Assembly (NCBI GenBank): GCA_965237675.1
Contig: OZ250150.1
Span: 2,656,001-2,720,000, forward strand
Direction: 5' to 3'
DNA: 64,000 nucleotides
Source: Candidatus Latescibacterota bacterium
Lineage (GTDB): Bacteria; Latescibacterota; UBA2968; GCA-2709665
Shown here piece after piece: positions 1 to 64,000 of this stretch; within the stretch, counting starts at the first letter, position 1, and each line of letters starts with the position of its first letter. Under the pieces are notes generated by a model. It was not told the origin of the DNA. It did no database searches and saw only the letters and a program-made list of their open reading frames with translations. The position numbers were made by a program, and so were the translations under genes.

Positions 1-1
1 G

Positions 2-355
2 CATCCCAGCCGCAAGCATCCTTACTACGCCTCAGCAGCGGTGACCGCCAAGCACGTTATCGTGGCCGGGCGGGACAAAATGGTGCGTGCACTGAATCCG
101 GACACGGGCGCGTTGCTGTGGATACGCTCGTTCCGTTCTCGCATCGATTCCTCCCCGGTGGTCGCGGGCAATCGTGTTTTTGTGGGGACAACAGGGGGAC
201 GGGTTCTGGCGTTGGATTTAAATACGGGCGAAAAGGAGTGGGAATTCGTAACCGGCTCGGAAATTCTGGCCTCGCCCAGCGTGGCCGGCGGCAGACTCGT
301 GATAGGTACGACCGACGGGACCCTTTATTGCTTTGGGAGTGAAACGAAAAAATGA
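2..355 (+). CDS. PQQ-binding-like (BamB-type) beta-propeller protein, 5'-partial
   Basis: Frame open from the window start; repeats SSPVVAGNRVFVG..G.V.ALD..TGE.EW.F and ASPSVAGGRLVIG; stop overlaps the next ATG (ATGA). Confidence 0.85.
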   Translation, partial: HPSRKHPYYASAAVTAKHVIVAGRDKMVRALNPDTGALLWIRSFRSRIDSSPVVAGNRVFVGTTGGRVLALDLNTGEKEWEFVTGSEILASPSVAGGRLVIGTTDGTLYCFGSETKK

Positions 356-1698
356 CCACACAAGTTCACGTTCCGGAACCTGCAACCTCCAGGAAAGACT
401 GGAAGGAAACACAGGTCGGCAGTGTGTTCGTTTCCAACTATCCGCCCTATTCATTCTGGCAGGATGAGCACAACTCAAAGGTTGTGGATATGTTGGACAC
501 GGCGGATCCGTCGGCAAGTCGGGTGCCGCTTGGTCTGTACCTGCATATCCCATTCTGCAGGAAGCGGTGCAAGTTCTGCTATTTCCGGGTGTACACGGAT
601 CGCAACAGTTCGGAGATCCAGGTCTATCTGGACGCGTTGGCCAGAGAGGTGGAATATTACGCCGGCCTGCCCAGAATTGCCGGACGCAGCCTGCAATTCG
701 TCTATTTTGGAGGAGGGACGCCGTCTTATATCAGTGTAAAACACCTGGTGGCGCTGGTGGATCGGTTGAAAGGTGTCATGACCTGGGACGGCGCCGAAGA
801 GGTGGCGTTCGAGTGCGAGCCGGGTACACTCTCCAGGCCCAAGGTGGAGGCCATTCGCGAGATCGGCGTGACGCGATTGAGCCTGGGATTGGAGAACTTG
901 AATGACGGGATTCTGAGAGAGAACGGCCGCGCGCACGTCGGCAAAGAGATTTACGAGGCCATGGGTTGGGTGAAGTCACAGGAATTCGCGCAGGTGAACG
1001 TGGACCTGATTTCGGGGATGGTGGGTGAGACGTGGAAGACATGGAAGGAGACGGTGCAGGGCACGATTGACCTGGACCCGGACAGCGTCACCATCTATCA
1101 GATGGAACTTCCGTTCAATACCACGTATTCCAGGTCGATCCTGGATGGGAGTAGACTGAGCGTGGCCGATTGGGAGACGAAGCGGGCGTGGCATGCCCAT
1201 GCGATTGACGCGTTCGAGGCCGCGGGCTATGAGATCTCAAGCGCGTATACGCTCGTAAAGAAGGGGCGATTGAAACGTTTCGTCTATCGAGACGCGCTCT
1301 GGCGCAGCGCGGACCTGATCGGCGCGGGAGTCGCGTCGTTTTCACACGTGGGCGGGATACACTTTCAGAATTACACGCAGTGGGACCCCTATGTCGAGGC
1401 CTGCCGGCAGGAGCGGTTGCCGCTGAACAGATCCTTTGTTCCGACCGACGAGGAGCGACTGGTTCGGGAGATGATCCTGCAACTCAAGCTCGGAAGGATT
1501 CAGACCGGCTATTTCAAGGATAAATTCGGCGTGAATATCCTGGAACGGTTCAGCGAGGCCTACCGGAGGCTGAAGGATTTCGGAATGTTGGATTTCGATG
1601 CGCGGGAGGTGAGGTTGAGTCCCGAAGGGTTGTTACGGGTCGACCAGTTGCTACCGGAGTTTTATCACGAGGTCTACAGGGATTCAAGGTACACCTGA
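352..1698 (+). CDS. HemN/HemW-like (class C) radical SAM protein
   Basis: LYLHIPFCRKRCKFC (CxxxCxxC), YFGGGTPS, RLSLG, NVDLI.G and HemN_C-like tail. Confidence 0.9.
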   Translation: MTTQVHVPEPATSRKDWKETQVGSVFVSNYPPYSFWQDEHNSKVVDMLDTADPSASRVPLGLYLHIPFCRKRCKFCYFRVYTDRNSSEIQVYLDALAREVEYYAGLPRIAGRSLQFVYFGGGTPSYISVKHLVALVDRLKGVMTWDGAEEVAFECEPGTLSRPKVEAIREIGVTRLSLGLENLNDGILRENGRAHVGKEIYEAMGWVKSQEFAQVNVDLISGMVGETWKTWKETVQGTIDLDPDSVTIYQMELPFNTTYSRSILDGSRLSVADWETKRAWHAHAIDAFEAAGYEISSAYTLVKKGRLKRFVYRDALWRSADLIGAGVASFSHVGGIHFQNYTQWDPYVEACRQERLPLNRSFVPTDEERLVREMILQLKLGRIQTGYFKDKFGVNILERFSEAYRRLKDFGMLDFDAREVRLSPEGLLRVDQLLPEFYHEVYRDSRYT

Positions 1699-1768
1699 AC
1701 CCGGCCTATGTGATCCGTAGCGTGCCTGGGCACTGAACCCGGACCCTGAGCCGGTCCCCGAGCCGGCG

Positions 1769-1820
1769 CCCTGAGCCTGTCGAAGGGTAGCGAAACGCGG
1801 GCGTTTCGACAAGCTCAACC
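1769..1820. repeat. REP-like inverted pair CCCTGAGCCTGTCGAAGGG ... TTCGACAAGCTCAA
   Basis: Intergenic inverted pair; same family recurs at 25998-26012 and 26931-27102; preceded by ~12-bp degenerate tandem CCCTGAGCCGGT units. Confidence 0.75.
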
Positions 1821-1892
1821 CGGGCAACGCACGCAACGAACGCCAATCGCGTCGCTGGTGGGTCCATTCAGGTCCGAAAGGGCGAACGCAAG

Positions 1893-3110
1893 ATGCATGT
1901 AATGTCGGCATTACTTACCGCCTTATTGTTACTTGACGTACAATCCGTTCGTGCGGATTGGCCGCAGTGGTTGGGGCCGGATCGGACCGGCGTTTCTCAG
2001 GAAACCGGATTTCTGAAGATCTGGCCGAAGGGCGGTCCGGGCGTTGTATGGAAGAAGAACCTTGGCGAGGGGTTTTCGGGGATTTCGGTGGCGAATGGCC
2101 GGGTGTTCACCATGTTTGCCGCGGGGGACGATGAGTATGTCGTCTGTCTGGACGAGGAATCGGGCGCTGAAATATGGCGGGTCAGGACCGGGGGGAACTT
2201 CAAGGAGTGGCAGGGGGGCAACGGACCGCGTTCACAGCCGACGGTAGATGGAGAACGGGTCTATGTCCTTGGCGCGGAGGGCTGGTTGTACGCGTTGAAC
2301 GTTGAAAACGGCAAAAGGATCTGGGCGCTGGATCTGGTCGACGGCCTGGGCGGCAAGTTCCCACGGTTCGGATTTTCAACGTCGCCGCTGGTGGAAGGCG
2401 ACCTGTTGTTCCTGGAGGCGAGCACATCGCCGGGCACATTTCTGGCGTTGTACAAAGACAGCGGTAAACTCAAATGGGCGTCTCAAAGCGACGTGGCGTC
2501 TTATTCGTCGCCCGTTACGCTGGATCTTGCGGGCGTGCGTCAGGTGGTCTATTTTTCGGGTGAAGCCGTGGTCGGGCTTTCACCCGCGGACGGCACCCTC
2601 TATTGGCGGTTCCCCTGGAGAACCTCGTACGACCTGAATATCGCCACACCCATTCTTGTGCCTCCGGATCAGATCTTTATCTCGTCGGGCTATGATCATG
2701 GCGCAGCTTTACTTCGGGTTGAGGCAGGGAGCGACGGGATAGCGGCCACCAGAGTCTGGGAGAACCGGCGGATGAAGAATCATTTCGGCACGTCCGTGTT
2801 GATCGGGGACTATATATATGGATTCGACAATGCCATCCTGAAATGTATCGAAGCCCGGACCGGAAAAGAGCAATGGAAGCATCGTGGGTACGGCAAGGGG
2901 TCGTTAATCTCTGCGGACGGGCATCTCATCATTTTGAGCGACAACGGCAGGCTTGCCCTGGCGTTGGGTTCTCCTGAAGGATTTCAGGAGAAGGCCGGCG
3001 TGCAGGTGCTTACCGGCCGAAGCTGGACGGGGCCAACCCTGGCCAATGGCCGTGTGTTCGTGCGGGATATGCGAAAAATCGTCTGCCTGGATCTCAGGTC
3101 GGGCGAATAG
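1893..3110 (+). CDS. Secreted PQQ-binding-like beta-propeller protein
   Basis: Signal peptide ending VRA-DWPQWLGPDR; repeated W-docking blades; YSSP, GPTLANG. Confidence 0.88.
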   Translation: MHVMSALLTALLLLDVQSVRADWPQWLGPDRTGVSQETGFLKIWPKGGPGVVWKKNLGEGFSGISVANGRVFTMFAAGDDEYVVCLDEESGAEIWRVRTGGNFKEWQGGNGPRSQPTVDGERVYVLGAEGWLYALNVENGKRIWALDLVDGLGGKFPRFGFSTSPLVEGDLLFLEASTSPGTFLALYKDSGKLKWASQSDVASYSSPVTLDLAGVRQVVYFSGEAVVGLSPADGTLYWRFPWRTSYDLNIATPILVPPDQIFISSGYDHGAALLRVEAGSDGIAATRVWENRRMKNHFGTSVLIGDYIYGFDNAILKCIEARTGKEQWKHRGYGKGSLISADGHLIILSDNGRLALALGSPEGFQEKAGVQVLTGRSWTGPTLANGRVFVRDMRKIVCLDLRSGE

Positions 3111-3118
3111 ATCGTGCT

Positions 3119-5251
3119 ATGGAGAATAAATACATGGTGTATTTACGCCGGATAGGTTTGATTTCTGCGATAACTCTGGGTATCCTTGGAGGCAGCGCAT
3201 ATTCCGCGGACCAGGAGCACGAAACGGATCCCGGCGAGGAACTGCCGGTGTACGCCGGTGAAGACATCGTGGTCACCGAGAGTAAGGAAAAGGTTGCCAC
3301 GATCAGTTCCGTAGCAAGCAAGGTACCGGTCCCTCTGAGCGAGACACCCGCCAGCGTCAGCGTGGTCAATCGCGGATTGTTCGATCATCAGAGCGGCGTT
3401 GTTCTCGGCGACGCGCTTCGAAACGTGAGCGGTGTAAACGTCCAGACCGTCTTCGGCGTGACAGATTTTTTCGTCATTCGCGGATTCGATTCGTTGTCCA
3501 GCGGGCTCGTGTTGACGGACGGGGCTTCCGAGCCGGAGGCTTCATTCTACAATCTCTACAATCTGGAGAGGGTGGAAGTGCTGAAAGGACCCGGAGCGTT
3601 TCTCTACGGCGGCAATCCACTCTCCGGATCGGTCAATCTGAGCCGCAAGCAGCCCATCTTCAAGAGCATGCTCGGGGTGACGGGCGCTTTTGGGCCGTTT
3701 CGGGATTTCCGAGGTAGCGTAGACGCGGGTTGGGCGGATGCCGCTCGGGGCGTGGCCCTGCGCTTCAACGGGCTCAGGCAGGTTTCGGACAACTACCGGG
3801 ATGACAAGAACAGCGGCATCTGGGCAATGAATCCGGCGGTAACCTGGCGAAACGAGAGGACAACGGCAACGGCGAATTTGGAATACGTGACCAGCGAATA
3901 CAAATCGGATTCGGGGTTGCCGGTGGTGGGAGATCAATTGGCAGGCGTGCCCCGCACGCGTTCCTACCAGTCTCCATTCGACGTATCCGATCAGGAGATT
4001 GTCCGTGTGAGGGTGGACTTGCGGTCCCGGTTGTCGCCGCGTGTGACGCTGCGGAACAAACTGTATTACACGGATTTTTCCTGGGTCTCCAACGGCACGC
4101 TGTTTAACGGTGCATATCCGAACGCGGGCGGGGGTCTTGACCTGATCCGGACACTCCTGCTGCTCGACGACCGGCAGAAGGTGCTGGGCAATCAGCTGGA
4201 GTTCGTGTTTTCCTTTTCCGCGGGACGGACGAGGCATACGCTGCTGGCGGGTCTGGAACTGATGCAATGGAAGGACAGGTTTACGCTCGACGTGGCGGTC
4301 CTGCCGAATATAGACCTGTATGAACCGGTTGAAACGGCGACGCTGCCATTTTTTGTCGTGCCGGGCCAGTCACGCGGGGCGGACGCCACAAGCGGCGTCG
4401 TTGCGCCCTATGTGGTTGATCGGATCGTGTTTTCGGATTTCTTCCAGGCATTCTTGGGCGGTCGCTTCGATCGGATCACGTACGAAGATCCTGTAACCGC
4501 GACGGCCAGAGAATATCACGAGTGGAGTCCGATGGCGGGCGTCGTATTGTCGCCCGAGGACGACCTGTCCTTCTATGCCAGCGCGGGCCGGGCTTTCGCG
4601 CCGCCGTCCAGCCTGGTGGCGGGTCCGAGGGACGTCGAAGCCAGCACGCAATTCGAGTTGGGCGCCAAACGATATCTTGTCGACAAAACGTTTCATGCGA
4701 CTGTTGCGTTCTTCGATCTTCGGAAGTACGGTATCGGAATACCCGATGCGACAGGCGTGACAAAACAGGACGGCGACCAGCGGTCCCGGGGGATGGAACT
4801 GGAACTGATGGCCCGTCCCGTGGGGTCATGCCACGTGTTCCTGTCATACGCGTTTTCAGAAGCCGAACTGACGCGGTTCACGGAGATGGTACCGGTGCCC
4901 ACGGCCACCGGAGTGACGTTCCGGCACGTGGACCGATCCGGCAACAGGCCGGCCTTCTCGCCGCGTCATATCCTGAATCTTTGGACCGCATTGTCATCCG
5001 CCAATGGGCTCGAGCTCGGGATGGGCGCCCGGTACGTGGCAAGCCAGTTCATCGCCGAGGACAACCAGTACGAAATTCGCGGAGTAATGACCCTTGACGC
5101 CTCGATATCGTACACGTACAAGCAGGCGACCATCCGGCTCAATGCCAGGAACCTGACCGGTCGCAAATATGAAACACGCGGTTTTGGCGCCATGTCGGTG
5201 ATTCCGGCGCAGCCTTTCGGGTTACACAGCGCCTTCCGGGTCGAGCTATGA
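3119..5251 (+). CDS. TonB-dependent outer-membrane receptor
   Basis: Signal peptide, IVVT TonB-box-like segment, plug motifs ETPASVSVV, IRGF and LERVEVLKGPGAFLYG, beta-barrel C-terminus (LNARNL..RKY). Confidence 0.92.
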   Translation: MENKYMVYLRRIGLISAITLGILGGSAYSADQEHETDPGEELPVYAGEDIVVTESKEKVATISSVASKVPVPLSETPASVSVVNRGLFDHQSGVVLGDALRNVSGVNVQTVFGVTDFFVIRGFDSLSSGLVLTDGASEPEASFYNLYNLERVEVLKGPGAFLYGGNPLSGSVNLSRKQPIFKSMLGVTGAFGPFRDFRGSVDAGWADAARGVALRFNGLRQVSDNYRDDKNSGIWAMNPAVTWRNERTTATANLEYVTSEYKSDSGLPVVGDQLAGVPRTRSYQSPFDVSDQEIVRVRVDLRSRLSPRVTLRNKLYYTDFSWVSNGTLFNGAYPNAGGGLDLIRTLLLLDDRQKVLGNQLEFVFSFSAGRTRHTLLAGLELMQWKDRFTLDVAVLPNIDLYEPVETATLPFFVVPGQSRGADATSGVVAPYVVDRIVFSDFFQAFLGGRFDRITYEDPVTATAREYHEWSPMAGVVLSPEDDLSFYASAGRAFAPPSSLVAGPRDVEASTQFELGAKRYLVDKTFHATVAFFDLRKYGIGIPDATGVTKQDGDQRSRGMELELMARPVGSCHVFLSYAFSEAELTRFTEMVPVPTATGVTFRHVDRSGNRPAFSPRHILNLWTALSSANGLELGMGARYVASQFIAEDNQYEIRGVMTLDASISYTYKQATIRLNARNLTGRKYETRGFGAMSVIPAQPFGLHSAFRVEL

Positions 5252-6525
5252 GTTCGGTTAACCCGGAGCCGGACCGGTGCGGACTGGTTGCGTCTCAGTT
5301 GGGTCGCCTGCGCGAAGTGCTTGTCCCTGTCATAACGGACAACGCCTTTTATAGAGAAAAGCTGGCCGGCGCCGGACTTTCGGGGCCGGGGGATGTTCAG
5401 TCGCTTGAGGATTATCGCCGTCTGCCCTTTACGACCAAGGAGGAACTGTCGGCCGACCAGGACGCAACGCCTCCGTACGGGACAAATCTGACGTTTCCCC
5501 TGGCGAATTACATCCGTGTACATCAAACGTCGGGCACCACGGGCAACCCCCTGCGCTGGCTGGACACCGCGGAAAGCTGGGAATGGTTTTCCGGCTGCTG
5601 GCGGCAGGTGTATCGCGGGGCCGCGGTGACGCCCGCCGATCGCCTGTTCTTCGCATTTTCCTTCGGGCCGTTTATCGGGTTCTGGACGGCCCATGAGGGC
5701 GCGCGGCAGATCGGCGCGATGGCCATTACGGGCGGTTCGATGTCCTCCATCCAACGGCTTCAGGCCATCAACGAACACCGGGCGACGGTTCTGATCTGTA
5801 CGCCGACGTACGCGCTGCATCTGGCTGAGGTGGCGGAGGCCGAGGGGATCGATATAGCCAAATCAAGCATTCGGACCACGATTCATGCGGGTGAACCGGG
5901 CGCCGGTTTGCCGTCCACGAGATGGCGTATCGAGGAAGCATGGGGGGCCAGGTGCTACGACCACGCCGGCGCGACCGAGGTCGGGGCATGGGGGTTCGAA
6001 TGCCGTGCGCGAAACGGCATGCATGTAAACGAAACGGAGTTTATCTGCGAAATCATTGATCCAGATACGGGCGGGCACGCTGAAGAGGGAGAACTGGTCC
6101 TGACGAACCTGGGGCGGCTGGGAATGCCGGTGATCCGTTATCGCACGGGCGACCGGGTGAAGCGGTCCCAGGGGGCATGCCCGTGTGAGTCCGCGTTTCT
6201 CCGCCTGGAGGGCGGTGTGATCGGGCGCATCGACGGCGCCATGATCATTCGCGGCGTCATTGTATATCCCAGTTCTATCGAGAACGTGGTTCGTGCTTTC
6301 CCGGAAGTGACCGAGTTCGCCGTCGACGTTCATCGGCGCCGTTCGCTGGACGAAATGGAAATTCGGTTGGAGATACGAGAAGAAACGCCGCATTCCATTG
6401 TCGATGAGGTGGCGAAGGAACTGAGGAGGGCTCTGGGAATTCGCGCCCGGGTCCGGTCCGTGAACAGGAACGCATTGCCCCGGTTCGAATTGAAAGCGAA
6501 CCGGTTCACGGACCATCGAGATTGA
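5248..6525 (+). CDS. Phenylacetate-CoA ligase (PaaK) family acyl/aryl-CoA ligase
   Basis: LPFTTKEEL, HQTSGTTGNP P-loop, GEPG, GATE, IRYRTGD, GRID, YPSSIE. Confidence 0.9.
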   Translation: MSSVNPEPDRCGLVASQLGRLREVLVPVITDNAFYREKLAGAGLSGPGDVQSLEDYRRLPFTTKEELSADQDATPPYGTNLTFPLANYIRVHQTSGTTGNPLRWLDTAESWEWFSGCWRQVYRGAAVTPADRLFFAFSFGPFIGFWTAHEGARQIGAMAITGGSMSSIQRLQAINEHRATVLICTPTYALHLAEVAEAEGIDIAKSSIRTTIHAGEPGAGLPSTRWRIEEAWGARCYDHAGATEVGAWGFECRARNGMHVNETEFICEIIDPDTGGHAEEGELVLTNLGRLGMPVIRYRTGDRVKRSQGACPCESAFLRLEGGVIGRIDGAMIIRGVIVYPSSIENVVRAFPEVTEFAVDVHRRRSLDEMEIRLEIREETPHSIVDEVAKELRRALGIRARVRSVNRNALPRFELKANRFTDHRD

Positions 6526-6544
6526 GTTCACGCGGGAAGCGGAA

Positions 6545-7804
6545 ATGTCTTCGGATCATTACGATGTTGTTGTGATCGGCGGCGGGCCGGCGGGAAGCAC
6601 GACCGCGGCTCTGGTGGCGGAGTACGGCCATCGTGTGCTGTTGCTCGAGAGGGCGCAATTTCCCCGGTTTCAGATCGGCGAATCGTTGATGCCCGGAACC
6701 TATTGGTCGTTCAAACGCCTGGGTGTTCTGGACAAGCTGAAGAAGAGTCCGTTTGTGAGGAAATACAGCGTGCAGTTTTTCGGCGGTTCGGGCCGGGGAT
6801 CGGCGCCGTTCTATTTCCATAAACACGATCCCCATGAGAGTTCGATCACGTGGCAGGTGCTGCGAAGCGAGTTCGACCAGATGATGCTGGACAATGCCCG
6901 GGAAAAAGGGGCGCATGTGAAACTTGGCGCCGCCGTGCTCCAGGTGCATTTCTCGGGCGACCGCGCCACGGGGGTTCGGGCCAGAACCCTCGACGGCAGC
7001 GTGAGAGATGTGTCCGCCCGCGTGGTCGTGGATGCCACGGGGCGCAGCGCGTTGATTTCCCGCAAATTGAGGATCAAGACGGAAGAGCCCAGATTGAGGA
7101 AGGCATCTCTGTTTACACACTATCGAGGCGGATTTCGAGACCGGGGGATCGACGAGGGGGCAACGCTGATCCTGCACACCCGTACGAAGGACGCCTGGTT
7201 CTGGTATATTCCGTTGGCCAACGACGTCGTGAGCGTCGGCCTGGTTGGAGATGTCGACTATTTGCTTCAGAATCGCGCGGGAACCCCGCAGGTGATATTC
7301 GAGGACGAATTGCAGGGGTGCCTGCCAATGAAAAGACGGCTGGAGCGGGCCGACCAGATGTTCCCCATGAAGGTAACGCGGGATTTCTCATATCGAGCCC
7401 GTTCGGTTTCGGGCGAGGGCTGGGTGCTGGTGGGCGATGCTTACGGTTTTCTGGATCCCGTGTATTCCTCCGGTGTGTTCCTGGCGCTCAAATCGGGAGA
7501 GATGGCCGCTGATGCGATTCATGAAGCGATCGAAAGAGGCGATTTCTCGGCAGAACAACTCGGCGGATGGGGAGCCGAATTTATCCCGGGCATGGAGGCC
7601 ATTCGGAAACTTGTATACGCGTTCTATACCAGGGAATTCAGTTTCAGCCGGTTCCTGGAAGCGCATCCGGAGTGTCTGAACGGGATTGTGGATATTCTGA
7701 GCGGCAGGATCTACATCAACGATGTCACGCAGATTTTCGGGCCGATGGGGCAGATGTGCAATCTGCCCGAGGACGTTTCCCACTATGCCGGGACCGCTGT
7801 CTGA
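6545..7804 (+). CDS. Flavin-dependent halogenase-family oxidoreductase
   Basis: GGGPAG FAD motif, FPRFQIGESL, Lys in FVRKYS, WFWYIP (WxWxIP), GDAYGFLDPVYSSG. Confidence 0.8.
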   Translation: MSSDHYDVVVIGGGPAGSTTAALVAEYGHRVLLLERAQFPRFQIGESLMPGTYWSFKRLGVLDKLKKSPFVRKYSVQFFGGSGRGSAPFYFHKHDPHESSITWQVLRSEFDQMMLDNAREKGAHVKLGAAVLQVHFSGDRATGVRARTLDGSVRDVSARVVVDATGRSALISRKLRIKTEEPRLRKASLFTHYRGGFRDRGIDEGATLILHTRTKDAWFWYIPLANDVVSVGLVGDVDYLLQNRAGTPQVIFEDELQGCLPMKRRLERADQMFPMKVTRDFSYRARSVSGEGWVLVGDAYGFLDPVYSSGVFLALKSGEMAADAIHEAIERGDFSAEQLGGWGAEFIPGMEAIRKLVYAFYTREFSFSRFLEAHPECLNGIVDILSGRIYINDVTQIFGPMGQMCNLPEDVSHYAGTAV

Positions 7805-8031
7805 GCCGCCCCCTTCGCAAGAACAACGAGGGTTATGGTTGGACAGTACCGAGCTTCAAGAATCCAACGGGGCTTCGGAACCGTCGAGCCTTCCACTGTG
7901 TGAAGATTCAGCAGGCGATTGACCATCCTTGCGTCGTTCCGGCGCTCAAATGGCAGGCATGCCGCCCCGCGCCGTTGGCCGCGGGCGACGGGATTACGGT
8001 TCTGGCGAAACATTTGAAGGCGGATCGTCCG

Positions 8032-9324
8032 ATGCGGGTTGCGCATATCGCCGCTGGCGCGGCCGGAATGTACTGCGGGAGTTGCATTCACGACAATTCG
8101 CTGGCCGCCGCCCTGAAGCGCATGGGCGTGAATATTGCGTTGATTCCAACCTATACGCCCTTGCGGACCGACGAGCCCGATTCGAGTATCGACCGGGTAT
8201 TTTACGGCGGAATCAACGTCTATTTGCAGCAGAAGTCGAAATTGTTTCGGCGCGCGCCGGAATTTGTCGACCGCCTCATGAACGGGCGTGTACTGTTGAA
8301 GTCGCTATCGTGGTTCAGTGGTTCGACACGCGCGGAAGGCTTGGGGGCGCTCACCGTTTCGATCCTGAAGGGGGAACAGGGGGCTCAGAAGAAAGAACTC
8401 AGGAAGCTGGTTCGGTGGTTGAGAGAAGAACTGCGGCCGGACCTGGTTCATCTGTCCAATTCCATGTTTCTGGGGATGGTGCGCGAGATGAAACGGGAAC
8501 TGGGCGTTCCCGTGTTGTGTTCCGTTCAGGGGGAGGATATCTTTCTGGATGGGTTGACCGAACCGTATCGAAACGAGGCGGTGGGATTGCTGCGGGCTCG
8601 GGCGCGTGACGTCGACGCGTTCGTGGCGACGTGCGATTGGTACGCGGATTATATGGCGGCGTACCTGGACGCGCCGAGGGACCGGATCCACGTTGTTCGC
8701 CTGGGCATCAGGCTGGATGGCCACGGCTCGGTCGAAGGGGTGTTGCCGGAAACCCCGTTCACAATCGGGTATATGGCGCGCATTGCGCCGGAAAAAGGGT
8801 TGCATCTTCTGGCGGATGCTTTCCGGCGGTTGGCCGGAGAGGTCGGCAAAGAGAATGTGAGGCTCCTGGCGGCCGGATATCTCGGCGCTCGGGACAGGAG
8901 TTATTTTCGCGACGTCGTGTCGCGGCTGGACGTCCACGGGCTCTCCGACGTGTTCGAGTACCGCGGCGAGGTGAACCGGAAACAGAAGATTGAGTTCTTG
9001 AACAGCATCCACGTACTGTCGGTGCCGACGCCGTATCGTGAGCCGAAGGGGCTGTTCGTGCTGGAGGCTCTGGCCAACGGCACGCCGGTGGTTCAGCCGC
9101 GGCACGGTGCATTTCCTGAGCTGATTGAACGTACGGGAGGAGGGATCCTGGTGGATCCGGATTCTCCCGCGGCGCTCGCAGAGGGTTTGTCTCATATGAT
9201 GAGGGATAGGGAGACTCGGGAGGCGATGGGAAGAGTAGGTCGGGCGGCGGTACACCGGAGGTTCAGCGACGCGTGCACGGCCGGCGCCATGCTTGAAGTT
9301 TATCGACAATTCGTTGCAGATTGA
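8032..9324 (+). CDS. Glycosyltransferase family 4 (GT-B)
   Basis: Start re-assigned to ATG 8032 (MRVAHIAAG); ARIAPEKG and EPKGLFVLEALANGTPVV signature; N-terminal CGSC. Confidence 0.88.
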   Translation: MRVAHIAAGAAGMYCGSCIHDNSLAAALKRMGVNIALIPTYTPLRTDEPDSSIDRVFYGGINVYLQQKSKLFRRAPEFVDRLMNGRVLLKSLSWFSGSTRAEGLGALTVSILKGEQGAQKKELRKLVRWLREELRPDLVHLSNSMFLGMVREMKRELGVPVLCSVQGEDIFLDGLTEPYRNEAVGLLRARARDVDAFVATCDWYADYMAAYLDAPRDRIHVVRLGIRLDGHGSVEGVLPETPFTIGYMARIAPEKGLHLLADAFRRLAGEVGKENVRLLAAGYLGARDRSYFRDVVSRLDVHGLSDVFEYRGEVNRKQKIEFLNSIHVLSVPTPYREPKGLFVLEALANGTPVVQPRHGAFPELIERTGGGILVDPDSPAALAEGLSHMMRDRETREAMGRVGRAAVHRRFSDACTAGAMLEVYRQFVAD

Positions 9325-9385
9325 TCCGTTTGTTCCCGATGGGTGTCAGGACGATCCTCAATCGGGATAAGAAAGGAAGGATTCA

Positions 9386-9886
9386 ATGCCAGCCGAACAA
9401 GCGTCGTCATCGGGGCTGACCTGGTTGATCTTTGCCGCGATGACGGTGGGGTCTTGGGGATTGTACGGAATACTTCTGCACACCGGACAGATCGCAATGG
9501 CCGATCCCGTGAACGGGCGGTACAAGGCGTTCCTTCTGGTGGGTGTCGCCTATCTGTTGACCGCCGTGATCGGATCAATGGTTGTTCTTTGGGTGAACGG
9601 AGCGGACTGGTCGTTTCCCGCGCGCGGGTTGACATGGTCTCTGCTCGCCGGCACCGCGGGCGCAATCGGCGCATTCGGCGTGCTTCTCGCCTTCGGCGCC
9701 AGGGGTACCCCTGCCGTGGTGATGTCGATCGTCTTTGCAGGCGCTCCTATCGTAAACGCTGTGGTGTCGCTGGCCATGCACCCGCCCTCAGGTGGATTTG
9801 GCGGTCTGAACTGGCAGTTCGTGTTGGGTATCGTGCTGGCGGCGCTGGGCGGGTGTCTGGTGACACTTTTCAAGCCAGCGTCCTGA
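9386..9886 (+). CDS. Small multi-pass membrane protein (EamA/DMT-like half transporter)
   Basis: Five hydrophobic segments, WGLYG near the N-terminus, RBS GGAAGG. Confidence 0.7.
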   Translation: MPAEQASSSGLTWLIFAAMTVGSWGLYGILLHTGQIAMADPVNGRYKAFLLVGVAYLLTAVIGSMVVLWVNGADWSFPARGLTWSLLAGTAGAIGAFGVLLAFGARGTPAVVMSIVFAGAPIVNAVVSLAMHPPSGGFGGLNWQFVLGIVLAALGGCLVTLFKPAS

Positions 9887-9939
9887 GGACGCCCGGGCGG
9901 GTGATAGCGGAGGTTGGAGAATTCATTCGAGGGATCGTT

Positions 9940-10380
9940 ATGCCATGTGATTTCCATACCACGCGCAGAATAGAGTTTTCGGATACGGATATGGCCGGGA
10001 TTGTGCATTTTTCCCGGTTTTTTGTTTTTATGGAGGCGGTCGAGCACGCATTTCTGCGTTCGCTTGGTACCAGCGTGACGGGTGCCCGGGAAGGGCGGAA
10101 AGTCGGGTGGCCCCGGGTGGGCGCGTCGTGCGATTACGTGAATCCCGCCCGATTCGAAGACGTGCTCGATATCAGGATGAAAGTAATCAGAAAAGGGACG
10201 AGTTCGATAACGTACGGATTCGAGTTTCTCCGGGACGGCGTTATGATTGCACGTGGCCGATTGAGCACGGTGTTCTGCCTGTGCTCCACCGGGGGGCCGT
10301 TCCGTTCCATACCGATTCCCGATTTTATCGCGGATCAAATTCAGGAGTCAGTGGAGGCGGAGGATGACGCTGAGGGCTGA
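9940..10380 (+). CDS. Acyl-CoA thioesterase (4HBT/YbgC hot-dog fold)
   Basis: Start re-assigned to ATG 9940; RRIEFSDTDMAGIVHFSRF motif, PARFED. Confidence 0.88.
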   Translation: MPCDFHTTRRIEFSDTDMAGIVHFSRFFVFMEAVEHAFLRSLGTSVTGAREGRKVGWPRVGASCDYVNPARFEDVLDIRMKVIRKGTSSITYGFEFLRDGVMIARGRLSTVFCLCSTGGPFRSIPIPDFIADQIQESVEAEDDAEG

Positions 10381-11023
10381 GCGGGTTTCCAAACGATACG
10401 GGGATGTGTCCGTTCTCCGTGACGCCTCGTTCGAGATGGCGCGAGGCCAGTCCTTGGCGATTGTCGGACCCTCGGGATCCGGCAAGAGTACGTTGCTGCA
10501 CGTGCTTGGCACCCTCGACAGACCGTCTTCGGGTCGCGTAGAAATCGACAACCGGGACCCTTACGTCCTTGCGGAGAAGGATCTGGCGCGCTTTCGGAAT
10601 CGCGGGATCGGATTCGTATTCCAGGACCACCATCTGCTGCCCCAGTATTCCGTATTGGAGAACGTGCTGATTCCGACGCTGGCTTTTGGTGATGCTGGAA
10701 TCGACGCGGAGGATCGGGCGCGGGCCTTGATCGACCGGGTTGGGCTCGCACATCGGATAGACCACCGCCCGGCGGCCCTGTCCGGCGGCGAACGCCAGCG
10801 TGTGGCGGTGGCGCGGGCGCTGGTCAACCGGCCCGGGCTGCTTCTCTGCGATGAGCCGACGGGCAGCCTGGATCGGGCGCGGGCCGACGAAGTCGGCGAC
10901 CTGCTGTTCGAATTGCATGCTCAAGAAGGAAATATTCTGATCGGGGTCACGCACAGTCTGAAGATGGCCGCACGGTTTGAACGCCGGCTTGAGTTGCGGG
11001 AGGGAGCGTGCGTCGAAGTCTGA
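10364..11023 (+). CDS. ABC transporter ATP-binding protein (LolD/MacB-type)
   Basis: GPSGSGKST, LSGGERQRVA, LLLCDEPTG, VTH. Confidence 0.95.
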   Translation: MTLRAERVSKRYGDVSVLRDASFEMARGQSLAIVGPSGSGKSTLLHVLGTLDRPSSGRVEIDNRDPYVLAEKDLARFRNRGIGFVFQDHHLLPQYSVLENVLIPTLAFGDAGIDAEDRARALIDRVGLAHRIDHRPAALSGGERQRVAVARALVNRPGLLLCDEPTGSLDRARADEVGDLLFELHAQEGNILIGVTHSLKMAARFERRLELREGACVEV

Positions 11024-14000
11024 CCTTTTTCTGGCGTATTCACCTGTCCGTGATGCTCGCCGTGGCGGTGGCCACCGCTGTGCTGACCGGGGCCCTGATG
11101 GTGGGCGATTCGGTACGGGACAGCCTGCGTGATCTGACCCTCGACCGGCTGGGCGATATTGACCATGCGCTCGTTTCGGAACGTTTCTTCCGTGCGGGTC
11201 TGGCGGAGGATCTCGAGCGGAATATGGAAGCATCGTCGGTTGCGCCGGCAATCGTCCTTCGCGGAACGGCTACGCACCAGCAGGGCGGCGCGCGGGCGTC
11301 TCGGGTACGGATCCTGGGCATCGGGTCCCGGTTCGGGGATCTGTTCCATGCGGAGATCCCGGATCTGTCACGCCACGGGATCCCAACACCATTTGTCGTA
11401 AATGAATCGCTGAGGCAAGAGTTGAATGCGCGCGTCGGCGACGGGATTCTACTCTCGTTTGCACGGCCCGGCAGTATCCACCGGGAATCGCTGTTCGGGC
11501 GAGGCGGGGTCTCGGAATCGATCCAGACCGTGCGAGTACAACTCACGGGTGTGCTGCCCGACCGGGGAATGGGTCGTTTCGGTTTGGCCTCGAGTCAGGA
11601 TGCGCCGCTGAATGCGTTTTTATCTCTGCACGTGTTACAGGATGCGCTGGGATTGCCGGATCGGGTGAATATGCTCCTGGTATCAGAGGGGTCGCGGGAT
11701 GCCGGCGATCCGGGGTCGGCGCTCTCCCGGACGGCAACGTTGGACGATTTCGGGCTTTCGATGCGGGTGCAAGCCGATTATCTCACCATTGAAAGCACTC
11801 GGTTTTTCCTGAAACCTCATGTGGCGGATACGGTCCTCGGCCTGGCCGAGGAATGGGGGATGCCACATATGGCGATACTGACCTACCTGGCCAATACGAT
11901 CCAGGTAGGGGATCGCGTATTGCCCTATTCAACGATCGCTGCAATGGGCGCGGGGAGGGTCGGTAGGTTGCGTCTGACGGACGGGAACGGCGCGCCGGTT
12001 CCTGGCGAGGGGGAGTTGCTGCTGAATACCTGGGCGGCGGAGGACCTGCAGGCGAATACCGGCGACGCCGTCGACGTGGTCTATTTCGAGGTCGGTCCGA
12101 AGGAAGCGTTGAATACACGGCGTGTCACATTCAGGCTGGCCGGCGTGGTTGCCATGGAAGGATTGGGCGCCGATTCCCTATTGACGCCGAAATTCCCGGG
12201 TTTGCACGGCGCGGAAGATATGCACGCCTGGGATCCGCCCTTTCCGGTGGATCTGAAGCGCATTCGGCCCGTGGACGAAGCCTATTGGGACGCCTACCGC
12301 GCCGCGCCCAAAGCCATCGTGTCGGCTTCGACCGGACAACGTCTGTGGCGAAGTAGATTCGGCAATCTGACGTCCATTCGGATTGGCCCCGTGCCCGGGG
12401 AAGACATCACGCGATCCGCCGAACGGTTTCGGAGGAGGCTTGGCAGGGCGCTCTCGCCCGAATCAGCCGGGCTTGTATTTCAGCCGGTGAAAGAACTGGG
12501 CCTCGCCGCTTCTTCGGGGTCGACGGATTTCAGCTGGCTTTTCAGCGGATTCAGCCTGTTTCTGATTGTTTCGGCCGCGTTGCTTGTGGGCCTGCTCTTC
12601 CGACTGGGCCTGGAACAGCGTGCGGACGAGGTGGGGGTGTTAATGGCGTTGGGTTTTACCGCCGGAGCGATCCGAAGGCGTTTTATGGGTGAGGCGATCT
12701 GCCTGGCCGGACTGGGGGGGCTGGGGGGCCTTGCGGGAGGAACGGCGTACGGCTGGATCATGATCGCCGGATTGCGCACCTGGTGGGTCCCGGCCGTGGG
12801 GACCACGGAACTCTCCTTGCACGTGAGCGGGTCAAGTCTGGCGGGGGGATATGCGATTTCGCTGATTGTGGTTCTGGTCGCGGTGTGGAAGACCGTCCGG
12901 CAACTGGGCCGCGCGCCCGTTCGCGCCCTCTTGTCGGGGAATGTCGAACCGGAATCAGCGGATCGCGGGCGACGGGCAAGGGTGTATGTCCTCGCGGGTC
13001 TGGGGTTGGCCGCGGCCTGCCTCGGTGGTGCTGTAGACGCGGGCCGCGAAGCGGCGATGGCGCTGTTTTTCGGTTGCGGGGCGTTTCTTTTGGTATCGGG
13101 GCTGGGCATACTCGCCATGTGGTTTCACGGCAGGCGACATGCCGCGGCAACGGGAATCTGGAGAATGGGCCTGCGGAACAGCGCACGAAATCCGGGGCGA
13201 AGTCTGCTTTGCGCATCATTGATCGCGTGCGCCTGCTTTGTGGTTGTGTCTGTTGGCGCGCAGCGGCGCGCCGATGTCACCGAGGATGCGTTGAGCAACC
13301 GGATGTCCGGTGGAGGGGGGTTTCAGCTGGTGGCCGAGACGGACGCGCCGCTTTATCACGATCTCAATTCGGAAGACGGCCGGTTTGAGCTGGGGTTTTC
13401 CGACGAGGATGCGGATGTTCTGGACGGGGCGCGGGTGATGCCTTTCCGTGTGTTGCGGGGAGAAGACATGAGTTGCCTGAATCTCTACCGGCCCCGCCAT
13501 CCACGGGTTCTGGGTGTGCCTGAAGCGATGATTCAACGGGGCGGATTTGCGTTCGAGCGGTTGTTGGATGGAACGGAAACGCCGTGGTCTCTATTGACGC
13601 GGCGCCTGGAGCCGGATGTGATTCCGGCTTTTGGAGACGTGAACTCGGTGACGTGGATCCTGCACAAGGAACTGGGCGACGAGATCTCACTGCAGACAGA
13701 CACCGGGAAGGTTGTCAGGCTGCGGCTCGTCGGACTGTTGAAGAATAGTATTTTTCAGAGTGAATTGCTGGTATCGGAGCCGAATTTTGTCGCGAATTTC
13801 CCCGATCGCAGCGGGTATGGTTATTTCCTGGTCGAGACCGACCGGCCACGTGAATTGGGGCCCCTGCTGGAACGGCGGTTGCAGGACGCCGGTCTCGACG
13901 CAACGTCGACCGCGGCCAGGCTCGCGCGTTACCGGACGGTGGAGAATACGTACCTGTCCACGTTTCAGACGCTTGGCGGGCTGGGGTTGCTTCTGGGCAC

Positions 14001-14328
14001 GTTCGGGTTGGGGATTGTGATGGTGCGGAATGTGGTCGAACGTCGGGGGGAACTCGCGGCGCTGCGGGCGATGGGGTTTCGCAGGTCGCTATTGTCCGGA
14101 CTCCTCTTTATGGAGAACGGATTTCTGATGTCGATGGGCCTGGTCATCGGCGGTGTGTCCGCGGTTGTGACCACCGTGCCCCATTCCACGGTCGGCGATT
14201 TGCCCTGGGGGTCGCTGCTGGCAACCCTCTGTCTGATCTTCCTGGCGGGCCTGCTTTCGGGCGCCGTGGGGATTTTTGTCGCGCTCAGGACCCCTCTGTT
14301 ACCTGCGTTGAAGCGCGAAGGTGCCTGA
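11008..14328 (+). CDS. Large FtsX/MacB-like ABC permease (1106 aa)
   Basis: Two FtsX-type TM blocks (EQRADEVGVLMALGF; ERRGELAALRAMGF) with large periplasmic loops; overlaps the ATPase gene. Confidence 0.9.
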   Translation: MRRSLTFFWRIHLSVMLAVAVATAVLTGALMVGDSVRDSLRDLTLDRLGDIDHALVSERFFRAGLAEDLERNMEASSVAPAIVLRGTATHQQGGARASRVRILGIGSRFGDLFHAEIPDLSRHGIPTPFVVNESLRQELNARVGDGILLSFARPGSIHRESLFGRGGVSESIQTVRVQLTGVLPDRGMGRFGLASSQDAPLNAFLSLHVLQDALGLPDRVNMLLVSEGSRDAGDPGSALSRTATLDDFGLSMRVQADYLTIESTRFFLKPHVADTVLGLAEEWGMPHMAILTYLANTIQVGDRVLPYSTIAAMGAGRVGRLRLTDGNGAPVPGEGELLLNTWAAEDLQANTGDAVDVVYFEVGPKEALNTRRVTFRLAGVVAMEGLGADSLLTPKFPGLHGAEDMHAWDPPFPVDLKRIRPVDEAYWDAYRAAPKAIVSASTGQRLWRSRFGNLTSIRIGPVPGEDITRSAERFRRRLGRALSPESAGLVFQPVKELGLAASSGSTDFSWLFSGFSLFLIVSAALLVGLLFRLGLEQRADEVGVLMALGFTAGAIRRRFMGEAICLAGLGGLGGLAGGTAYGWIMIAGLRTWWVPAVGTTELSLHVSGSSLAGGYAISLIVVLVAVWKTVRQLGRAPVRALLSGNVEPESADRGRRARVYVLAGLGLAAACLGGAVDAGREAAMALFFGCGAFLLVSGLGILAMWFHGRRHAAATGIWRMGLRNSARNPGRSLLCASLIACACFVVVSVGAQRRADVTEDALSNRMSGGGGFQLVAETDAPLYHDLNSEDGRFELGFSDEDADVLDGARVMPFRVLRGEDMSCLNLYRPRHPRVLGVPEAMIQRGGFAFERLLDGTETPWSLLTRRLEPDVIPAFGDVNSVTWILHKELGDEISLQTDTGKVVRLRLVGLLKNSIFQSELLVSEPNFVANFPDRSGYGYFLVETDRPRELGPLLERRLQDAGLDATSTAARLARYRTVENTYLSTFQTLGGLGLLLGTFGLGIVMVRNVVERRGELAALRAMGFRRSLLSGLLFMENGFLMSMGLVIGGVSAVVTTVPHSTVGDLPWGSLLATLCLIFLAGLLSGAVGIFVALRTPLLPALKREGA

Positions 14329-14444
14329 GTTCCGCAAAGGCTCGATGAGAATTGGTTTTCGATTGCGGACGGTTGTGGTGTATATTTGATCGAAGATTCG
14401 ACGATCCAGCCAACGCCGTCAATTTCTGGTGAAAGGAGCGCAGA

Positions 14445-15746
14445 ATGAAGACGTTATTCTCGGCTTTAGCCGCGTTGTTTCTGTTGATCGTTACCGGACA
14501 GGCGGCGTCAAATTGGCCGCATTGGCGCGGGCCGAACGGGAATGGGCTGGTCGATGACGGGAATCCGCCCGTGGAGTGGGGCGAGGGAAAGAACATAAGA
14601 TGGAAGGTTCCGATCCCGGGTCTGGGCCATGCGACGCCGATTGTATGGGGGGACCGGATATTCGTTCAGACGGCCGTCCCGACGGAAGAAGTCACGGGGA
14701 GTGACGAACGGGGTCGGCGCGCGGCACCGACGAATCTGTTTCAGTATAAAGTTCTTGCGCTGGACCGGCGAAATGGAAAAACGGTGTGGGAAAAGACGGT
14801 TCGGGAAGCGCGTCCCCACGAAGGGATGCATCAGACGGCATCATTCGCGTCGAATTCGGGCATCACCGATGGAGAGAATCTGTATGCATTTTTTGGTTCG
14901 CAGGGCCTGTACTGCCTGGATATGGACGGCAACTTGAAATGGGAGAAAGATCTGGGTCAGTACAGGAGCCGAAACGCTTTTGGCGAGGGCGCTTCGCCCA
15001 CGATTTACGACAACACACTGATCATCAACTGGGATCACGAAGGGGATTCGTTTATTGTGGCCCTGGATAAGAAAACGGGCAGGGAACTCTGGCGAAACGA
15101 GCGGGATGAGGTCACCTCCTGGTCCACGCCGCTGGCGGTCGAACACAAGGGAAAACGTCAGATCATCGTGAGCGCGTCAAGCCGCACCCGGGGTTATGAC
15201 CTGGAGACCGGGGCGCTGATCTGGGAATGCGGCGGGTTGGGGACGAATGTGATTCCGACACCCGTGCATGCAAATGGGGTGGTCTACGTGACAAGCGGTC
15301 ACGGGAACCCGGCTATGCAGGCGATTTCGCTGGATAGGGCGAAGGGTGATATTTCGGGGTCGGATTCGGTGCTCTGGTCGATTACCCGGGATACGCCCTA
15401 CGTGTCGTCACCGCTGCTTTACGGTCAGAGGCTTTTCTTCTTGAAGAATCGACGTGCGATTCTGTCCTGTTACAACGCCAAAACGGGCGAAGCGTTTTTC
15501 GGTCCACAACGCCTGGAGGGGATGGGCAGCATCTACGCGTCGTTGATCGGCGTGAAAGATCGCGTGTATATCGCCGGCCTGGAGGGCACGACGCTGGTGG
15601 TCAAAAACAGCCCCGAATTCGAGATTCTGGCGGCAAACACGTTGGATGAAGGGACTGCGGCCTCGCCGGTAGTGGTGGGCGATGCGCTCTATCTGAGGGG
15701 GCGCCGGCATTTGTATTGTATCGCGGAAGACCGGATGGATCAATAG
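14445..15746 (+). CDS. Secreted PQQ-binding-like beta-propeller protein
   Basis: RBS AAGGAG; signal peptide then NWPHWRGPNGNG; SWSTP, YVSSP, AASP repeats. Confidence 0.88.
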   Translation: MKTLFSALAALFLLIVTGQAASNWPHWRGPNGNGLVDDGNPPVEWGEGKNIRWKVPIPGLGHATPIVWGDRIFVQTAVPTEEVTGSDERGRRAAPTNLFQYKVLALDRRNGKTVWEKTVREARPHEGMHQTASFASNSGITDGENLYAFFGSQGLYCLDMDGNLKWEKDLGQYRSRNAFGEGASPTIYDNTLIINWDHEGDSFIVALDKKTGRELWRNERDEVTSWSTPLAVEHKGKRQIIVSASSRTRGYDLETGALIWECGGLGTNVIPTPVHANGVVYVTSGHGNPAMQAISLDRAKGDISGSDSVLWSITRDTPYVSSPLLYGQRLFFLKNRRAILSCYNAKTGEAFFGPQRLEGMGSIYASLIGVKDRVYIAGLEGTTLVVKNSPEFEILAANTLDEGTAASPVVVGDALYLRGRRHLYCIAEDRMDQ

Positions 15747-15793
15747 GTCAAAATCTGCGGTTTAAACGGTAATTGTCGGAGAGGGGAGTTTCG

Positions 15794-16792
15794 ATGAACC
15801 GGTTTGGGAGTGCAGTCCGAGACATTGGCGCAATCGTCATTCTTCTGCTGGGCATGTCGGGGTGTGAAGCCCCGGACAAAGAGGCGGAGACATCTGTACC
15901 GGTGCGGCGTTTTCTGAGCGTGGGTACGGCCCCGCCCGGCGGCGCGTTTTTTGTGGTCGGTGGTGCGATCGCCCAGGTTGTGGACGATCACGGGGGCGAC
16001 CTGTCATGGGACGTGTCCGCGGAGGCGACCAAGGGGACGCAGGAGAATATCCACCGGCTCGTGCGCGGGGAACTGGATTTCGCGCTGGCCAATGCCGCGA
16101 TTTCATATTTTGCGGTGCGTGGCGCGGGAGCCTGGGGTGAAAAGCAGGGGATCAACGCCGTGATGACGCTTGCCCCCAACGTTGCGCTCTTCATTACCCA
16201 GAAGAGTTCGGGGATCCGGGCCATCAGCGATCTCAAGGGCAATCGGGTCGTCGTCGGTCCGGCCGGCGCAGGGTTCGAGTACTTCCTCGCGCCGATTCTG
16301 GAGGCACACGGTGTGACCTACGATGATTTCAGACCGCTGCACAATACACAGGCCGGGGCCGTGGACATGCTTGCGGACGGATCCGCAGCCGCCGCGTTTC
16401 TGGGCGGCGCCGTGCCGACCGCCTCCATAACGCAGGCGAGCGCTTCCCAGGAACTTAAATTCATACCCTTCGCGGTCTCCGCAAAGGAGCGTCTGTTTCA
16501 GGACTATCCTTTCTTTAACGCCGCAATGATCCCGGCGGACACCTATCGCGGCCAGACCGACGTATTTGAAGGGTTGAACGTCGGTTCGATGCATCTGGTG
16601 ACGCGGGCCAGCCTCGACGAAGAGACAGTTTACCGGTTTACCAGGATCCTTTACGAGCACCGCGCGGATGTGGTTAAGAAACATCCCGCGGGAAAAGCCA
16701 TCCATCCCGGGAATGTGATTCGGGACACGGGCACACCCTTCCATCCCGGGGCAATCAGGTACTACAGGGAAATCGGGATCTGGCCCAACTGA
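15794..16792 (+). CDS. TAXI-family TRAP solute-binding lipoprotein
   Basis: Lipobox-like LGMSG-C; GTAPPGGAF, ATKGTQENI, PFHPGAIRYYRE. Confidence 0.92.
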   Translation: MNRFGSAVRDIGAIVILLLGMSGCEAPDKEAETSVPVRRFLSVGTAPPGGAFFVVGGAIAQVVDDHGGDLSWDVSAEATKGTQENIHRLVRGELDFALANAAISYFAVRGAGAWGEKQGINAVMTLAPNVALFITQKSSGIRAISDLKGNRVVVGPAGAGFEYFLAPILEAHGVTYDDFRPLHNTQAGAVDMLADGSAAAAFLGGAVPTASITQASASQELKFIPFAVSAKERLFQDYPFFNAAMIPADTYRGQTDVFEGLNVGSMHLVTRASLDEETVYRFTRILYEHRADVVKKHPAGKAIHPGNVIRDTGTPFHPGAIRYYREIGIWPN

Positions 16793-16793
16793 T

Positions 16794-18728
16794 ATGCCCG
16801 AATCATGGCTTTTCCGCGTCCTGGCGACCCTGCTGAGTCTTTTTGTCCTGGCCGAGGTCAACTATCCACGACTGACACCCCAGGCCCAACTGGCTGTTTT
16901 TGCCATGCTGGGCCTGAGTTTTATCTTTCTCAAGCACCCGATCCGTACTCATGCCGCAGGCGGAAATTCCCTCAGACCTCTGGATTTTCTCTTCGTCGCG
17001 GCTGTTTTTTTGTGTTTCGGCTACGTGCTGGTTCAGACCGAACCGGTCTTCAGGGACTACTGGTTGGGTGGCCTGAGCTTGGGCAACCGCGCCGGTCTGG
17101 AACAACCGCTGGATTGGAAGGTCGGATTGATCGGCCTCTTTCTCGTCCTGGAAGCGACCCGGCGGGTGATCGGCCCGACCCTGCCCCTGCTCTCCCTCGC
17201 CTTCCTGGCCTATGCCGCCTTCGGACACGCCATGCCGGACTGGTTTTTCCCACACAGGGGATATGGCTGGGAGCGTATCGTCTCACAGGCTTTTCTGCAT
17301 TCACAGGGTGTCTTCGGCATCGCCCTTAAAGTGATGTTCACCTATGTGTTTCTCTTTGTTCTGTTCGGCACGACGCTCGACGGGACCGGCGCGACCGGCT
17401 ACGTGCTGGATGCCGCGCGCCGGTTTTTTCGGAAGCGCGCCGGGGGCGCCGCGAAAGTCGCCGTCGTCTCTTCAGGGATGATGGGTTCGCTTTCCGGAAG
17501 TGCGGTCGCAAACACGGCCACGACGGGCACGTTCACAATCCCGATGATGCGCTCGGCCGGATTCCGGCCGGCTGTAGCGGGGGGAATTGAGGCAGCGGCC
17601 AGTTCGGGCGGGGCGCTGGTGCCTCCAATTATGGGCGCCGGCGCCTATATGATGCTGGAGATGGTGGAGCCGGCGGTCACCTATCTGGAGATTATCAAAG
17701 CCGCGCTCATCCCGGCGGTGCTCTACTATATCGCGCTCCTGCTCACCGTGCACTTCTATGCACGGCGGCTCGGTGTGTCCGCACCGGAAGAAAAAAAGCC
17801 CTTGAATCGTCCGTCGGGCGTACAGGGCCTCATCTTCCTGGTTGCTTTCGTGAGTCTGATCCTGCTGATCGTTCTCGGGTATACGCCCTTCCGGGCGGTC
17901 AGCATCGCACTGGTCTGCGTGCTTCTTGCGGCCGCTTTCAGTCCGTCGACGCGCCTGGGTCTTCGTGCATTGTTACGCGCAGTGGAAAGCGCGGCTCAGG
18001 GCGGCGCCCCTCTGATTGCGGCTGCATCCTGTGTGGGCATCATTGTAGGGGTCGTTACGCTTACAGGTATCGGCACGAAGCTTCCGGGCGCCATATTGCC
18101 GCTCGCGCAGGACAATCTTATCCTGGCGCTGATTCTGTTGATGGTTTCGACGATTATTCTGGGGATGGGCCTGCCCTCGGCCGTATGCTATCTTCTGATG
18201 GCCACCCTCGTCGGTCCTGTTCTGGGTGGGCTGGGAACGACACCTCTGGCGGCCCATTTGTTCATATTCTATTTCGGCATGATGTCGATGGTGACGCCTC
18301 CCGTTGCTCTTGCCGCCTACACCGCCGCCGCGATCGCAAAGGCGGATATCATGCGGACGGGATTTGCGGCATTCCGTTTCGCCCTCGTGGGCTTCGCCCT
18401 TCCCTACGCCTTTGTTCTGCATCCCGAGTTGCTTCTGGTTTCGCCCGATCTTCCGTCCACGTTGATCAACGTTCTTATTGTCTTTCTGGGGATTTTCCCC
18501 CTGGCGGCCTCCATCTCCGGCTATGGCTTCGCCCCGCTCAATGCGTGGCAACGCGCTGCCCTGTTAGTTGCGGCTCTCGTCCTCTTTCTCACCCCTTCCG
18601 GAAGTATGCGGGTCTGGGTTCAGGGATCCGCCCTGCTGGCTACCGGGATCATCGCCTTTCTGAACCGGCGGTCCGCCACGGATTCGGTTCGCAGTCAGGA
18701 CGAGTGCGCTGATGCGCCCGACAGGTGA
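16794..18728 (+). CDS. TRAP transporter fused 4TM/12TM permease
   Basis: SGSAVAN, GTFTIPMM, IEAAASSGG..VPPIMGAGA, LGMGLP, VTPPVALAA. Confidence 0.93.
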   Translation: MPESWLFRVLATLLSLFVLAEVNYPRLTPQAQLAVFAMLGLSFIFLKHPIRTHAAGGNSLRPLDFLFVAAVFLCFGYVLVQTEPVFRDYWLGGLSLGNRAGLEQPLDWKVGLIGLFLVLEATRRVIGPTLPLLSLAFLAYAAFGHAMPDWFFPHRGYGWERIVSQAFLHSQGVFGIALKVMFTYVFLFVLFGTTLDGTGATGYVLDAARRFFRKRAGGAAKVAVVSSGMMGSLSGSAVANTATTGTFTIPMMRSAGFRPAVAGGIEAAASSGGALVPPIMGAGAYMMLEMVEPAVTYLEIIKAALIPAVLYYIALLLTVHFYARRLGVSAPEEKKPLNRPSGVQGLIFLVAFVSLILLIVLGYTPFRAVSIALVCVLLAAAFSPSTRLGLRALLRAVESAAQGGAPLIAAASCVGIIVGVVTLTGIGTKLPGAILPLAQDNLILALILLMVSTIILGMGLPSAVCYLLMATLVGPVLGGLGTTPLAAHLFIFYFGMMSMVTPPVALAAYTAAAIAKADIMRTGFAAFRFALVGFALPYAFVLHPELLLVSPDLPSTLINVLIVFLGIFPLAASISGYGFAPLNAWQRAALLVAALVLFLTPSGSMRVWVQGSALLATGIIAFLNRRSATDSVRSQDECADAPDR

Positions 18729-19214
18729 GTGATAACCGGCAGCCGTCATCGCTCGCAGGACGTCGTCCGCCCCCCGTGGCGACAAAGTCCCATCCAGCAC
18801 ACAGGCCTTCAGGATTCCGACGGTTCCCGTAAAAACGACACCTCTATCGAAACAACAACTCCTGGCGGCCCTGTCGTCCGTGGCAACAATACCACCGCGG
18901 GTTTGTGCGAAGGTTATACACGAGGCTTCGCCGGGGGAGAGGGTCTGCAAGAGTTCCCGGTAGGTATCGCGCTCTTCCGGAGAGAAGCGTTCGACACCGC
19001 TCAATCTCCCGGACGTGACAGCGGTTTCGACCTCACGCAAGCCGGAGTAGCCGGCGACAATGCCATCGGCGATCTCGTCCAGCACCTGCGGCGTGATGTT
19101 TGCCCGTCGACCGTAACGGGCAATGAGCAGGTCCAGGCAGCCGGAAAGGACGAAATTGCTCAGGGTAACCGTATCGAAAAAGAATCGCCGGGCAGGTTCA
19201 GGCACGCGCGGCAT
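18564..19214 (-). CDS. PIN-domain (VapC/DUF3368-like) toxin; C-terminus extended by read-through into the TRAP gene
   Basis: FFDTVTLSNF, GEASCI, ATDDRAAR, GTVGIL acidic PIN tetrad pattern; overlaps the upstream antitoxin. Confidence 0.8.
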   Translation of the reverse strand: MPRVPEPARRFFFDTVTLSNFVLSGCLDLLIARYGRRANITPQVLDEIADGIVAGYSGLREVETAVTSGRLSGVERFSPEERDTYRELLQTLSPGEASCITFAQTRGGIVATDDRAARSCCFDRGVVFTGTVGILKACVLDGTLSPRGADDVLRAMTAAGYHSPVGRISALVLTANRIRGGPPVQKGDDPGSQQGGSLNPDPHTSGRGEKEDESRN

Positions 19215-19512
19215 CCTCGTCGCCGTACACGTTGCGCTGGGGGATGCCCTGCTCTACAAGCCACGACCTCAGGTGCAAGACGTGCATTCCCATCTCCCTG
19301 GCCAGCTTTCCAAGGCTGATAAACCCACCCTGGTAGGCGGCAAGCGCCTGACTTTGGCGAAGCGGCAACTCGGCGAATTCAACCTGGTAACAGGCGGAAA
19401 TCGCTTCCCGCACGAGCTGTCCCTTGCTTTTTCGGCGGATGTCCGACAGTCTTTTCAGCTTCAGGTCCGTCTCGCTGTCGATCTTGATATGCAGGGTCCT
19501 GTCATGTGCCAT
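19198..19512 (-). CDS. Antitoxin, RHH/CopG N-terminus plus UPF0175-like C-terminus
   Basis: AGGAGG RBS before ATG 19512; TLHIKID...SKGQLVREAI; YQGGFISLGKLAREMG. Confidence 0.78.
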   Translation of the reverse strand: MAHDRTLHIKIDSETDLKLKRLSDIRRKSKGQLVREAISACYQVEFAELPLRQSQALAAYQGGFISLGKLAREMGMHVLHLRSWLVEQGIPQRNVYGDEDAARA

Positions 19513-19540
19513 ATACACCTCCTGAATTGGTGTCTAGTTC

Positions 19541-19576
19541 TTGTATTAATATACAACTTCTTATACAAGATATCAA
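19541..19576 (-). promoter_or_regulatory. Sigma70 promoter of the TA operon with overlapping operator palindrome
   Basis: Minus strand TTGATA-17 bp-TATATT (19576-19548); palindrome TTGTAT-TAAT-ATACAA (19541-19556) covers the -10. Confidence 0.72.
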
Positions 19577-19770
19577 GATCGGGTACAATCACATGTACGG
19601 GCACATAGGTTGATACTTTTTTTGAGTGATCCGCCGGAGGCAGGGAATTTGAGGGGAAACGGTAGATGACGGGTAATTCTCCTAGACCGTGAGGTCATTT
19701 TCCTCACTTCTTCTTGTTTTTTCTATTTTTACGCCCTTTTTCTTTCTCGCCAAAGAAAAAGGGCCAAAAA

Positions 19771-19889
19771 GAACGGCGCCGCACGGCGCGGAGCCGGTTT
19801 TTCCGCGAATCGCCTCAGTGGCAGTTACCTGGTTTGGTGGCCTGCTGAAATCGTAGGTATTCATAAACCGTGTTGCTGAACGGAATAGC
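19771..19889 (-). repeat. ~119-bp dispersed element, copy A
   Basis: Reverse complement matches 25662-25780 (GCTATTCCGTTCAGC ... GTAAC..ATTCGCGGAAAAACCGG..CCGCGCCG..CGGCGCC). Confidence 0.7.
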
Positions 19890-20050
19890 GCGGAAAAACC
19901 CCCCGCACCACAACCGGGCGGGCGTGAGGAAGGTCGCGAATGACCGCTACGTGGATTTGCGCTCGGACGCCTCTTGTTGGTTGCTGTTGTTGTGTTTTGC
20001 TACACCTGGGAACGAGGGCTTCCAGCCCTCGTAGCGCCGCCGTTGCATTT

Positions 20051-20075
20051 GTAGGGGCAACCCTTGTGGTTGCCC
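20051..20075 (+). repeat. GTAG-type REP
   Basis: GTAG + GGGCAACC-CTTGT-GGTTGCCC hairpin. Confidence 0.7.
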
Positions 20076-20366
20076 GGCCAATGGCGCAGGACATCGCTAG
20101 CTGACTTCGCGTGTCCGTATCGCCAGTGCGTGTTCGGGATGACACCCCGATTCCGGATTCAACCTACCAGAAATCCAAAGACAATTCGACCGGGGAAACG
20201 CGGACGCGGGCGCCAGGTTTGGGGAGACGTGGAATTGGATTCTGGTTTTCGCCTCTTGTTTCAAGCTGAGAGCTGACCGCTGATAGCTGTTTTGCCTGAC
20301 CGCTGATAGCTGGGTCGCGCTGTGGTCCTCTTCCGTCTTCGGACTTGCTTCTTGCGTTGGGAAAAA

Positions 20367-21932
20367 CTACGGCGAGACGCCTCTTTTGTCGGTGGGGCCG
20401 AGCAGGTTACGGAGGCGGTTGCGGGAGAGGGCGATGAAGTTGCACAGAAAGGGGCGGGTTTCCCGCGGATCGATGATTTCTTCGACGGCAAAGGCTTCCG
20501 CAGAGCGGAATGGAGACGTGAACTGTCTGAGTTCCTCCTCCAGTTCCTTCTCGCGAGCCGCCGGATTCTCGGCGTTCGCAATATCCCGCCGGTAAGCGGC
20601 GGCGACACCGCCTTCGATGGGCAGGGAGCCCCACTCTCCGGAAGGCCAGGCAAACTTGAAGTCCAGACCGTCTTTGTCGCACGTGGCCATTCCCGCCATG
20701 CCGTAACACTTCCTGATGACCAGCGTGATGATGGGCACCCGGACCCGATGAATCGCGAAGACCGTCTTCATCCCTTCGCGCAGGGTGGCTTCCTGCTCGG
20801 CGGCGGTGCCGATCATGAACCCCGGGATGTCTACGAAGAAGATCAGCGGGATGTGGAAGCAGTCGCACAGTTCGATGAAATGGGTCTGTTTGCGGGCTTC
20901 TCTGGCGCCCATCGCGCCCCCGGAGACCATGGGGTTGTTGGCGATAATGCCCACCGGATGGCCGTTGAGCCGCGCGAGGCAGGTGATGAGCGCGCGTCCG
21001 AACGTCGGTTGGATTTCGAAGATGGAGCCCTGGTCCACAACCAGTTCCAGCAGGCGGTGCATCGGGTAGGGGGAGGTGCGTTCCCGCGGGACGATGGATA
21101 GCAGCTCCTCTTCACACCGGTCAACCGGGTCGTCGCTGGCCTCGGAGGGGGGCAGTTCCCACACGTTCTGAGGCATGTAGGAAAGGAAACGCCGCACCAT
21201 GTAAAAGCACTCTCGTTCGGTGTCCACCGCGTTGTCGACCGTGCCGGCCATATCCACCGCAATGTCCGGTCCGCCCAGGTCTTCCTTTGAAACCTCTTCT
21301 CCAAGGGCCCGTCTGACGAGGGGCGGTCCGCCAGAGAAAATCTGGCTTGTACGGCGCACCATAACGGACCAGTGGGAGAGGATGGTGCGGCCGGCGGGTC
21401 CGCCGGCCGCTGTGCCGAGTACGGCGGATATGACGGGGACTTCGCCGAGGAGTTGAACGGAGCGGCCGAAGCTGTTGACCCCGGGGAAGACCGTATAACC
21501 TCGTTTTTCCGCTCCTCGCACCGATCCACCCGCCCCGTCCGCGAGGTTGATGAGCGGGATGAGATATTTCGAGGCCAGGTCTTCTATAAAGCCGCCCTGC
21601 CCACCCTTTCGCCGGTGCGTGCCGGGGCTGCTGCCGCCCCGAACGGTGAAATCCTCGCCGCCGATGGCCACGGGTCTTCCGTTGATGCGGGCGACACCCA
21701 TAACGTAAGGGGCGGGCTGGACGCCGATGACGTTGCCGGCGTCGTCGTACTCGCCCCTGCCTGTGAGACTGCCGACTTCCGCGAACGAGCCCCTGTCCAC
21801 CAGGGCATCGATGCGTTCGCGAATTGTGAGCCTGCCCTGTCCGTGCTGGCGTTCGACGTTCTCAGACCCGCCCATTTCTTTGGACCAGGACCGACGCGCC
21901 TCGAGTTCATCTGCCTCTTCCTGCCAGCTCAT
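20367..21932 (-). CDS. Acyl-CoA carboxylase carboxyltransferase (PccB/MccB-like) subunit
   Basis: Start at MSWQEE with AGGAGG RBS; GRLTIRERI..LVD.GSF, EDFTVRGGS, VDIPGFMIG, EIIDPRETR. Confidence 0.9.
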   Translation of the reverse strand: MSWQEEADELEARRSWSKEMGGSENVERQHGQGRLTIRERIDALVDRGSFAEVGSLTGRGEYDDAGNVIGVQPAPYVMGVARINGRPVAIGGEDFTVRGGSSPGTHRRKGGQGGFIEDLASKYLIPLINLADGAGGSVRGAEKRGYTVFPGVNSFGRSVQLLGEVPVISAVLGTAAGGPAGRTILSHWSVMVRRTSQIFSGGPPLVRRALGEEVSKEDLGGPDIAVDMAGTVDNAVDTERECFYMVRRFLSYMPQNVWELPPSEASDDPVDRCEEELLSIVPRERTSPYPMHRLLELVVDQGSIFEIQPTFGRALITCLARLNGHPVGIIANNPMVSGGAMGAREARKQTHFIELCDCFHIPLIFFVDIPGFMIGTAAEQEATLREGMKTVFAIHRVRVPIITLVIRKCYGMAGMATCDKDGLDFKFAWPSGEWGSLPIEGGVAAAYRRDIANAENPAAREKELEEELRQFTSPFRSAEAFAVEEIIDPRETRPFLCNFIALSRNRLRNLLGPTDKRGVSP

Positions 21933-21996
21933 TCGGACCTCCTGTACGACGGGCGGTGCTTCGCCCAGGGCATCGGATTCCCGCGTCGTTCCATGG

Positions 21997-23226
21997 CTAC
22001 GTACCAGACTGGCCCGGCGCGGTGTAAATGGCTCGTTGCCGGGCCAGCGCTTCAATTTCTCCGGTTTCGAACCCCGCCACTCGCATCAGTACGTCCCGGG
22101 TGTCAACGCCCACTTCCCTCCCGGCCCAACGCACGGCCCCCGGTGTTTCCGAGAGACGGGGGACGACACCCGGCAGGGTCACTGTACCCAGGACGTCATC
22201 CGGCTGTTCGATCAGCATGTCACGCGCCCGGTAGTGTTCATCGGCAAAGATGTCCCGCAGCGTAAAGATACGTGCCGCGGGCACATCGAAGGCTTCGAGC
22301 TTCCCCTCGAGAATCGAAAGCGGATTCGCCGACGTCCAGTCGGCGATGATATCGTCGATTTCGTCTTCGTGCCGGGAGCGTGCGGCTGGTGTCTTAAAGC
22401 GTTCATCGGCAGCAAGATGCGGGGCGCCCATACAGGCCGCCAGGCGCACGAAGGTGGCGTTGTTGCCGGCAGTGATGTGGATGAAATCACCCCCGGCAGT
22501 GGGGTAAAGGTTGTTGGGCGTGCTGTCCGGCAACCGGGATCCGGTACGGGTGGGGACAGACCCCAGCGCGGCGAATGCCGGAATATGGGGCTCCATAAAG
22601 CTGAACGCCCCCTCGTACAGGGCCGCGTCGACAACCTGCCCTTTGCCGGTTCGGGTTCGGGAGAAAAGCGCCATTACGGCGCCGAAGGCGGCGTACAGCC
22701 CCGTGATGCAGTCCGTCAGGGAGATGCTTACGCGGCTCGGCGGGCGGTCCGGTTCGCCCGTGACTTCCCGGAGGCCGCCAACGGCCTCGCTGGTGACGCC
22801 GTAGCCGGGGCGATGCCGGTAGGGGCCGGTCTGCCCGTACCCGCTGATACGGACGAGGATGATGTCCGGCCGGATCCTGGAGAGGGCGTCGAAGCCCAGA
22901 TTCCATTCTTCGAGTCTTCCCGGCCGGAAATTCTCCACAACCACGTCGGAGGTTTGCGCCAGTCTCCTGATGACGTCCTGTCCCGCGGGTGATCTCAGGT
23001 CCACCGAGATGAGGTGTTTATTGCGCAGGATGCTGGCCGCATAGAGTGAACGGCCCCGGCTGCGTTTGCCCATCTGGCGTACGGGATCTCCGGACGGCGG
23101 CTCCACTTTGATGACTTCCGCGCCAAAATCCGCCAGCAGACGACCGCAGAACGGACCGGAAACGGTGCTGCCCATTTCCAGTACGCGACATCCGGCGAGG
23201 GGTCCGGCGTTGGTGGATGGCGCCAT
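21997..23226 (-). CDS. CaiB/BaiF (class III) CoA-transferase
   Basis: PLAGCRVLE, GPFCGRLLADFGAEVIKVEPP.GD, RNK, VENFRPG, ISGYGQTGP. Confidence 0.93.
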   Translation of the reverse strand: MAPSTNAGPLAGCRVLEMGSTVSGPFCGRLLADFGAEVIKVEPPSGDPVRQMGKRSRGRSLYAASILRNKHLISVDLRSPAGQDVIRRLAQTSDVVVENFRPGRLEEWNLGFDALSRIRPDIILVRISGYGQTGPYRHRPGYGVTSEAVGGLREVTGEPDRPPSRVSISLTDCITGLYAAFGAVMALFSRTRTGKGQVVDAALYEGAFSFMEPHIPAFAALGSVPTRTGSRLPDSTPNNLYPTAGGDFIHITAGNNATFVRLAACMGAPHLAADERFKTPAARSRHEDEIDDIIADWTSANPLSILEGKLEAFDVPAARIFTLRDIFADEHYRARDMLIEQPDDVLGTVTLPGVVPRLSETPGAVRWAGREVGVDTRDVLMRVAGFETGEIEALARQRAIYTAPGQSGT

Positions 23227-23227
23227 T

Positions 23228-24328
23228 TTACTGTACGGTCGGGGATGGTATTTTGACACAGACGGCGCCCGGGACTTCGACGGGGCTTCCGACAGGCGCA
23301 AGGGCGCCGGTGTCCGGGTTGATCAGGAAGCAGGTGACGCCGTTGCCCCGTTGGTTGGCGGCGAGGAGGTACTCACCCGTGGGGTCGAATTCCAGGTTCC
23401 AGGGCCACGCGCCGCGTGATGGCGTATGGCCGAATGGCGTGAGTTCGCCCGTACCGCTGTCGATTGACATGACCGCGATGCTGTCGTGGCCCCGGTTGGA
23501 ACCGTAGAGAAAGCGGCCGGACGGATGGACCCGGATGTCGGCGCAGAAGTTCTCGCCTGTGTGATCATCGGGCAGGGCCGAGAGGGTCTGGCGTTCGGTG
23601 AGCGTTCCCGAACCGGCGCTATAGTCGTAGACCCCGATGGTGCTGTCGAGTTCGTTGATCACGTAGGCCCTGCTGCCGTCGGGATGGAAGTCGATGTGCC
23701 TGGGGCCGGCGCCCGCGCGTGCGGAGACGGAGACCTGCTCGCTGGGCGCGATGGCGGCTGCCGTCGCGTCGAGCCGGTAACTCATGACTTTATCGGTACC
23801 GAGGTCGGCGGCAAACGCGAATCGATGGTCGGGTGAGAGAACAATGGAATGAACGTGCGGGCCTTCCTGGCGTCCGGCGTCGACACTGGATCCTTCGTGC
23901 CGGACGATCTGGGATACCTCTTCGAGTCGGCCGTCCCCCTGGATCCTGAACGTACTTAAGCTTCCGGAGCCGTAGTTTCCCGAAAGCAGGCAGCGGCCGG
24001 TCCGGTCAACGCTGAGAAAACACGGCAGGCTTCCTCCGGCGTGCCGCTCATTGAGCATCGTAAGGTCGCCGGTTTCGGAGTCGATGGAAAATGCTTTGAT
24101 GCTGCCGCCCGGGTTGCCTTCGAATTCGTCCACGGCGCAGGCCGCATACAGGAAACGCGCCCCGGAGTCGGCGGCAAGGAAGAAGGGGTTGTGAACGTCC
24201 GGTACTTTTGACACGGCTTCGAGTTCGCCGGACGAGGTATCGAGTTTGAGGATGTGAAGGCCTTCGGTACGATCATCGGTATAGGTGCCAACGTAGACCG
24301 TGGCGTAAGCTCCGGAATGATCTGACAT
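23228..24328 (-). CDS. Lactonase (6-phosphogluconolactonase Pgl/YbhE-like beta-propeller)
   Basis: YVGTYT, RQEGPHVH, ADLGTD, GAGPRH, INEL, YGSNRGHDSI. Confidence 0.92.
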   Translation of the reverse strand: MSDHSGAYATVYVGTYTDDRTEGLHILKLDTSSGELEAVSKVPDVHNPFFLAADSGARFLYAACAVDEFEGNPGGSIKAFSIDSETGDLTMLNERHAGGSLPCFLSVDRTGRCLLSGNYGSGSLSTFRIQGDGRLEEVSQIVRHEGSSVDAGRQEGPHVHSIVLSPDHRFAFAADLGTDKVMSYRLDATAAAIAPSEQVSVSARAGAGPRHIDFHPDGSRAYVINELDSTIGVYDYSAGSGTLTERQTLSALPDDHTGENFCADIRVHPSGRFLYGSNRGHDSIAVMSIDSGTGELTPFGHTPSRGAWPWNLEFDPTGEYLLAANQRGNGVTCFLINPDTGALAPVGSPVEVPGAVCVKIPSPTVQ

Positions 24329-24811
24329 TTGCGGGGCTCCTGTCCTGAAAATCGATGCTATGGAAAGGTCCGGCCCAAATGTCGACCGGAACGTATGCTG
24401 CGATCGTCGGCTTCCTTTTGATTAGACTGAAATATAGACGGAAAACGGACGAGATCAAAATATTTCTCACGACTCCACGTGCAGCGACTTGAAATCCGCC
24501 CGCGACCGACGTCAGCCTGGCCGACGCGTCGCCGTCGCGTTCAATGCACTTCTTGTATTTTCACCGCCGCCGTTTTATCTTTCCGGCGTCGGCCCGCCGG
24601 GCGATACAGCCGGGTTGCCGGCCGAACATGACGAAGACTCGGCCCTTGTCTGCGTCGCGGAATAGGTCGCAGAACCGGTCGTTCGGGATGGAAATCCGAT
24701 CTGTGCCCGCGGCAAGAAGGACATCTCCCAGTGGATGAAGGTGTTCGCCGCGATGGTCCAAGACGATGCGGCCAACAGAGTCACGGCCGAAATCAACCTG
24801 TGAGGACAACG

Positions 24812-25657
24812 ATGGATACGGCGCTTCTTCCCACGACGAATGCGGACGGTTTGCCGGTTGTACCGATGACCGGCGCGCAGAAGTACACCTTCGATCTGAA
24901 GGGTTGGATCTGTCTGCCCGATCTGTTCGACGAAGAGCAACTCGACCGGATCCGGCAGCATCAGATGGATTTTCTCTACCGCCGGGACGCGCTCCCGCCC
25001 GAGGAGCGCGACAACCACGGGGGGCCGTCGCAGGTGCTTCTGGATCCTCCCGCGGTGGTGGGAGTGCTCAATGAAATCCTCTCGCATCGCCCCCTGGCCA
25101 CCGAAGACTGTTACGGGTTCCGTTACGACCACACGTATACCAGCCATCGAAAGGCCGGGAACGACAATTTCGGGCCCCACGGGGGCGGCGCTTATTTTTC
25201 TTTCAGCGGGAATTCCCATATCTATCAGATGCTGCCGGGAAGGGTCCATTCCGGGTTGACCCGCGTGGTGTGGGAACTCAACGAGGTGGGGCCGGGAGAT
25301 GGGGGAACGATGTTTCTAACCGGCAGTCACAAGGCGGCCTTTCCGAGACCGGAAGAAATCAGCGGCCGCGAGAGTCCGCTTTGGGAGACCTATACCTGTC
25401 CACCGGGATCTGCTGTGATTTTCACGGAAGCCCTCTGCCACACGGGCACGCGCTGGACGAACGAGACCCGCGATCGGCTGACTCTTTTTACCTGTTACAA
25501 CACCGTCAACGCCAAGTGGGGGAAGGGGTGCCCGCCGGCGGAGGTGATCGCCGCGCTGCCGCCCAAACGCCAGACGCTGTTCCGGGGTGTCTGGCACGGG
25601 ATGACCGAGGTGCCGGGGATCAACAAGTACTACGATGAGGCCAACCGGGCGGTGTGA
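24812..25657 (+). CDS. Phytanoyl-CoA dioxygenase (PhyH)-like protein
   Basis: QKYTFDLKGW, PHGGG, VVWELNEV..GDGGT.F..GSHK, FTEALCH. Confidence 0.78.
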   Translation: MDTALLPTTNADGLPVVPMTGAQKYTFDLKGWICLPDLFDEEQLDRIRQHQMDFLYRRDALPPEERDNHGGPSQVLLDPPAVVGVLNEILSHRPLATEDCYGFRYDHTYTSHRKAGNDNFGPHGGGAYFSFSGNSHIYQMLPGRVHSGLTRVVWELNEVGPGDGGTMFLTGSHKAAFPRPEEISGRESPLWETYTCPPGSAVIFTEALCHTGTRWTNETRDRLTLFTCYNTVNAKWGKGCPPAEVIAALPPKRQTLFRGVWHGMTEVPGINKYYDEANRAV

Positions 25658-25661
25658 ACCG

Positions 25662-25780
25662 GCTATTCCGTTCAGCGCCGTTGCACGAAGCGTGCTTACG
25701 CGTACGCAGGGCAGATGTGTATGTAACCGCCGCTGGAGTCATTCGCGGAAAAACCGGCCCCGCGCCGAGCGGCGCCCTTC
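25662..25780 (+). repeat. ~119-bp dispersed element, copy B
   Basis: Matches the reverse complement of 19771-19889. Confidence 0.7.
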
Positions 25781-25997
25781 GTGAAAAGGCGGGAAGACGT
25801 GAAACGGTAGACGGTAGAAGAAATCCTTGCCCGATCTGCTCTTCCGCTATGCCTCTGGCCTGAACTGAAACCTCACAGGGCAGGCAATCTCTCCCGTCTT
25901 GCGTCTTCCGTCTCCCGGCCTTTCGAAAAAGGGCAAGGGAATAGGGGACGTTTGGGGGTGGCGAAGATTCTAACTCACGGGTGGCGAGACGCGGTTG

Positions 25998-26107
25998 CTT
26001 CGACAGGCTCAGCGCAAGCAACGCTGCGAGACGGGATGAATCGGCCTGCCTGCTGAAGCATGCGAGGCAGGCGGATGAATGGCGACATATTTCATGGATG
26101 GGACACT
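25998..26107 (+). repeat. 110-bp direct repeat copy 1 (REP + GCCTGCCT/AGGCAGGC hairpin)
   Basis: Near-identical to 27088-27197. Confidence 0.85.
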
Positions 26108-26122
26108 TGAGGAGGGCACGTA

Positions 26123-26923
26123 ATGAAGGTTGGCATTTATGCATCGTATTTCGGCAAGGAAGAACCCAAGGCGTTCCCGGACATCGAGTCCTTTATCGAT
26201 CTCGCCTTTGAATTGCGCCTGGATGTCATCGATTTCCGGGTAGATGTGGGGTTCGGCTCCCAGGACACGGACTATCTCAGAGGCATCAAGATAAAATGCC
26301 TGAAAGCCGGGCTGCCCATCGGCTATCTCGCGTCGGGCGGGCATTTTGTGGGTACGGATGACGAGTTGCGACTGAAGGTCGAGCAGGCGAAGGCCGACGT
26401 GGAGGTGGCTGCCTATCTGGGGGCGCCGATGATTCGGCTTTTCTGCGGTGCTCCCGAGGAGGGGGACCGGGAGAGTGAGATCCGGTGTTTTCAGGAAGTG
26501 TGCGATTTCGCCGCCGATGCCGGGATTATTGTGGGCCTCCAGAATCACCCGAGCACGGGTGACGGCGTTCTGCGTATCCTGCGGGAAACAAACCGGGAGA
26601 ACTTCACCTTTATCCTGGACACCGGTCAGTGGGTGGGCTCGCCGGGGCTGAATTTCGGTGTAGGCGATCCGGACGTCGATATCTACCACTACATGGAACA
26701 GACTGCGCCATTTGCTTCCTACGTACGCGCCAAGATCTACAAGATAGACAGCGGTCGGGAGGAGTGGCTCGATTACCCGCGCATCGTCGGGATTCTGAAA
26801 TCGGTGGGCTTCAACGGCGTCATTTCGATCACGTTCGAGGGGAAGGACGTCAACCGCTGCGACGACAGGGAAACCTTCAGGCTGGCGGCGCAGCACCTGC
26901 GCGAAACGATCGCCGCGGCCTGA
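26123..26923 (+). CDS. Sugar phosphate isomerase/epimerase (AP_endonuc_2 TIM barrel)
   Basis: GAGGAGG RBS; AAYLGAPMIRLF, GLQNH, ILDTG, LDYPRI, GFNGVISITFEG. Confidence 0.85.
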   Translation: MKVGIYASYFGKEEPKAFPDIESFIDLAFELRLDVIDFRVDVGFGSQDTDYLRGIKIKCLKAGLPIGYLASGGHFVGTDDELRLKVEQAKADVEVAAYLGAPMIRLFCGAPEEGDRESEIRCFQEVCDFAADAGIIVGLQNHPSTGDGVLRILRETNRENFTFILDTGQWVGSPGLNFGVGDPDVDIYHYMEQTAPFASYVRAKIYKIDSGREEWLDYPRIVGILKSVGFNGVISITFEGKDVNRCDDRETFRLAAQHLRETIAAA

Positions 26924-26930
26924 GCCGCTC

Positions 26931-27102
26931 CCTGAGCTTGTCGAAGGGTCGGCGAAGGGCGTTAAAGAGCGCCAAACAGGTTAGAAAACGCGGGCATTTC
27001 GACAAGCTCAATGACCACGTTTCGACAAGCCGTTTCGAAAGGCTCACTTCGACAAGTTCAGCGCAAGCAGCACAGGCGGTGCAGGCACTTCGACAGGCTC
27101 AG
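26931..27102. repeat. Cluster of TTCGACAAGCTCA/CTGAGCTTGTCGAA REP-like units
   Basis: At least five degenerate copies in the intergenic space; same family as 1769-1820. Confidence 0.75.
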
Positions 27103-27197
27103 TGTAAACAACGCGGCGAGACGGGACGAATCGGCCTGCCTGCTGAAGCATGCGAGGCAGGCGGATGAATGGTAACATATTTCCGGGACGGGACACT
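27088..27197 (+). repeat. 110-bp direct repeat copy 2
   Basis: Near-identical to 25998-26107. Confidence 0.85.
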
Positions 27198-27219
27198 GAG
27201 GACCAGTAGGGAAGAGCGA

Positions 27220-27948
27220 ATGCCCCGGCTGACCGACTACCGTGTCCTGACCTTCGACTGCTACGGCACCCTGATCGACTGGGAGTGCGGAATCTGGGAT
27301 GCATTGCAGCCGCTGATGATGTGCAACTCTGCCACGGGCCTCACGCGTGACGCCGTGCTCCGCGCCTTCGCCCAATGCGAGAGCCGGCAGGAGCGGGCCA
27401 CGCCCGGCCTGCGCTATCCGGAACTGCTCGCCCGGGTGCACGTGCGCGTGGCGGCGAGACTCGGCCTGCAGACTGACGACGAACTCAACGCGGCGTTCGG
27501 CGCCTCGTTGCCGCACTGGCCCGCGTTCCCGGACACCGCCGATGCGCTGCGTATCCTCAAGCAGCACTACAAGCTCGTCATCCTTTCCAACGTTCACCGC
27601 GGCGGCATCGCCGACTCGAACCGCAAGATGGGCGTCGAGTTCGACGCCATCTACACCGCGGAGGACATCGGCTCCTACAAGCCGGCCGACGCCAACTTCG
27701 AGTACCTGATCGCCCGCCTGAAGTCGGACCTGGGGCTGGAACGATCGGACGTGCTGCACACCGCGCAGAGTCTGCACCACGACCATGTACCGGCAAGGAA
27801 GTTCGGGCTGGCCAATGCCTGGATCGACCGGCAGCGGCTATCGGAGGGTGGCAGTTGGGGCGCGACCGAGCGGGTGGAAACGACGCCGGCGGCCGACTTC
27901 GTCTTTTTCTCGTTGGGTGAGATGGCGGAGGCGGTGGTGGCCGCCTGA
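27220..27948 (+). CDS. HAD-superfamily hydrolase (type II haloacid dehalogenase-like)
   Basis: TFDCYGTLIDWE, ILSN, GSYKP, LHTAQSL.HD. Confidence 0.9.
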   Translation: MPRLTDYRVLTFDCYGTLIDWECGIWDALQPLMMCNSATGLTRDAVLRAFAQCESRQERATPGLRYPELLARVHVRVAARLGLQTDDELNAAFGASLPHWPAFPDTADALRILKQHYKLVILSNVHRGGIADSNRKMGVEFDAIYTAEDIGSYKPADANFEYLIARLKSDLGLERSDVLHTAQSLHHDHVPARKFGLANAWIDRQRLSEGGSWGATERVETTPAADFVFFSLGEMAEAVVAA

Positions 27949-28763
27949 AACCGAACGGCTACGGTGTGCTGGTGTCACGGGATCTCCTCTCTCAACCTGA
28001 AAGCCGCACACATCCTGCGTTTTCCTTCCTGATTGGTCCCATCCGTAATTTAACATTCGCATTCAAAGTTCTACGTGCCAGGATACGATCTGCGACTACG
28101 GGGGTCGCCATATCTCGCGTACTCCAGGAAAAGTAACAAAAATACGCATTCAAGATCTACCATTTTGGCAGAAATTCATTAGGTTTATTAATAAAGGTAT
28201 GTTATATTCGGTTTACATTGACGTCACGGTTTATAACTCGCTCGGCCCCACTTAGCCCGGATTATTCAGTGCGCCGTGAGAAGGCGCGGAACTCCAGTGG
28301 GTGAGAGTCCCACCCGACAAGAGTTGCTCCAGTCGGTAGCAATCGGAGCGGGGACATAGGCAACGACGTCTCCGAAGCCTCCGGTGTAGAGGGTCGCAAG
28401 GCGACTCGGCGAGTATGTAGGCCGTAACGTGAGTGAACGCTACAGCAGGCCTCGAAAAAGGCAATGCGGGAGCCGACCCGCCTGAATTTCGGGGAAGGCC
28501 GCCGTCGTTGGGGAAGAGGGCAACGCGCGCACCCAACGGTCCCGCCGGGGCAATGGCGACGGCATGCATACAAGGAGATCCGACGCAACACGGGAAGCCC
28601 TATCGGCGGTGGAGAGCCACCAACCGGCAACCCGCGAGGGACATGCCGGGCCGACAGGGGTGGCGGAGAGGCCCGTAGTACCTGTGAAGCCGGGTAATGC
28701 CGGTGGAGGAAAGGGGCCTTGGTTCAAGGGCAACGTCAAAGGAGCGAGAGCCGGGAGATTGGT

Positions 28764-30089
28764 ATGCGCCTAAGACCTCCGGAAAAGGTTCGGAAGCTGC
28801 AAAGGACGTTGCGTGCCCAAGCGAAGGAATCGCCCAATTACCGATTCTACGCGCTATATGACAGGGTATATCGCGAGGACATCCTGCTTTATGCCTACCG
28901 CAGCTGCAAGGCCAATGGCGGCGCGGCGGGTGTGGACACAGAGACCTTTGCGGACATCGAGTCATATGGACGTGAGCGGTGGTTGGGTGAACTGGCGGAA
29001 GCCGTCAGAAGCAAATCGTATCGAGCCGACCCGATCCGTCGGGTCTACATCCCCAAGGGTGACGGCAGGCAGCGACCGCTTGGTATCCCGACGGTGAAGG
29101 ACCGTGTGGTGCAAAGTGCAGCGATGCTGGTCTTGGAGCCGATCTTTGAAGCGGACCTGCCATCGCAGCAGTATGCCTACCGACCGAAGAGGAGCGCGCA
29201 CGACGCCATCAGGGCGGTACACGCCCTGGTAAATACAGGCCACACGCAGGTCATCGACGCCGACTAGAGCGGCTATTTCGACACGATCCCGCACGCCGAG
29301 TTGATGAAATCGGTGGCGCGTCGCATCTCGGACGGGCGGATGCTGCGTCTGATCAAGATGTGGCTGACCGCGCCGGTCGAAGAGACCGACAAGCGGGGTC
29401 GGAAGCAGCGAACAACGTCGAACAAGGATCAGGGAAGGGGGATACCGCAAGGCGCCCCCATCTCGCCGTTGATGGCGAACCTGTATATGCGCCGGTTCAT
29501 TCTGGGATGGCAGCTTCTGGGACATCAGCAGCGTCTGAAGGCTCATATTGTCAACTACGCGGACGATTATGTGATCTGCTGTCGCGGCACTGCGCAAGAA
29601 GCGATGCGCGCAATGCGATCCATCTTGAAAGCGCTTAAGTTGACGGTCAATGAGACGAAGACGGGCGAATGTACGCTTTTAGAAGGACGATTTGACTTTC
29701 TGGGCTACACCATCGGCCGCTGTTACTCGCCAAAGACGGGCAAGGCCTATATCGGCACGCGCCCGCCAAAGAAGGCCATCCGGCGCATCTGCCGGGCCAT
29801 CAGCGAGGCGACGGCGCGACGGTGGTTGCTGAAAGACCTTCAAGAACGGATTGCCCACCTGAACCGAAAGCTGGTAGGCTGGGGCAACTACTTCTGTCTT
29901 GGACCGGTCAGCAAAGCCTACCGGAGTGGGGACAGCCACACCCGGAAACGGCTCCGCTGGTGGTTGTGCAACAAGCATAGGATACCGGGAAAGGGAACCT
30001 CACGCTTCCCTGACGAAGTCCTCTACGATACGCTGGGACTGGCCCGGCTGGAAAGGCAGACGCGCAACCTTCCGTGGGCGAACGCATGA
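28764..30089 (+). pseudogene. ltrA: Group II intron reverse transcriptase/maturase with in-frame amber stop
   Basis: GAAGVD, RPLGIPTVKDR, YAYRP, DAD*SGYFD (TAG 29265-29267), GIPQGAPISP, YADD, FDFLG, X domain GWGNYF; no En domain. Confidence 0.9.
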
Positions 30090-30133
30090 ATCCTTGTCGG
30101 AGAGCCGGATGCAGGAAATCCGCACGTCCGGTT

Positions 30134-30992
30134 GTGTGTCCAGCGAAGGCTGGCATGTTCAGCAGGAGACAGTCCTGCCGGGGTAAGAGTCAGCAGCCCC
30201 GTAGCTTGGATAGCAGGGTGGCGGGAAACCAAAATCCTGGAGCCTATCGACAGAGTCTCCCTTGGGTGAGATTGCGAGTCATTGGGCCGTAACGAGAGTG
30301 AACGCAGCGGTGGCCCCGAAAGTGCGAAGGTCCGAAGGCCGAGCCCACAACCGGAGGGCGAAGGCAGCATGGGCAGCCGAATGCTGAACGAGACGGCTGC
30401 CCCACTTCGGCGGGGTGGTAGCGATGGCACGATGACAAGGACATGCCGAGCAACTGGAGAAGCCCTCCTCGCCCTGGCGCGAAATCGCCAGAGCAAGGTA
30501 AGCCCTATAACCGGAGACACCGGGAAGGGGGCTGAAGGTGAGAGGGTGGCGGAGGGGCGCGTAGTAGCGAAGAAGTGGGGTAATGCCCGTGGAGCGAAGG
30601 CGCCCTGCTGTTGACCATTCTCCAACAAAAAGGGAGGCACGGGCGGAATGACAAACACGCCCATCAAGGTGCAGGACCTGAGAAGGAGAATATATCTCAA
30701 GGCGAAGGCTGATTTGGCTGGAAGCGGTGGAGTAGGCAGTGGCTATACAAAGGACTCGAACTCTTTTCTGAGTATCGGGTTGACGACCACGGGCCGAAAG
30801 CCACTCCGGTACAATAGGTCCCATAACCCTTGAGAGGAAATCAGCAGGAAAGCCCGGTGCCGGCAAACGGCACGCCGGGTTTGACGTGGCGGGAGTTGGA
30901 AACGTGACCACGGGAGCCGGACTGAGGCCCATCGCGAAAGCGGTGGAATGGCCACCGGACCCTACCGTCGGCGCGCCAGCTCTCGACCCTAC
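30134..30992 (+). mobile_element. Group II intron 2 (inner; IEP internally deleted), inserted in domain V of intron 1
   Basis: 5' GTGTG at 30134; own DV (GCCCGGTGCC..GGCACGCCGGGTTTGA) and DVI ending CCCTAC at 30992; removal restores GTCCGGTTCGATGAG. Confidence 0.9.
30648..30790 (+). pseudogene. Vestige of intron 2 IEP (N-terminus fused out of frame to C-terminus)
   Basis: GGGAGG RBS + MTNTPIKVQDLRRRIYLKAKAD, then in another frame FGWKRWSRQWLYKGLELF. Confidence 0.8.
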
Positions 30993-31720
30993 CGATGAGC
31001 GGGATGTGGAAACGGAGCACGGAGAGGCTATTGAGGCACCGCCAGACGAAAGGGGCGGAAACAGATAGGCCCCTCCTAAACCACCGCGCCACATCTCGAC
31101 TCTACCAAAAAGAGGTAGTTTCCTTGTACAAGAGGTTGTTTATCCCTATATTTAGGGGTGACAAAAAAGAACAACCTAAAGAAAGGAAACTACCGTGGTA
31201 TCAAGACAAAACAAACGGTGATGAAGTTTGCAAGCATAATGGGCAAGAAGGTCGAAGCGGACTTCGACGGAGGCGTGACGAGCAGCGACGGCGGTGTGAT
31301 GCTTTTGCGGAAGTTGGAGTCGCGCATGGGCATCGTGGATCGGATCGTCGATGCGCTTTGTGACGGGCGTCACCAAAGTTATATCGCGCATACTTATCGG
31401 GACCTTATCAGACAACGGGTGTTCCAGATCGCCTGCGGCTACGAGGATGCCAAAGACAGCAACACCCTTCGCCCGGACCCTGCGCTGAAAGCCGCGTGCG
31501 AGCGGCTGCCGATCACGGATCAGGATCTGGCGTTTCAGCCGACGTTGTCGCGTCTGGAGAACAGCGTGAGCCGCAGGGACCTCTACCGTGTCGGTGAGGC
31601 GTTTGTGGAGGCGTTCATCGCCTCGTATGAAAAGCCGCCGAAGAAAATCGTGTTGGACATCGACGACACGGATGACCCAACGCACGGGTGCCAGCAACTG
31701 TCGTTGTTTCACGGTTATTT

Positions 31721-33102
31721 GAGCTCTTGTCAAGAGGTGTGTAAAAAGAATCAGGCGGCCAGTTTTTCGGATTGTGTGAAGGGTTTGCCATCCCTGTATA
31801 TTTGACCGGCATAGACGGCAGGCAAGAGATGGGACGCCTGTAGCTTACGGAAGCGTTTTTCTGCAACGACCAAGACGCGCCAAATGAGTGCTGTGGCGTT
31901 TTTGACTTTCTTGAATCGCTTGGCGACGTTGGTACGGAGGCGTACCGAGGCAAAGGGACTTTCCACGACATTGGTGGTCCTGATGTGTCTCCAGTGGGGT
32001 TCGGGAAAATCATAGAAGGCGCCCATGCGGTCCCAGTCGCGAAAAAGCGTGTCGACCGCATCCGGATAAGCCTTTTGGAAGTGTGCCGCGAAGCGTTGTC
32101 TGAGCTTGTTGGCGGCCTCTCGGGTTTTGGCGTAAGGCATCTGAGTCAACAATGCTGTGGCGTGCGCCTGAACGCGTTTGGGCAGTTTGTCTAACACGTT
32201 GATGATCTTGTGGTTCCAGCATCGCTGTTGGGTCGCTTCGGGCCAGATCTCATCCGCGGCTGCCCAGATGCCCAGGTTGCCGTCAGCCACCAACAGCACC
32301 GGCACGTTCAGTCCCCTGGTGTGCAGATCGCGCAGGACGTCCTTCCACGACTGGATCGATTCGCGGTAGCCCGGCTGGAGGGCTAAGACTTCTTTGCTTC
32401 CGTCGCTGAGGGCGCCAATAACCACCAACAGGGCTGCCTTTTCCTTCTCCAGGCCCGCTTTAACGTAAATGCCATCGGCCCAGGCGTAGACCAGTTCTCG
32501 ATCCCGTAGGCTGCGGCTGCGCCAGAGTTGGTGTTCGCCTTCCCACTTGGCACGCAGACGTGAAATGGACGCACACGATAAAGGAGCGCCTTCTCCCAAG
32601 AGACCGCGCAGCGCCAGTTCGAAGTCACCCAGCGAAAGGCCGCGTAAATACAACTCGGGAAGCAGATCGCCTACTTCCTTGGTGCGTCGAGCGAACAGCG
32701 GCAGAATCCGGCTTTCAAACCGCGCTTCCAGACCCCGCACTCTCGGCCGCCGCACCTCGACCGTACCGCAGGTCAGCGCAAGCTTGCGAGGCTTCCCATA
32801 GCCGTTGCGATACCCGGGTGAGGGATCCACACCCGCACGGCGCTGGTAGGGAAACCGACCCAGAAAGGCCGTCATCTCTTCTTCCAATACCTGCTGTAAA
32901 CGACCTTGAATCTCATTGCGTGCCCACGCTTCAAGGGCATCCCAAACAGGTGTGGACACTGCCGGGGTGTTTTGCGTATGTTCTTTCACGGCGACTCTCC
33001 TTCCTGCCGGAACCGCATTCGGCTCGGGTTGTAGGTAAACTTCTTGCTACAAGGAAGATAGGGTCGCCCTTTTCTTTTTTCCACACCCTTTTAATTTAAC
33101 TC
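31721..33102 (-). mobile_element. IS256-family element A
   Basis: 8-bp TSD GGTTATTT (31713-31720, 33103-33110); imperfect ~30-bp TIRs GAG...GGTGTG.AAAAAGAA. Confidence 0.93.
31751..32989 (-). CDS. IS256-family (Mutator-like) transposase
   Basis: YRNGY, RPRVR, WADGIY, VADG, QRCWNHK, RTTNVVES. Confidence 0.93.
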   Translation of the reverse strand: MKEHTQNTPAVSTPVWDALEAWARNEIQGRLQQVLEEEMTAFLGRFPYQRRAGVDPSPGYRNGYGKPRKLALTCGTVEVRRPRVRGLEARFESRILPLFARRTKEVGDLLPELYLRGLSLGDFELALRGLLGEGAPLSCASISRLRAKWEGEHQLWRSRSLRDRELVYAWADGIYVKAGLEKEKAALLVVIGALSDGSKEVLALQPGYRESIQSWKDVLRDLHTRGLNVPVLLVADGNLGIWAAADEIWPEATQQRCWNHKIINVLDKLPKRVQAHATALLTQMPYAKTREAANKLRQRFAAHFQKAYPDAVDTLFRDWDRMGAFYDFPEPHWRHIRTTNVVESPFASVRLRTNVAKRFKKVKNATALIWRVLVVAEKRFRKLQASHLLPAVYAGQIYRDGKPFTQSEKLAA

Positions 33103-34967
33103 GGTTATTTTGATAGTATTGCTACATGCCGCTGCATGTGTATGAAGGGCACTCGGGCAAACTCATCACGGCGCTGTTGCGGCCCGGATGCAGAATGGAC
33201 GGACGCACGATGGCGGCGATCTTAAGACGCGTTCTGGATCGGGTGTTGGCAGCGTGGCCGAAGGTTCGGATTCTCTTGCGTGGCGACGGGCACATCTCTG
33301 CGCCGGAAGTGCACGAACTATGTCAGGAATATCGCATCGATTTCCTTCTGGAACAGATGGTTAACAAGAAGCTCAAAGCCCTCGGCCAACCCCTGATGGA
33401 CGATGTCGCTGCACAGACCCAGACGGGTGAAGCACCCGTGCGTCTTTTCACGGCTTTCGATTATCAGGCCAAGTCCTGGAAGCGACCGCTCAGGATCATC
33501 TACAAGGCGGAAATGACCCACGACAAAGCCAACCCTCGCTTTGTCGTCACCAATATCCGTAACCGAACCCCCAGGTTCCTCTACGAGAAGATCTACTGCG
33601 CGCGCGGGCGCACCGAAGGCTTCATCAAAAACCACAAGACCTATCTGCGTTCTGACAGAACCTCCTGCCACCGCTTTTCAGCCAACCAGTCCCGGCTCTT
33701 CTTGCACAGCGCCGCCTACGTGCTCCTGCACGCCCTCAAAGAATCGGGAATGAAAGGCACCTCCTGGGTCAAAGCCGACTTCGATACCATCCAACTGCGG
33801 ATTCTGAAAATCGGCGCCCGCGTTCGAGAACAGACAACAAGGATCCGATTCCACTTCCCGACATCGTATCCCGATAAGGACCTGGTACGCGCCATCATCT
33901 ACAATCTCGATACCGCGTGATGATCAGACACCGCAACAATCAATACAATCCAGACCCAAAGCAACACCAAGGCATCACTGTGACCAGAAACAACCCCAGT
34001 CTCCTTTGAATCCCACCCAAACAGCTTTAAAGATCCAATACCGACTCAACCTTTACAATCACCCTTGCCGAATACATGCTCTACGACCTTCTTCACGCAA
34101 TTTTATACAATTGCATGAATTATTCAGGCTAGCTATATGCTGAATGCTGGTTGCTTCCGTTGTATCTTGCGAAAAATTTGAGCTCGGCCAGCTAAAAGCA
34201 ATGACAAATCCGCCGCAGGAGTTTGGTCATGATGGAATGCTTGTTGTTGGCGATCATGCCTCTGTTCTTGCTTGCTCAGCCAAGCGTCACACGTGACCTG
34301 GTCAGGGACGTTGAATGTGACTTCCGCGTTTTTCTGAGCGGATGTCGTTGAAAGTGGCCCAGGCAATAAGGCTAGGATTCCGGTAGCCTGCGGACGATTG
34401 CTGGAGAATCGGGTGTGGTTAGACAAATACTCGTATAGTGTACAAAGTTTCACTATGTCGGATTCATCTCACCCGTGAAACCCACTGTGGATGAGAGCCA
34501 CGATGGGCGTGTCCTGGGTTGATGTAGGCACCCGCATTGGTTCGGATTTGCAGCAATGCTGGACCGGTGGATCCCCAGTGTATACCGACGCGTTCGACTA
34601 ACTTGCGTGGTGCGTGCAAATCAGACGATCGCACTCACGCCCCCAGCGCCTTGTCCAAAGACGTATCGGTGCTTGGATTTTCGTGGTCCGTGGTGATTTG
34701 AAACTCGGAAATCGAACGATGCGCGAATTGCCGGTTGGAACCATGACTTCCTCGGGTCATGGGTAGGAACTCAGGACCGGCGTAACTTAACTAAAATCAA
34801 GCGGATTCGACGCCGACTCTCGAAAACAAGAACGGTAGCGGTCGCGCGAAATAGCGTTGAAGAGTAATGTGGCGGAGTGAGGAGATGGATGGGCAATGGC
34901 AGGTTTAGAGACCATGGAAAAGAGGGTACGAAAGATAAAGCCTGTATGATGACACCGGGAATATAAG

Positions 34968-35038
34968 ATTTACCCTTGACGAGATGCAAATAATCCTGGG
35001 TAAATTCCAATCAAGGGTTTACCATGGCAATGGTAAAC
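34968..35038. promoter_or_regulatory. Two TTTACC/GGTAAA inverted repeats (putative operators)
   Basis: ATTTACCC-22 nt-GGGTAAAT (34968-35005) and GTTTACCAT-GGCA-ATGGTAAAC (35017-35038) upstream of the 193-aa gene. Confidence 0.45.
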
Positions 35039-35079
35039 AACGAACGCGTACGAGCAGGTGAGTACACGATGGAGCCGCT

Positions 35080-35661
35080 ATGGAAGATGACAACGAGCTA
35101 TTGCTTGAAGCCTTGAATGAGGTCAATCGGCTTCAGAGGCAACATGCGTCGATCTTCAACTGGGGCTGTAAGGCGGTAAAAGAGGCAGGAATCACTGATG
35201 AATTCCTGAACCCAGAGGTTCACTGTGGACGACATTCGTTCACTAGCTTTGAACCCCTTAAACACGGCGAAGATCCACCCGACGCTTGGGTCTTTGGTTC
35301 AAACGGCAATCGGACGGCGCTTGAAATCGCCGAGTTGGTCAACCAGAGCACAATTGAGGCGCAGATCAACGGCGATGAATTGAAATACCGGGATGGGTCC
35401 GTCCGGTGGGCGGATCTCGCGTATTTCAAACGTCATGTGAACGAAATCGTCTCAACAAAGGACGCGAAATGCGGGAGATTGTTCTCAAAAGGGGTGGCCG
35501 TTCAACTTCTGCTTCACTCTGATGAAACGTACCTTCTTGCTTCCTATCGCGACCATCTCAATCAGGAACTCAACCTCACCTGCAATCGATTCGAAAGGGT
35601 GTGGCTACTGTTGAGCTACGACCCGAAGATCAAGAAGTGTCCCCTGATGGAACTCACTTGA
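35080..35661 (+). CDS. Hypothetical protein, possible PD-(D/E)xK-like fold
   Basis: GGAG RBS; DPPD...ALEIAEL pattern; lower GC. Confidence 0.55.
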   Translation: MEDDNELLLEALNEVNRLQRQHASIFNWGCKAVKEAGITDEFLNPEVHCGRHSFTSFEPLKHGEDPPDAWVFGSNGNRTALEIAELVNQSTIEAQINGDELKYRDGSVRWADLAYFKRHVNEIVSTKDAKCGRLFSKGVAVQLLLHSDETYLLASYRDHLNQELNLTCNRFERVWLLLSYDPKIKKCPLMELT

Positions 35662-35852
35662 CAGGCAGGTGCATGTCGATTACGCCAATGGCTAACTATC
35701 GTCAGATCGTTTCTGCATCCGGCAGTTGGCGAATTGCGAGCGTAGATGAGGATCGTTGGCTCAGTCGGTTTGTACGACTGTCACAATTTCGGCACCGCGA
35801 GTAACAATCCCCTTGATTTCGAGCTTGCTGGTTTTCCCGCCAGGTTAAAGGA

Positions 35853-36680
35853 ATGAGTGGTGGCTTTCAGCGAGTCCGCGACCAAATCCGATCCGTAGCT
35901 GATACCGACGCCCGCAAGGGACGCCTGTTTGAGAGGTTGATGAAGGCGTACTTCATGAGCGATCCGATCTACCGGGACCGGTTTTCGAGAGTCTGATTGT
36001 GGTCCGATTGGCATTCATGCGCCCGGGATTCGATGGAACGGATACAGGAATCGATCTAGTCGCAGAGGAGCGCGATGGCGGTTTTTGCGCGATTCAGTGC
36101 AAGTGTTATGCGCCGGACACCCGGATCTCAAAAGCCCATCTCGACTCATTCATTGCCGCTTCGACGCGCAAGCCAATCACGACCCTGTTGGTCGTCGATA
36201 CCGGAACCGAATGGGGACCAAACGCTCGCAAACACGTGGAAAGGCTGAGCGTTCCCTGTACAGGCTTACGTTTCAACGACCTCGCGGACCCGCCCATAGA
36301 TTGGCCCGATCTGGTTCGGGACGATCCGGAAAAGCTATCGTTGCGGCGTGAACCATTCAATCTCAGGCCACATCAGCAACAGGCACTGGATGACGTCACG
36401 AACGGTTTCAAGGATCACGACCGTGGAAAGCTGATCATGTCGTGCGGTACGGGCAAGACTTTTGCAGCGATGTGCATTGCGGAAAGGGCCGCTGGCGTGG
36501 GAGGACGGGCACTGTATCTCGTACCGTCGATTTCATTAGACGATGCGCGAGTAGGCGGAGCAAAAGGCAGTTACTCACCGCTATATTGCCATATGCTCCG
36601 ATGACCGTGCAGGACACACCGACGAAGACGCTTCACTTCAAGAACACGAAATCCCTGTCACCACGGACACGACAGGAATC
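35853..36680 (+). pseudogene. Type ISP-like (Mrr nuclease + SF2 helicase) restriction-modification gene remnant
   Basis: KGRLFERLMKAYF..DP.Y, TGA in place of W, frameshifts, DTGIDLVA..AIQCK, LRPHQ, GKLIMSCGTGKT, LYLVPSI; truncated. Confidence 0.8.
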
Positions 36681-36712
36681 GTGAGTCCAACAACAAGGTA
36701 AGGGTAACACAG

Positions 36713-39700
36713 ATGAAATCTCGGGCTGAGAACTGGATGCTCGTACTTTGCTCTGCCGGGTTGTTGTGCATGATTCTGGTTTCTACCGCGTCTCTTTCGA
36801 CGCAGACAACGTCAACTGTTCCGGACTTCAACGGGAACGGGATTGTGGATTTTTCAGACTTCGTGGCCTTTGCGGCTGTTTTCGGCGTTCAGCAGGGAGA
36901 CGAAGCGTATGATAACAAATACGACCTGGATGGGAATGGCGAGATTGACTTTGGCGACTTTGTGATCTTCGCTCGAAGTTTTGGAAAAGTTGTCAATACA
37001 GCACCTCCAGGAACACGCCCGCCACCGGGTCAGGGCAATTCGCCAGACCTGGTCGTGGCAACTCCTTCGGTGGACGATAGCAGCCTGGACGTAGGAGAAT
37101 CCTTCACCTTGAGCGCCACGGTACGCAACAATGGCAGCGGTTCGTCGTCGGCAACGACATTGCGTTACTACCTGTCGACGGACGCGACGATTTCTGACAG
37201 CGACACGCAGATTGGGACGGACGCTGTGAGCATTTTGGGTGCTTTCGAGGCGAGCGATCAGTCGGTCGATCTGAAGGCGCCGTCAACTGCGGGCACGTAT
37301 TACTATGGCGCCTGTGTCGATGTCGTAACGGGAGAATCCAGCAACGGAAACAACTGCTCCGGTGCGGTAATGGTAACGGTGGGTGGAGGATCACCACCGC
37401 CAGCAGCTCCCGAGGTAACAATTGCAGCGGGTACAACGCCTGTAACGGAAGGCACGGCAGCGACGTTTACAATCACGGTGTCCCCTGCACCGGCATCCGC
37501 TCTGACGGTGAACGTGAAAGTCACCGCAGATGGCGACGTCATCGGTGGTACACCCTATTCAACGGTGACTATCGACGCGAACAAGGGCACGGCTACGCTC
37601 GCGGTCATTACTGTGGATGACCAGGCCGATGAGGCCAATAGCGTGGTGACCGTGCGACTGCAAGGTGGAACCGGCTATACGGTCGGCGGTACATCTTCTG
37701 CTAGCGTAACGGTTAATGACAACGACCCTCCACAAGTGACGATTTCTGCGGGTACCTCACCTGTGAGGGAGGGCACGGCAGCGACGTTTACAATCACAGC
37801 ATCGTCTGCACCGGCCTCGGCACTGAGTGTGGGTGTGTCGGTAACCCAGTCAGGTGATGTCATCAGTGGCACGCCCTCATCAAGTGTGACGATCGATGCG
37901 AACAAGACGACGGCCACGCTGACGGTAGCGACGGACGATGACGGTAACGACGAGTCGAGCGGCGTGGTAACCGCGCAATTGCAGTCTGGCACAGGCTATA
38001 CCGTGGGCAGTACATTTTCGGCCAGTGTAACGGTAAACGACAACGATATTCCGCAGGTGACAATATCAGCAGGAACCACCCCTGTAACGGAAGGCACGGC
38101 AGCGACGTTTACAATCTCAGCGTCTCCTGCACCGGCATCCGCTCTGACAGTTACAGTGAATGTGACAGAGACAGGGGATGTCATAGGCGGTACACCTTCT
38201 ACAACGGTGACTATCGACGCCGCCAAGACTACGACCACGCTGACGGTCAATACGGTAAACGATGAAGCAGACGAACCCAATAGCAAGGTGACCGCAAAAG
38301 TCGAGACCGGCACGGGCTATACGGTGGATAGTGCATTTTCGGCCAGTGTAACGGTAAACGACAACGATATTCCGCAGGTGACAATATCAGCAGGAACCAC
38401 CCCTGTAACGGAAGGCACGGCAGCGACGTTTACAATCTCAGCGTCTCCTGCACCGGCATCCGCTCTGACAGTTACAGTGAATGTGACAGAGACAGGGGAT
38501 GTCATAGGCGGTACACCTTCTACAACGGTGACTATCGACGCCGCCAAGACTACGACCACGCTGACGGTCAATACGGTAAACGATGAAGCAGACGAACCCA
38601 ATAGCAAGGTGACCGCAAAAGTCGAGACCGGCACGGGCTATACGGTGGATAGTGCATTTTCGGCGAGCGTGACCGTTAACGACAATGACGATGCTCCACC
38701 TGGAACGCCGGTGGTGACAATTGCAGGAGGCACTCCCTCTGTAACGGAAGGCACGGCAGCGACGTTTACAATCACGGTGTCCCCTGCACCGGCATCCGCT
38801 CTGACGGTGAACGTGAAAGTCACCGAAGATGGCGACGTCATCGGTGGTACACCCTATTCAACGGTGACTATCGACGCGAACAAGGGCACGGCTACGCTCG
38901 CGGTCAATACTGTGGATGACCAGGCCGATGAGGCCAATAGCGTGGTGACCGCGCGACTGCAAGGTGGCACCGGCTATACGGTCGGCAGTACATCTCCTGC
39001 TAGCGTAACGGTAAACGACAACGACCCTCCACAAGTGACGATTTCTGCGGGTACCTCACCTGTGAGGGAGGGTACGGCAGCGACGTTTACAATCACAGCA
39101 TCGTCTGCACCGACCTCGGCACTGAGTGTGGGTGTGTCCGTCACCCAGTCAGGTGATGTCATCAGTGGCACGCCCTCATCAAGTGTGACGATCGATGCGA
39201 ACAAGACGACGGCCACGCTGACGGTAGCGACGGATGATGACAGTAAAGATGAGTCCAATGGCGTGGTAACCGCGCAATTGCAGTCTGGCACAGGCTATAC
39301 GTTGGACAGTACATCTTCGGCCAGTGTAACGGTAAACGACGACGATATCCCACAGGTGACAATTGCAGGAGGTACTCCCTCTGTAACGGAAGGCACGGCA
39401 GCGACGTTTACAATCACGGTGTCCCCTGCACCGGCATCCGCTCTGACGGTGAACGTGAAAGTCACCGAAGATGGCGACGTCATCGGTGGTACACCCTATT
39501 CAACGGTGACTATCGACGCGAACAAGGGCACGGCTACGCTCGCGGTCAATACTGTGGATGACCAGGCCGATGAGGCCAATGGCGTGGTAACCGCGCAATT
39601 GCAGTCTGGCACAGGCTATACGTTGGGCAGTACATCTTCTGCTAGCGTAACGGTCAATGACAACGACCCTCCACAAGTGACGATTTCTGCGGGTACCTCA

Positions 39701-42700
39701 CCTGTGACGGAGGGTACGGCAGCGACGTTTACAATCACAGCATCGTCTGCACCGACCTCGGCACTGAGTGTGGGTGTGTCCGTCACCCAGTCAGGTGATG
39801 TCATCAGTGGCACGCCCTCATCAAGTGTGACGATCGATGCGAACAAGACGACGGCCACGCTGACGGTAGCGACGGACGATGACGGTAACGACGAGTCGAG
39901 CGGCGTGGTAACCGCGCAATTGCAGTCTGGCACAGGCTATACCGTGGGCAGTACATTTTCGGCCAGTGTAATGGTAAACGACAACGATATTCCGCAGGTG
40001 ACAATATCAGCAGGAACCACCCCTGTAACGGAAGGCACGGCAGCGACGTTTACAATCTCAGCGTCTCCTGCACCGGCATCCGCTCTGACAGTTACAGTGA
40101 ATGTGACAGAGACAGGGGATGTCATAGGCGGTACACCTTCTACAACGGTGACTATCGACGCCGCCAAGACTACGACCACGCTGACGGTCAATACGGTAAA
40201 CGATGAAGCAGACGAACCCAATAGCAAGGTGACCGCAAAAGTCGAGACCGGCACGGGCTATACGGTGGATAGTGCATTTTCGGCGAGCGTGACCGTTAAC
40301 GACAATGACGATGCTCCACCTGGAACGCCGGTGGTGACAATTGCAGGAGGTACTCCCTCTGTAACGGAAGGCACGGCAGCGACGTTTACAATCACGGTGT
40401 CCCCTGCACCGGCATCCGCTCTGACGGTGAACGTGAAAGTCACCGAAGATGGCGACGTCATCGGTGGTACACCCTATTCAACGGTGACTATCGACGCGAA
40501 CAAGGGCACGGCTACGCTCGCGGTCAATACTGTGGATGACCAGGCCGATGAGGCCAATAGCGTGGTGACCGCGCGACTGCAAGATGGCACAGGCTATACG
40601 TTGGGCAGTACATCTTCTGCTAGCGTAACGGTCAATGACAACGACCCTCCACAAGTGACGATTTCTGCGGGTACCTCACCTGTGAGGGAGGGTACGGCAG
40701 CGACGTTTACAATCACAGCATCGTCTGCACCGACCTCGGCACTGAGTGTGGGTGTGTCCGTCACCCAGTCAGGTGATGTCATCAGTGGCACGCCCTCATC
40801 AAGTGTGACGATCGATGCGAACAAGACGACGGCCACGCTGACGGTAGCGACGGATGATGACGGTAACGACGAGTCGAGCGGCGTGGTAACCGCGCAATTG
40901 CAGTCTGGCACAGGCTATACGTTGGACAGTACATCTTCGGCCAGTGTAACGGTAAACGACGACGATATCCCACAGGTGACAATTGCAGGAGGTACTCCCT
41001 CTGTAACGGAAGGCACGGCAGCGACGTTTACAATCACGGTGTCCCCTGCACCGGCATCCGCTCTGACGGTGAACGTGAAAGTCACCGAAGATGGCGACGT
41101 CATCGGTGGTACACCCTATTCAACGGTGACTATCGACGCGAACAAGGGCACGGCTACGCTCGCGGTCAATACTGTGGATGACCAGGCCGATGAGGCCAAT
41201 GGCGTGGTAACCGCGCAATTGCAGTCTGGCACAGGCTATACGTTGGGCAGTACATCTTCTGCTAGCGTAACGGTCAATGACAACGACCCTCCACAAGTGA
41301 CGATTTCTGCGGGTACCTCACCTGTGACGGAGGGTACGGCAGCGACGTTTACAATCACAGCATCGTCTGCACCGACCTCGGCACTGAGTGTGGGTGTGTC
41401 CGTCACCCAGTCGGGTGATGTCATCAGTGGCACGCCCTCATCAAGTGTGACGATCGATGCGAACAAGACGACGGCCACGCTGACGGTAGCGACGGACGAT
41501 GACAGTAAAGATGAGTCCAATGGCGTGGTAACCGCGCAATTGCAGTCTGGCACAGGCTATACGGTCGGCGGTACATCTTCTGCTGGCGTAACGGTCAATG
41601 ACAACGACCCTCCACAAGTGACGATTTCTGCGGGTACCTCACCTGTGACGGAGGGTACGGCAGCGACGTTTACAATCACAGCATCGTCTGCACCGACCTC
41701 GGCACTGAGTGTGGGTGTGTCCGTCACCCAGTCGGGTGATGTCATCAGTGGCACGCCCTCATCAAGTGTGACGATCGATGCTAACAAGACCACGGCCACA
41801 CTGACGGTAGCAACCGATGATGACGGTAACGACGAGTCGAGCGGCGTGGTAACCGCGCAATTGCAGTCTGGCACAGGCTATACGTTGGGCAGTACATCTT
41901 CTGCTAGCGTAACGGTCAATGACAACGACCCTCCACAAGTGACGATTTCTGCGGGTACCTCACCTGTGACGGAGGGTGCGGCAGCGACGTTTACAATCAC
42001 AGCATCGTCTGCACCGACCTCGGCACTGAGTGTGGGTGTGTCCGTCACCCAGTCGGGTGATGTCATCAGTGGCACGCCCTCATCAAGTGTGACGATCGAT
42101 GCTAACAAGACCACGGCCACACTGGCGGTAGCAACCGATGATGACGGTAACGACGAGTCGAGCGGCGTGGTAACCGCGCAATTGCAGTCTGGCACAGGCT
42201 ATACGTTGGGCAGTACATCCTCGGCCACTGTAACGGTTAATGACAATGATGAGCGGCTGCCGGCGGCTTCAGTCGTGATCAGTCCAGACACGCTGGCGTT
42301 TACGGCGGTCGGCGCGTCCGCGACTCTGACGGGCCGCATACTGGACGCTAACGGTAATGCGACGTATCCCACGTCCTTGGGTTGGACGTCGGCCAACAGG
42401 GAAGTGGCTACAGTAACTTCACTGACAAGCCTTGACTTGAGCCGACCGAAAGCGACGGTAAAGGCCATTGGTGGAGGGACGACCACCATTACGCTGGGCG
42501 TGGACGACGACGTGACTGGGACGGCCACGGTGACGGTAACACTGATGGGACGACGAGTGGAAATCTCGCCGGGTAGGCTCAGGTTCGATGCGCTGGGGCA
42601 AACAAAGATGGTGACGGTCAAGGTATTGTATGAAAACGACGACGAGGATACAGAAGCTTCGTTCTCAGCTTCTTCGGCGTTTTCTCCGTTGCGGGGGACC

Positions 42701-43159
42701 ACAATCGGAGATGGAGGTCTGGACATCGAAAAAGTGGATGGCGGAATCCAGATCACAGCGAACGCAAATGGGATCGGAAGTGTTACCATTTCCTCGGCTG
42801 GCGCCGAAAGCGCTATTTTGCATGTAAGTGCGGCACAAAGTCCGGCGTCCCTTGTGGTTTCACCGGATTCGGTGGGCTTGGCGGTAGGCGCGACCGCGAC
42901 GCTTAGTGCGGCAATAAGCGACGCAAACGGTCACGGCATCGTGCTGGATCAGGGTGACGGTCAAGGCGGTCTTATGGTGTCTTGGGAAACCAGCGACTCG
43001 GCCGTGGCGACGGTAACAGGCGCTACTGCCACCAACGACAGTAATACGGGCGGCACGGCTACGGTTTCCGCAGCCGGGGCAGGGGCGGCTACGATCACCG
43101 GCCGGTGGGGGAGTTACATTCGTGGTACGGCCAAAGTGACGGTGACGGCCGGTAACTGA
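36713..43159 (+). CDS. Giant secreted adhesin-like protein: dockerin/EF-hand-like tag, CARDB-like domain, 15 Calx-beta-like repeats, Ig-like (Big_2) tail
   Basis: Signal peptide; PDFNGNGIVDFSDF..YDLDGNGEIDFGDF; SPDLVV..YYGACVD; 107-aa repeats VTI.AG..VTEG..ATFT...VTVNDND. Confidence 0.88.
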   Translation: MKSRAENWMLVLCSAGLLCMILVSTASLSTQTTSTVPDFNGNGIVDFSDFVAFAAVFGVQQGDEAYDNKYDLDGNGEIDFGDFVIFARSFGKVVNTAPPGTRPPPGQGNSPDLVVATPSVDDSSLDVGESFTLSATVRNNGSGSSSATTLRYYLSTDATISDSDTQIGTDAVSILGAFEASDQSVDLKAPSTAGTYYYGACVDVVTGESSNGNNCSGAVMVTVGGGSPPPAAPEVTIAAGTTPVTEGTAATFTITVSPAPASALTVNVKVTADGDVIGGTPYSTVTIDANKGTATLAVITVDDQADEANSVVTVRLQGGTGYTVGGTSSASVTVNDNDPPQVTISAGTSPVREGTAATFTITASSAPASALSVGVSVTQSGDVISGTPSSSVTIDANKTTATLTVATDDDGNDESSGVVTAQLQSGTGYTVGSTFSASVTVNDNDIPQVTISAGTTPVTEGTAATFTISASPAPASALTVTVNVTETGDVIGGTPSTTVTIDAAKTTTTLTVNTVNDEADEPNSKVTAKVETGTGYTVDSAFSASVTVNDNDIPQVTISAGTTPVTEGTAATFTISASPAPASALTVTVNVTETGDVIGGTPSTTVTIDAAKTTTTLTVNTVNDEADEPNSKVTAKVETGTGYTVDSAFSASVTVNDNDDAPPGTPVVTIAGGTPSVTEGTAATFTITVSPAPASALTVNVKVTEDGDVIGGTPYSTVTIDANKGTATLAVNTVDDQADEANSVVTARLQGGTGYTVGSTSPASVTVNDNDPPQVTISAGTSPVREGTAATFTITASSAPTSALSVGVSVTQSGDVISGTPSSSVTIDANKTTATLTVATDDDSKDESNGVVTAQLQSGTGYTLDSTSSASVTVNDDDIPQVTIAGGTPSVTEGTAATFTITVSPAPASALTVNVKVTEDGDVIGGTPYSTVTIDANKGTATLAVNTVDDQADEANGVVTAQLQSGTGYTLGSTSSASVTVNDNDPPQVTISAGTSPVTEGTAATFTITASSAPTSALSVGVSVTQSGDVISGTPSSSVTIDANKTTATLTVATDDDGNDESSGVVTAQLQSGTGYTVGSTFSASVMVNDNDIPQVTISAGTTPVTEGTAATFTISASPAPASALTVTVNVTETGDVIGGTPSTTVTIDAAKTTTTLTVNTVNDEADEPNSKVTAKVETGTGYTVDSAFSASVTVNDNDDAPPGTPVVTIAGGTPSVTEGTAATFTITVSPAPASALTVNVKVTEDGDVIGGTPYSTVTIDANKGTATLAVNTVDDQADEANSVVTARLQDGTGYTLGSTSSASVTVNDNDPPQVTISAGTSPVREGTAATFTITASSAPTSALSVGVSVTQSGDVISGTPSSSVTIDANKTTATLTVATDDDGNDESSGVVTAQLQSGTGYTLDSTSSASVTVNDDDIPQVTIAGGTPSVTEGTAATFTITVSPAPASALTVNVKVTEDGDVIGGTPYSTVTIDANKGTATLAVNTVDDQADEANGVVTAQLQSGTGYTLGSTSSASVTVNDNDPPQVTISAGTSPVTEGTAATFTITASSAPTSALSVGVSVTQSGDVISGTPSSSVTIDANKTTATLTVATDDDSKDESNGVVTAQLQSGTGYTVGGTSSAGVTVNDNDPPQVTISAGTSPVTEGTAATFTITASSAPTSALSVGVSVTQSGDVISGTPSSSVTIDANKTTATLTVATDDDGNDESSGVVTAQLQSGTGYTLGSTSSASVTVNDNDPPQVTISAGTSPVTEGAAATFTITASSAPTSALSVGVSVTQSGDVISGTPSSSVTIDANKTTATLAVATDDDGNDESSGVVTAQLQSGTGYTLGSTSSATVTVNDNDERLPAASVVISPDTLAFTAVGASATLTGRILDANGNATYPTSLGWTSANREVATVTSLTSLDLSRPKATVKAIGGGTTTITLGVDDDVTGTATVTVTLMGRRVEISPGRLRFDALGQTKMVTVKVLYENDDEDTEASFSASSAFSPLRGTTIGDGGLDIEKVDGGIQITANANGIGSVTISSAGAESAILHVSAAQSPASLVVSPDSVGLAVGATATLSAAISDANGHGIVLDQGDGQGGLMVSWETSDSAVATVTGATATNDSNTGGTATVSAAGAGAATITGRWGSYIRGTAKVTVTAGN
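37409..42250 (+). repeat. 15 tandem ~321-bp coding repeats in three subtypes
   Basis: Order A-B-C-C-A-B-A-B-C-A-B-A-B-B-B, near-identical at DNA level. Confidence 0.9.
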
Positions 43160-43355
43160 TTCGATCAACAATGCGCTTTGGCCTATTTTCGAGCAGGTCT
43201 TGAAGACACATTGATGTTGCAAGTGGGGCACTTTCAGATTCCTTCCATGGTGCTGCCTTGGCAGGAATGCCCGTTGTCTTTGCTTGTGTACTACAAGAAC
43301 ATTCCTTTTGTAGTAGGGCAGCTTCTGAGAACACCCTCGTCGGGCTGGCTTAACT

Positions 43356-43739
43356 GTGGGGAGACACCAACCGGCAGCCCGTGAGGGACAGGCCCGTAGT
43401 ACTGATGATGCCGGGTAACGCCGGCGGAGGAAAGGGGCCTGACTTCGGACGCGTTTGTGCAGGGGACAACGGTATGAAGAGTGGCACAAGCCTAAAACCA
43501 CCAAAGAAAGACGAGGCGATTCCGGAACAGGCTTGGTCTTCAGGTGAAGATGCGTGGGCAGCGCAGACAGCGTGTGCCTGTAAGCGACGTCCGTCGGAGA
43601 GCCGGATGCTGTTAATTCGCACGTCCGGTTCGACGAGGGGGATGTGGAAACGGAGCATGGAGCGGCTATTGAGGCACCGCCAGACGAAAGGGGCGGATAC
43701 TGACAGGCCTCTAACCACAGCACTGCATCGTTACTCTAC
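43356..43739 (+). mobile_element. 5'-truncated, ORF-less group II intron remnant (DII/III to DVI)
   Basis: Homologous to intron 1 28608-28725; intact DV GAGAGCCGGATGC..GCACGTCCGGTTCGACGAGGGGG; ends CTCTAC at 43739. Confidence 0.85.
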
Positions 43740-46203
43740 GCCGACGGATGTTTCGGCAACGGCTACATATGAGAGGTTTCATTGAACAATCGTCGTGTGC
43801 ATCCTACAGGCAGTAGCTCCTCAGGCCGCGGAACGAAATTGGCCTTGATATTCGCGGCCGTGTCCTTCGCCGTGTTGATTTGCTTAGGGACGCTATATTC
43901 ACAGGCGAGTATTCCGCGCTCCAACGGTTCCACAGACTTCGATGGCAACGACACGGTTGGCTTCAGCGATTTTATGCTGTTTGCGGATGTTTACGGATTA
44001 AGAAAAGGGGATGCCGGATACGATGTGCGGTTTGATCTGGATGGGGATGGCGCGATCGGACTCGGCGATTTTTTAATCTTTGCAAGTAGTTACGGTGAAA
44101 AGGTTGCTGTATCTGGTGTGGACCGGGAAGCTCTCGTGGCGCTGTACAATGCGACGGATGGGCCCAATTGGAAGAACAGCATAAACTGGTTGACCGAAGA
44201 GGATATTTCAACATGGTACGGTGTCAGGGTACAAAACGGTCGGGTCACGTCCCTTCACCTGGACAAGAATAAGCTGTCTGGAACAATACCCCCGGAACTG
44301 GGTCAACTCACGACCCTAACAGATCTGGTCCTCAGCCGGAATGGCTTAAGTGGAGGGATCCCGCCAGAGCTTGGCCAACTCACCAATCTTGAGAGTTTGG
44401 ATCTTTCGGTGAGCTCATTGAATGGGCCGATTCCGCCCGAACTTGGCCAACTCACCAGGCTCAAGCAATTAAGGCTCTGGATCAGCGGGTTAACCGGCGA
44501 GATACCACCGGAACTGGGTCAACTCACCGATCTCGAGTTATTGGACCTTAGTTGGAATAATAATCTGACGGGGACGATTCCGCCAGAACTGGGCCGGCTC
44601 ACGAAGCTCAAGGTCCTGGAGCTTGATTTGAATGATCTAACGGGCCAGATACCAAATGAACTGGTAGAACTCACCAACCTCGAGACGCTGGACCTTTCCT
44701 GGAATGATCTGACGGGCCTGATCCCCCCAGAACTGGCCCAAATCCGAAGCCTTACAGCGCTACGCCTTGGCACGAACGATCTGACGGGCACGATTCCGCC
44801 GGAACTGGGTCAATTGACAAATCTCGAATGGTTATCGCTTTGCGACAATGACTTGACGGGCACGATCCCGTCGGAACTGGGTCAACTTACCAATCTCAAA
44901 TGGTTATCGCTTTGCAATAATGAATTGACGGGCAGGATCCCGCCGGAACTGGGCGAACTTACCGAATTAAAAAGACTACGCTTCGATTACAACGAAGACC
45001 TGACCGGACCGCTGCCACAATCCTTTATCGGTCTCACCCTGGAACACCTCCAATTGGAAGAAACTCTGGTGTGTGTCCCACTGACCAACGAATTCCATGA
45101 ATGGCTGGAGGGGATACGTGTAAAGAAAATCGGCGATCGATGTCTCTATCCGGAACGTGATGCTCTGGTCGCGCTGTACAAGGCCACGGATGGATCAAAC
45201 TGGACCAACAGTGAGAACTGGTTGAGCCCGGAGGACCTCGGGGAATGGCACGGCGTGACGACTGATGCCGACGGGGGTGTGACCAAACTTAACCTGCAGG
45301 GAAACAACATGCGGGGCACGATACCTCACCCGATGGGACAGTTGACAAAACTCAAGACGCTTAAACTCTCGTCTAACGCCGCGCTGTCCGGACCACTGCC
45401 CTTAGATCTGACTCGGCTTACCCTGGACTCCCTCGCTCTGGACGGAACGCAGCTGTGCGCGCCTCCGCAGGCGGAATTCCACACGTGGCTCAATGGGATA
45501 CCCGAAAAGACCGAAGTAGCGCGGTGTACCGACGCGCGTGCGGATTACTATGCCTTGGTGGAGCTGTACAACGGCACGGATGGATCGAACTGGAAGAATG
45601 CGACGAATTGGGCGAGCACCGCGCCGCTGGGCGAATGGTATGGCGTGACGACCGATGCCGGCGGCCGGGTGACCAAACTGGACCTGTTTCAAAACAACCT
45701 GAGAGGGGCGATACCTCGCCAACTGAGCCAATTGACCCATCTCGAATGGTTAAGGCTCGGCGATAATGAATTGACGGGAACGATCCCGCCGGCCCTTGGG
45801 AAATTGACCGATCTCGAAGACCTGAAACTTGGCGCGAATCAGTTAAGGGGTGAGATCCCCTCAGAACTCGGACAACTCACCAGTTTGAGAAACCTGGGCC
45901 TCTTCAGGAATCAGTTAAGTGGGGAGATCCCCTCGGATCTTGGACACTTGACGAATCTCAGAGCCTTGGTGCTTCAGGCCAATCGGTTATCGGGAAGTAT
46001 TCCATCGGAGCTTGGACAACTCACGAATCTCGCGGTGCTTGGACTTTCAGGTAACTGGTTGAACGGCGAGATACCCCCGGAACTTGGACAGTTAACAGAT
46101 CTCCACTATCTGAACCTGGCCGGAAATGAGTTAACGGGGGAAATTCCACCGGAACTCGGGCAGCTCATCAATCTTGGCCAACTCTCTATCCAAGGCAATG
46201 AGT

Positions 46204-47628
46204 GGGATTGTGCCTATCTTAGTTGAAATAGAAGAGGCTCCGATGTAAATTGGATACGGCAGTCTCGACGAAGAAGACCGTATCCTCAACCAAAGGAGCC
46301 TGTGATGAAAAAAGTACCGTCGAACCTCCGTGAAGTCAAGTCGAATAGGGATGCCGGGGTGACGTCTGGCGCCTTCCTGGGAGAAGCCCTGGAGGATGTT
46401 GACGTCCGTGTGGCATTGATCCAAGCGCTGATCCCGCTTGGTCTGGACGCTGTGGCAGAAATCTTGCAGCAAGAGGTTGCCGGGTTGACGGGCAAGAAAC
46501 ACAGTCGTAAAGCGGGCAAGACCCCGAATCGTCGGTGGGGCGCTCAACCGGGATCGGTGTATCTGTCGGATCAAAAAGTGCCCATTACGGTGCCCAGGGT
46601 GCGTGACGTGGAAGCCAATGAGGAAGTTCCTCTGGAGGTATATCACCACTTGCAGCGACCCAGAAACATGGACGGAGGGTTGCTGCTGCGCGTGGTCAGC
46701 GGCATTGCGACGCGTTCTTACGCCAGTTGCGCAGAGGCGATACCCGAGGCGTTTGGCTTGTCTTCATCGAGTGTCTCGAGGCGGTTCATCAGGGCATCGG
46801 CGGCCAAGCTGAGACAGTTTCAAGAACGGTTTCTTTCGGGCTATGACCTGGTGGGGCTGTTTATGGATGGCAAGACCTTTGCCGATCAGGAAATGATCAT
46901 CGCCCTTGGCGTGACCATCGACGGGCACAAGATCCCGCTGGGGTTCGTGCAGGCCGCCAGCGAAAATGAGCGCGTGTGCCGCCAGTTTGTCGATTCGCTC
47001 ATCGATCGCGGATTGCAGTATCACCAAGGGCTGCTTTGCCTCATCGACGGCTCAAAGGGCTTGTATAGTGCCCTCACAAAAGCCCTTTCCGGTTATGTCG
47101 CCATTCAACGCTGTCAGTGGCACAAACGGGAGAACGTGATCGCCTATTTGCCCAAGACACAGCAGAGTGAGGTCAAGAAAGCGCTTCAAAGTGCCTACGA
47201 CATGGACACCTACAAAGAAGCCAAAGCCGCGCTGTATGCCCTCAAGCCCTCCCTGACCCTGATGAATGCATCGGCCCTCAACAGCCTGGAGGAAGGGCTC
47301 GAAGAAACCCTCACCCTCCATCGCCTGGGACTGATGCCACAACTCAAGCAATCGTTTCGCACCACCAACTGCATCGAATCCCTCAACGCCATGATCGCAC
47401 AGCGCACCCGTAATGTGAAACGATGGAACAACTCCGATCAGCGATATCGGTGGTTGGCAGCCGCGCTGTTGGATATCGAGCCCCGATTGCGGAGGATCAA
47501 AGGATACCGCTTTCTTCCCGTACTCAGACTTGCCCTACGCAATCATCTCGCGCTCGATCATGACACGCAAAACGCTTTCGCCGCTGATTGAACGCCTCTG
47601 CTATTTCAACTAATAATAGTACTTGCCC
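46204..47628 (+). mobile_element. IS256-family element B
   Basis: 8-bp TSD CAATGAGT (46196-46203, 47629-47636); TIRs GGG.....TTAGTTGAAATAG.AGAGG. Confidence 0.93.
46302..47591 (+). CDS. IS256-family transposase
   Basis: AAGGAG RBS; VPRVR, FMDG, LIDGSKGL, QRCQWHK, TTNCIESLN. Confidence 0.93.
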   Translation: MMKKVPSNLREVKSNRDAGVTSGAFLGEALEDVDVRVALIQALIPLGLDAVAEILQQEVAGLTGKKHSRKAGKTPNRRWGAQPGSVYLSDQKVPITVPRVRDVEANEEVPLEVYHHLQRPRNMDGGLLLRVVSGIATRSYASCAEAIPEAFGLSSSSVSRRFIRASAAKLRQFQERFLSGYDLVGLFMDGKTFADQEMIIALGVTIDGHKIPLGFVQAASENERVCRQFVDSLIDRGLQYHQGLLCLIDGSKGLYSALTKALSGYVAIQRCQWHKRENVIAYLPKTQQSEVKKALQSAYDMDTYKEAKAALYALKPSLTLMNASALNSLEEGLEETLTLHRLGLMPQLKQSFRTTNCIESLNAMIAQRTRNVKRWNNSDQRYRWLAAALLDIEPRLRRIKGYRFLPVLRLALRNHLALDHDTQNAFAAD

Positions 47629-49753
47629 CAATGAGTTGGCGGGAGCGATACCCGGCGAACTTGGAGGATTGGCGAAACTAACTGATTTAACTCTTCGCAC
47701 AAATGAGTTAACCGGACCGATACCAGCGGAACTGGGACGACTAACCAATCTCCAAAGGCTGTTTCTAGGCAAGAACCAACTGACGGGTGAGATACCTTCC
47801 GCGCTGGGACGTATGGTCAATCTCCAAGTATTGTCGCTGCCGCAAAACGCGCTGACGGACCGGCTGCCACCCGATCTTGGACGATTGACCAATCTTGAAG
47901 AATTGGACCTCTCATCAAACCGGATGACGGGTGAGATACCGAATGAATTGGGTCAGCTCACCAATCTCAAGCGGCTGGACCTCAGACTGAACCTGTTGTC
48001 CGGTGCGATACCCCCGGAGCTCGGCAATCTCAACAGCCTGCAGTCGCTGAACCTCGCATCCAATGGCGGCTTGTCGGGGAGCCTTCCGCACACATTCACC
48101 GGACTTGCCCTCGAATCTCTGCAGTTGAAGGAGACGCTGCTGTGCGTGCCACAGGATGCCGAGTTCCAGGCGTGGCTCAGAGAGATTCCCGACAGCCGGG
48201 TGCCAAACTGCATATTTACCGACGTGTCAACGGCCTACCTGACGCAGGCGACACAGTCCCTCGAGTATCCCGTACCGCTATTAGCCGGCGAGGCTGCTTT
48301 CTTGCGGGTGTTCGTCACCGCGGCGCCGGAAGTTTATGCCGCCATGCCCCCCGTGAGGGCAACCTTCTATCTAAACGGCGCCGAGGTGCATAATACGGAA
48401 ATAGACGGGCAGACGTCGAGCATTCCCTGGCAGATCAACGAGGGATCACTCTTGAATTCGGCCAATGCGGTGGTGCCGGCCTCGGTCGTGATGTCGGGAC
48501 TGGAGATGGTGGTCGAGATCGATCCCGACCGGACGCTGGACGCGGGTCTGGGCGTCGGGGTCCGTTTACCCGCCACGGGTCGAACGGTTGTTGACGTGAG
48601 GTCCTTGCCGCCCTTCGAGCTGACGCTGGTCCCGTTTCTGTGGATCGAGGACCCGGACCGTTCCGTTTTGACGGAAATGGAGGATCTCTCGTCCGAATCC
48701 GATCTGTTCCGGTTGACCCGCGATATCCTTCCGGTGAGCGATTTTCAATTGACTATTCACGAGCCCGTGTCGACTTCGGTCGATCCCACCGGCGACAGCC
48801 ATGAGACGTTAATGCGTGAAACCGAGTTGATTTATGCCATGGAAGGTGCCCGAGGTCATTATATGGGCATCTTCAGAGAGAAGGGTGAGGGTGGCTTACT
48901 GGGGATAGCAAAGTTACCCGGATACGTAAGTCTGTCCGTCCTCGACGAAAACGTCATCGCCCACGAAATCGGGCACAACCTGAATCTCTATCACGCCCCC
49001 GGGTGTGGCGCAATTGGTACGGATCCCGACTATCCGACGGACGACGGCTCCATCGGCGCGTGGGGATACGATTTCCTCAACGAAACGCTTGTCAATCCCG
49101 AAACATCGGACCTGATGACGTACTGCAAGCCGCGGTGGATCAGCGAATTCAGCTATTCCAGGGCGCTACGACATCGCTTCCATGACAGGGGCTGGCGCGA
49201 GGCGGCGGCCTACGGGACCTCGACGAAGGGCCTGCTGTTGTGGGGCGGATTGAACGGGGACAAGGAACTCTTCCTTGAACCCGCGTTTGTGGTCGACGCC
49301 CTGCCTTCTCTCCTTCCTACGGAAGGTCCGTACCAGCTCACGGGCGTGGATGAAGACGGTAGCACGGTCTTCGACCTGAGATTCGATATGGCCGAGATCG
49401 CCTGCGGCGGCGAGGGCCGCGTCTTCGCCTTCATTCTTCCGGCGCAGCCGGATTGGGCCGGCAGGCTGGCGCGCATCTCGTTTTCCGGTCCTGAAGGCGT
49501 CTCCACGCTGGATGGCGAGGATGACCCCTCCGCTGCGCTGCTGCTGGACCGTACCACGGGAGGTGTTAGGGGCATCCTGCGGGACTGGGCAGAGCCGGCC
49601 GCAAAGCGCGCCGCCGCCAGCCTTGGGCTACCGGAACCGGACCTGGAGGTCCTCGTCAGTCGCGGCATTCCGGATGCGGCGTCATGGACGCGATGACCTG
49701 AAATGGTGGATCTCTCCTTCGTGCCTTTGTGTGAGTTGCTTGTTGGTGCAGGA

Positions 49754-49780
49754 AAGGGGGCGGTTCACGAACTCCTCTTA
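49754..49780. repeat. Degenerate GTAG-type REP
   Basis: GGGGGCGGTTCACGAACTCCTC, related to 55461-55484 and 60728-60751. Confidence 0.5.
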
Positions 49781-49789
49781 CGCAGATTA

Positions 49790-50166
49790 GTGGCCTGCCA
49801 ACAGGGTCTAACTGTATCTTGAGCTCTTGGGGCTATGTTATCTGCTGCATTTTTTTCGCCGTCGAAATTAGCTCTGAATCGCCTAAGCGATGGAACGATG
49901 ATCTGAGTGATCCCTGTTATAAATGACGAACAGTTTCGCGGGTGCGTTGTGGCACTCGATGCGATTCATCCAAGAGGCGTTTGTGGCCGTGAAGACGAGT
50001 TCGACATTGGCCTTCTGGCACCATTGAAGGACTTCCTTCTACAAATGGGTTCGCACGTTGTCCCGGAACGATATACAGCTTTAGTTGATCTTTATACCGG
50101 CCTCTGATGGCCTTCAGGAAGCTGAGCACGTCCTGAAAGCGCTTCCGATTCTTGTGATGCATCCAC
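49790..50166 (-). pseudogene. IS630-family transposase 3' remnant with terminus
   Basis: Minus-strand LYIV..DN..TH and FTATNASWMNRIE with stops/frameshift; end TA|GTGGCCTGCCAAC. Confidence 0.75.
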
Positions 50167-50168
50167 TA

Positions 50169-51420
50169 GTGGTCGATTTCAGAAATAGGTATAATGTTGT
50201 CTGGAACCGGGTGTGTGCTTATAATAAGGTTGTCTCCCCGACCGCGTTGGGAGGTAACCGATGCCTGGACCGAAGCCGAAGTATCAACCCGAGTTTGAGA
50301 CGGAGGAGATCGCAGAGGCTCGTAGGATTGCACGACAACGAACGGCACCCAGCTCCCATGTTCACCGGGCCAAGATGGTCGTGATCTTGTCGGAGCATCC
50401 GGACATCTCGCACGAGAGGCTGGCTCAAGCCGTTGGGGTGCACCCGAGAACGGTGATGAAATGGCGAAAGCGCTGGTCGGTTGAGGGTTTTTCACTGTTG
50501 GATCAGCCTCGTAGTGGAAGACCCCCGGTTTTTCCCCCCCGAAAGCGTCGCTGAAATTAAGGCCATCGCCTGCCAATTGCCAGCCGTGCGGGAGATCCCG
50601 CTTTCCCGCTTCAGCCTCGCAGAGATGCTTCGGGAAATCCGTTCGGAGTCCACCGTGTCGATCTCCAGGAGCACGCTGTGGCGTCTCCTCAAACAGGACG
50701 CCATTCGTCCCTGGTTTCACCGATCCTGGATCTCTGTCAAGGATCCGCGCTTTCTGGAAAAAGCGGGCCCCGTTTTGGATCTGTATCAAGGTGATTATGA
50801 GGGCGTGCCACTGGGGCCCAAAGACTACGTCCTCAGTGCGGACGAGAAATCGCAGCTCCAGATCCTGGAGCGGGAGTTCCCGTGTTCACCGCCGGGACCG
50901 GGCAAACCCATTCACTGTGAGTCGGACTACAAGCGCCACGGGACCGTGGCCTACCTGGCCGCACTCGATATCAGAAGCGGAAAAATCTTTGGTCGTGTGG
51001 ATCAAACCACGGGGATCGAACCCTTTCAGGCTCTGGTCGACCTCGTGATGAAGCAGGAGCCGTATGCTTCGGCCGAACGCGTGTTCTGGATCCTCGACAA
51101 TGGGGCTTCCCATCACCCGTCGACCTCCCCTGCGCGACTCCGGAAGGCTTACCCGAACCTGATCGCCATCCATCTTCCCGTCCACGCAAGCTGGCTCAAC
51201 CAAATCGAGATCTACTTCTCTATCCTTCAAAGAAAGGCACTTACGCCCAACGACCTCGCAGACAGAAAGCAAATGGAAGACCGAATCCTCGGTTTTGAGC
51301 GCCGCTACAACCAAACTTCCAGACCCTTCAACTGGCGATTCACCCGCAACGACCTCGAAGAAAGGCTCCGCGAACTCAAAATCGCCGCCTAACTTGATAC
51401 TAACTTCTGAAATCGACCAC
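50169..51420 (+). mobile_element. IS630-family element
   Basis: Perfect TIR GTGGTCGATTTCAGAA at both ends, flanked by TA. Confidence 0.93.
50261..51392 (+). CDS. IS630 transposase in two frames joined at a T5C7 run
   Basis: ORF1 HTH (V.KWRKRW..EG..L.DQPRSGRP); ORF2 ADEK, YKRHGT, ILDN..SH, HASWLNQIE; slippery run at 50529-50540. Confidence 0.85.
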
Positions 51421-54400
51421 TAGTCCCGACGTCGAACTCATTTCGTCACGTAAATTTCCACCGAACACGGAAGACATTTCCCTTCAATTCAAGGTGGCGG
51501 ATACTGACGGGCTTCACCAGTTGATCCTGTTTACCACCACGCCACCTCTTCACTGGGGTAGCGGATTCCCTGAAGTGGAGGCGTGGCGGGGATTGGCGAA
51601 GGAGGAACGTGCTGTCGTTGACTTCAGGTACGAGCGCGATCCCTCAGGGATGATTCAAAGCCCTGATTTAGAGAAGATCCATATCAACGCGCTAGACACG
51701 GATGGGAACGTACTGCAGGCATCGTTCAATCTCGTGAGTATTTCGCCTTATCATTACGCAACACTTGAGGGGCATACGCACTGGGTCTTCAGCGTGTTAT
51801 TCTCACCGGACGGAAGAGTCGTGGCTTCCGGTTCATACGATAATACGATGCGGCTCTGGGACGTCGCCACGGGCAAGACTCTTTCCACCCTTTTGTATGC
51901 AAGCTCAATCGTTTCGATGGCATTTTCGCCCGATGGGACGACCGTCGCTTCCGGGCTGAACAATGGAAATGTACTACTATCGGACGTTGCGACGGGCAGA
52001 CACATCACGACTCTCCGGGGGCATACGAATGATGTACGGTCAGTTGCGTTCTCGCCCGACGGGTCTACGCTAGCTTCCGGATCCTACGACAACACCGTGA
52101 AGCTCTGGGACGTTAGTGCGGGAAATACAATCTCCACACTCGTAGGTCATACGGATGGCGTGCAGTTGGTGTTGTTCGCTCCTGACGGGAAAGCGCTAGC
52201 TTCCAGGTCAAGGGACAAGTCGGTAAGGCTTTGGGACACGGTGGCCGGCACGCGCCTCGCGACGCTTCCGCATTCACATCCAGTCTCTTCGGTGTCTTTT
52301 TCGCCCGATGGGACGACTCTCGCTTCCGGAGCGGACGATAACAATGTCCGATTGTGGGCGGTTGCTACAGGAGAACTCATCGACACTTTTAAGGGGCACG
52401 CGCGAGCAGTCTCTTCGGTGTCTTTTTCGCCCAATGGGAAGATTCTGGCCTCGGGGTCATTCGACAACACAGTCAGGCTATGGCGAGCAGATGAGGGAAT
52501 GGCCATCGCCACATTGCGGGGCCACGAGAGTGGGGTCACCAGGTTGTTGTTTTCGCCTGATGGAACGCTCCTGGCTTCAGCGGCTTGGGACCATACTGTG
52601 AAGGTATGGGACGTTACCACGGGTGCGAGTCTTGCTACCTTTCCACATACGGAAACGGCCGCTTCGATATCGTTTTCACCGGATGGGAGGCTCCTCGCTA
52701 CTTCGGAAAACAAAACTGTCGAGTTGTGGGATCTGTCCACATGGACCTTACCCCGTGCGCAAACCGTGAAGATAATCTCAGGCGACAACCAGGAAGGCGC
52801 ATCCGGCGCCGCATTAGCTGATCCGCTGATCGTTGAAGTACGAGATCAACTCGGTGAGCCAATATCGGGTGCGCAGGTCACGTTTACGGTCATAGCAGGC
52901 GATGGTAGCTTCAGCAGTGGATTCACGACATTGAATGCCAAAACGGGTCCGGACGGCAGAGCGCAGGTACTCCTCACCCTGGGTCCCAATCCGGGACCGA
53001 ATACCGTCAGGGCATCGATCGCCGAACTCGTAGTGGAAACGTTCAACGCCGTGGGCCTTGGGTCATCTGTTGTAACGGATAACGCCCTCGACTATCCGAC
53101 GTGGCATCTGCCACGAGGGGCCGCCCTGCGTCTGGGAAAGGGTGTCATCGGCCAAAGCGACCGTGCGATTGCTTTTTCTCCTGACGGCAAGCTTGTTGGG
53201 GTGGCAAGTGGCATTGGCGTCTGGCTATACTCGGTGGAAGACCCGGAAAAAGTCACTCTGCTTCGCTCAGACCTTGTCAATTCGTTGTCCTTTTCCCCTG
53301 ACGGCAGAACGCTTGCCTCGGCGGGCGGAGTGTTTGAAAAGGAGGAGATCAAGCTGTGGGATGTGGCAACGAGAACCAGTACACGGATTGCTAATGGATG
53401 GTACTCCGCCGATGTCACGTTTTCTCCGGATGGCAGGGTCCTCGCATACCGTGCAAGAGATGGGTCGAATATCGAATTGTGGGATCTCGCTTCGGGGACT
53501 TCTGCGACCACCAAAGGCAGCGATGACGACGGTCTTATTACCAGTCTGACGATTTCACCAGATGGAGCCACCCTCGCATCTGGGTTTAATGACGGCAAGA
53601 TAAAGCTGTGGGACATGGTAACGCGCACCTATGCCGCCACGCTTGACGGGCATCCCCGTGAGGTCCACTCTGTGGCCTTTACTCCGGACGGCAACACTCT
53701 CGCCTCTGCGTCCAGTGACGGGACGGTAAGGCTGTGGGACCCGGCGTCGGGAACCAACGTTGCTACCCTGCGGGATCACGGCAGTAGTGTTATCAGCATT
53801 GTGTTTTCTCCTGACGGCTCCATCTTCGCCACCGGGGCATGGAACGGTGATATAAAACTCTGGCATACGGCGACGCTTGGAAATTTCGATGCGTTAAATG
53901 GCCACGGGGATCTTGTTAGGGCGGTTTCATTCTCTCCGAATGGGAACACCTTCGCCACCGGTTCCATAGATGGCACGGTCAAGCTGTGGGATCTGGCATC
54001 GGGAAACGCCACCACCATTTCCGGTCATTCGGCAGCGATTTTTGGCATGGCTTTTACACCGGACGGGTCAACACTGGCTTCCTACTCCAGTTCACTTCAA
54101 GGAAAGGTTGAAATATGGGATGTTGCAACGGGACGATTGGTCGCCGCCCTTGGTGAGCATAGGTGTTCTCCCGTTGAGACATTGGCCATTTCACCGGATG
54201 GGACGACGCTCGCCACAGGTTCACAGGACAGGACCGTCCGGCTATGGGACCTTCATACACACACAAATTTCGCTACGTTGGAACACGACCATAAAGTGTG
54301 GGTGGTTTCCTTTTCACCCGATGGAAGGATGCTGGCATCCGCGGGTGGGAGATCAGTCAACCTGTGGAACGTCAGAACACAAGACAAGATTGCGGAGTTT

Positions 54401-55369
54401 AACGGTCTTCGTGATGCGGTTACAGCTCTTGCTTTCTCACCAGACGGAGCAACTCTGGCTTCGGGACTGTACTATGGCGAGATCAGGGTTTGGGACCTGT
54501 TGACCGGTACAACCGTTGCCGTACTTGCTGGATCTTCCGCACGGATTCTCTCGTTGTCCTTCTCTTCCGACGGAACACGGCTTACGTCCGGTTCGTACGA
54601 TGATGTCGTGAGGGTGTGGGACCTGGTGAAAGGCAGCACTCTCGACACACGGAAAGCAAAGTGGACTCAAGATATGGCATTTTCTTCCGACGGGACGATG
54701 TTTGCCACCGGTTCAGGCGACCGAATGGTCAGACTCTATGATATGTCGACAGGCGACATAGTCTCCACCTTTGGAGGGCATGCGCACTGGATCCACAGCG
54801 TGGTGTTCTCGCCTGATGGCAATACCCTGGCGTCGGGATCCAACGACGGCACGATTCTACTGTGGGATCTGCAACGCATTCATTCCGTGCCCTATCTTGT
54901 AAAGGGGGTCTCCGGCATTGAGCAGAAAGGGCCGGCAGGGACCGTGTTAGCCAAGCCGTTTGTCGTCTCGGTGCGGGACGAAAACGGGGAACCTTACGCC
55001 GGTGCCGTTGTCACCTTCGTCGTTACTGCCGGCGGAGGCACGCTTTCCGTAACCACCGACACGACCGATGCCAGCGGAAAGGCCGGCACGACCCTGACTT
55101 TGGGAACAAAGCCGGGGACAAACACCGTTGTCGCAACGGTCGCTGATCTCGAGCCATTGGCCTTTACTGCTATTGGCGAGGCCAACCCCGACTATGATGG
55201 AGACGGTAAGGTTGGCTTTGGCGATTTTCTGCTATTTGTGGAGAGGTTCGGTCTCAGTCAGGATGACGACGGATATGAAGCGCGGTACGATCTGGATGGT
55301 AATGGCGAGGTGGGATTTTCGGACTTTCTGATATTCGCAGGCGACTTCGGGAAGACTGTAGGGAATTAG
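51421..55369 (+). pseudogene. WD40-repeat protein paralogue 1, 5'-truncated at IS630 (signal peptide and metalloprotease lost)
   Basis: Sequence right after the IS is identical to paralogue 3 from ~61660; GH...V.S..FSPDG..LASGS.D.TV.LWD repeats, two Ig-like (Big_1) domains, C-terminal dockerin-like tag; could be translated from GTG 51494. Confidence 0.82.
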
Positions 55370-55497
55370 GCTGTACTTCGGTTGGATATTATGATGTTGG
55401 CGGTGGGGTGGTTCGGACTGCCATTCGGACTGGCGATTTTCATTCACGGATGTCCGTTTTTTAGGGACGGTTCGTGAACCGCCCGTTTTGCACGTGC
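55370..55497 (+). repeat. Conserved 3' trailer of WD40 genes, copy 1 (contains REP)
   Basis: Aligns with 60635-60764. Confidence 0.75.
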
Positions 55498-55509
55498 ACT
55501 TCACGCGAC

Positions 55510-55917
55510 GACGCGCTGCGCATCCTCAAGCAGCACTACAAGCTCGTAATCCTTTCCAACGTCCACCGCGGCGGCATCGCCGCCTCGAACCGCAAGCTGG
55601 GCGTAAGTTTCGACGCCATCTATACGGCGGAAGACATCGGGTCCTACAAGCCCGCCGACGCCAACTTCGAGTACCTGATCGCCAACCAGAATGCGGACTT
55701 GGGCTTCGAACCCTCGGTCGTACTGCACACCGCGCAGAGTCTGTACCATGACCACGTACCTGCGAGGAAGTTCGGGTTGGCCACCGCTTGGATTGGCCTG
55801 CGGCGGTTGTCGGAGGGCGGGAGTTGGGGCGCCACCGAGCGCGTGGAAACGATGCCGAAGACCGACTACGTCTTCTTCTCGCCCGGCGAGATGGCGAAAG
55901 TGGTTGCGGGCATCTGA
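55510..55917 (+). pseudogene. 3' half of a HAD hydrolase (diverged copy of 27541-27948)
   Basis: DALRILKQHYKLVILSNVH...; 408 bp collinear, about 25 of 135 aa differ by manual count; lacks the catalytic N-terminus. Confidence 0.9.
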
Positions 55918-56197
55918 AGCCTGACTGCGACTCCTGAACCCGCCACGCCCTCCAGTAAATCATCAGGTTTCTTTGTAGAAGTACGTTAAGATTCGTTTTT
56001 CGGTAACGTCGCAATCGATAACTCTTTTAGCGGCAAGCCTCTGGCGATAGCATATATTCCGATTTCGCATAATGCCTCGTGGGAGCAATCGATCCGCATC
56101 GAGCAGGCGTTGCAAGATCAGCCACCGATCCGCACCTCGGCCAACGTATCGGACTGGATTCTGTGCGAATACAGTTAAGAAAGACGAGGATTTAGCA

Positions 56198-59100
56198 ATG
56201 CAAGCCACCGGAAATCGTCTCAGCGGATGGAATAGCATGAGATTTTGCATTCTTGCTATAGTTTGCATCGTCCTCTCGCCGTTGTTTGCCGGCTACGCCT
56301 ATCCACAGGAAACAGGCGATGTACCGTTCTGCGAGCCTATCGATCTCTCGCAGGTGCAGCCCAAGGGCTTCGATGCCGCCGGCAAGCGGGCATTCAGCCT
56401 GAACACGGGCGATCCCCGTACTGTGCGCGTGATCTACTTCGTACCCAACGACCGTTCGTTTTCCATCACGGTGGAGGACTCCATAAAGAGGGCAGTCCGG
56501 CAGGTCCGGACGTTTTTCGCCGACCAGATGAAGGCGCACGGCTTTGGTCTTAACGCCATAGACATTGATACAGGGGACGATAGGGATCCGCTGATCCACC
56601 GCGTCACAGGACAGCACCCGAACGACCACTACGCCGACAATATGCACTCCGCTGTCTTTAGTGAGATCCGTCAGGATTACGACACCTGGGCGAACATATA
56701 CATCGCCTTCATCGACAATAGCCGAAGGTTTACACCGCGCGGAGGCAGAAACGGAAAAACCGGCGGAGAGGCGTCCATGCGCGTGGATTTTGACTGGCAA
56801 ACGGTGGCGCATGAACTGGGACACGGGTTTGGCTTACACCACGATTTTCGGAATTATTCGTACGTCATGTCATATGGAAGCGAACCGATCAGTTTGTCGC
56901 TATGCAACGCACAATTCCTTTCCGTGCATCCATACTTCAATCCTGGGATTGCGACTGAATCGACGGCTGGGCCCGCCGTCGAACTCATTTCGTCCCGTAA
57001 ATTTCCACCGAACGAGGAAGACATCAATGTTCAATTCAAGGTGGCGGATACTGACGGGCTTCACCAGTTGATTCTGTTTACTATGACGCCACTCATTAAC
57101 TGGGGTGGTGGATTCCCTGAAGTTAAGGCGTGGCGTGGAATGGCGAAGGAGGCAGATGCCGTCATTGACTTCCAGTACGCACGCGATGCCGTTGGGATGA
57201 TACAAGACCCGGATGTGGAGAGAATTCATGTTAATGCCGTAGACACGGATGGAAATGTCGGGCAGGCATCGTTCAATCTCGTGAGTATTTCGCCATACCA
57301 TTACGCCACGCTCAGTGGGCATACACACGCGATCTTCAGCGTGTTGTTCTCGCCGAACGGAAAGGTCGTTGCTTCCGGTTCAGACGATAATACGATGCGG
57401 CTCTGGGACGTCGCCGCGGGCAAGACACTTTCCACTCTTTCATATGCAAGCTCAATCGTTTCAATGGCGTTTTCGCCCGACGGGACGACCATCGCTTCCG
57501 GGCTAGACGATGGAAATGTCCTACTATCGGACGTTGCGACGGGCAAACCCATCACGACACTCCAGGGGCATACGGATGATGTACGGTCAGTTGCGTTCTC
57601 GCCCGACGGGTCTACGCTAGCTTCCGGATCCTACGACAACACCGTCAAGCTGTGGAACATTTTTTCGGGAAAGACGATCTCCACACTTGTGGGTCACACG
57701 AAAGGGGTAACGTCGGTGTTGTTCGCCCCTGACGGGAAAGTGCTGGCTTCTAGGTCGTGGGACAATACGGTAAGGCTTTGGGACACGGTGGCCGGCACGC
57801 GCCTCGCGACGCTTCCACATCCAAATACAGTCTCTTCGGTGTCGTTTTCGGCCGACGGGTCAACCCTCGCTTCCGGTTCATCCGACGGCAACGTCCGGCT
57901 GTGGGTGGTTGCAACGGGGGAACATATCCATACACTTGAAGGACATTCTGGGGCGGTCTCGTCGGTGTTGTTTTCACCTGACGGTACGACCCTCGCTTCC
58001 GGTTCATACGACAATACGGTCCGGATTTGGCGAGTTGAAACGGGAAAGGCCGTCGCCTTGCTTACAGGACACACGCAGGGTGTCTCGTCGGTGTTGTTTT
58101 CACCCGACGGAACCATACTTGCTTCCGCGTCACGGGACAATACGGTTAAGTTATGGGACGTTGCGACGGGCGCGAATCTTGCCACCCTGCGGCACGCACA
58201 CTTCGCCCCTTCGATGTCATTTTCGCCGGACGGTAGACTCCTCGCTACTTCGGATAACAAAACGGTCGAGTTGTGGGATCTGTCCACGTGGTCCCTACCC
58301 CGTGCGCAGATCGTGAGGATCATTTCAGGCGACAACCAGGAAGGCACAACCGGCGCCGCATTAGCTGATCCACTGATCGTTGAAGTACGAGATCAGTTCG
58401 GTGATCCCATAGCGGGCGCGCAGGTCACGTTTACGGTCATTGCAGGCGATGGAAGCCTCACCAGCGGCTTCACGACCGTGAATGCAACAACGGGTCCGGA
58501 CGGCAGGGCGGAGGTACTCCTCACCCTCGGTCCCAATCCTGGACCTAATAACGTCAAGGTATCCATCACCGAACTCGCAGTAGAAACCTTCAACGCCGTG
58601 GCCATTGGAACCCCAGTCGTAACGGGTGACGCGCTTGACCATCCAACGTGGCATCTGCCACGAGGTGCCGCCCTGCGCCTGGCCAGGGGTGCAATTGGCG
58701 AAAGCCAAAGGGCGGTTGCCTTTTCGCCTGACGGAAGGATTGTTGCTGTTGCAAGTGGTATCGGAGTATGGCTCTACCACGTGGAGAACCCGAAAAGATT
58801 CACTCTGCTGCCCTCGGGTGTCGTCCATTCGGTGTCCTTTTCACCGGACGGCAAAACGCTTGTCTCATCCGGAGGTTCGGGGAGCGAAGGCGAAGTCAGG
58901 CTGTGGGACGTGGCAACGGAAACCCATACCCGCATACCCATGCAAGAGGGTGACTTCGCCAATCTGCTGCTATCACCGGATGGAAAAACCCTCGTGTACC
59001 ATGGAGGCTATGCGACATTGAAGTTACGTGATGTGACATCGGGCGATGGCGCGTGGACCATTGGGACATTCGAAGCGTTTGTGAACCATCCTACATGTCT

Positions 59101-60634
59101 TACGTTTGCGCCGGATGGAGCCACCTTCGCTACCGGGCATCGGGACGGGTCGATCCGGCTATGGGACGTGGCATCGCGCACTATTACTACGACCTTGGAG
59201 GGGCATCGTCGCTATATCGACTCCGTGTCCTTTTCTCCGGATGCGGGTACCCTGGCATCGGCTTCCGCTGACGGTACGGTCAAGCTATGGGACGTCGCGA
59301 CGGGCACGTCGACCGTCACCATCCGCGATGAGTCGCAGCCGATTAGTGTGGCGTTTTCGCCAGATGGCGCGGTCCTTGCGTCCGGTTGGTGGGATGGAAC
59401 GGTCAAACTGTGTGAGGTAACGGATGGAAGGATAATCTCAAGTTTTATCGGCCACGGGGACAACGTCACCGCTGTTTCATTCAATCCGAAGGGCGGAGGC
59501 TTCGGCACGGTTTCCAAGGATGGAACGGTCAAACTGTGGGATCTGGCCACCGGCAACGCCAGGACCCTTTTCGGCCATTCGGGCCCCATTTGGGGTATGG
59601 CATTTTCGCCGGACGGCATAACTCTTGCTTCCCGTTCCGGTACATCTCAGGGAAAGGTCGAAGTATGGGACGCTGTTACTGGAAGGATGATCGCCGCGCT
59701 TGGCGAGCAGAGGTGCTCGCCCGTCCGCTCGTTATCCATCTCACCCGATGGGAAAACGCTTGCGATCGGATCACAGGACAGTACAGTCCTGCTATGGGAC
59801 CTTGGCACTCTGACGAATTTCGCCAGACTGGCTCACGGAAGTCAGGTGGGGGCGGTTTCCTTTTCACCCGATGGCACGTTACTCGCCTCCGCTGACGAGA
59901 CGGGAACGGTCAGCCTATGGAGCGTCAGGAACGAGAAGATGATCAGGGAGTTTTCGGGCGTGCACGATTGGGTCACAATGTTGGTTTTCTCGCCAGATGG
60001 ATCAACTCTGGCATCAGGGTTTCGCAACGGCGAGATCAGGGTGTGGGACGTGACGACGGGCGCAGTCATCCGTGACTTCAAAGGCCATTCTTCGCCGGTA
60101 ATCTCCATGGCCTTTGTGCAGGAAGGTACAGCACTTGCTTCCGGTTCTTTCGGCGGCGAGATCAGGCTGTGGGACCTGGCGACGGGGACGCCTAGCGCCA
60201 CTCTGGGAGGAACGCGGAAAAAATGCCTGGCATTCTCACCCGACGGCACGATGTTCGTCACACGGCAGCATAAATTGGTGAAGCTGCACGACATGTCCAC
60301 GGGCGACGATATCGCGACCTTTGCGGGGCACAATCACGAGGTCCTTAACGCAGTATTCACGCCAGATGGCAGGACACTCGCGACGGGATCTTATGATGGG
60401 ACGATCCTGCTGTGGGACCTGGCGCCATATCGGGAATCCGAGACTCCCAATCCTGATTTCAACGGCGATGGCGCCGTTGGCTTTGCCGACTTCATTCAAT
60501 TTGCGGCGAATTTCGGGCTTAGCCGTGGCGACGCTGATTATGATGCACGGTACGATCTGGATAACGACGGCGAGGTGGGATTCTCGGACTTTCTGATTTT
60601 CGCAGGGGACTTCGGAAGGACCGTAGGGGAATGA
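56198..60634 (+). CDS. Secreted metzincin-like metalloprotease + WD40 propellers + Ig-like domain + dockerin-like tag (paralogue 2)
   Basis: GAGG RBS; signal peptide; AHELGHGFGLHH..YVMSY; WD40 arrays; ISGDNQ.G..L..PL.VEVRD; PDFNGDGAVGFADF..YDLDNDGEVGFSDF. Confidence 0.9.
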   Translation: MQATGNRLSGWNSMRFCILAIVCIVLSPLFAGYAYPQETGDVPFCEPIDLSQVQPKGFDAAGKRAFSLNTGDPRTVRVIYFVPNDRSFSITVEDSIKRAVRQVRTFFADQMKAHGFGLNAIDIDTGDDRDPLIHRVTGQHPNDHYADNMHSAVFSEIRQDYDTWANIYIAFIDNSRRFTPRGGRNGKTGGEASMRVDFDWQTVAHELGHGFGLHHDFRNYSYVMSYGSEPISLSLCNAQFLSVHPYFNPGIATESTAGPAVELISSRKFPPNEEDINVQFKVADTDGLHQLILFTMTPLINWGGGFPEVKAWRGMAKEADAVIDFQYARDAVGMIQDPDVERIHVNAVDTDGNVGQASFNLVSISPYHYATLSGHTHAIFSVLFSPNGKVVASGSDDNTMRLWDVAAGKTLSTLSYASSIVSMAFSPDGTTIASGLDDGNVLLSDVATGKPITTLQGHTDDVRSVAFSPDGSTLASGSYDNTVKLWNIFSGKTISTLVGHTKGVTSVLFAPDGKVLASRSWDNTVRLWDTVAGTRLATLPHPNTVSSVSFSADGSTLASGSSDGNVRLWVVATGEHIHTLEGHSGAVSSVLFSPDGTTLASGSYDNTVRIWRVETGKAVALLTGHTQGVSSVLFSPDGTILASASRDNTVKLWDVATGANLATLRHAHFAPSMSFSPDGRLLATSDNKTVELWDLSTWSLPRAQIVRIISGDNQEGTTGAALADPLIVEVRDQFGDPIAGAQVTFTVIAGDGSLTSGFTTVNATTGPDGRAEVLLTLGPNPGPNNVKVSITELAVETFNAVAIGTPVVTGDALDHPTWHLPRGAALRLARGAIGESQRAVAFSPDGRIVAVASGIGVWLYHVENPKRFTLLPSGVVHSVSFSPDGKTLVSSGGSGSEGEVRLWDVATETHTRIPMQEGDFANLLLSPDGKTLVYHGGYATLKLRDVTSGDGAWTIGTFEAFVNHPTCLTFAPDGATFATGHRDGSIRLWDVASRTITTTLEGHRRYIDSVSFSPDAGTLASASADGTVKLWDVATGTSTVTIRDESQPISVAFSPDGAVLASGWWDGTVKLCEVTDGRIISSFIGHGDNVTAVSFNPKGGGFGTVSKDGTVKLWDLATGNARTLFGHSGPIWGMAFSPDGITLASRSGTSQGKVEVWDAVTGRMIAALGEQRCSPVRSLSISPDGKTLAIGSQDSTVLLWDLGTLTNFARLAHGSQVGAVSFSPDGTLLASADETGTVSLWSVRNEKMIREFSGVHDWVTMLVFSPDGSTLASGFRNGEIRVWDVTTGAVIRDFKGHSSPVISMAFVQEGTALASGSFGGEIRLWDLATGTPSATLGGTRKKCLAFSPDGTMFVTRQHKLVKLHDMSTGDDIATFAGHNHEVLNAVFTPDGRTLATGSYDGTILLWDLAPYRESETPNPDFNGDGAVGFADFIQFAANFGLSRGDADYDARYDLDNDGEVGFSDFLIFAGDFGRTVGE

Positions 60635-60764
60635 GCTGCGTCTAGGTTGGAAATTATGACTCTGGCGGCGGAGTGGTTCGGACAGCCATGCGGACTGGCG
60701 ATTTCAATTCACGGATGACCGGTTTCAGTAGGGGCGGTTCGAGAACCGCCCATGTTGCACGTGC
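60635..60764 (+). repeat. Conserved 3' trailer of WD40 genes, copy 2, with GTAG REP at 60728-60751
   Basis: Aligns with 55370-55497; GTAG-GGGCGGTTC-GA-GAACCGCCC. Confidence 0.75.
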
Positions 60765-60888
60765 CTGTCTGTAGCCGCAGGAACGGGAACCGTCGCTGAC
60801 CAAAATTGCATGTTGTAGTAAGTAAGGGCGCCCATGGATCGCTGGAGACATGGGTCGTTCTCACGCGGCAGGGAGAGGGGGGAAACCG

Positions 60889-63800
60889 ATGCAAAATCAC
60901 ATTCATCGTTCCATATGGCAACACGGTATGAGGGTTTTGTTCCTTGTGTCCATAGGTTTAATCTTCTGCCCACTTTTGGGCAGTTACGCCTATCCACAGG
61001 AAACGGGCGACGTACCGTTCTGCGAACCAATTGATCTCTCGCAGGTGCAGTCCGAGGGTTCCGAAGCCGCCGGCAAGCGGGCGTTCAGCCTGAACGCGGG
61101 CGATCCCCGTACGGTGCGGGTGATTTACTTTGTTCCCAATAACCGTTCGTTTTCCGTCACCGTGGAGGACTCCATAAAGAGGGCAGTCCGGCAGGTCCGA
61201 ACCTTTTTCGCCGAACAGATGAAGGCGCACGGATCTGGTCTCGATGTATTAAGAATTGAAACAGACGATAGTGGCGACCCACAGATCCATCGTGTCAGGG
61301 GACAGCACCCGAACGACCACTACGCCGACAATATGCACTCCGCTGTTTTTAGTGAGATCCGTCAGGATTACGACACCCAGGCGAACATCTATATTGCCTT
61401 CATCGACAATAGCCGAAGCTTTACACCGCGCGGAGGCAGAAACGCGAAAACCGGCGGCGAGGCGTCCCTGCGCGTAGATTTCGACTGGCAGACGGTGGCG
61501 CATGAACTGGGACACGGGTTTGGCCTACACCACGATTTTCGCAATAATGCGTACGTCATGTCATATGGCGCTGAACCGGACAGTCTTTCCGCAATGGCTG
61601 CAGAATTCCTTTCCGTGCATCCATACTTCAATCCTGGGATTGCGACTGAATGGACGGCTAGTCCCGACGTCGAACTCATTTCGTCACGTAAATTTCCACC
61701 GAACACGGAAGACATTTCCCTTCAATTCAAGGTGGCGGATACTGACGGGCTTCACCAATTGATCCTGTTTGCTACGACGCCACTCATTAACTGGGGTGGG
61801 GGATTTCCGGAAGTGAAGGCGTGGCGCGGAATGGCGCAGCAGGGAAATGCCGTCGTCGACTTCGAGTACGAACGAGATCCCGTGGGGATGATACAAAACC
61901 CTGATTTGGAAAAGATCCATATCAGCGCGCTCGACACGGATGGTAATTTCAGGCAGACATCGTTCAACCTCGTAAGTGTTTCGCCATATCATTACGCCTC
62001 ACTCGAGGGGCATACGCACTGGGTCTTCAGCGTGTTGTTCTCGCCGGACGGAAGGGTCGTGGCTTCCGGTTCATACGATAAAACGATGCGGCTCTGGGAC
62101 GTCGCCACGGGCAAGACTCTTTCCACCTTTTCATATGCAAGCTCAATCGTTTCAATGGCGTTTTCGCCCGACGGGACGACCATCGCTTCCGGGCTAGACG
62201 ATGGAAATGTCCTACTATCGGACGTTGCGACGGGCAAACACATCACGACACTCCAGGGGCATACGGATGACGTCCGGTCATTGGCGTTTTCGCCCGATGG
62301 ATCCACGCTCGCTTCCGGGTCATACGACAACTCCATCAAGCTGTGGGAGGTTGTTACCGGTGAGACCATCGCCACACTCAAGGTCCATTCGGGCGGGGGC
62401 ACCTCGACGTTTTTCTCTCCGGAGGTTCTGTTCTCCCCGACTGGAAAGGTACTTGCTTCGAGGACCGGGGACAACAACGTGAGGCTCTGGGACGCGGTGA
62501 CCGGCACGAGCCTCGCCACGCTTCCGCATCCAAATCCAGTCTCTTCGGTGTCTTTTTCGCCCGACGGGACGACTCTCGCTTCCGGGGCGGACGATAACAA
62601 CGTCCGCCTGTGGGCGGTTGTGACAGGAGAACTCATCGACACTTTTAAGGGGCACGCGCGGGCAGTCTCTTCGGTGTCTTTTTCGCCCGACGGGAAGATT
62701 CTAGCCTCGGGGTCATTCGACAACACAGTCAGGCTATGGCGAGCAGATGAGGGAATGGCCATCGCCACATTGCGGGGTCATGAAGGTGGGGTCACCAGGT
62801 TGTTGTTTTCGCCTGATGGAACGCTCCTGGCTACAGCGGCTTCGGACCATACTGTGAAGGTATGGGACGTTACCACAGGCGCGAGTCTCGCTACCTTTCG
62901 ACATACACAAACGGCCGCTTCAGTATCGTTTTCACCGGATGGGAGATTCCTCGCTACTTCGGATGACAAGACGGTCGAGCTATGGGATACGTCCACGTGG
63001 ACCCTGCCGCGCGCGCAGACCGTGACGATCATTTCAGGCGACAACCAGGAGGGCGCACCCGGTCGTGCATTGGCGAACCCATTGATCGTGGAAGTGCGAG
63101 ATCAATTCGGTGAGCCCATATCGGGTGCGCAGGTCACGTTTTTGATCATTGGAGGTGATGGAAGTTTCAGCAGCGGATTCACGACCGAGCATGCAACAAC
63201 CGGACCCGACGGTATTGCGCAGGTCCTCCTCACACTGGGTCCTAATCCCGGTCCCAACACTGTCAGGGCATCCATCGCCGAACTCGTAGTGGAAACCTTC
63301 AACGCCTTGGGTCATGGGTCCCCGGTCATAGACGATGACGCCTTCGACTATTCGAGGTTGCATCTGCCGCGCGGGGCCTCCCTGCGTCTGGGAAATGGCG
63401 CCATTGGCGAAAGCGACAGGGCGGTTGCCTTCTCTCCTGACGGCAAGCAACTTGCCGTGGCAAGCGGTATTGGCACCTGGCTCTTCGCCGTAGATGAACC
63501 TGAAAAAGGCACGCTGCTGCCCTCAGATGTCGTCCATTCAGTGTCCTTTTCACCGGACGGCAAAACGCTCGTCTCATCCGGAGGGTGGCGCAGGGAAGGA
63601 GAGGTCAGGCTGTGGGACGTGGCAACGGAAACCTATACCCGCATACCCATGCACGAGGGTAACTGGACTGATCTATTGTTATCACCGGACGGAAGAACCC
63701 TCGCCTACCCCGGAGGCGTGACCCTTAGATTACGGGATGTGACGGCGGGCACTGACGCGTCGATCCTGGGGACGTATGGAGCGTTTGTGAATCATCCTAC

Positions 63801-64000
63801 ATGTCTGACGTTTTCTCCGGATGGAGCCACCGTCGCTTCCGGGCACCACGACGGGACAATCAGGCTGTGGGATGTCGCGACGCAAAACATTACCTCCACC
63901 CTGGAGGGTCATCGTCGATATATCGACTCCGTGACCTTTTCTTCAGACGGGAGAACCCTCGCGTCGGCCTCCGCTGACGGTACGGTCAAGTTGTGGGACG
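60889..64000 (+). CDS. Secreted metalloprotease + WD40 protein paralogue 3, 3'-partial (missing from the ORF track because no stop in window)
   Basis: ATG 60889 MQNHIH..VLFLVSIGLIFCPLLGSYAYPQETGDVPFCEP; same frame at the window end; AHELGHGFGLHH; collinear with paralogue 2. Confidence 0.88.
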   Translation, partial: MQNHIHRSIWQHGMRVLFLVSIGLIFCPLLGSYAYPQETGDVPFCEPIDLSQVQSEGSEAAGKRAFSLNAGDPRTVRVIYFVPNNRSFSVTVEDSIKRAVRQVRTFFAEQMKAHGSGLDVLRIETDDSGDPQIHRVRGQHPNDHYADNMHSAVFSEIRQDYDTQANIYIAFIDNSRSFTPRGGRNAKTGGEASLRVDFDWQTVAHELGHGFGLHHDFRNNAYVMSYGAEPDSLSAMAAEFLSVHPYFNPGIATEWTASPDVELISSRKFPPNTEDISLQFKVADTDGLHQLILFATTPLINWGGGFPEVKAWRGMAQQGNAVVDFEYERDPVGMIQNPDLEKIHISALDTDGNFRQTSFNLVSVSPYHYASLEGHTHWVFSVLFSPDGRVVASGSYDKTMRLWDVATGKTLSTFSYASSIVSMAFSPDGTTIASGLDDGNVLLSDVATGKHITTLQGHTDDVRSLAFSPDGSTLASGSYDNSIKLWEVVTGETIATLKVHSGGGTSTFFSPEVLFSPTGKVLASRTGDNNVRLWDAVTGTSLATLPHPNPVSSVSFSPDGTTLASGADDNNVRLWAVVTGELIDTFKGHARAVSSVSFSPDGKILASGSFDNTVRLWRADEGMAIATLRGHEGGVTRLLFSPDGTLLATAASDHTVKVWDVTTGASLATFRHTQTAASVSFSPDGRFLATSDDKTVELWDTSTWTLPRAQTVTIISGDNQEGAPGRALANPLIVEVRDQFGEPISGAQVTFLIIGGDGSFSSGFTTEHATTGPDGIAQVLLTLGPNPGPNTVRASIAELVVETFNALGHGSPVIDDDAFDYSRLHLPRGASLRLGNGAIGESDRAVAFSPDGKQLAVASGIGTWLFAVDEPEKGTLLPSDVVHSVSFSPDGKTLVSSGGWRREGEVRLWDVATETYTRIPMHEGNWTDLLLSPDGRTLAYPGGVTLRLRDVTAGTDASILGTYGAFVNHPTCLTFSPDGATVASGHHDGTIRLWDVATQNITSTLEGHRRYIDSVTFSSDGRTLASASADGTVKLWD

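Follow-up and report, generated by a model that had tools for sequence, protein, structure and literature searches.

Insertion of a group II intron into the end-repeats of a transposon has a described precedent in one rhizobial intron: RmInt2, from Sinorhizobium meliloti GR4, is endonuclease-less and IIB-like, and every natural copy of it resides in an inverted repeat of ISRm17 (Martinez-Rodriguez et al. 2014, PMC4615759; PMC5894124). The left and right ISRm17 repeats offer it one target on each strand, its IBS region extends from −14 to +1, and the authors argue that one target is guaranteed on the lagging-strand template; mobility was shown by experiment, and at that time none of the other four complete S. 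meliloti genomes contained the intron found in GR4 (PMC4615759; PMC5894124). RmInt1 in ISRm2011-2 is likewise endonuclease-less with a homing site in a multicopy IS; it uses replication-fork priming, and its insertion is said to block IS spread (PMC5894124; PMC4615759). Class F (IIF) introns (e.g., Ge.ur.I1, Pe.th.I2, and Ni.ha.I1) are IIB-like, with a small ribozyme, a 5-nt domain V loop, a long structured domain VI, EBS1 and EBS2 in domain Id, and a protein without endonuclease, and the available text of the papers on them makes no mention of transposon ends as targets (PMC3753933; PMC3552965). Class C (IIC) introns at terminators and attC sites are endonuclease-less and tied to inverted-repeat motifs of other genetic elements, and the nested introns of Methanosarcina acetivorans and bacterial twintrons home site-specifically into group II introns, outside host genes, which provides a perpetual homing site (PMC4424553). 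Among titles and abstracts outside subscription journals, no report linked group II introns with IS1380, and a search of the same scope under "ends of insertion sequences" gave nothing for group II introns; likewise, no listed report linked them with the terminal inverted repeats of MITEs, with any target tables in the supplements of PMC4615759 and PMC7306698 lying outside that listing.

The window (the whole analysed stretch of 64,000 nucleotides) contains a layered locus that we read, with high confidence, as a fossil twintron (28269-31105) at a retrohoming site between the 13-bp repeat and the body of an IS1380-family element, entered by EBS-guided targeting. Its features are as follows:

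28252..28255, plus strand: TTAG flank, left copy of the YTAR target duplication (right copy CTAG, 3/4 match)
28256..28268, plus strand: 13-bp terminal inverted repeat at the left end of the IS1380-family element, CCCGGATTATTCA, which is the 5' exon of the intron
28255-28259 and 28263-28268, plus strand: predicted IBS2 and IBS1, within the last flank base and the left terminal repeat
28269..30133, plus strand: 5' segment of the outer group II intron, starting at GTGCG and comprising domains I-V, RF02003 (group-II-D1D4-4)
28458..28462, plus strand: predicted EBS2 of the outer intron, AAGGC, facing the last flank base and the IS tip (GCC...)
28483..28488, plus strand: predicted outer-intron EBS1, TGAATT, presented by the loop of hairpin 28477-28493, CCCG-CCTGAATTT-CGGG
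28764..30089, plus strand: reverse transcriptase/maturase pseudogene of 441 codons, lacking an endonuclease domain, its reading frame broken by a TAG at 29265-29267
30102..30133, plus strand: putative outer domain V, GAGCCGGAUGC...GUCCGGUU, whose 3' strand CGCAC..CCGGTT is the inner-intron homing site
30134..30992, plus strand: inner group II intron, 859 nt, GTGTG...CTAC, ORF almost wholly deleted, RF02003 at 30160-30297 (111.4 bits)
30322-30326, plus strand: inner EBS2 GTGCG, complementary to outer domain V
30349-30354, plus strand: inner EBS1 AACCGG, complementary to outer domain V
30851-30881, plus strand: candidate inner domain V, placed by eye and by fold
30883-30992, plus strand: inner domain VI, long (110 nt), by fold
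30993..31105, plus strand: 3' segment of the outer intron, a long structured domain VI of 113 nt, bulged A 7 nt from the end, 3' splice site ...CTAC
31106..31720, plus strand: first part of the IS1380-family body, with the N-terminal part of the transposase gene starting at 31158 (NF033539, 140.9 bits)
31721..33101, minus strand: IS256-family element whose transposase gene, in the same orientation, spans 31751-32989 (NF033543, 279.9 bits)
33102..34128, plus strand: second part of the IS1380-family element, C-terminal transposase part 33126-33920 (NF033539, 206.1 bits)
34116-34128, plus strand: right terminal repeat, the end of the IS1380-family element
34129..34132, plus strand: CTAG flank, right copy of the YTAR target duplication

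The insertion point coincides with the boundary that separates the 13-bp terminal inverted repeat from the IS1380-family body. Read directly from the window (slashes mark boundaries), the 5' junction at 28252-28278 is ...acTTAG/CCCGGATTATTCA/GTGCGCCGTG... and the 3' junction at 31095-31118 is ...CTCGACTCTAC/CAAAAAGAGGTAG..., and the insertion point is pinned because intron-free copies of the IS exist. The initial annotation had placed the start of the intron right after the left repeat, upstream of the transposase, and had called for a search for intron-free copies; junctions and empty sites agree with that placement, with the 3' end at 31105, and such copies of the same subfamily (87-92% identical) were found in three same-genus genomes. 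There the repeat continues directly into T or C followed by AAAAAGAGG, with the readings CTAA/CCCGGATTATTCA/TAAAAAGAGG (L126), CTAG/CCCGGATTATTCA/TAAAAATAGG (L127), and CTAA/CCCGGATCATTCA/CGAAAAGAG (L129). A related 1691-bp IS1380-like element in the own genome gives the same picture, all 21 of its 21 full-length copies reading YTAR/CCTGAATAATTCA/CAAAAAAGG with an intron-free left end. A search with the bare left-repeat 13-mer (≤3 mismatches) returned 12 matches vs 16.6 expected and was without statistical power.

Members of the IS1380 family carry short terminal inverted repeats beginning with CC, make a 4-bp target duplication, and are ~1.6-1.7 kb long. By transposase, ends, duplication, and length, the window element belongs to this family: against an NF033539 cut-off of 180 bits, its N-terminal piece scores below and its C-terminal piece above, and its two ends (CCCGGATTATTCA vs CCTGAATAATTCA) match at 10/13 positions. 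The intact orthologue L126 measures 1644 bp with CTAA on either side, whereas the window flanks (TTAG vs CTAG) match at 3/4 positions; the YTAR duplications on other own-genome IS copies are mostly matching. The first part of the body (31106..31720) is colinear with L126, and the transposase gene is then interrupted by the IS256-family element, whose breakpoints were set by alignment to L126 and L127 and whose 9-bp target duplication CGGTTATTT stands at 31712-31720 and 33102-33110. At the right end the window reads ...TGAATTATTCAGG/CTAG (34116-34132), and the reverse complement of the repeat ends in AATTCA, as had been reported for the equivalent position of the right repeat.

The RF02003 match at 28295-28432 reaches 102.6 bits vs a gathering score of 49 (Rfam; domain I-IV ribozyme structure), and the termini (GTGCG at 28269 and ...CTAC at 31102-31105; the criterion for group II introns being 5' GUGYG and 3' AY) are identical in four full-length paralogues. 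Copies of the outer 5' segment in the own genome are 86-94% identical to it. The putative domain V, in group II introns a hairpin with the catalytic AGC triad, gave an RF00029 match of 28.4 bits (E 0.0081; Rfam, permissive threshold), under the gathering score of 40, and folds as a hairpin (−14.9 kcal/mol), while domain VI folds at −44.3 kcal/mol (z −4.3). An intact paralogue (L023:1548-2870) encodes a 441-aa protein that scores 350.4 bits for TIGR04416 vs a cut-off of 300 and contains the Pfam domains RVT_1 and GIIM only, so the protein of the outer intron lineage is predicted to lack an endonuclease. Judged from its features, the outer intron is probably IIB-like and class F-like: the 5-nt domain V loop (GAAAU in the paralogue, GCAAA in the inner intron) and the long structured domain VI of both introns recall that class, whose other marks are an alpha' at a stem-loop terminus in DId3 and a place in the F clade of the protein tree. 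A search for EBS3 up to intron position 260 gave no partner: across 47 introns, no column there pairs with the opening base of the 3' exon in >68% of cases.

What had been annotated as one intron (28256..31110) proved to be two, as a second RF02003 match (30160-30297) lies within the 2.84 kb stretch. The outer ribozyme is interrupted between domains V and VI by an inner intron that is complete, and its removal restores the outer intron: in the uninterrupted own-genome copy C1:520887-522853, the segment up to 30133 joins 30993-31105 directly, and both this copy and C1:4792005-4793952 read ...CGTCCGGTT/CGATGAGCGGG... without the 859-nt insert. A second twintron (C1:3956968-3957939) holds a copy of the inner intron that is 98% identical, with the site unchanged. 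A permissive Rfam search reported no RF00029 match for the inner domain V. Nesting is shared with the M. acetivorans introns and bacterial twintrons, and for the inner intron of the window the target is the domain V 3' strand, at the junction of V with VI. This second, ORF-less intron of the same RNA family would have homed there after the outer one had arrived, and the stop codon in the reverse transcriptase gene and the IS256-family insertion into the transposase gene would have followed. Both introns and the IS appear dead, given the TAG in the reverse transcriptase gene, the split ribozyme, and the IS256-family element in the transposase gene.

Target recognition was assessed across 56 aligned introns. 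EBS1 and IBS1 are paired in 91.1% of cells, with covariation at 6/6 pairs, and EBS2 and IBS2 in 67.3%, with covariation at 5/5; the stem flanking EBS1 is 96.4% paired, slid controls reach 26-48%, and 0/500 shuffles attain the observed value. The CCCG/CGGG loop at 28477-28493, which the initial annotation had taken for EBS1, is thus borne out by comparison as the EBS1 loop. The own-genome copies follow the same rule, as the loop CCUGAAUUU accompanies 5' exons ending in AATTCA, a paralogue with the loop AUUAUCAGC sits after TTGATA, and the inner intron with the loop ACAACCGGA sits after CCGGTT. When the EBS1 regions are folded alone, the CCCG/CGGG stem is the best fold of the inner one but not of the outer one (25 nt, z 0.28), whose stem rests on the alignment. 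In the proposed mechanism, EBS2 would pair with positions −14 to −10 (the last YTAR base and the IS tip CCY(G)) and EBS1 with positions −6 to −1 ((A/T)ATTCA), so that reverse splicing would take place 13 nt in from the tip, at whichever end of such an element is read inward; right ends would offer a further site, the subterminal inverted copy in its outward reading. Because the protein lacks an endonuclease, cDNA synthesis would presumably be primed by nascent DNA at the replication fork. Co-orientation with fork movement, judged by GC skew, holds for 8/9 intron copies and fragments in the own chromosome, a count that is only suggestive, since the skew curve used to place origin and terminus is asymmetric and its minimum shallow.

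Eight 5' junctions in the own genome (four full-length intron copies and four fragments) and 72 distinct 5' contexts among related introns indicate how general this placement is. Five of the eight own-genome 5' exons are IS-tip-like 13-mers ending in ATTCA, in line with the earlier proposal of homing just inside IS1380 ends; these five include two at right ends, one read inward (C1:522853) and one at the subterminal inverted copy, read outward (C1:3961503). Among the related introns, YTAR stands at −17 to −14, i.e., exactly 13 nt upstream, in 30/72 contexts, one base closer in 4/72, and at neither offset in 38/72, with any other offset in ≤2 contexts. An inverted copy of the 13-nt 5' exon (≤2 mismatches) lies ≤220 nt downstream in 15/63 introns, which marks MITE-sized elements. 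IS1380-like tip 13-mers account for 26/72 contexts. The expectation that relatives would neighbour IS1380 transposase genes was not borne out, many targets proving to be of MITE size: an IS1380-family transposase gene was found within 4 kb at 5/79 related loci with four queries (4/79 with two), so IS1380 is demonstrated for a minority of sites. A scan of 112 downstream ORFs against Pfam placed DDE_Tnp_1_4 in only 3 loci. At most sites, the transposon nature is suggested by the tip sequence, the YTAR flank, and the inverted partner.

Several loci are more explicit. An IS1380 transposase gene follows directly downstream in L053, L067, and L080, the last with its intron at the right end, read inward; an IS5-family gene follows in L113; introns occupy both ends of one IS (L186-L189) and both ends of a DDE_Tnp_1 element in genome G031. 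Empty sites carrying the IBS are present in the related IS of the own genome, in the same-genus orthologues, and in G031. The predicted targets of the lineage are thus IS1380, IS5-like, and other DDE elements together with their MITEs, and these comparisons support homing of the lineage just inside the ends of IS1380-type elements. IS and MITE ends have been occupied repeatedly and independently, and the protein clade with this habit occurs under at least ten phylum labels. Among four named relatives on plasmids, whose proteins are 50-63% identical, YTAR is present in one, and a protein with 50% identity is encoded on a Nitrobacter hamburgensis X14 plasmid. One related genome has five copies with 99.9-100% identity distributed over four distinct 5' exon contexts, which suggests recent activity elsewhere in the lineage.

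RmInt2 with its ISRm17 repeats provides the nearest precedent; functionally, the window lineage appears to belong with introns homing into IS inverted repeats, for which RmInt2 is the type case. RmInt2 is of class D, with the C-terminal motif LX3AX3PXLF[V/A]HW (PMC4615759), and by eye this motif is absent from the intact protein, which ends ...ALYNTLGLVRLEVRPRNFPWANA (RNFPWANA). ISRm17 belongs to the ISNCY family, ISDol1 group (PMC10194956), whereas the window IS is of the IS1380 family, and RmInt2 is described from one strain, whereas the window lineage is a clade across many phyla that targets MITEs too. RmInt1, also of class D, resides in an element of the IS630 family, unlike the IS1380 target of the window. 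The RmInt1 homing site is internal to ISRm2011-2 and not at its terminal repeat. Class C introns recognise stem-loops and are without EBS2 (PMC4424553; PMC3753933), in contrast to the covarying EBS1 and EBS2 of the window lineage.

How the introns reached these ends could be explained in other ways. The initial annotation had the intron ride as cargo: with the 13-bp repeat left usable, the IS or MITE would carry its intron along in transposition, and spread would then be mainly as a passenger. The repeat does remain at the tip, intron-bearing MITE-sized elements with matching duplications exist (L046 CTAA/CTAA, L083 CTAG/CTAG, L106 TTAG/TTAG, and L110 CTAG/CTAG), and four IS copies in G031 carry introns at both ends and CTAA on both sides. 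However, the G031 introns, at 10/12 IS ends, are 99.9-100% identical vs 96.8-99.0% for the IS bodies, so the introns would have arrived after the IS copies diverged; this contrast points to repeated homing, although gene conversion among introns could mimic it. Copies with only a left or only a right intron also occur in G031, the window IS has intron-free orthologues at other sites in related genomes, and 14 near-identical, recently multiplied own-genome IS copies are all intron-free, whereas the intron-bearing copies are solitary and decayed. We therefore consider spread mainly as cargo unlikely. The companion idea that the intron gains a target with each IS copy holds by construction, with 51 YTAR-plus-tip-like sites in the own genome and an intron 5' end following at 2 of them.

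Recognition of structure instead of sequence, as in class C, is highly improbable in our judgment. Such an intron would recognise the hairpin of the 26-bp right-end palindrome, and it is true that the right-end insertion point is the centre of this imperfect palindrome (the inverted subterminal copy plus the terminal repeat), that both orientations occur (C1:522853 and C1:3961503; L084, L086, and L059), and that the inner intron also adjoins a hairpin, domain V. Left ends, that of the window included, nevertheless have no palindrome, and EBS1 and EBS2 covary with the exon sequence, the palindrome merely presenting one 13-mer on both strands; class C introns, moreover, are without the EBS2 that covaries here (PMC3753933). 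A one-off ectopic insertion that landed beside the repeat by chance, with a coincidental loop-repeat match, could appeal to the weakness of a 5/6 match to a 6-mer taken alone and to the powerlessness of the bare 13-mer search. It is already refuted by the recurrent offset (72 contexts), found independently in many phyla, and by the covariation (56 introns), and empty sites exist, which leaves it with practically no probability. EBS-guided retrohoming stays our preferred reading of the locus.

More tentatively, and at rather less than even confidence, these widespread class F-like endonuclease-less introns might be a dedicated hyperparasite of YTAR-duplicating DDE transposons (IS1380, IS5-like, relatives, and MITEs). 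Entry would always be 12-13 nt inside the tip; EBS2 would read the tip and the last duplication base, so that only integrated copies are recognised; EBS1 and EBS2 would be retuned to new transposon families; and occupied elements would cease multiplying, making the intron a brake and not a passenger. Mobile elements specialised on mobile elements shape the spread of both, and a terminal repeat suits an endonuclease-less intron well: it comes in many copies, does the host no harm, occurs on either strand, and is made anew with each transposition. The window offers a clear natural case with empty sites and strong EBS-IBS covariation, and the related loci suggest that the habit is not confined to one rhizobial strain but is old and widespread among introns of this lineage, whose hosts are uncultured phyla of soil and sediment. 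EBS2 of IIE and IIF introns is dispensable for self-splicing in vitro (PMC3753933); the natural target table, with a covarying EBS2 that reaches one base past the IS tip, bears on what it is for and supports a role in DNA target choice. Piles nested in this way may also account for many of the broken gene calls ("transposase", "reverse transcriptase") of metagenome-assembled genomes.

Among the own-genome examples, a solo 26-bp element was ruled out, since the shared sequence extends beyond the palindrome (TTAGCTGC...), and the examples are hence ends of longer repeats. The copy at C1:4792005-4793952 is an intact member located in a MITE or IS end, and the MITE of the intact paralogue is present in ~40 empty copies.

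Intron-free relatives of the window's IS1380-family element fix the point at which the group II intron entered. The left junction (28252-28278) reads ...TTAG|CCCGGATTATTCA|GTGCGCCGTG..., the right intron junction, near 31105/31106, reads ...CTCGACTCTAC|CAAAAAGAGG...; at the element's right end (34116-34132) the sequence is ...TGAATTATTCAGG|CTAG. No second copy of this IS subfamily was found in the bacterium's own genome (GCA_965237675.1, chromosome C1), and intron-free copies at 87-92% identity were found in three same-genus genomes, where YTAR (the 4-nt target duplication) and CCCGGAT(T/C)ATTCA lead directly into TAAAAAGAGG, TAAAAATAGG or CGAAAAGAG, which bears out the initial annotation's placement of the intron just after the 13-bp left terminal repeat. 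A related 1691-bp IS1380-like element has 21 full-length own-genome copies (14 at ≥99.88% identity). Their left ends all lack an intron and have the sequence YTAR|CCTGAATAATTCA|CAAAAA...; 20 right ends read ...GATTCA|TGAATTAATC(G/A)GG|YTAR, and the 21st (copy at C1:519169) holds an inward-reading intron of the window's outer type (see below). Left and right ends are alike up to base 13 and no further, which puts the intron directly behind the repeat.

The initial annotation had drawn a single intron over these 2.84 kb; its start and end stand, and what lies between them is a twintron, one intron nested in another. RF02003, the Rfam family for domains I-IV of group II introns, matched over its full length twice, with 102.6 bits at 28295-28432 and 111.4 bits at 30160-30297, and Rfam gave no other gathering-score match over the whole 64 kb; at a permissive threshold, RF00029 (domain V/VI) scored 28.4 bits at 30100-30156, where its gathering cut-off is 40. 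Full-length own-genome relatives of the outer-intron sequence 28269-30133 are 86-94% identical to it, and at C1:520887-522853 this sequence is continuous with the last 113 bases (window 30993-31105; ...CGTCCGGTT|CGATGAGCGGG...), the 859 bases of window 30134-30992 being absent. These 859 bases form the inner intron, with its own GTGTG start, RF02003 match and ...CTCGACCCTAC end, a vestige of about 56 codons where the protein gene would lie, and a domain V-like hairpin (30851-30881) followed by a long domain VI. A second twintron (C1:3956968-3961503) carries the same inner intron, 98% identical, at the identical site. Since the loop ACAACCGGA and the GTGCG of the inner intron are complementary to CCGGTT and CGCAC, respectively, both located within domain V of the outer intron, on its 3' strand, the inner intron homes into domain V of its relatives; introns homing into introns are described in the review PMC4424553.

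Inside the reverse-transcriptase gene of the second twintron (loci L024/L025) sits an IS1380-like copy (C1:3958391-3960090, TTAG duplication) that is 93.8% identical to the abundant own-genome family; intron and IS have there invaded each other in both directions. At locus L075, in a Latescibacterota genome, two intron 5' ends (L075:2750 and L075:3499) lie 749 nt apart, and the second abuts ...CTCGACCCTAC, the 3' end of another intron, which indicates tandem or nested introns.

Two features of the window locus mark its decay:

28764-30089, reverse transcriptase/maturase frame with a single in-frame TAG (29265-29267)
31721-33101, 1381 bp, IS256-family element interrupting the IS1380 transposase gene; its own transposase gene (412 aa) is on the minus strand

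The downstream IS1380-family transposase gene is thereby in two halves (NF033539, 140.9 and 206.1 bits), with the IS256-family gene between them on the opposite strand (NF033543, 279.9 bits); a 9-bp target duplication, CGGTTATTT, flanks the insertion, whose limits were fixed by alignment to intron-free IS copies. In all, four mobile elements are nested at this dead locus.

The 5' junction was read for eight outer-type introns or intron fragments in the own genome, and five of the 5' exons end in a tip-like 13-mer terminating in ATTCA:

window, CCCGGATTATTCA
C1:522853, CCTGAATAATTCA
C1:3961503, CCGTGACAATTCA
C1:110188, TCTGGATAATTCA
C1:5305321, TCTGACTCATTCA

One of the remaining exons is TCTGTATGATCCA and two are other sequences. 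The 3' exon at C1:3961503 is TGAATTAATCAGG, which places this copy, reading outward, at the centre of the right ends' native 26-bp palindrome. The sole own-genome copy with an intact protein gene (C1:4792005-4793952) follows TTAG|CAGTCCGTTGATA, the end of a MITE of about 175 bp (C1:4791845-4792004 and some 40 further own-genome places) with ends CAGTCCGTTGATA...TTTCAACGGGCTG and YTAR flanks; this MITE has about 30 near-full-length copies and shorter matches (50 BLAST hits in total), no intron was found in its other own-genome copies, and no autonomous partner was identified for it there. YTAR followed by a tip-like 13-mer occurs at 51 own-genome sites, with GTGCG next in 2. No intact intron with an EBS1 matching IS tips is left in the own genome, which fits the emptiness of the young IS copies.

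The loop that the initial annotation had called EBS1 was rightly named, as it changes with the exon in the own genome and covaries with IBS1 over 56 introns. The own-genome combinations are:

loop CCUGAAUUU, exon ...AATTCA or TATTCA
loop AUUAUCAGC, exon ...TTGATA
loop ACAACCGGA, exon ...CCGGTT

Covariation was counted on 56 distinct introns aligned from -20 to +260, at named pairs. EBS1-IBS1 (exon -6 to -1) was paired in 91.1% of cells, with 6/6 pairs changing on both sides, and EBS2-IBS2 (exon -14 to -10) in 67.3%, with 5/5 pairs covarying; exon position -14, the last flank base, formed an A-U, G-C or G-U pair in 42 of 55 sequences, and the 4-bp stem flanking the EBS1 loop was 96.4% paired. 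Partners slid by 1-3 columns gave 26-48% pairing, a control made somewhat favourable by a structure drawn from the same sequences, which leaves the breadth of pair types unaffected, and 0 of 500 shuffles attained the observed values. Folded in isolation, the outer intron's 25-nt EBS1 region prefers a different small hairpin. No EBS3 was found within the aligned stretch.

We searched the intact protein against one genome per species and took the best 80 stretches, representing 79 distinct loci, of at least 539 relatives; among these 80, identity was 85-98% in genomes labelled Candidatus Latescibacterota and 63-75% in Planctomycetota, Acidobacteriota, Gemmatimonadota, Pseudomonadota, Myxococcota, Verrucomicrobiota and others. 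Intron ends were located by profiles built from the own-genome copies and the exons then tabulated, and 81 junctions with at least 40 nt upstream gave 72 distinct contexts once those within 6 mismatches per 30 nt of a kept one were dropped. YTAR stands at -17 to -14 in 30 contexts, at -16 to -13 in 4 and at any other offset in at most 2 (about 1 expected), leaving 38/72 with YTAR at neither of the first two offsets. An IS1380-like tip 13-mer precedes the intron in 26/72 contexts (20 of them with YTAR), and ten more have YTAR with different 13-mers. Together, the YTAR offset peak, the EBS-IBS covariation and the empty sites lend good support to homing just inside IS ends, and this interpretation extends to a whole intron lineage.

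The targets are varied. An IS1380-family transposase gene lies within 4 kb of only 5/79 loci, directly downstream at L053, L067 and L080, and L113 lies upstream of an IS5-family gene. Both ends were defined for 63 introns, and in 15 of them the 13-nt 5' exon recurs in inverted form (≤2 mismatches) within 220 nt downstream; we put the chance expectation at about 0.002 for each intron. Seven of the 15 have this partner 134-216 nt off, followed by YTAR, which delimits MITE-sized elements, and in two it adjoins the intron. Genome G031 (holding L083-L088) has a MITE of about 175 bp (about 30 near-full-length matches, 41 hits in total) that hosts two full-length intron copies, L083 and L088, among those examined. 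The same genome also has, at L186-L191, a different 2.07-kb IS with a 603-aa DDE_Tnp_1 transposase in 6 full copies (ends CCCGAGTTTACC and CCCATCTTTACC, CTAA duplications), and 10 of its 12 ends hold inward-reading introns, near-identical and without an ORF, that measure about 835 nt and lie 12 nt from the tip. With MITEs, an IS5-family neighbour and a DDE_Tnp_1 IS among the targets, the habit is not confined to IS1380 proper.

In Latescibacterota genomes, a sub-lineage of this intron with EBS1 CAUGGA (L047-L050, L058, L060, L123) follows ...ATCCATG within arrays of repeats resembling TTATCCTGT, which may represent the multi-site end of a larger transposon; at L074 an empty copy of the ATCCATG site lies about 250 nt downstream of an intron that occupies a CCTGAATTATTCA end.

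The further proposal that the intron rides as cargo of the IS is not supported. In G031, introns at IS ends are 99.88-100% identical between copies and the IS bodies 96.8-99.0%, so the divergence of the IS copies preceded the arrival of the introns, unless gene conversion made the introns uniform; one IS copy there lacks the intron at its left end and another lacks it at its right end. One Latescibacterota genome carries five intron copies, 99.9-100% identical, after four different 5' exons, one of which is not tip-like. Own-genome IS copies that have multiplied carry no intron, and those that are occupied are single and decayed. No case requiring co-transposition was found.

A quick, unrooted maximum-likelihood tree was built from 45 distinct intact proteins, leaving out introns without both ends or longer than 2300 nt, ORFs under 400 aa and duplicate proteins. 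Introns targeting IS1380 tips occupy several subclades that have good support and come from different phyla, the starred branches force at least six changes of that label, and the six basal Planctomycetota rows have other targets; the tree fits an old specialisation that was often retargeted as well as it fits repeated convergence.

The intron protein has RVT_1 and GIIM domains only (TIGR04416 spans residues 39-405 of 441), and its best solved relatives are endonuclease-less class C enzymes. Endonuclease-less introns are primed from the leading or lagging strand at replication forks, according to the review PMC4424553. The chromosome's cumulative GC skew is lowest at 0.19 Mb and highest at 3.96 Mb. 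On this reading, the sense strand falls on the lagging-strand template for 8 of 9 intron copies or fragments, and the ninth, at 0.52 Mb, lies in the flat part of the curve; the agreement with the lagging-strand template is suggestive only. The curve itself shows strong asymmetry, with a rise over 0.19-3.96 Mb and a fall that takes about 1.8 Mb, reflecting unequal replichores or a rearranged assembly.

The class D C-terminal motif, as quoted in PMC4615759, is absent from the intact protein. A 5-nt domain V loop, a long structured domain VI (113, 110 nt) and EBS1/EBS2 in domain Id are present, features given for IIE/IIF introns, and IIF in particular, in PMC3753933. A plasmid of Nitrobacter hamburgensis X14 encodes a 50%-identical protein, and Ni.ha.I1, which may be this plasmid copy, is listed as class F in PMC3552965. 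Planctomyces and Buttiauxella also have plasmid-borne relatives. Taken together, these points suggest a class F-like lineage.

The locus is a further well-documented case of introns homing to IS repeats, a kind already known. In PMC4615759 and PMC5894124, RmInt2 of S. meliloti GR4 is placed in the inverted repeats of ISRm17, where each IS offers two sites, one on either strand, and the IBS region runs from -14 to +1; ISRm17 is assigned to ISNCY (PMC10194956). Three group II target specificities (homing sites, terminators and attC sites) are listed in PMC4424553, by which repeat-targeting counts as ordinary homing. Introns often lie within transposases according to Waldern et al. (PMC7306698). 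No published link of group II introns with IS1380 or MITE repeats was found in the main texts of openly accessible papers.

Elsewhere in the window, an internally deleted outer-type intron remnant (43356-43739, + strand) has a short domain I piece fused to domains V-VI, its 3' end reading ...TACTCTAC|GCCGACGG and its 5' end missing. The mobile-element pile is followed by very long ORFs at 36713-43159, 51494-55369, 56072-60634 and 60850-63999 (2148, 1291, 1520 and >1050 aa, respectively).

Follow-up and report, generated by a model that had tools for sequence, protein, structure and literature searches.

Architecture of the Nested Locus

What is one group II intron doing within domain V (DV) of another, and does its presence there reflect accident, decay, or a lineage that makes DV its home? 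The locus that raises this question lies in a 64-kb stretch of Candidatus Latescibacterota DNA (64,000 nucleotides, hereafter the window), in which an RT-encoding outer intron (intron 1) is split by an inner intron (intron 2) one nucleotide short of the end of its DV. We consider it highly probable, at roughly 0.87, that intron 2 is an RT-deleted, non-autonomous member of a bacterial group II family that homes to the DV of other group II introns. All coordinates in a first-pass annotation of this DNA, including 30134-30992 for intron 2, proved exact in a letter-by-letter check. The outer intron and the elements around it are laid out as follows.

28256..28268, + strand: outermost 13 nt of the IS left end, CCCGGATTATTCA, which form the 5' exon of intron 1
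28262-28268, + strand: IBS1 for intron 1, TTATTCA
28269-31105, + strand: outer intron (intron 1), RT-encoding, split by the inner intron
28269..30133, + strand: 5' part of intron 1, with the GTGCG 5' end, domain I, EBS1, the IEP gene and DV nucleotides 1-32
28483-28488, + strand: EBS1 of intron 1, TGAATT
28764..30089, + strand: IEP gene of intron 1, with RVT_1 and GIIM and without an endonuclease domain (ORF list, Pfam, translation)
30102..30133, + strand: DV of intron 1, nucleotides 1-32, GAGCCGGATGCAGGAAATCCGCACGTCCGGTT (fold, uninterrupted homologues)
30121-30125, + strand: IBS2 for the inner intron, CGCAC, in the host DV
30127-30133, + strand: IBS1 for the inner intron, TCCGGTT, in the 3' strand of the host DV
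30993..31105, + strand: 3' part of intron 1, consisting of the last DV nucleotide (C, 30993) and a long, branched domain VI
31106..34128, + strand: rest of the IS, with its DDE_Tnp_1_4 transposase in two pieces
31218-31730 and 33126-33917, within the + strand IS: the two DDE_Tnp_1_4 transposase pieces (ORF list, Pfam)
31751-32989, − strand: Transposase_mut ORF of a second, Mutator-type IS that splits the DDE_Tnp_1_4 gene
34116-34128, + strand: IS right end, TGAATTATTCAGG, matching the left end

The three tiers initially described here, an intron in an intron in an IS, are real, although the elements in fact number four, given that the transposase gene is itself split by the Mutator-type IS. 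A distance of 13 nt separates the outer intron from the end of the IS. We defined the IS ends by comparison with a second IS copy, and a search for useful inverted repeats of at least 14 nt at these ends found none. The same 13-nt end type flanks a 1696-nt IS inserted in another copy of intron 1 in this genome (copy B; the window copy is copy A).

Intron 1 has a domain I that matches Rfam RF02003 above the gathering score (28295-28432, 102.6 bits), and its EBS1 loop was identified by covariation, with TGAATT facing exon AATTCA in three copies and TATCA facing exon TGATA in copy D. When both RNAs were folded, as the first-pass annotation had suggested, DV and domain VI were recovered for each intron. 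The DV hairpin of intron 1 folds at -14.9 kcal/mol, and its domain VI (fold z = -4.3) carries a bulged A at 31099 and leads to the 3' end ...CTCTAC at 31105. The IEP gene of this copy is broken by an in-frame TAG at 29265-29267.

Intron 2 is flanked by GTCCGGTT, ending at 30133, and by CGATGAG from 30993. Within this genome, three relatives of intron 1 (copy C, copy D and fragment E, the last at window positions 43386-43739) read ...CGCACGTCCGGTT-CGA(T/C)GAG... across an uninterrupted DV, which proves the insertion of intron 2 and upholds the view that this twintron, an inner intron within an outer one whose uninterrupted form is known, arose by precise insertion into DV. The genome has five intron-1-type DVs: three are intact, and in copies A and B the break falls at one and the same bond.

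Anatomy of the Inner Intron

The recognizable parts of intron 2 are the following.

30134..30992, + strand: inner intron (intron 2), 859 nt, in all probability an ORF-deleted member of the DV-homing family
30160..30297, + strand: domain I core, Rfam RF02003
30322..30326, + strand: EBS2, GTGCG, 5/5 complementary to CGCAC of the host DV
30349..30355, + strand: EBS1, AACCGGA, 7/7 complementary to TCCGGTT of the host DV
30648..30833, + strand: 61-codon ORF whose start, MTNTPIKVQDLRRRIYLKAKAD, is a remnant of the family RT N terminus
30850..30882, + strand: DV, AAGCCCGGTGCCGGCAAACGGCACGCCGGGTTT, with AGC triad, 2-nt bulge and GCAA loop
30887..30992, + strand: domain VI, long and branched, fold z = -3.7

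Intron 2 begins with GTGTG at 30134-30138 and ends with ACCCTAC (...CTAC) at 30992, in agreement with the GUGYG and AY rules for intron termini. Its domain I matches RF02003 over model positions 1-138 of 138 with 111.4 bits, against a gathering score of 49, and introns 1 and 2 give the only two gathering-level matches in the 64-kb window. The DV of intron 2 folds as a hairpin both alone and within the whole intron, whose minimum-energy fold we used for local hairpins only, with no global structure drawn, and this fold places a bulged A in domain VI at 30986, 7 nt from the 3' end. All recognizable ribozyme elements are intact in the inner intron of copy A. As a side observation, the intron's own DV strand, CCGGGTT, pairs with its own EBS1 at five of seven positions. 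Domain VI of both introns is about 105 nt long with an internal branch; a long, highly structured domain VI is described as a trait of bacterial class F (IIF) introns in PMC3753933, and we treat class IIF as a lead from this one feature and not as an assignment.

Intron 2 had been called ORF-less, a description that stands insofar as there is no RT gene; the intron is, however, better termed ORF-deleted, as the first ~22 and the last ~25 codons of the family RT gene are retained, against the 433-aa IEPs of full-length relatives. The 61-codon ORF is the longest sense ORF of the intron, and the C-terminal RT remnant, WSRQWLYKGLELFSEYRV, comes after it in another frame. Alignment with full-length relatives covers positions 1-579 only, whereas alignment with other ~0.85-kb forms runs end to end. 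Intron 2 has accordingly lost the RT gene and kept the ribozyme, as expected of a non-autonomous intron.

Recognition of the Domain V Target

The full complementarity of EBS1 to the 3' strand of the host DV, which had been noticed from the sequence alone, was confirmed. The fold places EBS1 in a 9-nt loop closed by GCCC/GGGC. By simple arithmetic, any given 7-mer should turn up about 0.05 times in a sequence of 859 nt. As this loop, moreover, corresponds by homology to the one that holds EBS1 in intron 1, we regard the match as more than chance. IIC introns have very short EBS1 pairings and no EBS2, and they insert just downstream of a DNA hairpin. Intron 2 differs from this type in having a 7-bp EBS1 and a 5-bp EBS2 pairing on the hairpin's own 3' strand and in being inserted inside the stem.

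The same pairing is traced through the relatives of intron 2. Among the matches listed, EBS1 and IBS1 occur in 71 distinct combinations, 58 of which have 6 or 7 of 7 pairs, and the mean of 6.01 pairs compares with 4.57 +/- 0.11 in 1000 re-pairings (maximum 4.94). Compensatory examples include TACGGAT/ATCCGTA, TCCGGGT/ACCCGGA, CTACGTT/AGCGTAG and TACAGTT/AACTGTA, and the covariation of EBS1 with the host DV is clear. Covariation of EBS2 is suggested by examples (GTGAG/CTCAC, GAGAG/CTCTC and GTGGA/TCCAC) and is weak as a statistic, the mean among the matches listed being 4.08 against 3.73 +/- 0.08, a value that the best of the 1000 re-pairings reached. The first-pass annotation had also asked whether relatives with the same EBS1 mostly occupy sites outside introns. 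They do not: among the matches listed, an EBS1 of exactly AACCGGA occurs in 14 distinct exon/EBS combinations, 10 of which are in an intact DV and one in the 3' half of a DV remnant, the remaining three being non-intron sites that end in CCGGTT.

We propose that the exon-binding loops of domain I would read the 3' strand of DV (EBS2 by GUGCG-CGCAC, EBS1 by AACCGGA-UCCGGUU) and that the intron, oriented like its host, would reverse splice at the bond that joins DV nucleotide 32 to the closing C. Given that the family RT/maturase has no endonuclease domain, and from what is established for such introns, integration would most likely be into DNA at replication forks, and the ORF-less members would presumably need the 433-aa protein in trans. 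As the target is the most conserved group II sequence, introns of several classes would offer a site, and EBS1 would adapt to each local form of DV through small changes.

Group II introns are known to reverse splice into RNA, and the host intron exists as an abundant transcript, itself reverse transcribed in the course of the intron's own mobility. It is therefore conceivable that the inner intron entered host intron RNA and was copied back to DNA and fixed by recombination. We consider this route improbable given that both IBS1 and IBS2 are buried in the DV helix at the RNA level, which locks the target strand (the same helix must open for the inner intron to splice), and that the three ectopic CCGGTT sites outside introns, together with a tandem re-insertion at a 5' junction, fit ordinary DNA targeting.

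Distribution of the Lineage

We scanned with the 20-nt 5' end of intron 2, a query blind to the flank, and recovered at least 119 stretches with at least 129 copies in many phyla; the census is biased to close relatives because an exact 20-mer is needed, one alphaproteobacterial MAG contributes over 20 copies, and MAG labels may be wrong. By a loose rule, the matches listed comprise 82 copies in DV, 5 behind another copy, 40 elsewhere and 2 too short to classify. Among the 127 analyzable copies listed, the 82 in DV by the loose rule compare with 49 by a strict fold rule, where the loose rule passes 7 of 75 non-intron controls and the strict rule 1 of 75; 23 of the 33 listed copies that pass only the loose rule represent one variant DV (GAACCGG...CCGGGT). 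The 82 listed DV copies correspond to 55 distinct host DV sequences at 79 loci. Their hosts belong to at least four Rfam domain-I families, with same-strand matches to RF02005, RF01999, RF02012 or RF02003 located 0.5-2.1 kb upstream of the insertion.

A metagenome scan that combined the DV 3' strand with GTGYG gave 120 matches, 44 of which have the family 5' end (37 pass the strict DV rule, 4 fail and 3 are too short), and no unrelated intron type appeared at this DV site among the 120. The lineage also reaches cultured strains, with both loci examined, on Bradyrhizobium diazoefficiens pNK6b and Paraburkholderia phymatum pBPHY02, located in DV; the pNK6b insertion lies behind an annotated host RT gene.

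Sizes of the 65 listed copies with a recognizable 3' end fall largely into two ranges, 1910-2010 nt (40 copies) and 765-927 nt (19 copies). The long forms (~2.0 kb) encode a 433-aa RT/maturase with RVT_1 and GIIM, and we take these to be autonomous and the ~0.85-kb forms, intron 2 among them, to be ORF-less. Residence in DV predominates in the RT tree, where the four non-DV introns form one nested clade (99% SH-aLRT). A dedicated DV-targeting lineage, which the first-pass annotation had raised as a possibility, is thus borne out across phyla by the census, covariation, RT tree, cultured strains and metagenomes.

These data bear on two readings that involve no dedicated lineage. If a single ancient chance insertion into DV had been multiplied by the mobility of the composite twintron, occupancy of DV would be no sign of targeting, and among the matches listed many copies of one MAG do have identical flanks; such composite mobility is raised as a possibility for Thermosynechococcus in PMC2882425. 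We give this explanation very little weight, as the hosts have at least 55 distinct DVs and belong to four Rfam domain-I families, EBS1 varies in step with the host DV, and inner copies are more alike than their hosts. Moreover, long and short inner forms are found in identical host flanks among the matches listed, head-to-tail re-insertions are also seen there, and empty and filled hosts lie side by side. The alternative that intron 2 is an unrelated intron inserted ectopically by chance, with a fortuitous EBS1 match, is refuted by all comparative results, and we assign it a negligible probability.

State of the Twintron in This Genome

The two inner copies, in hosts A and B, share 98.3% identity, with 13 mismatches and 2 gaps over 860 aligned columns, whereas the hosts reach 94.3%, 94.7% and 96.5% in segments of 1414, 455 and 113 columns. 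The difference (15/860 for the inner copies against 109/1978 for the hosts; Fisher p = 1.8e-6) is what separate insertions into diverged hosts would produce, with the caveat that gene conversion between the inner copies could give a false appearance of recent, independent insertion. The comparison indicates that the inner element entered two outer-intron copies that had already diverged.

DV is essential to group II intron splicing. Given that an interrupted DV cannot form, the host would be expected to splice only after exact removal of the inner intron, and intron 2 may in this way gate the splicing of its host, as first proposed for this locus; given the absence of a cognate RT/maturase from this genome, it may instead simply have killed its hosts. 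A tblastn search of the whole genome with the family IEP detected only intron-1-type RTs, at 33-36% identity, and no cognate RT of the inner lineage, from which we conclude that the inner intron is probably immobile today; it is possibly also unspliced.

These observations raise the question of whether the twintron is a fossil here, with an inner intron that neither moves nor splices and two outer copies that are permanently inactivated. This reading is compatible with an origin by DV homing and incompatible with present activity, and in our judgment the odds for and against it are even. Besides the missing RT, it is favored by the damage to the host IEPs (TAG in copy A, an IS in the RT gene of copy B and a stop in copy C, only copy D being open), by a G-to-A change in EBS1 of copy B and by the three identical DV targets in the genome that stand unoccupied. 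It also agrees with a search of 60 relatives, in which matches beyond a conserved segment of 64 nt or the 3'-terminal 53-133 nt turned up in just two other genomes, a twintron 5' end in one and a 3' fragment in the other. Against it stand the intact ribozyme elements of copy A and the mere 1.7% difference between the inner copies, as well as the open intron-1-type IEP of copy D, which could in principle act in trans, and the protein-free self-splicing known for some related classes (PMC3753933).

Public sequencing runs do not weigh on either side. The four runs consist of assembled contigs of complex communities, and the joint 30133-30993, which skips the 859 nt, occurs in all of them, the two RNA-library runs and the two others alike; it is uninformative on splicing because empty intron-1 copies exist as DNA. 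A 337-nt RNA-library contig across the 5' junction has 13 differences and comes from a relative, with DNA carry-over possible, and was set aside.

Relation to Known Nested and Site-Specialized Introns

Twintrons and the homing of introns into introns are already known. A close parallel to the DV lineage is TeI3/TeI4 of Thermosynechococcus elongatus (Mohr et al. 2010, PMC2882425). There, related RT-encoding introns contain a conserved site into which ORF-less introns home, the ORF-less form is mobilized by an IEP in trans, inner copies more alike than the diverged outer ones are read as recent independent insertions, and mobile elements are seen as a source of ever-new, harmless insertion sites. 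The present case is alike in that an ORF-less intron occupies a conserved site of related RT introns and its copies are more similar than the outer ones. However, the TeI3/TeI4 target is located in catalytically dispensable domain IV, where the first and second ATG of the intron ORF flank it, whereas here it is the catalytic hairpin; TeI3/TeI4 involves one genome and one intron family, whereas the DV lineage has hosts of several structural families in many phyla; and the cognate IEP that mobilizes the ORF-less TeI3/TeI4 form is missing from the genome of the window.

Nested introns of Methanosarcina acetivorans likewise show repeated site-specific homing into group II introns (Dai and Zimmerly 2003, as summarized in the review PMC4424553), so that the homing site in other introns is self-renewing in both cases, although the archaeal system is local and, to judge by its title, concerns related intron ORFs and not DV. 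Two further kinds of introns within introns are single loci outside DV. The Trichodesmium twintron, for which sequential splicing was shown, has its insertion in domain I (Pfreundt and Hess 2015, PMC4649490), and the plant mitochondrial "zombie" twintrons have lost splicing of the inner intron, the lycophyte cox1 site being in domain IV (PMC7049729). A fossil twintron in the present genome would resemble the latter, except that the host here could not splice either.

Site specialization of whole lineages is also known in bacteria, where IIC introns follow hairpins of terminators or attC sites and IIB1 introns occupy start or stop codons (PMC12584367). The DV lineage is similar in that an entire lineage is adapted to a recurrent, safe motif, and the 3' foot of a hairpin is again the place of insertion. 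No DV-homing lineage is listed in the introduction of that 2025 paper, and our literature search found no description of introns that home into DV; older papers (Copertino and Hallick 1991; Dai and Zimmerly 2002, 2003; Simon et al. 2008; Toro et al. 2002) lie outside that search, and the absence of such a lineage from print is not established.

Taken more broadly, the lineage could be a cross-phylum obligate hyperparasite of group II introns, with a self-renewing site in DV, autonomous and miniature forms, the capacity to disable or gate its hosts and signs of an arms race, undescribed as such; we see the case for this full description as evenly balanced. The topological consequence of the insertion into DV would match that of the psbF twintron of the Euglena gracilis chloroplast, reportedly one isolated organellar example in which the introns are degenerate and no DV-dedicated mobile lineage is in evidence. 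Signs of an arms race may be seen in host DV variants such as GAACCGG...CCGGGT, which are matched by EBS1 ACCCGGA and ATCTGGA.

Implications

The DV lineage accounts for a class of "broken" introns discarded by automated pipelines, two of which state that twintrons are excluded or missed (PMC4028801, PMC8919778). The cultured carriers, Bradyrhizobium and Paraburkholderia, make DV homing directly testable, and the natural EBS/IBS variants are of practical use for a compact, endonuclease-free retargetable intron. For the partition of genomes among selfish elements, the lineage points to safe, self-renewing sites inside other parasites. Group II introns are presumed to be ancestral to spliceosomal introns and to the catalytic core of the spliceosome, and what restrains them in bacteria is an open question. 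A lineage aimed at the single sequence that group II introns are not free to change would be a natural intron antagonist, and each of its insertions would make host splicing depend on the invader, or end it.

Architecture of the Nested Introns

An Rfam scan of the 64 kb window, which spans 2656001-2720000 of contig 1 in genome G000, returned two domain-I matches to RF02003 on the plus strand (28295-28432 and 30160-30297) and no third match at gathering level. The two introns are arranged as follows:

28269-31105, plus strand: outer intron, with GTGCG at its 5′ end and ...CTCTAC at its 3′ end
30102-30133 and 30993, plus strand: domain V (DV) of the outer intron, split before its closing C
30134-30992, plus strand: inner intron, 859 nt, beginning with GTGTG and ending with ...CCCTAC

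The gene of the outer intron encodes an RT/maturase with RVT_1 and GIIM domains and without an endonuclease domain, and in the window it is broken by a TAG at 29265-29267. The first-pass annotation had an inner intron at 30134-30992 splitting the DV of an outer one; its limits agree exactly with the terminal motifs, and the site is borne out by the other outer introns of this genome (G000), which total four long copies (A, in the window, and B to D) and fragments. Copies C and D and a window fragment at 43386-43739 have an uninterrupted DV, GAGCCGGATGC.GGAAAT.CGCACGTCCGGTTCGA(T/C)GAG, whereas in copies A and B (contig 1, about 3.957-3.961 Mb, minus strand) the inner intron lies between ...GTCCGGTT and CGA..., which places the insertion after nucleotide 32 of DV and before its closing C. 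The fragment itself is a truncated, ORF-less member of the outer-intron family, with its DV intact and unoccupied and domain VI present.

Folding of both introns, which the annotation had put forward as a check, predicts that the inner intron has its own DV (30850-30882), with an AGC triad, a bulge, and a GCAA loop, and that both have a long domain VI with a bulged A; that of the inner intron is branched, with the A at 30986, 7 nt from the 3′ end, and that of the outer intron lies directly 3′ of the insertion, with the A at 31099. The claimed pairing with the host also stands: the inner-intron loop AACCGGA (30349-30355) is complementary at 7/7 positions to TCCGGTT (30127-30133) on the 3′ strand of DV. 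This loop is taken as EBS1 because the homologous outer-intron loop changes together with its 5′ exon (TGAATT/AATTCA in three copies, TATCA/TGATA in copy D). The EBS2 sequence GTGCG (30322-30326) is complementary to CGCAC (30121-30125). The exon partners of both loops, IBS1 and IBS2, form the 3′ strand of a host hairpin predicted to be stable in the transcript (-14.9 kcal/mol), a complication in that this hairpin would have to open before EBS pairing there.

The two inner copies differ at 15 of 860 aligned columns, in contrast to about 109 of 1978 columns for their hosts (Fisher p = 1.8e-6), which points to two insertions rather than one twintron duplicated; an alternative to separate insertions is gene conversion between the two inner copies. 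The reading as two insertions follows reasoning that, in the relevant passage of PMC2882425, is applied to Thermosynechococcus twintrons, in which inner copies are likewise closer than hosts.

The twintron is part of a nest of four elements at 28256-34128. It sits 13 nt within the left end of an IS with a DDE_Tnp_1_4 transposase and 13-nt ends (28256-28268 and 34116-34128), the transposase gene of which is in two pieces (31218-31730 and 33126-33917) parted by a second IS encoding a Mutator-family transposase (ORF 31751-32989, minus strand). Copies C (about 522852) and B (about 3961502) on contig 1 are flanked by abutted 13-nt half sites resembling IS ends (...AATTCA / TGAATT...) with no IS body between them, possibly a solo pair of inverted repeats or a junction of the IS-circle type. 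The IS end is evidently the homing target of the outer-intron family. Immediately upstream of the left IS end, 28050-28255 is markedly A+T-rich in G+C-rich surroundings, and a short peptide-coding stretch that looks like a small repeated element occurs twice (about 25981-26060 and 27100-27175), on either side of the gene at 26123-26923.

Distribution and Insertion Sites of the Family

Searching one genome per species with the first 20 nt of the inner intron, the flank being left free, gave at least 129 matches in at least 119 stretches. The matches listed carry the labels Alphaproteobacteria, Acidobacteriota, Nitrospirota, Chloroflexi-type Anaerolineales, Gemmatimonadota, Verrucomicrobiota, and Burkholderiales, among others. 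The first-pass annotation had raised the possibility of a lineage dedicated to DV, with relatives whose 5′ exons would be DVs, and most of those listed conform by the looser of two rules. Under this loose rule, which asks for a triad-like start and six base pairs joining the strands of the foot, 82 of the 129 matches listed are at the same DV position, five directly behind another family copy, 40 elsewhere, and two too near a contig end; hence 82/127 pass, and 49/127 pass a strict rule under which the RNAfold structure must be a single hairpin with 11 or more pairs. A single variant host DV (GAACCGG...GTCCGGGT) accounts for 23 of the 33 lost under the strict rule, and most of the other losses are visibly DVs with an imperfection. 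Controls were 75 analysable non-intron sequences of the metagenome scan, by design ending in the same 11 nt; 7 of them passed the loose rule and 1 the strict rule, the latter being a genuine uninterrupted DV. The 82 sites among the matches listed comprise 55 distinct host DV sequences at 79 loci, two of them doubtful.

The 40 other sites among the matches listed fall into five groups: DV remnants with the 3′ half only (for example, L037, L107, L122, and L139); non-intron sequences ending in ...CGGTT (L021, L023, L059, L088, and L134); relatives with an altered EBS1 fitting another exon (TCCTTCG/CGAAGGA, CTTCATG/CATGAAG); a Cytophagales group at ...GTTCCGAGTT; and a few matches that are not introns. 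In four loci (L048, L086, L092, and L103), inner introns are arrayed head to tail, with as many as three consecutive copies in L092; in these arrays the 3′ end of one copy serves as the 5′ exon of another, as expected if the 5′ exon carries recognition and re-insertion hits the old 5′ junction.

Metagenome contigs scanned with the 11-nt DV 3′ strand followed by GTGYG gave at least 120 matches. Among the 120 listed, 44 have the family 5′ end (37 at a strict DV, 4 not, 3 too short), ordinary sequence makes up the remaining 76, of which 23 come from a single conserved gene, and no unrelated intron type was found at the DV site. Cultured bacteria also carry the family: relatives of its RT/maturase (IEP), at 77-89% identity, are encoded on plasmids of Bradyrhizobium, Cupriavidus, Caballeronia, and Paraburkholderia; among at least 5000 plasmid records matching any group II RT, 23 are at 80-90% identity and 13 at 60-80%. 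In both plasmids inspected, pNK6b and pBPHY02, the intron is in a DV, and the one in pNK6b directly follows an annotated host RT gene.

Pairing and Hosts

Covariation between EBS1 and the exon was scored in 95 of 131 copies (129 listed and the two of G000), 19 being too short and 17 lacking the anchor motif. These gave 71 distinct combinations, of which 32 pair at 7/7 and 26 at 6/7 positions, with a mean of 6.01 pairs as compared with 4.57 ± 0.11 when exons were re-dealt (highest of 1000 re-pairings, 4.94). Changes on both sides include TACGGAT/ATCCGTA, TCCGGGT/ACCCGGA or ATCTGGA, CGGGTT/AACCCG, CTACGTT/AGCGTAG, and TACAGTT/AACTGTA. EBS2 offers matching examples (GTGAG/CTCAC, GAGAG/CTCTC, GTGGA/TCCAC), with so little variation in the DV strand that the overall statistic is weak. 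Across 35 distinct cases, the 3′ exon begins with C 29 times, with T 4 times, and with G twice.

An Rfam scan of 18 loci placed domain-I matches on the same strand, 0.5-2.1 kb upstream of the insertion; taken as the hosts by position alone, they represent four families: RF02005 (L066, L032, L092), RF01999 (L032, L085), RF02012 (L062), and RF02003 (L099, L028, L046, L052, and the window). The family thus uses more than one kind of host intron, with some members occupying DVs of their own family type.

In the variant host DV, AAC replaces the AGC triad and GGGT replaces GGTT at the paired position, a combination that would mismatch in the catalytic triad helix and yet is present in over 20 copies: L032, L040, L044, L048, and some 20 further loci in a single alphaproteobacterial MAG, as well as Bradyrhizobium pNK6b (L140, 2958-2990). 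The resident EBS1, ACCCGGA or ATCTGGA, fits it. This variant may reflect host escape followed by parasite tracking, or dead hosts.

Autonomous and Miniature Forms

A 3′ end could be recognised in 65 copies: 40 of them are 1910-2010 nt long, 19 are 765-927 nt, three are shorter pieces, and three are longer composites. The protein of the long form, about 433 aa, has RVT_1 and GIIM domains but lacks an endonuclease domain; endonuclease-less introns are described in a passage of PMC4424553 as priming from replication forks, which we infer for this family. The inner intron retains the start of the RT gene (MTNTPIKVQDLRRRIYLKAKAD) and its end, out of frame. Alignments to other forms of about 0.85 kb, which come from different phyla, cover its whole length at 77-80% identity, and those to full-length forms cover positions 1-579 only. 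This pattern suggests that the miniature is a spreading lineage in its own right. The alphaproteobacterial form of 927 nt goes back to a separate deletion.

In a quick maximum likelihood tree of 35 IEPs, the only branches without DV-site introns are those of a single nested clade (99% SH-aLRT) that holds four retargeted introns; the root is unsure because the outgroup, the outer-intron RT of the window, is very distant. Two near-identical IEPs (tree distance about 0.01) come from MAGs assigned to separate phyla, Acidobacteriota (L076) and Verrucomicrobiota (L087), the result of either recent horizontal transfer or binning error.

The Inner Intron in G000 and Its Relatives

A tblastn search of G000 with a family IEP found outer-intron RTs only (33-36% identity) and no RT of the inner lineage. 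The state of the remaining outer copies on contig 1 is as follows:

4793951-4792005: copy D, the only copy with an open RT frame, probably starting at GTG
522852-520887: copy C, with a stop in the RT gene
about 3960090-3958395: IS of 1696 nt in the RT gene of copy B, of the same type as the window IS

G000 has three free DV targets identical to the occupied ones. A search of 60 related genomes recovered 64-nt conserved segments and, in G017, G020, and G060, 3′-terminal matches of 53-133 nt; otherwise there were only two more traces of the inner intron, the 5′ end of a twintron, with a different host DV, at the edge of a contig from another genus, and a 3′ fragment followed by post-DV sequence. 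Given the lack of a family RT, the free targets, and the few traces in relatives, the inner copies in G000 look like imports that are now stranded.

Comparison with Known Systems and Proposed Mechanism

An Euglena psbF twintron reportedly interrupts DV. Established phenomena include twintrons, the homing of one intron into another, and ORF-less introns that are served in trans; in the passages concerned, bacterial and archaeal targets within introns lie in domain I, in domain IV, or in the ORF (PMC4424553, PMC2882425, PMC4649490, PMC7049729, PMC3245105), unlike the DV targeted here. The introduction of a 2025 paper (PMC12584367) names IIC introns and a start/stop-codon IIB1 family as site-specialised bacterial lineages and does not name a DV-homing one. 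We found no description of a DV-homing intron lineage in literature searches that several key older papers lay outside, and there is a real chance that specialists have already noted individual cases of DV insertion.

The family combines an exact site, EBS pairing potential with covariation, independent occupation of diverged hosts, and breadth of hosts and taxa, and it exists in RT-bearing and RT-less forms. We posit that the family intron retrohomes into DNA, that the miniature form would rely on an IEP acting in trans, and that the host intron would splice only after the inner intron has been excised.
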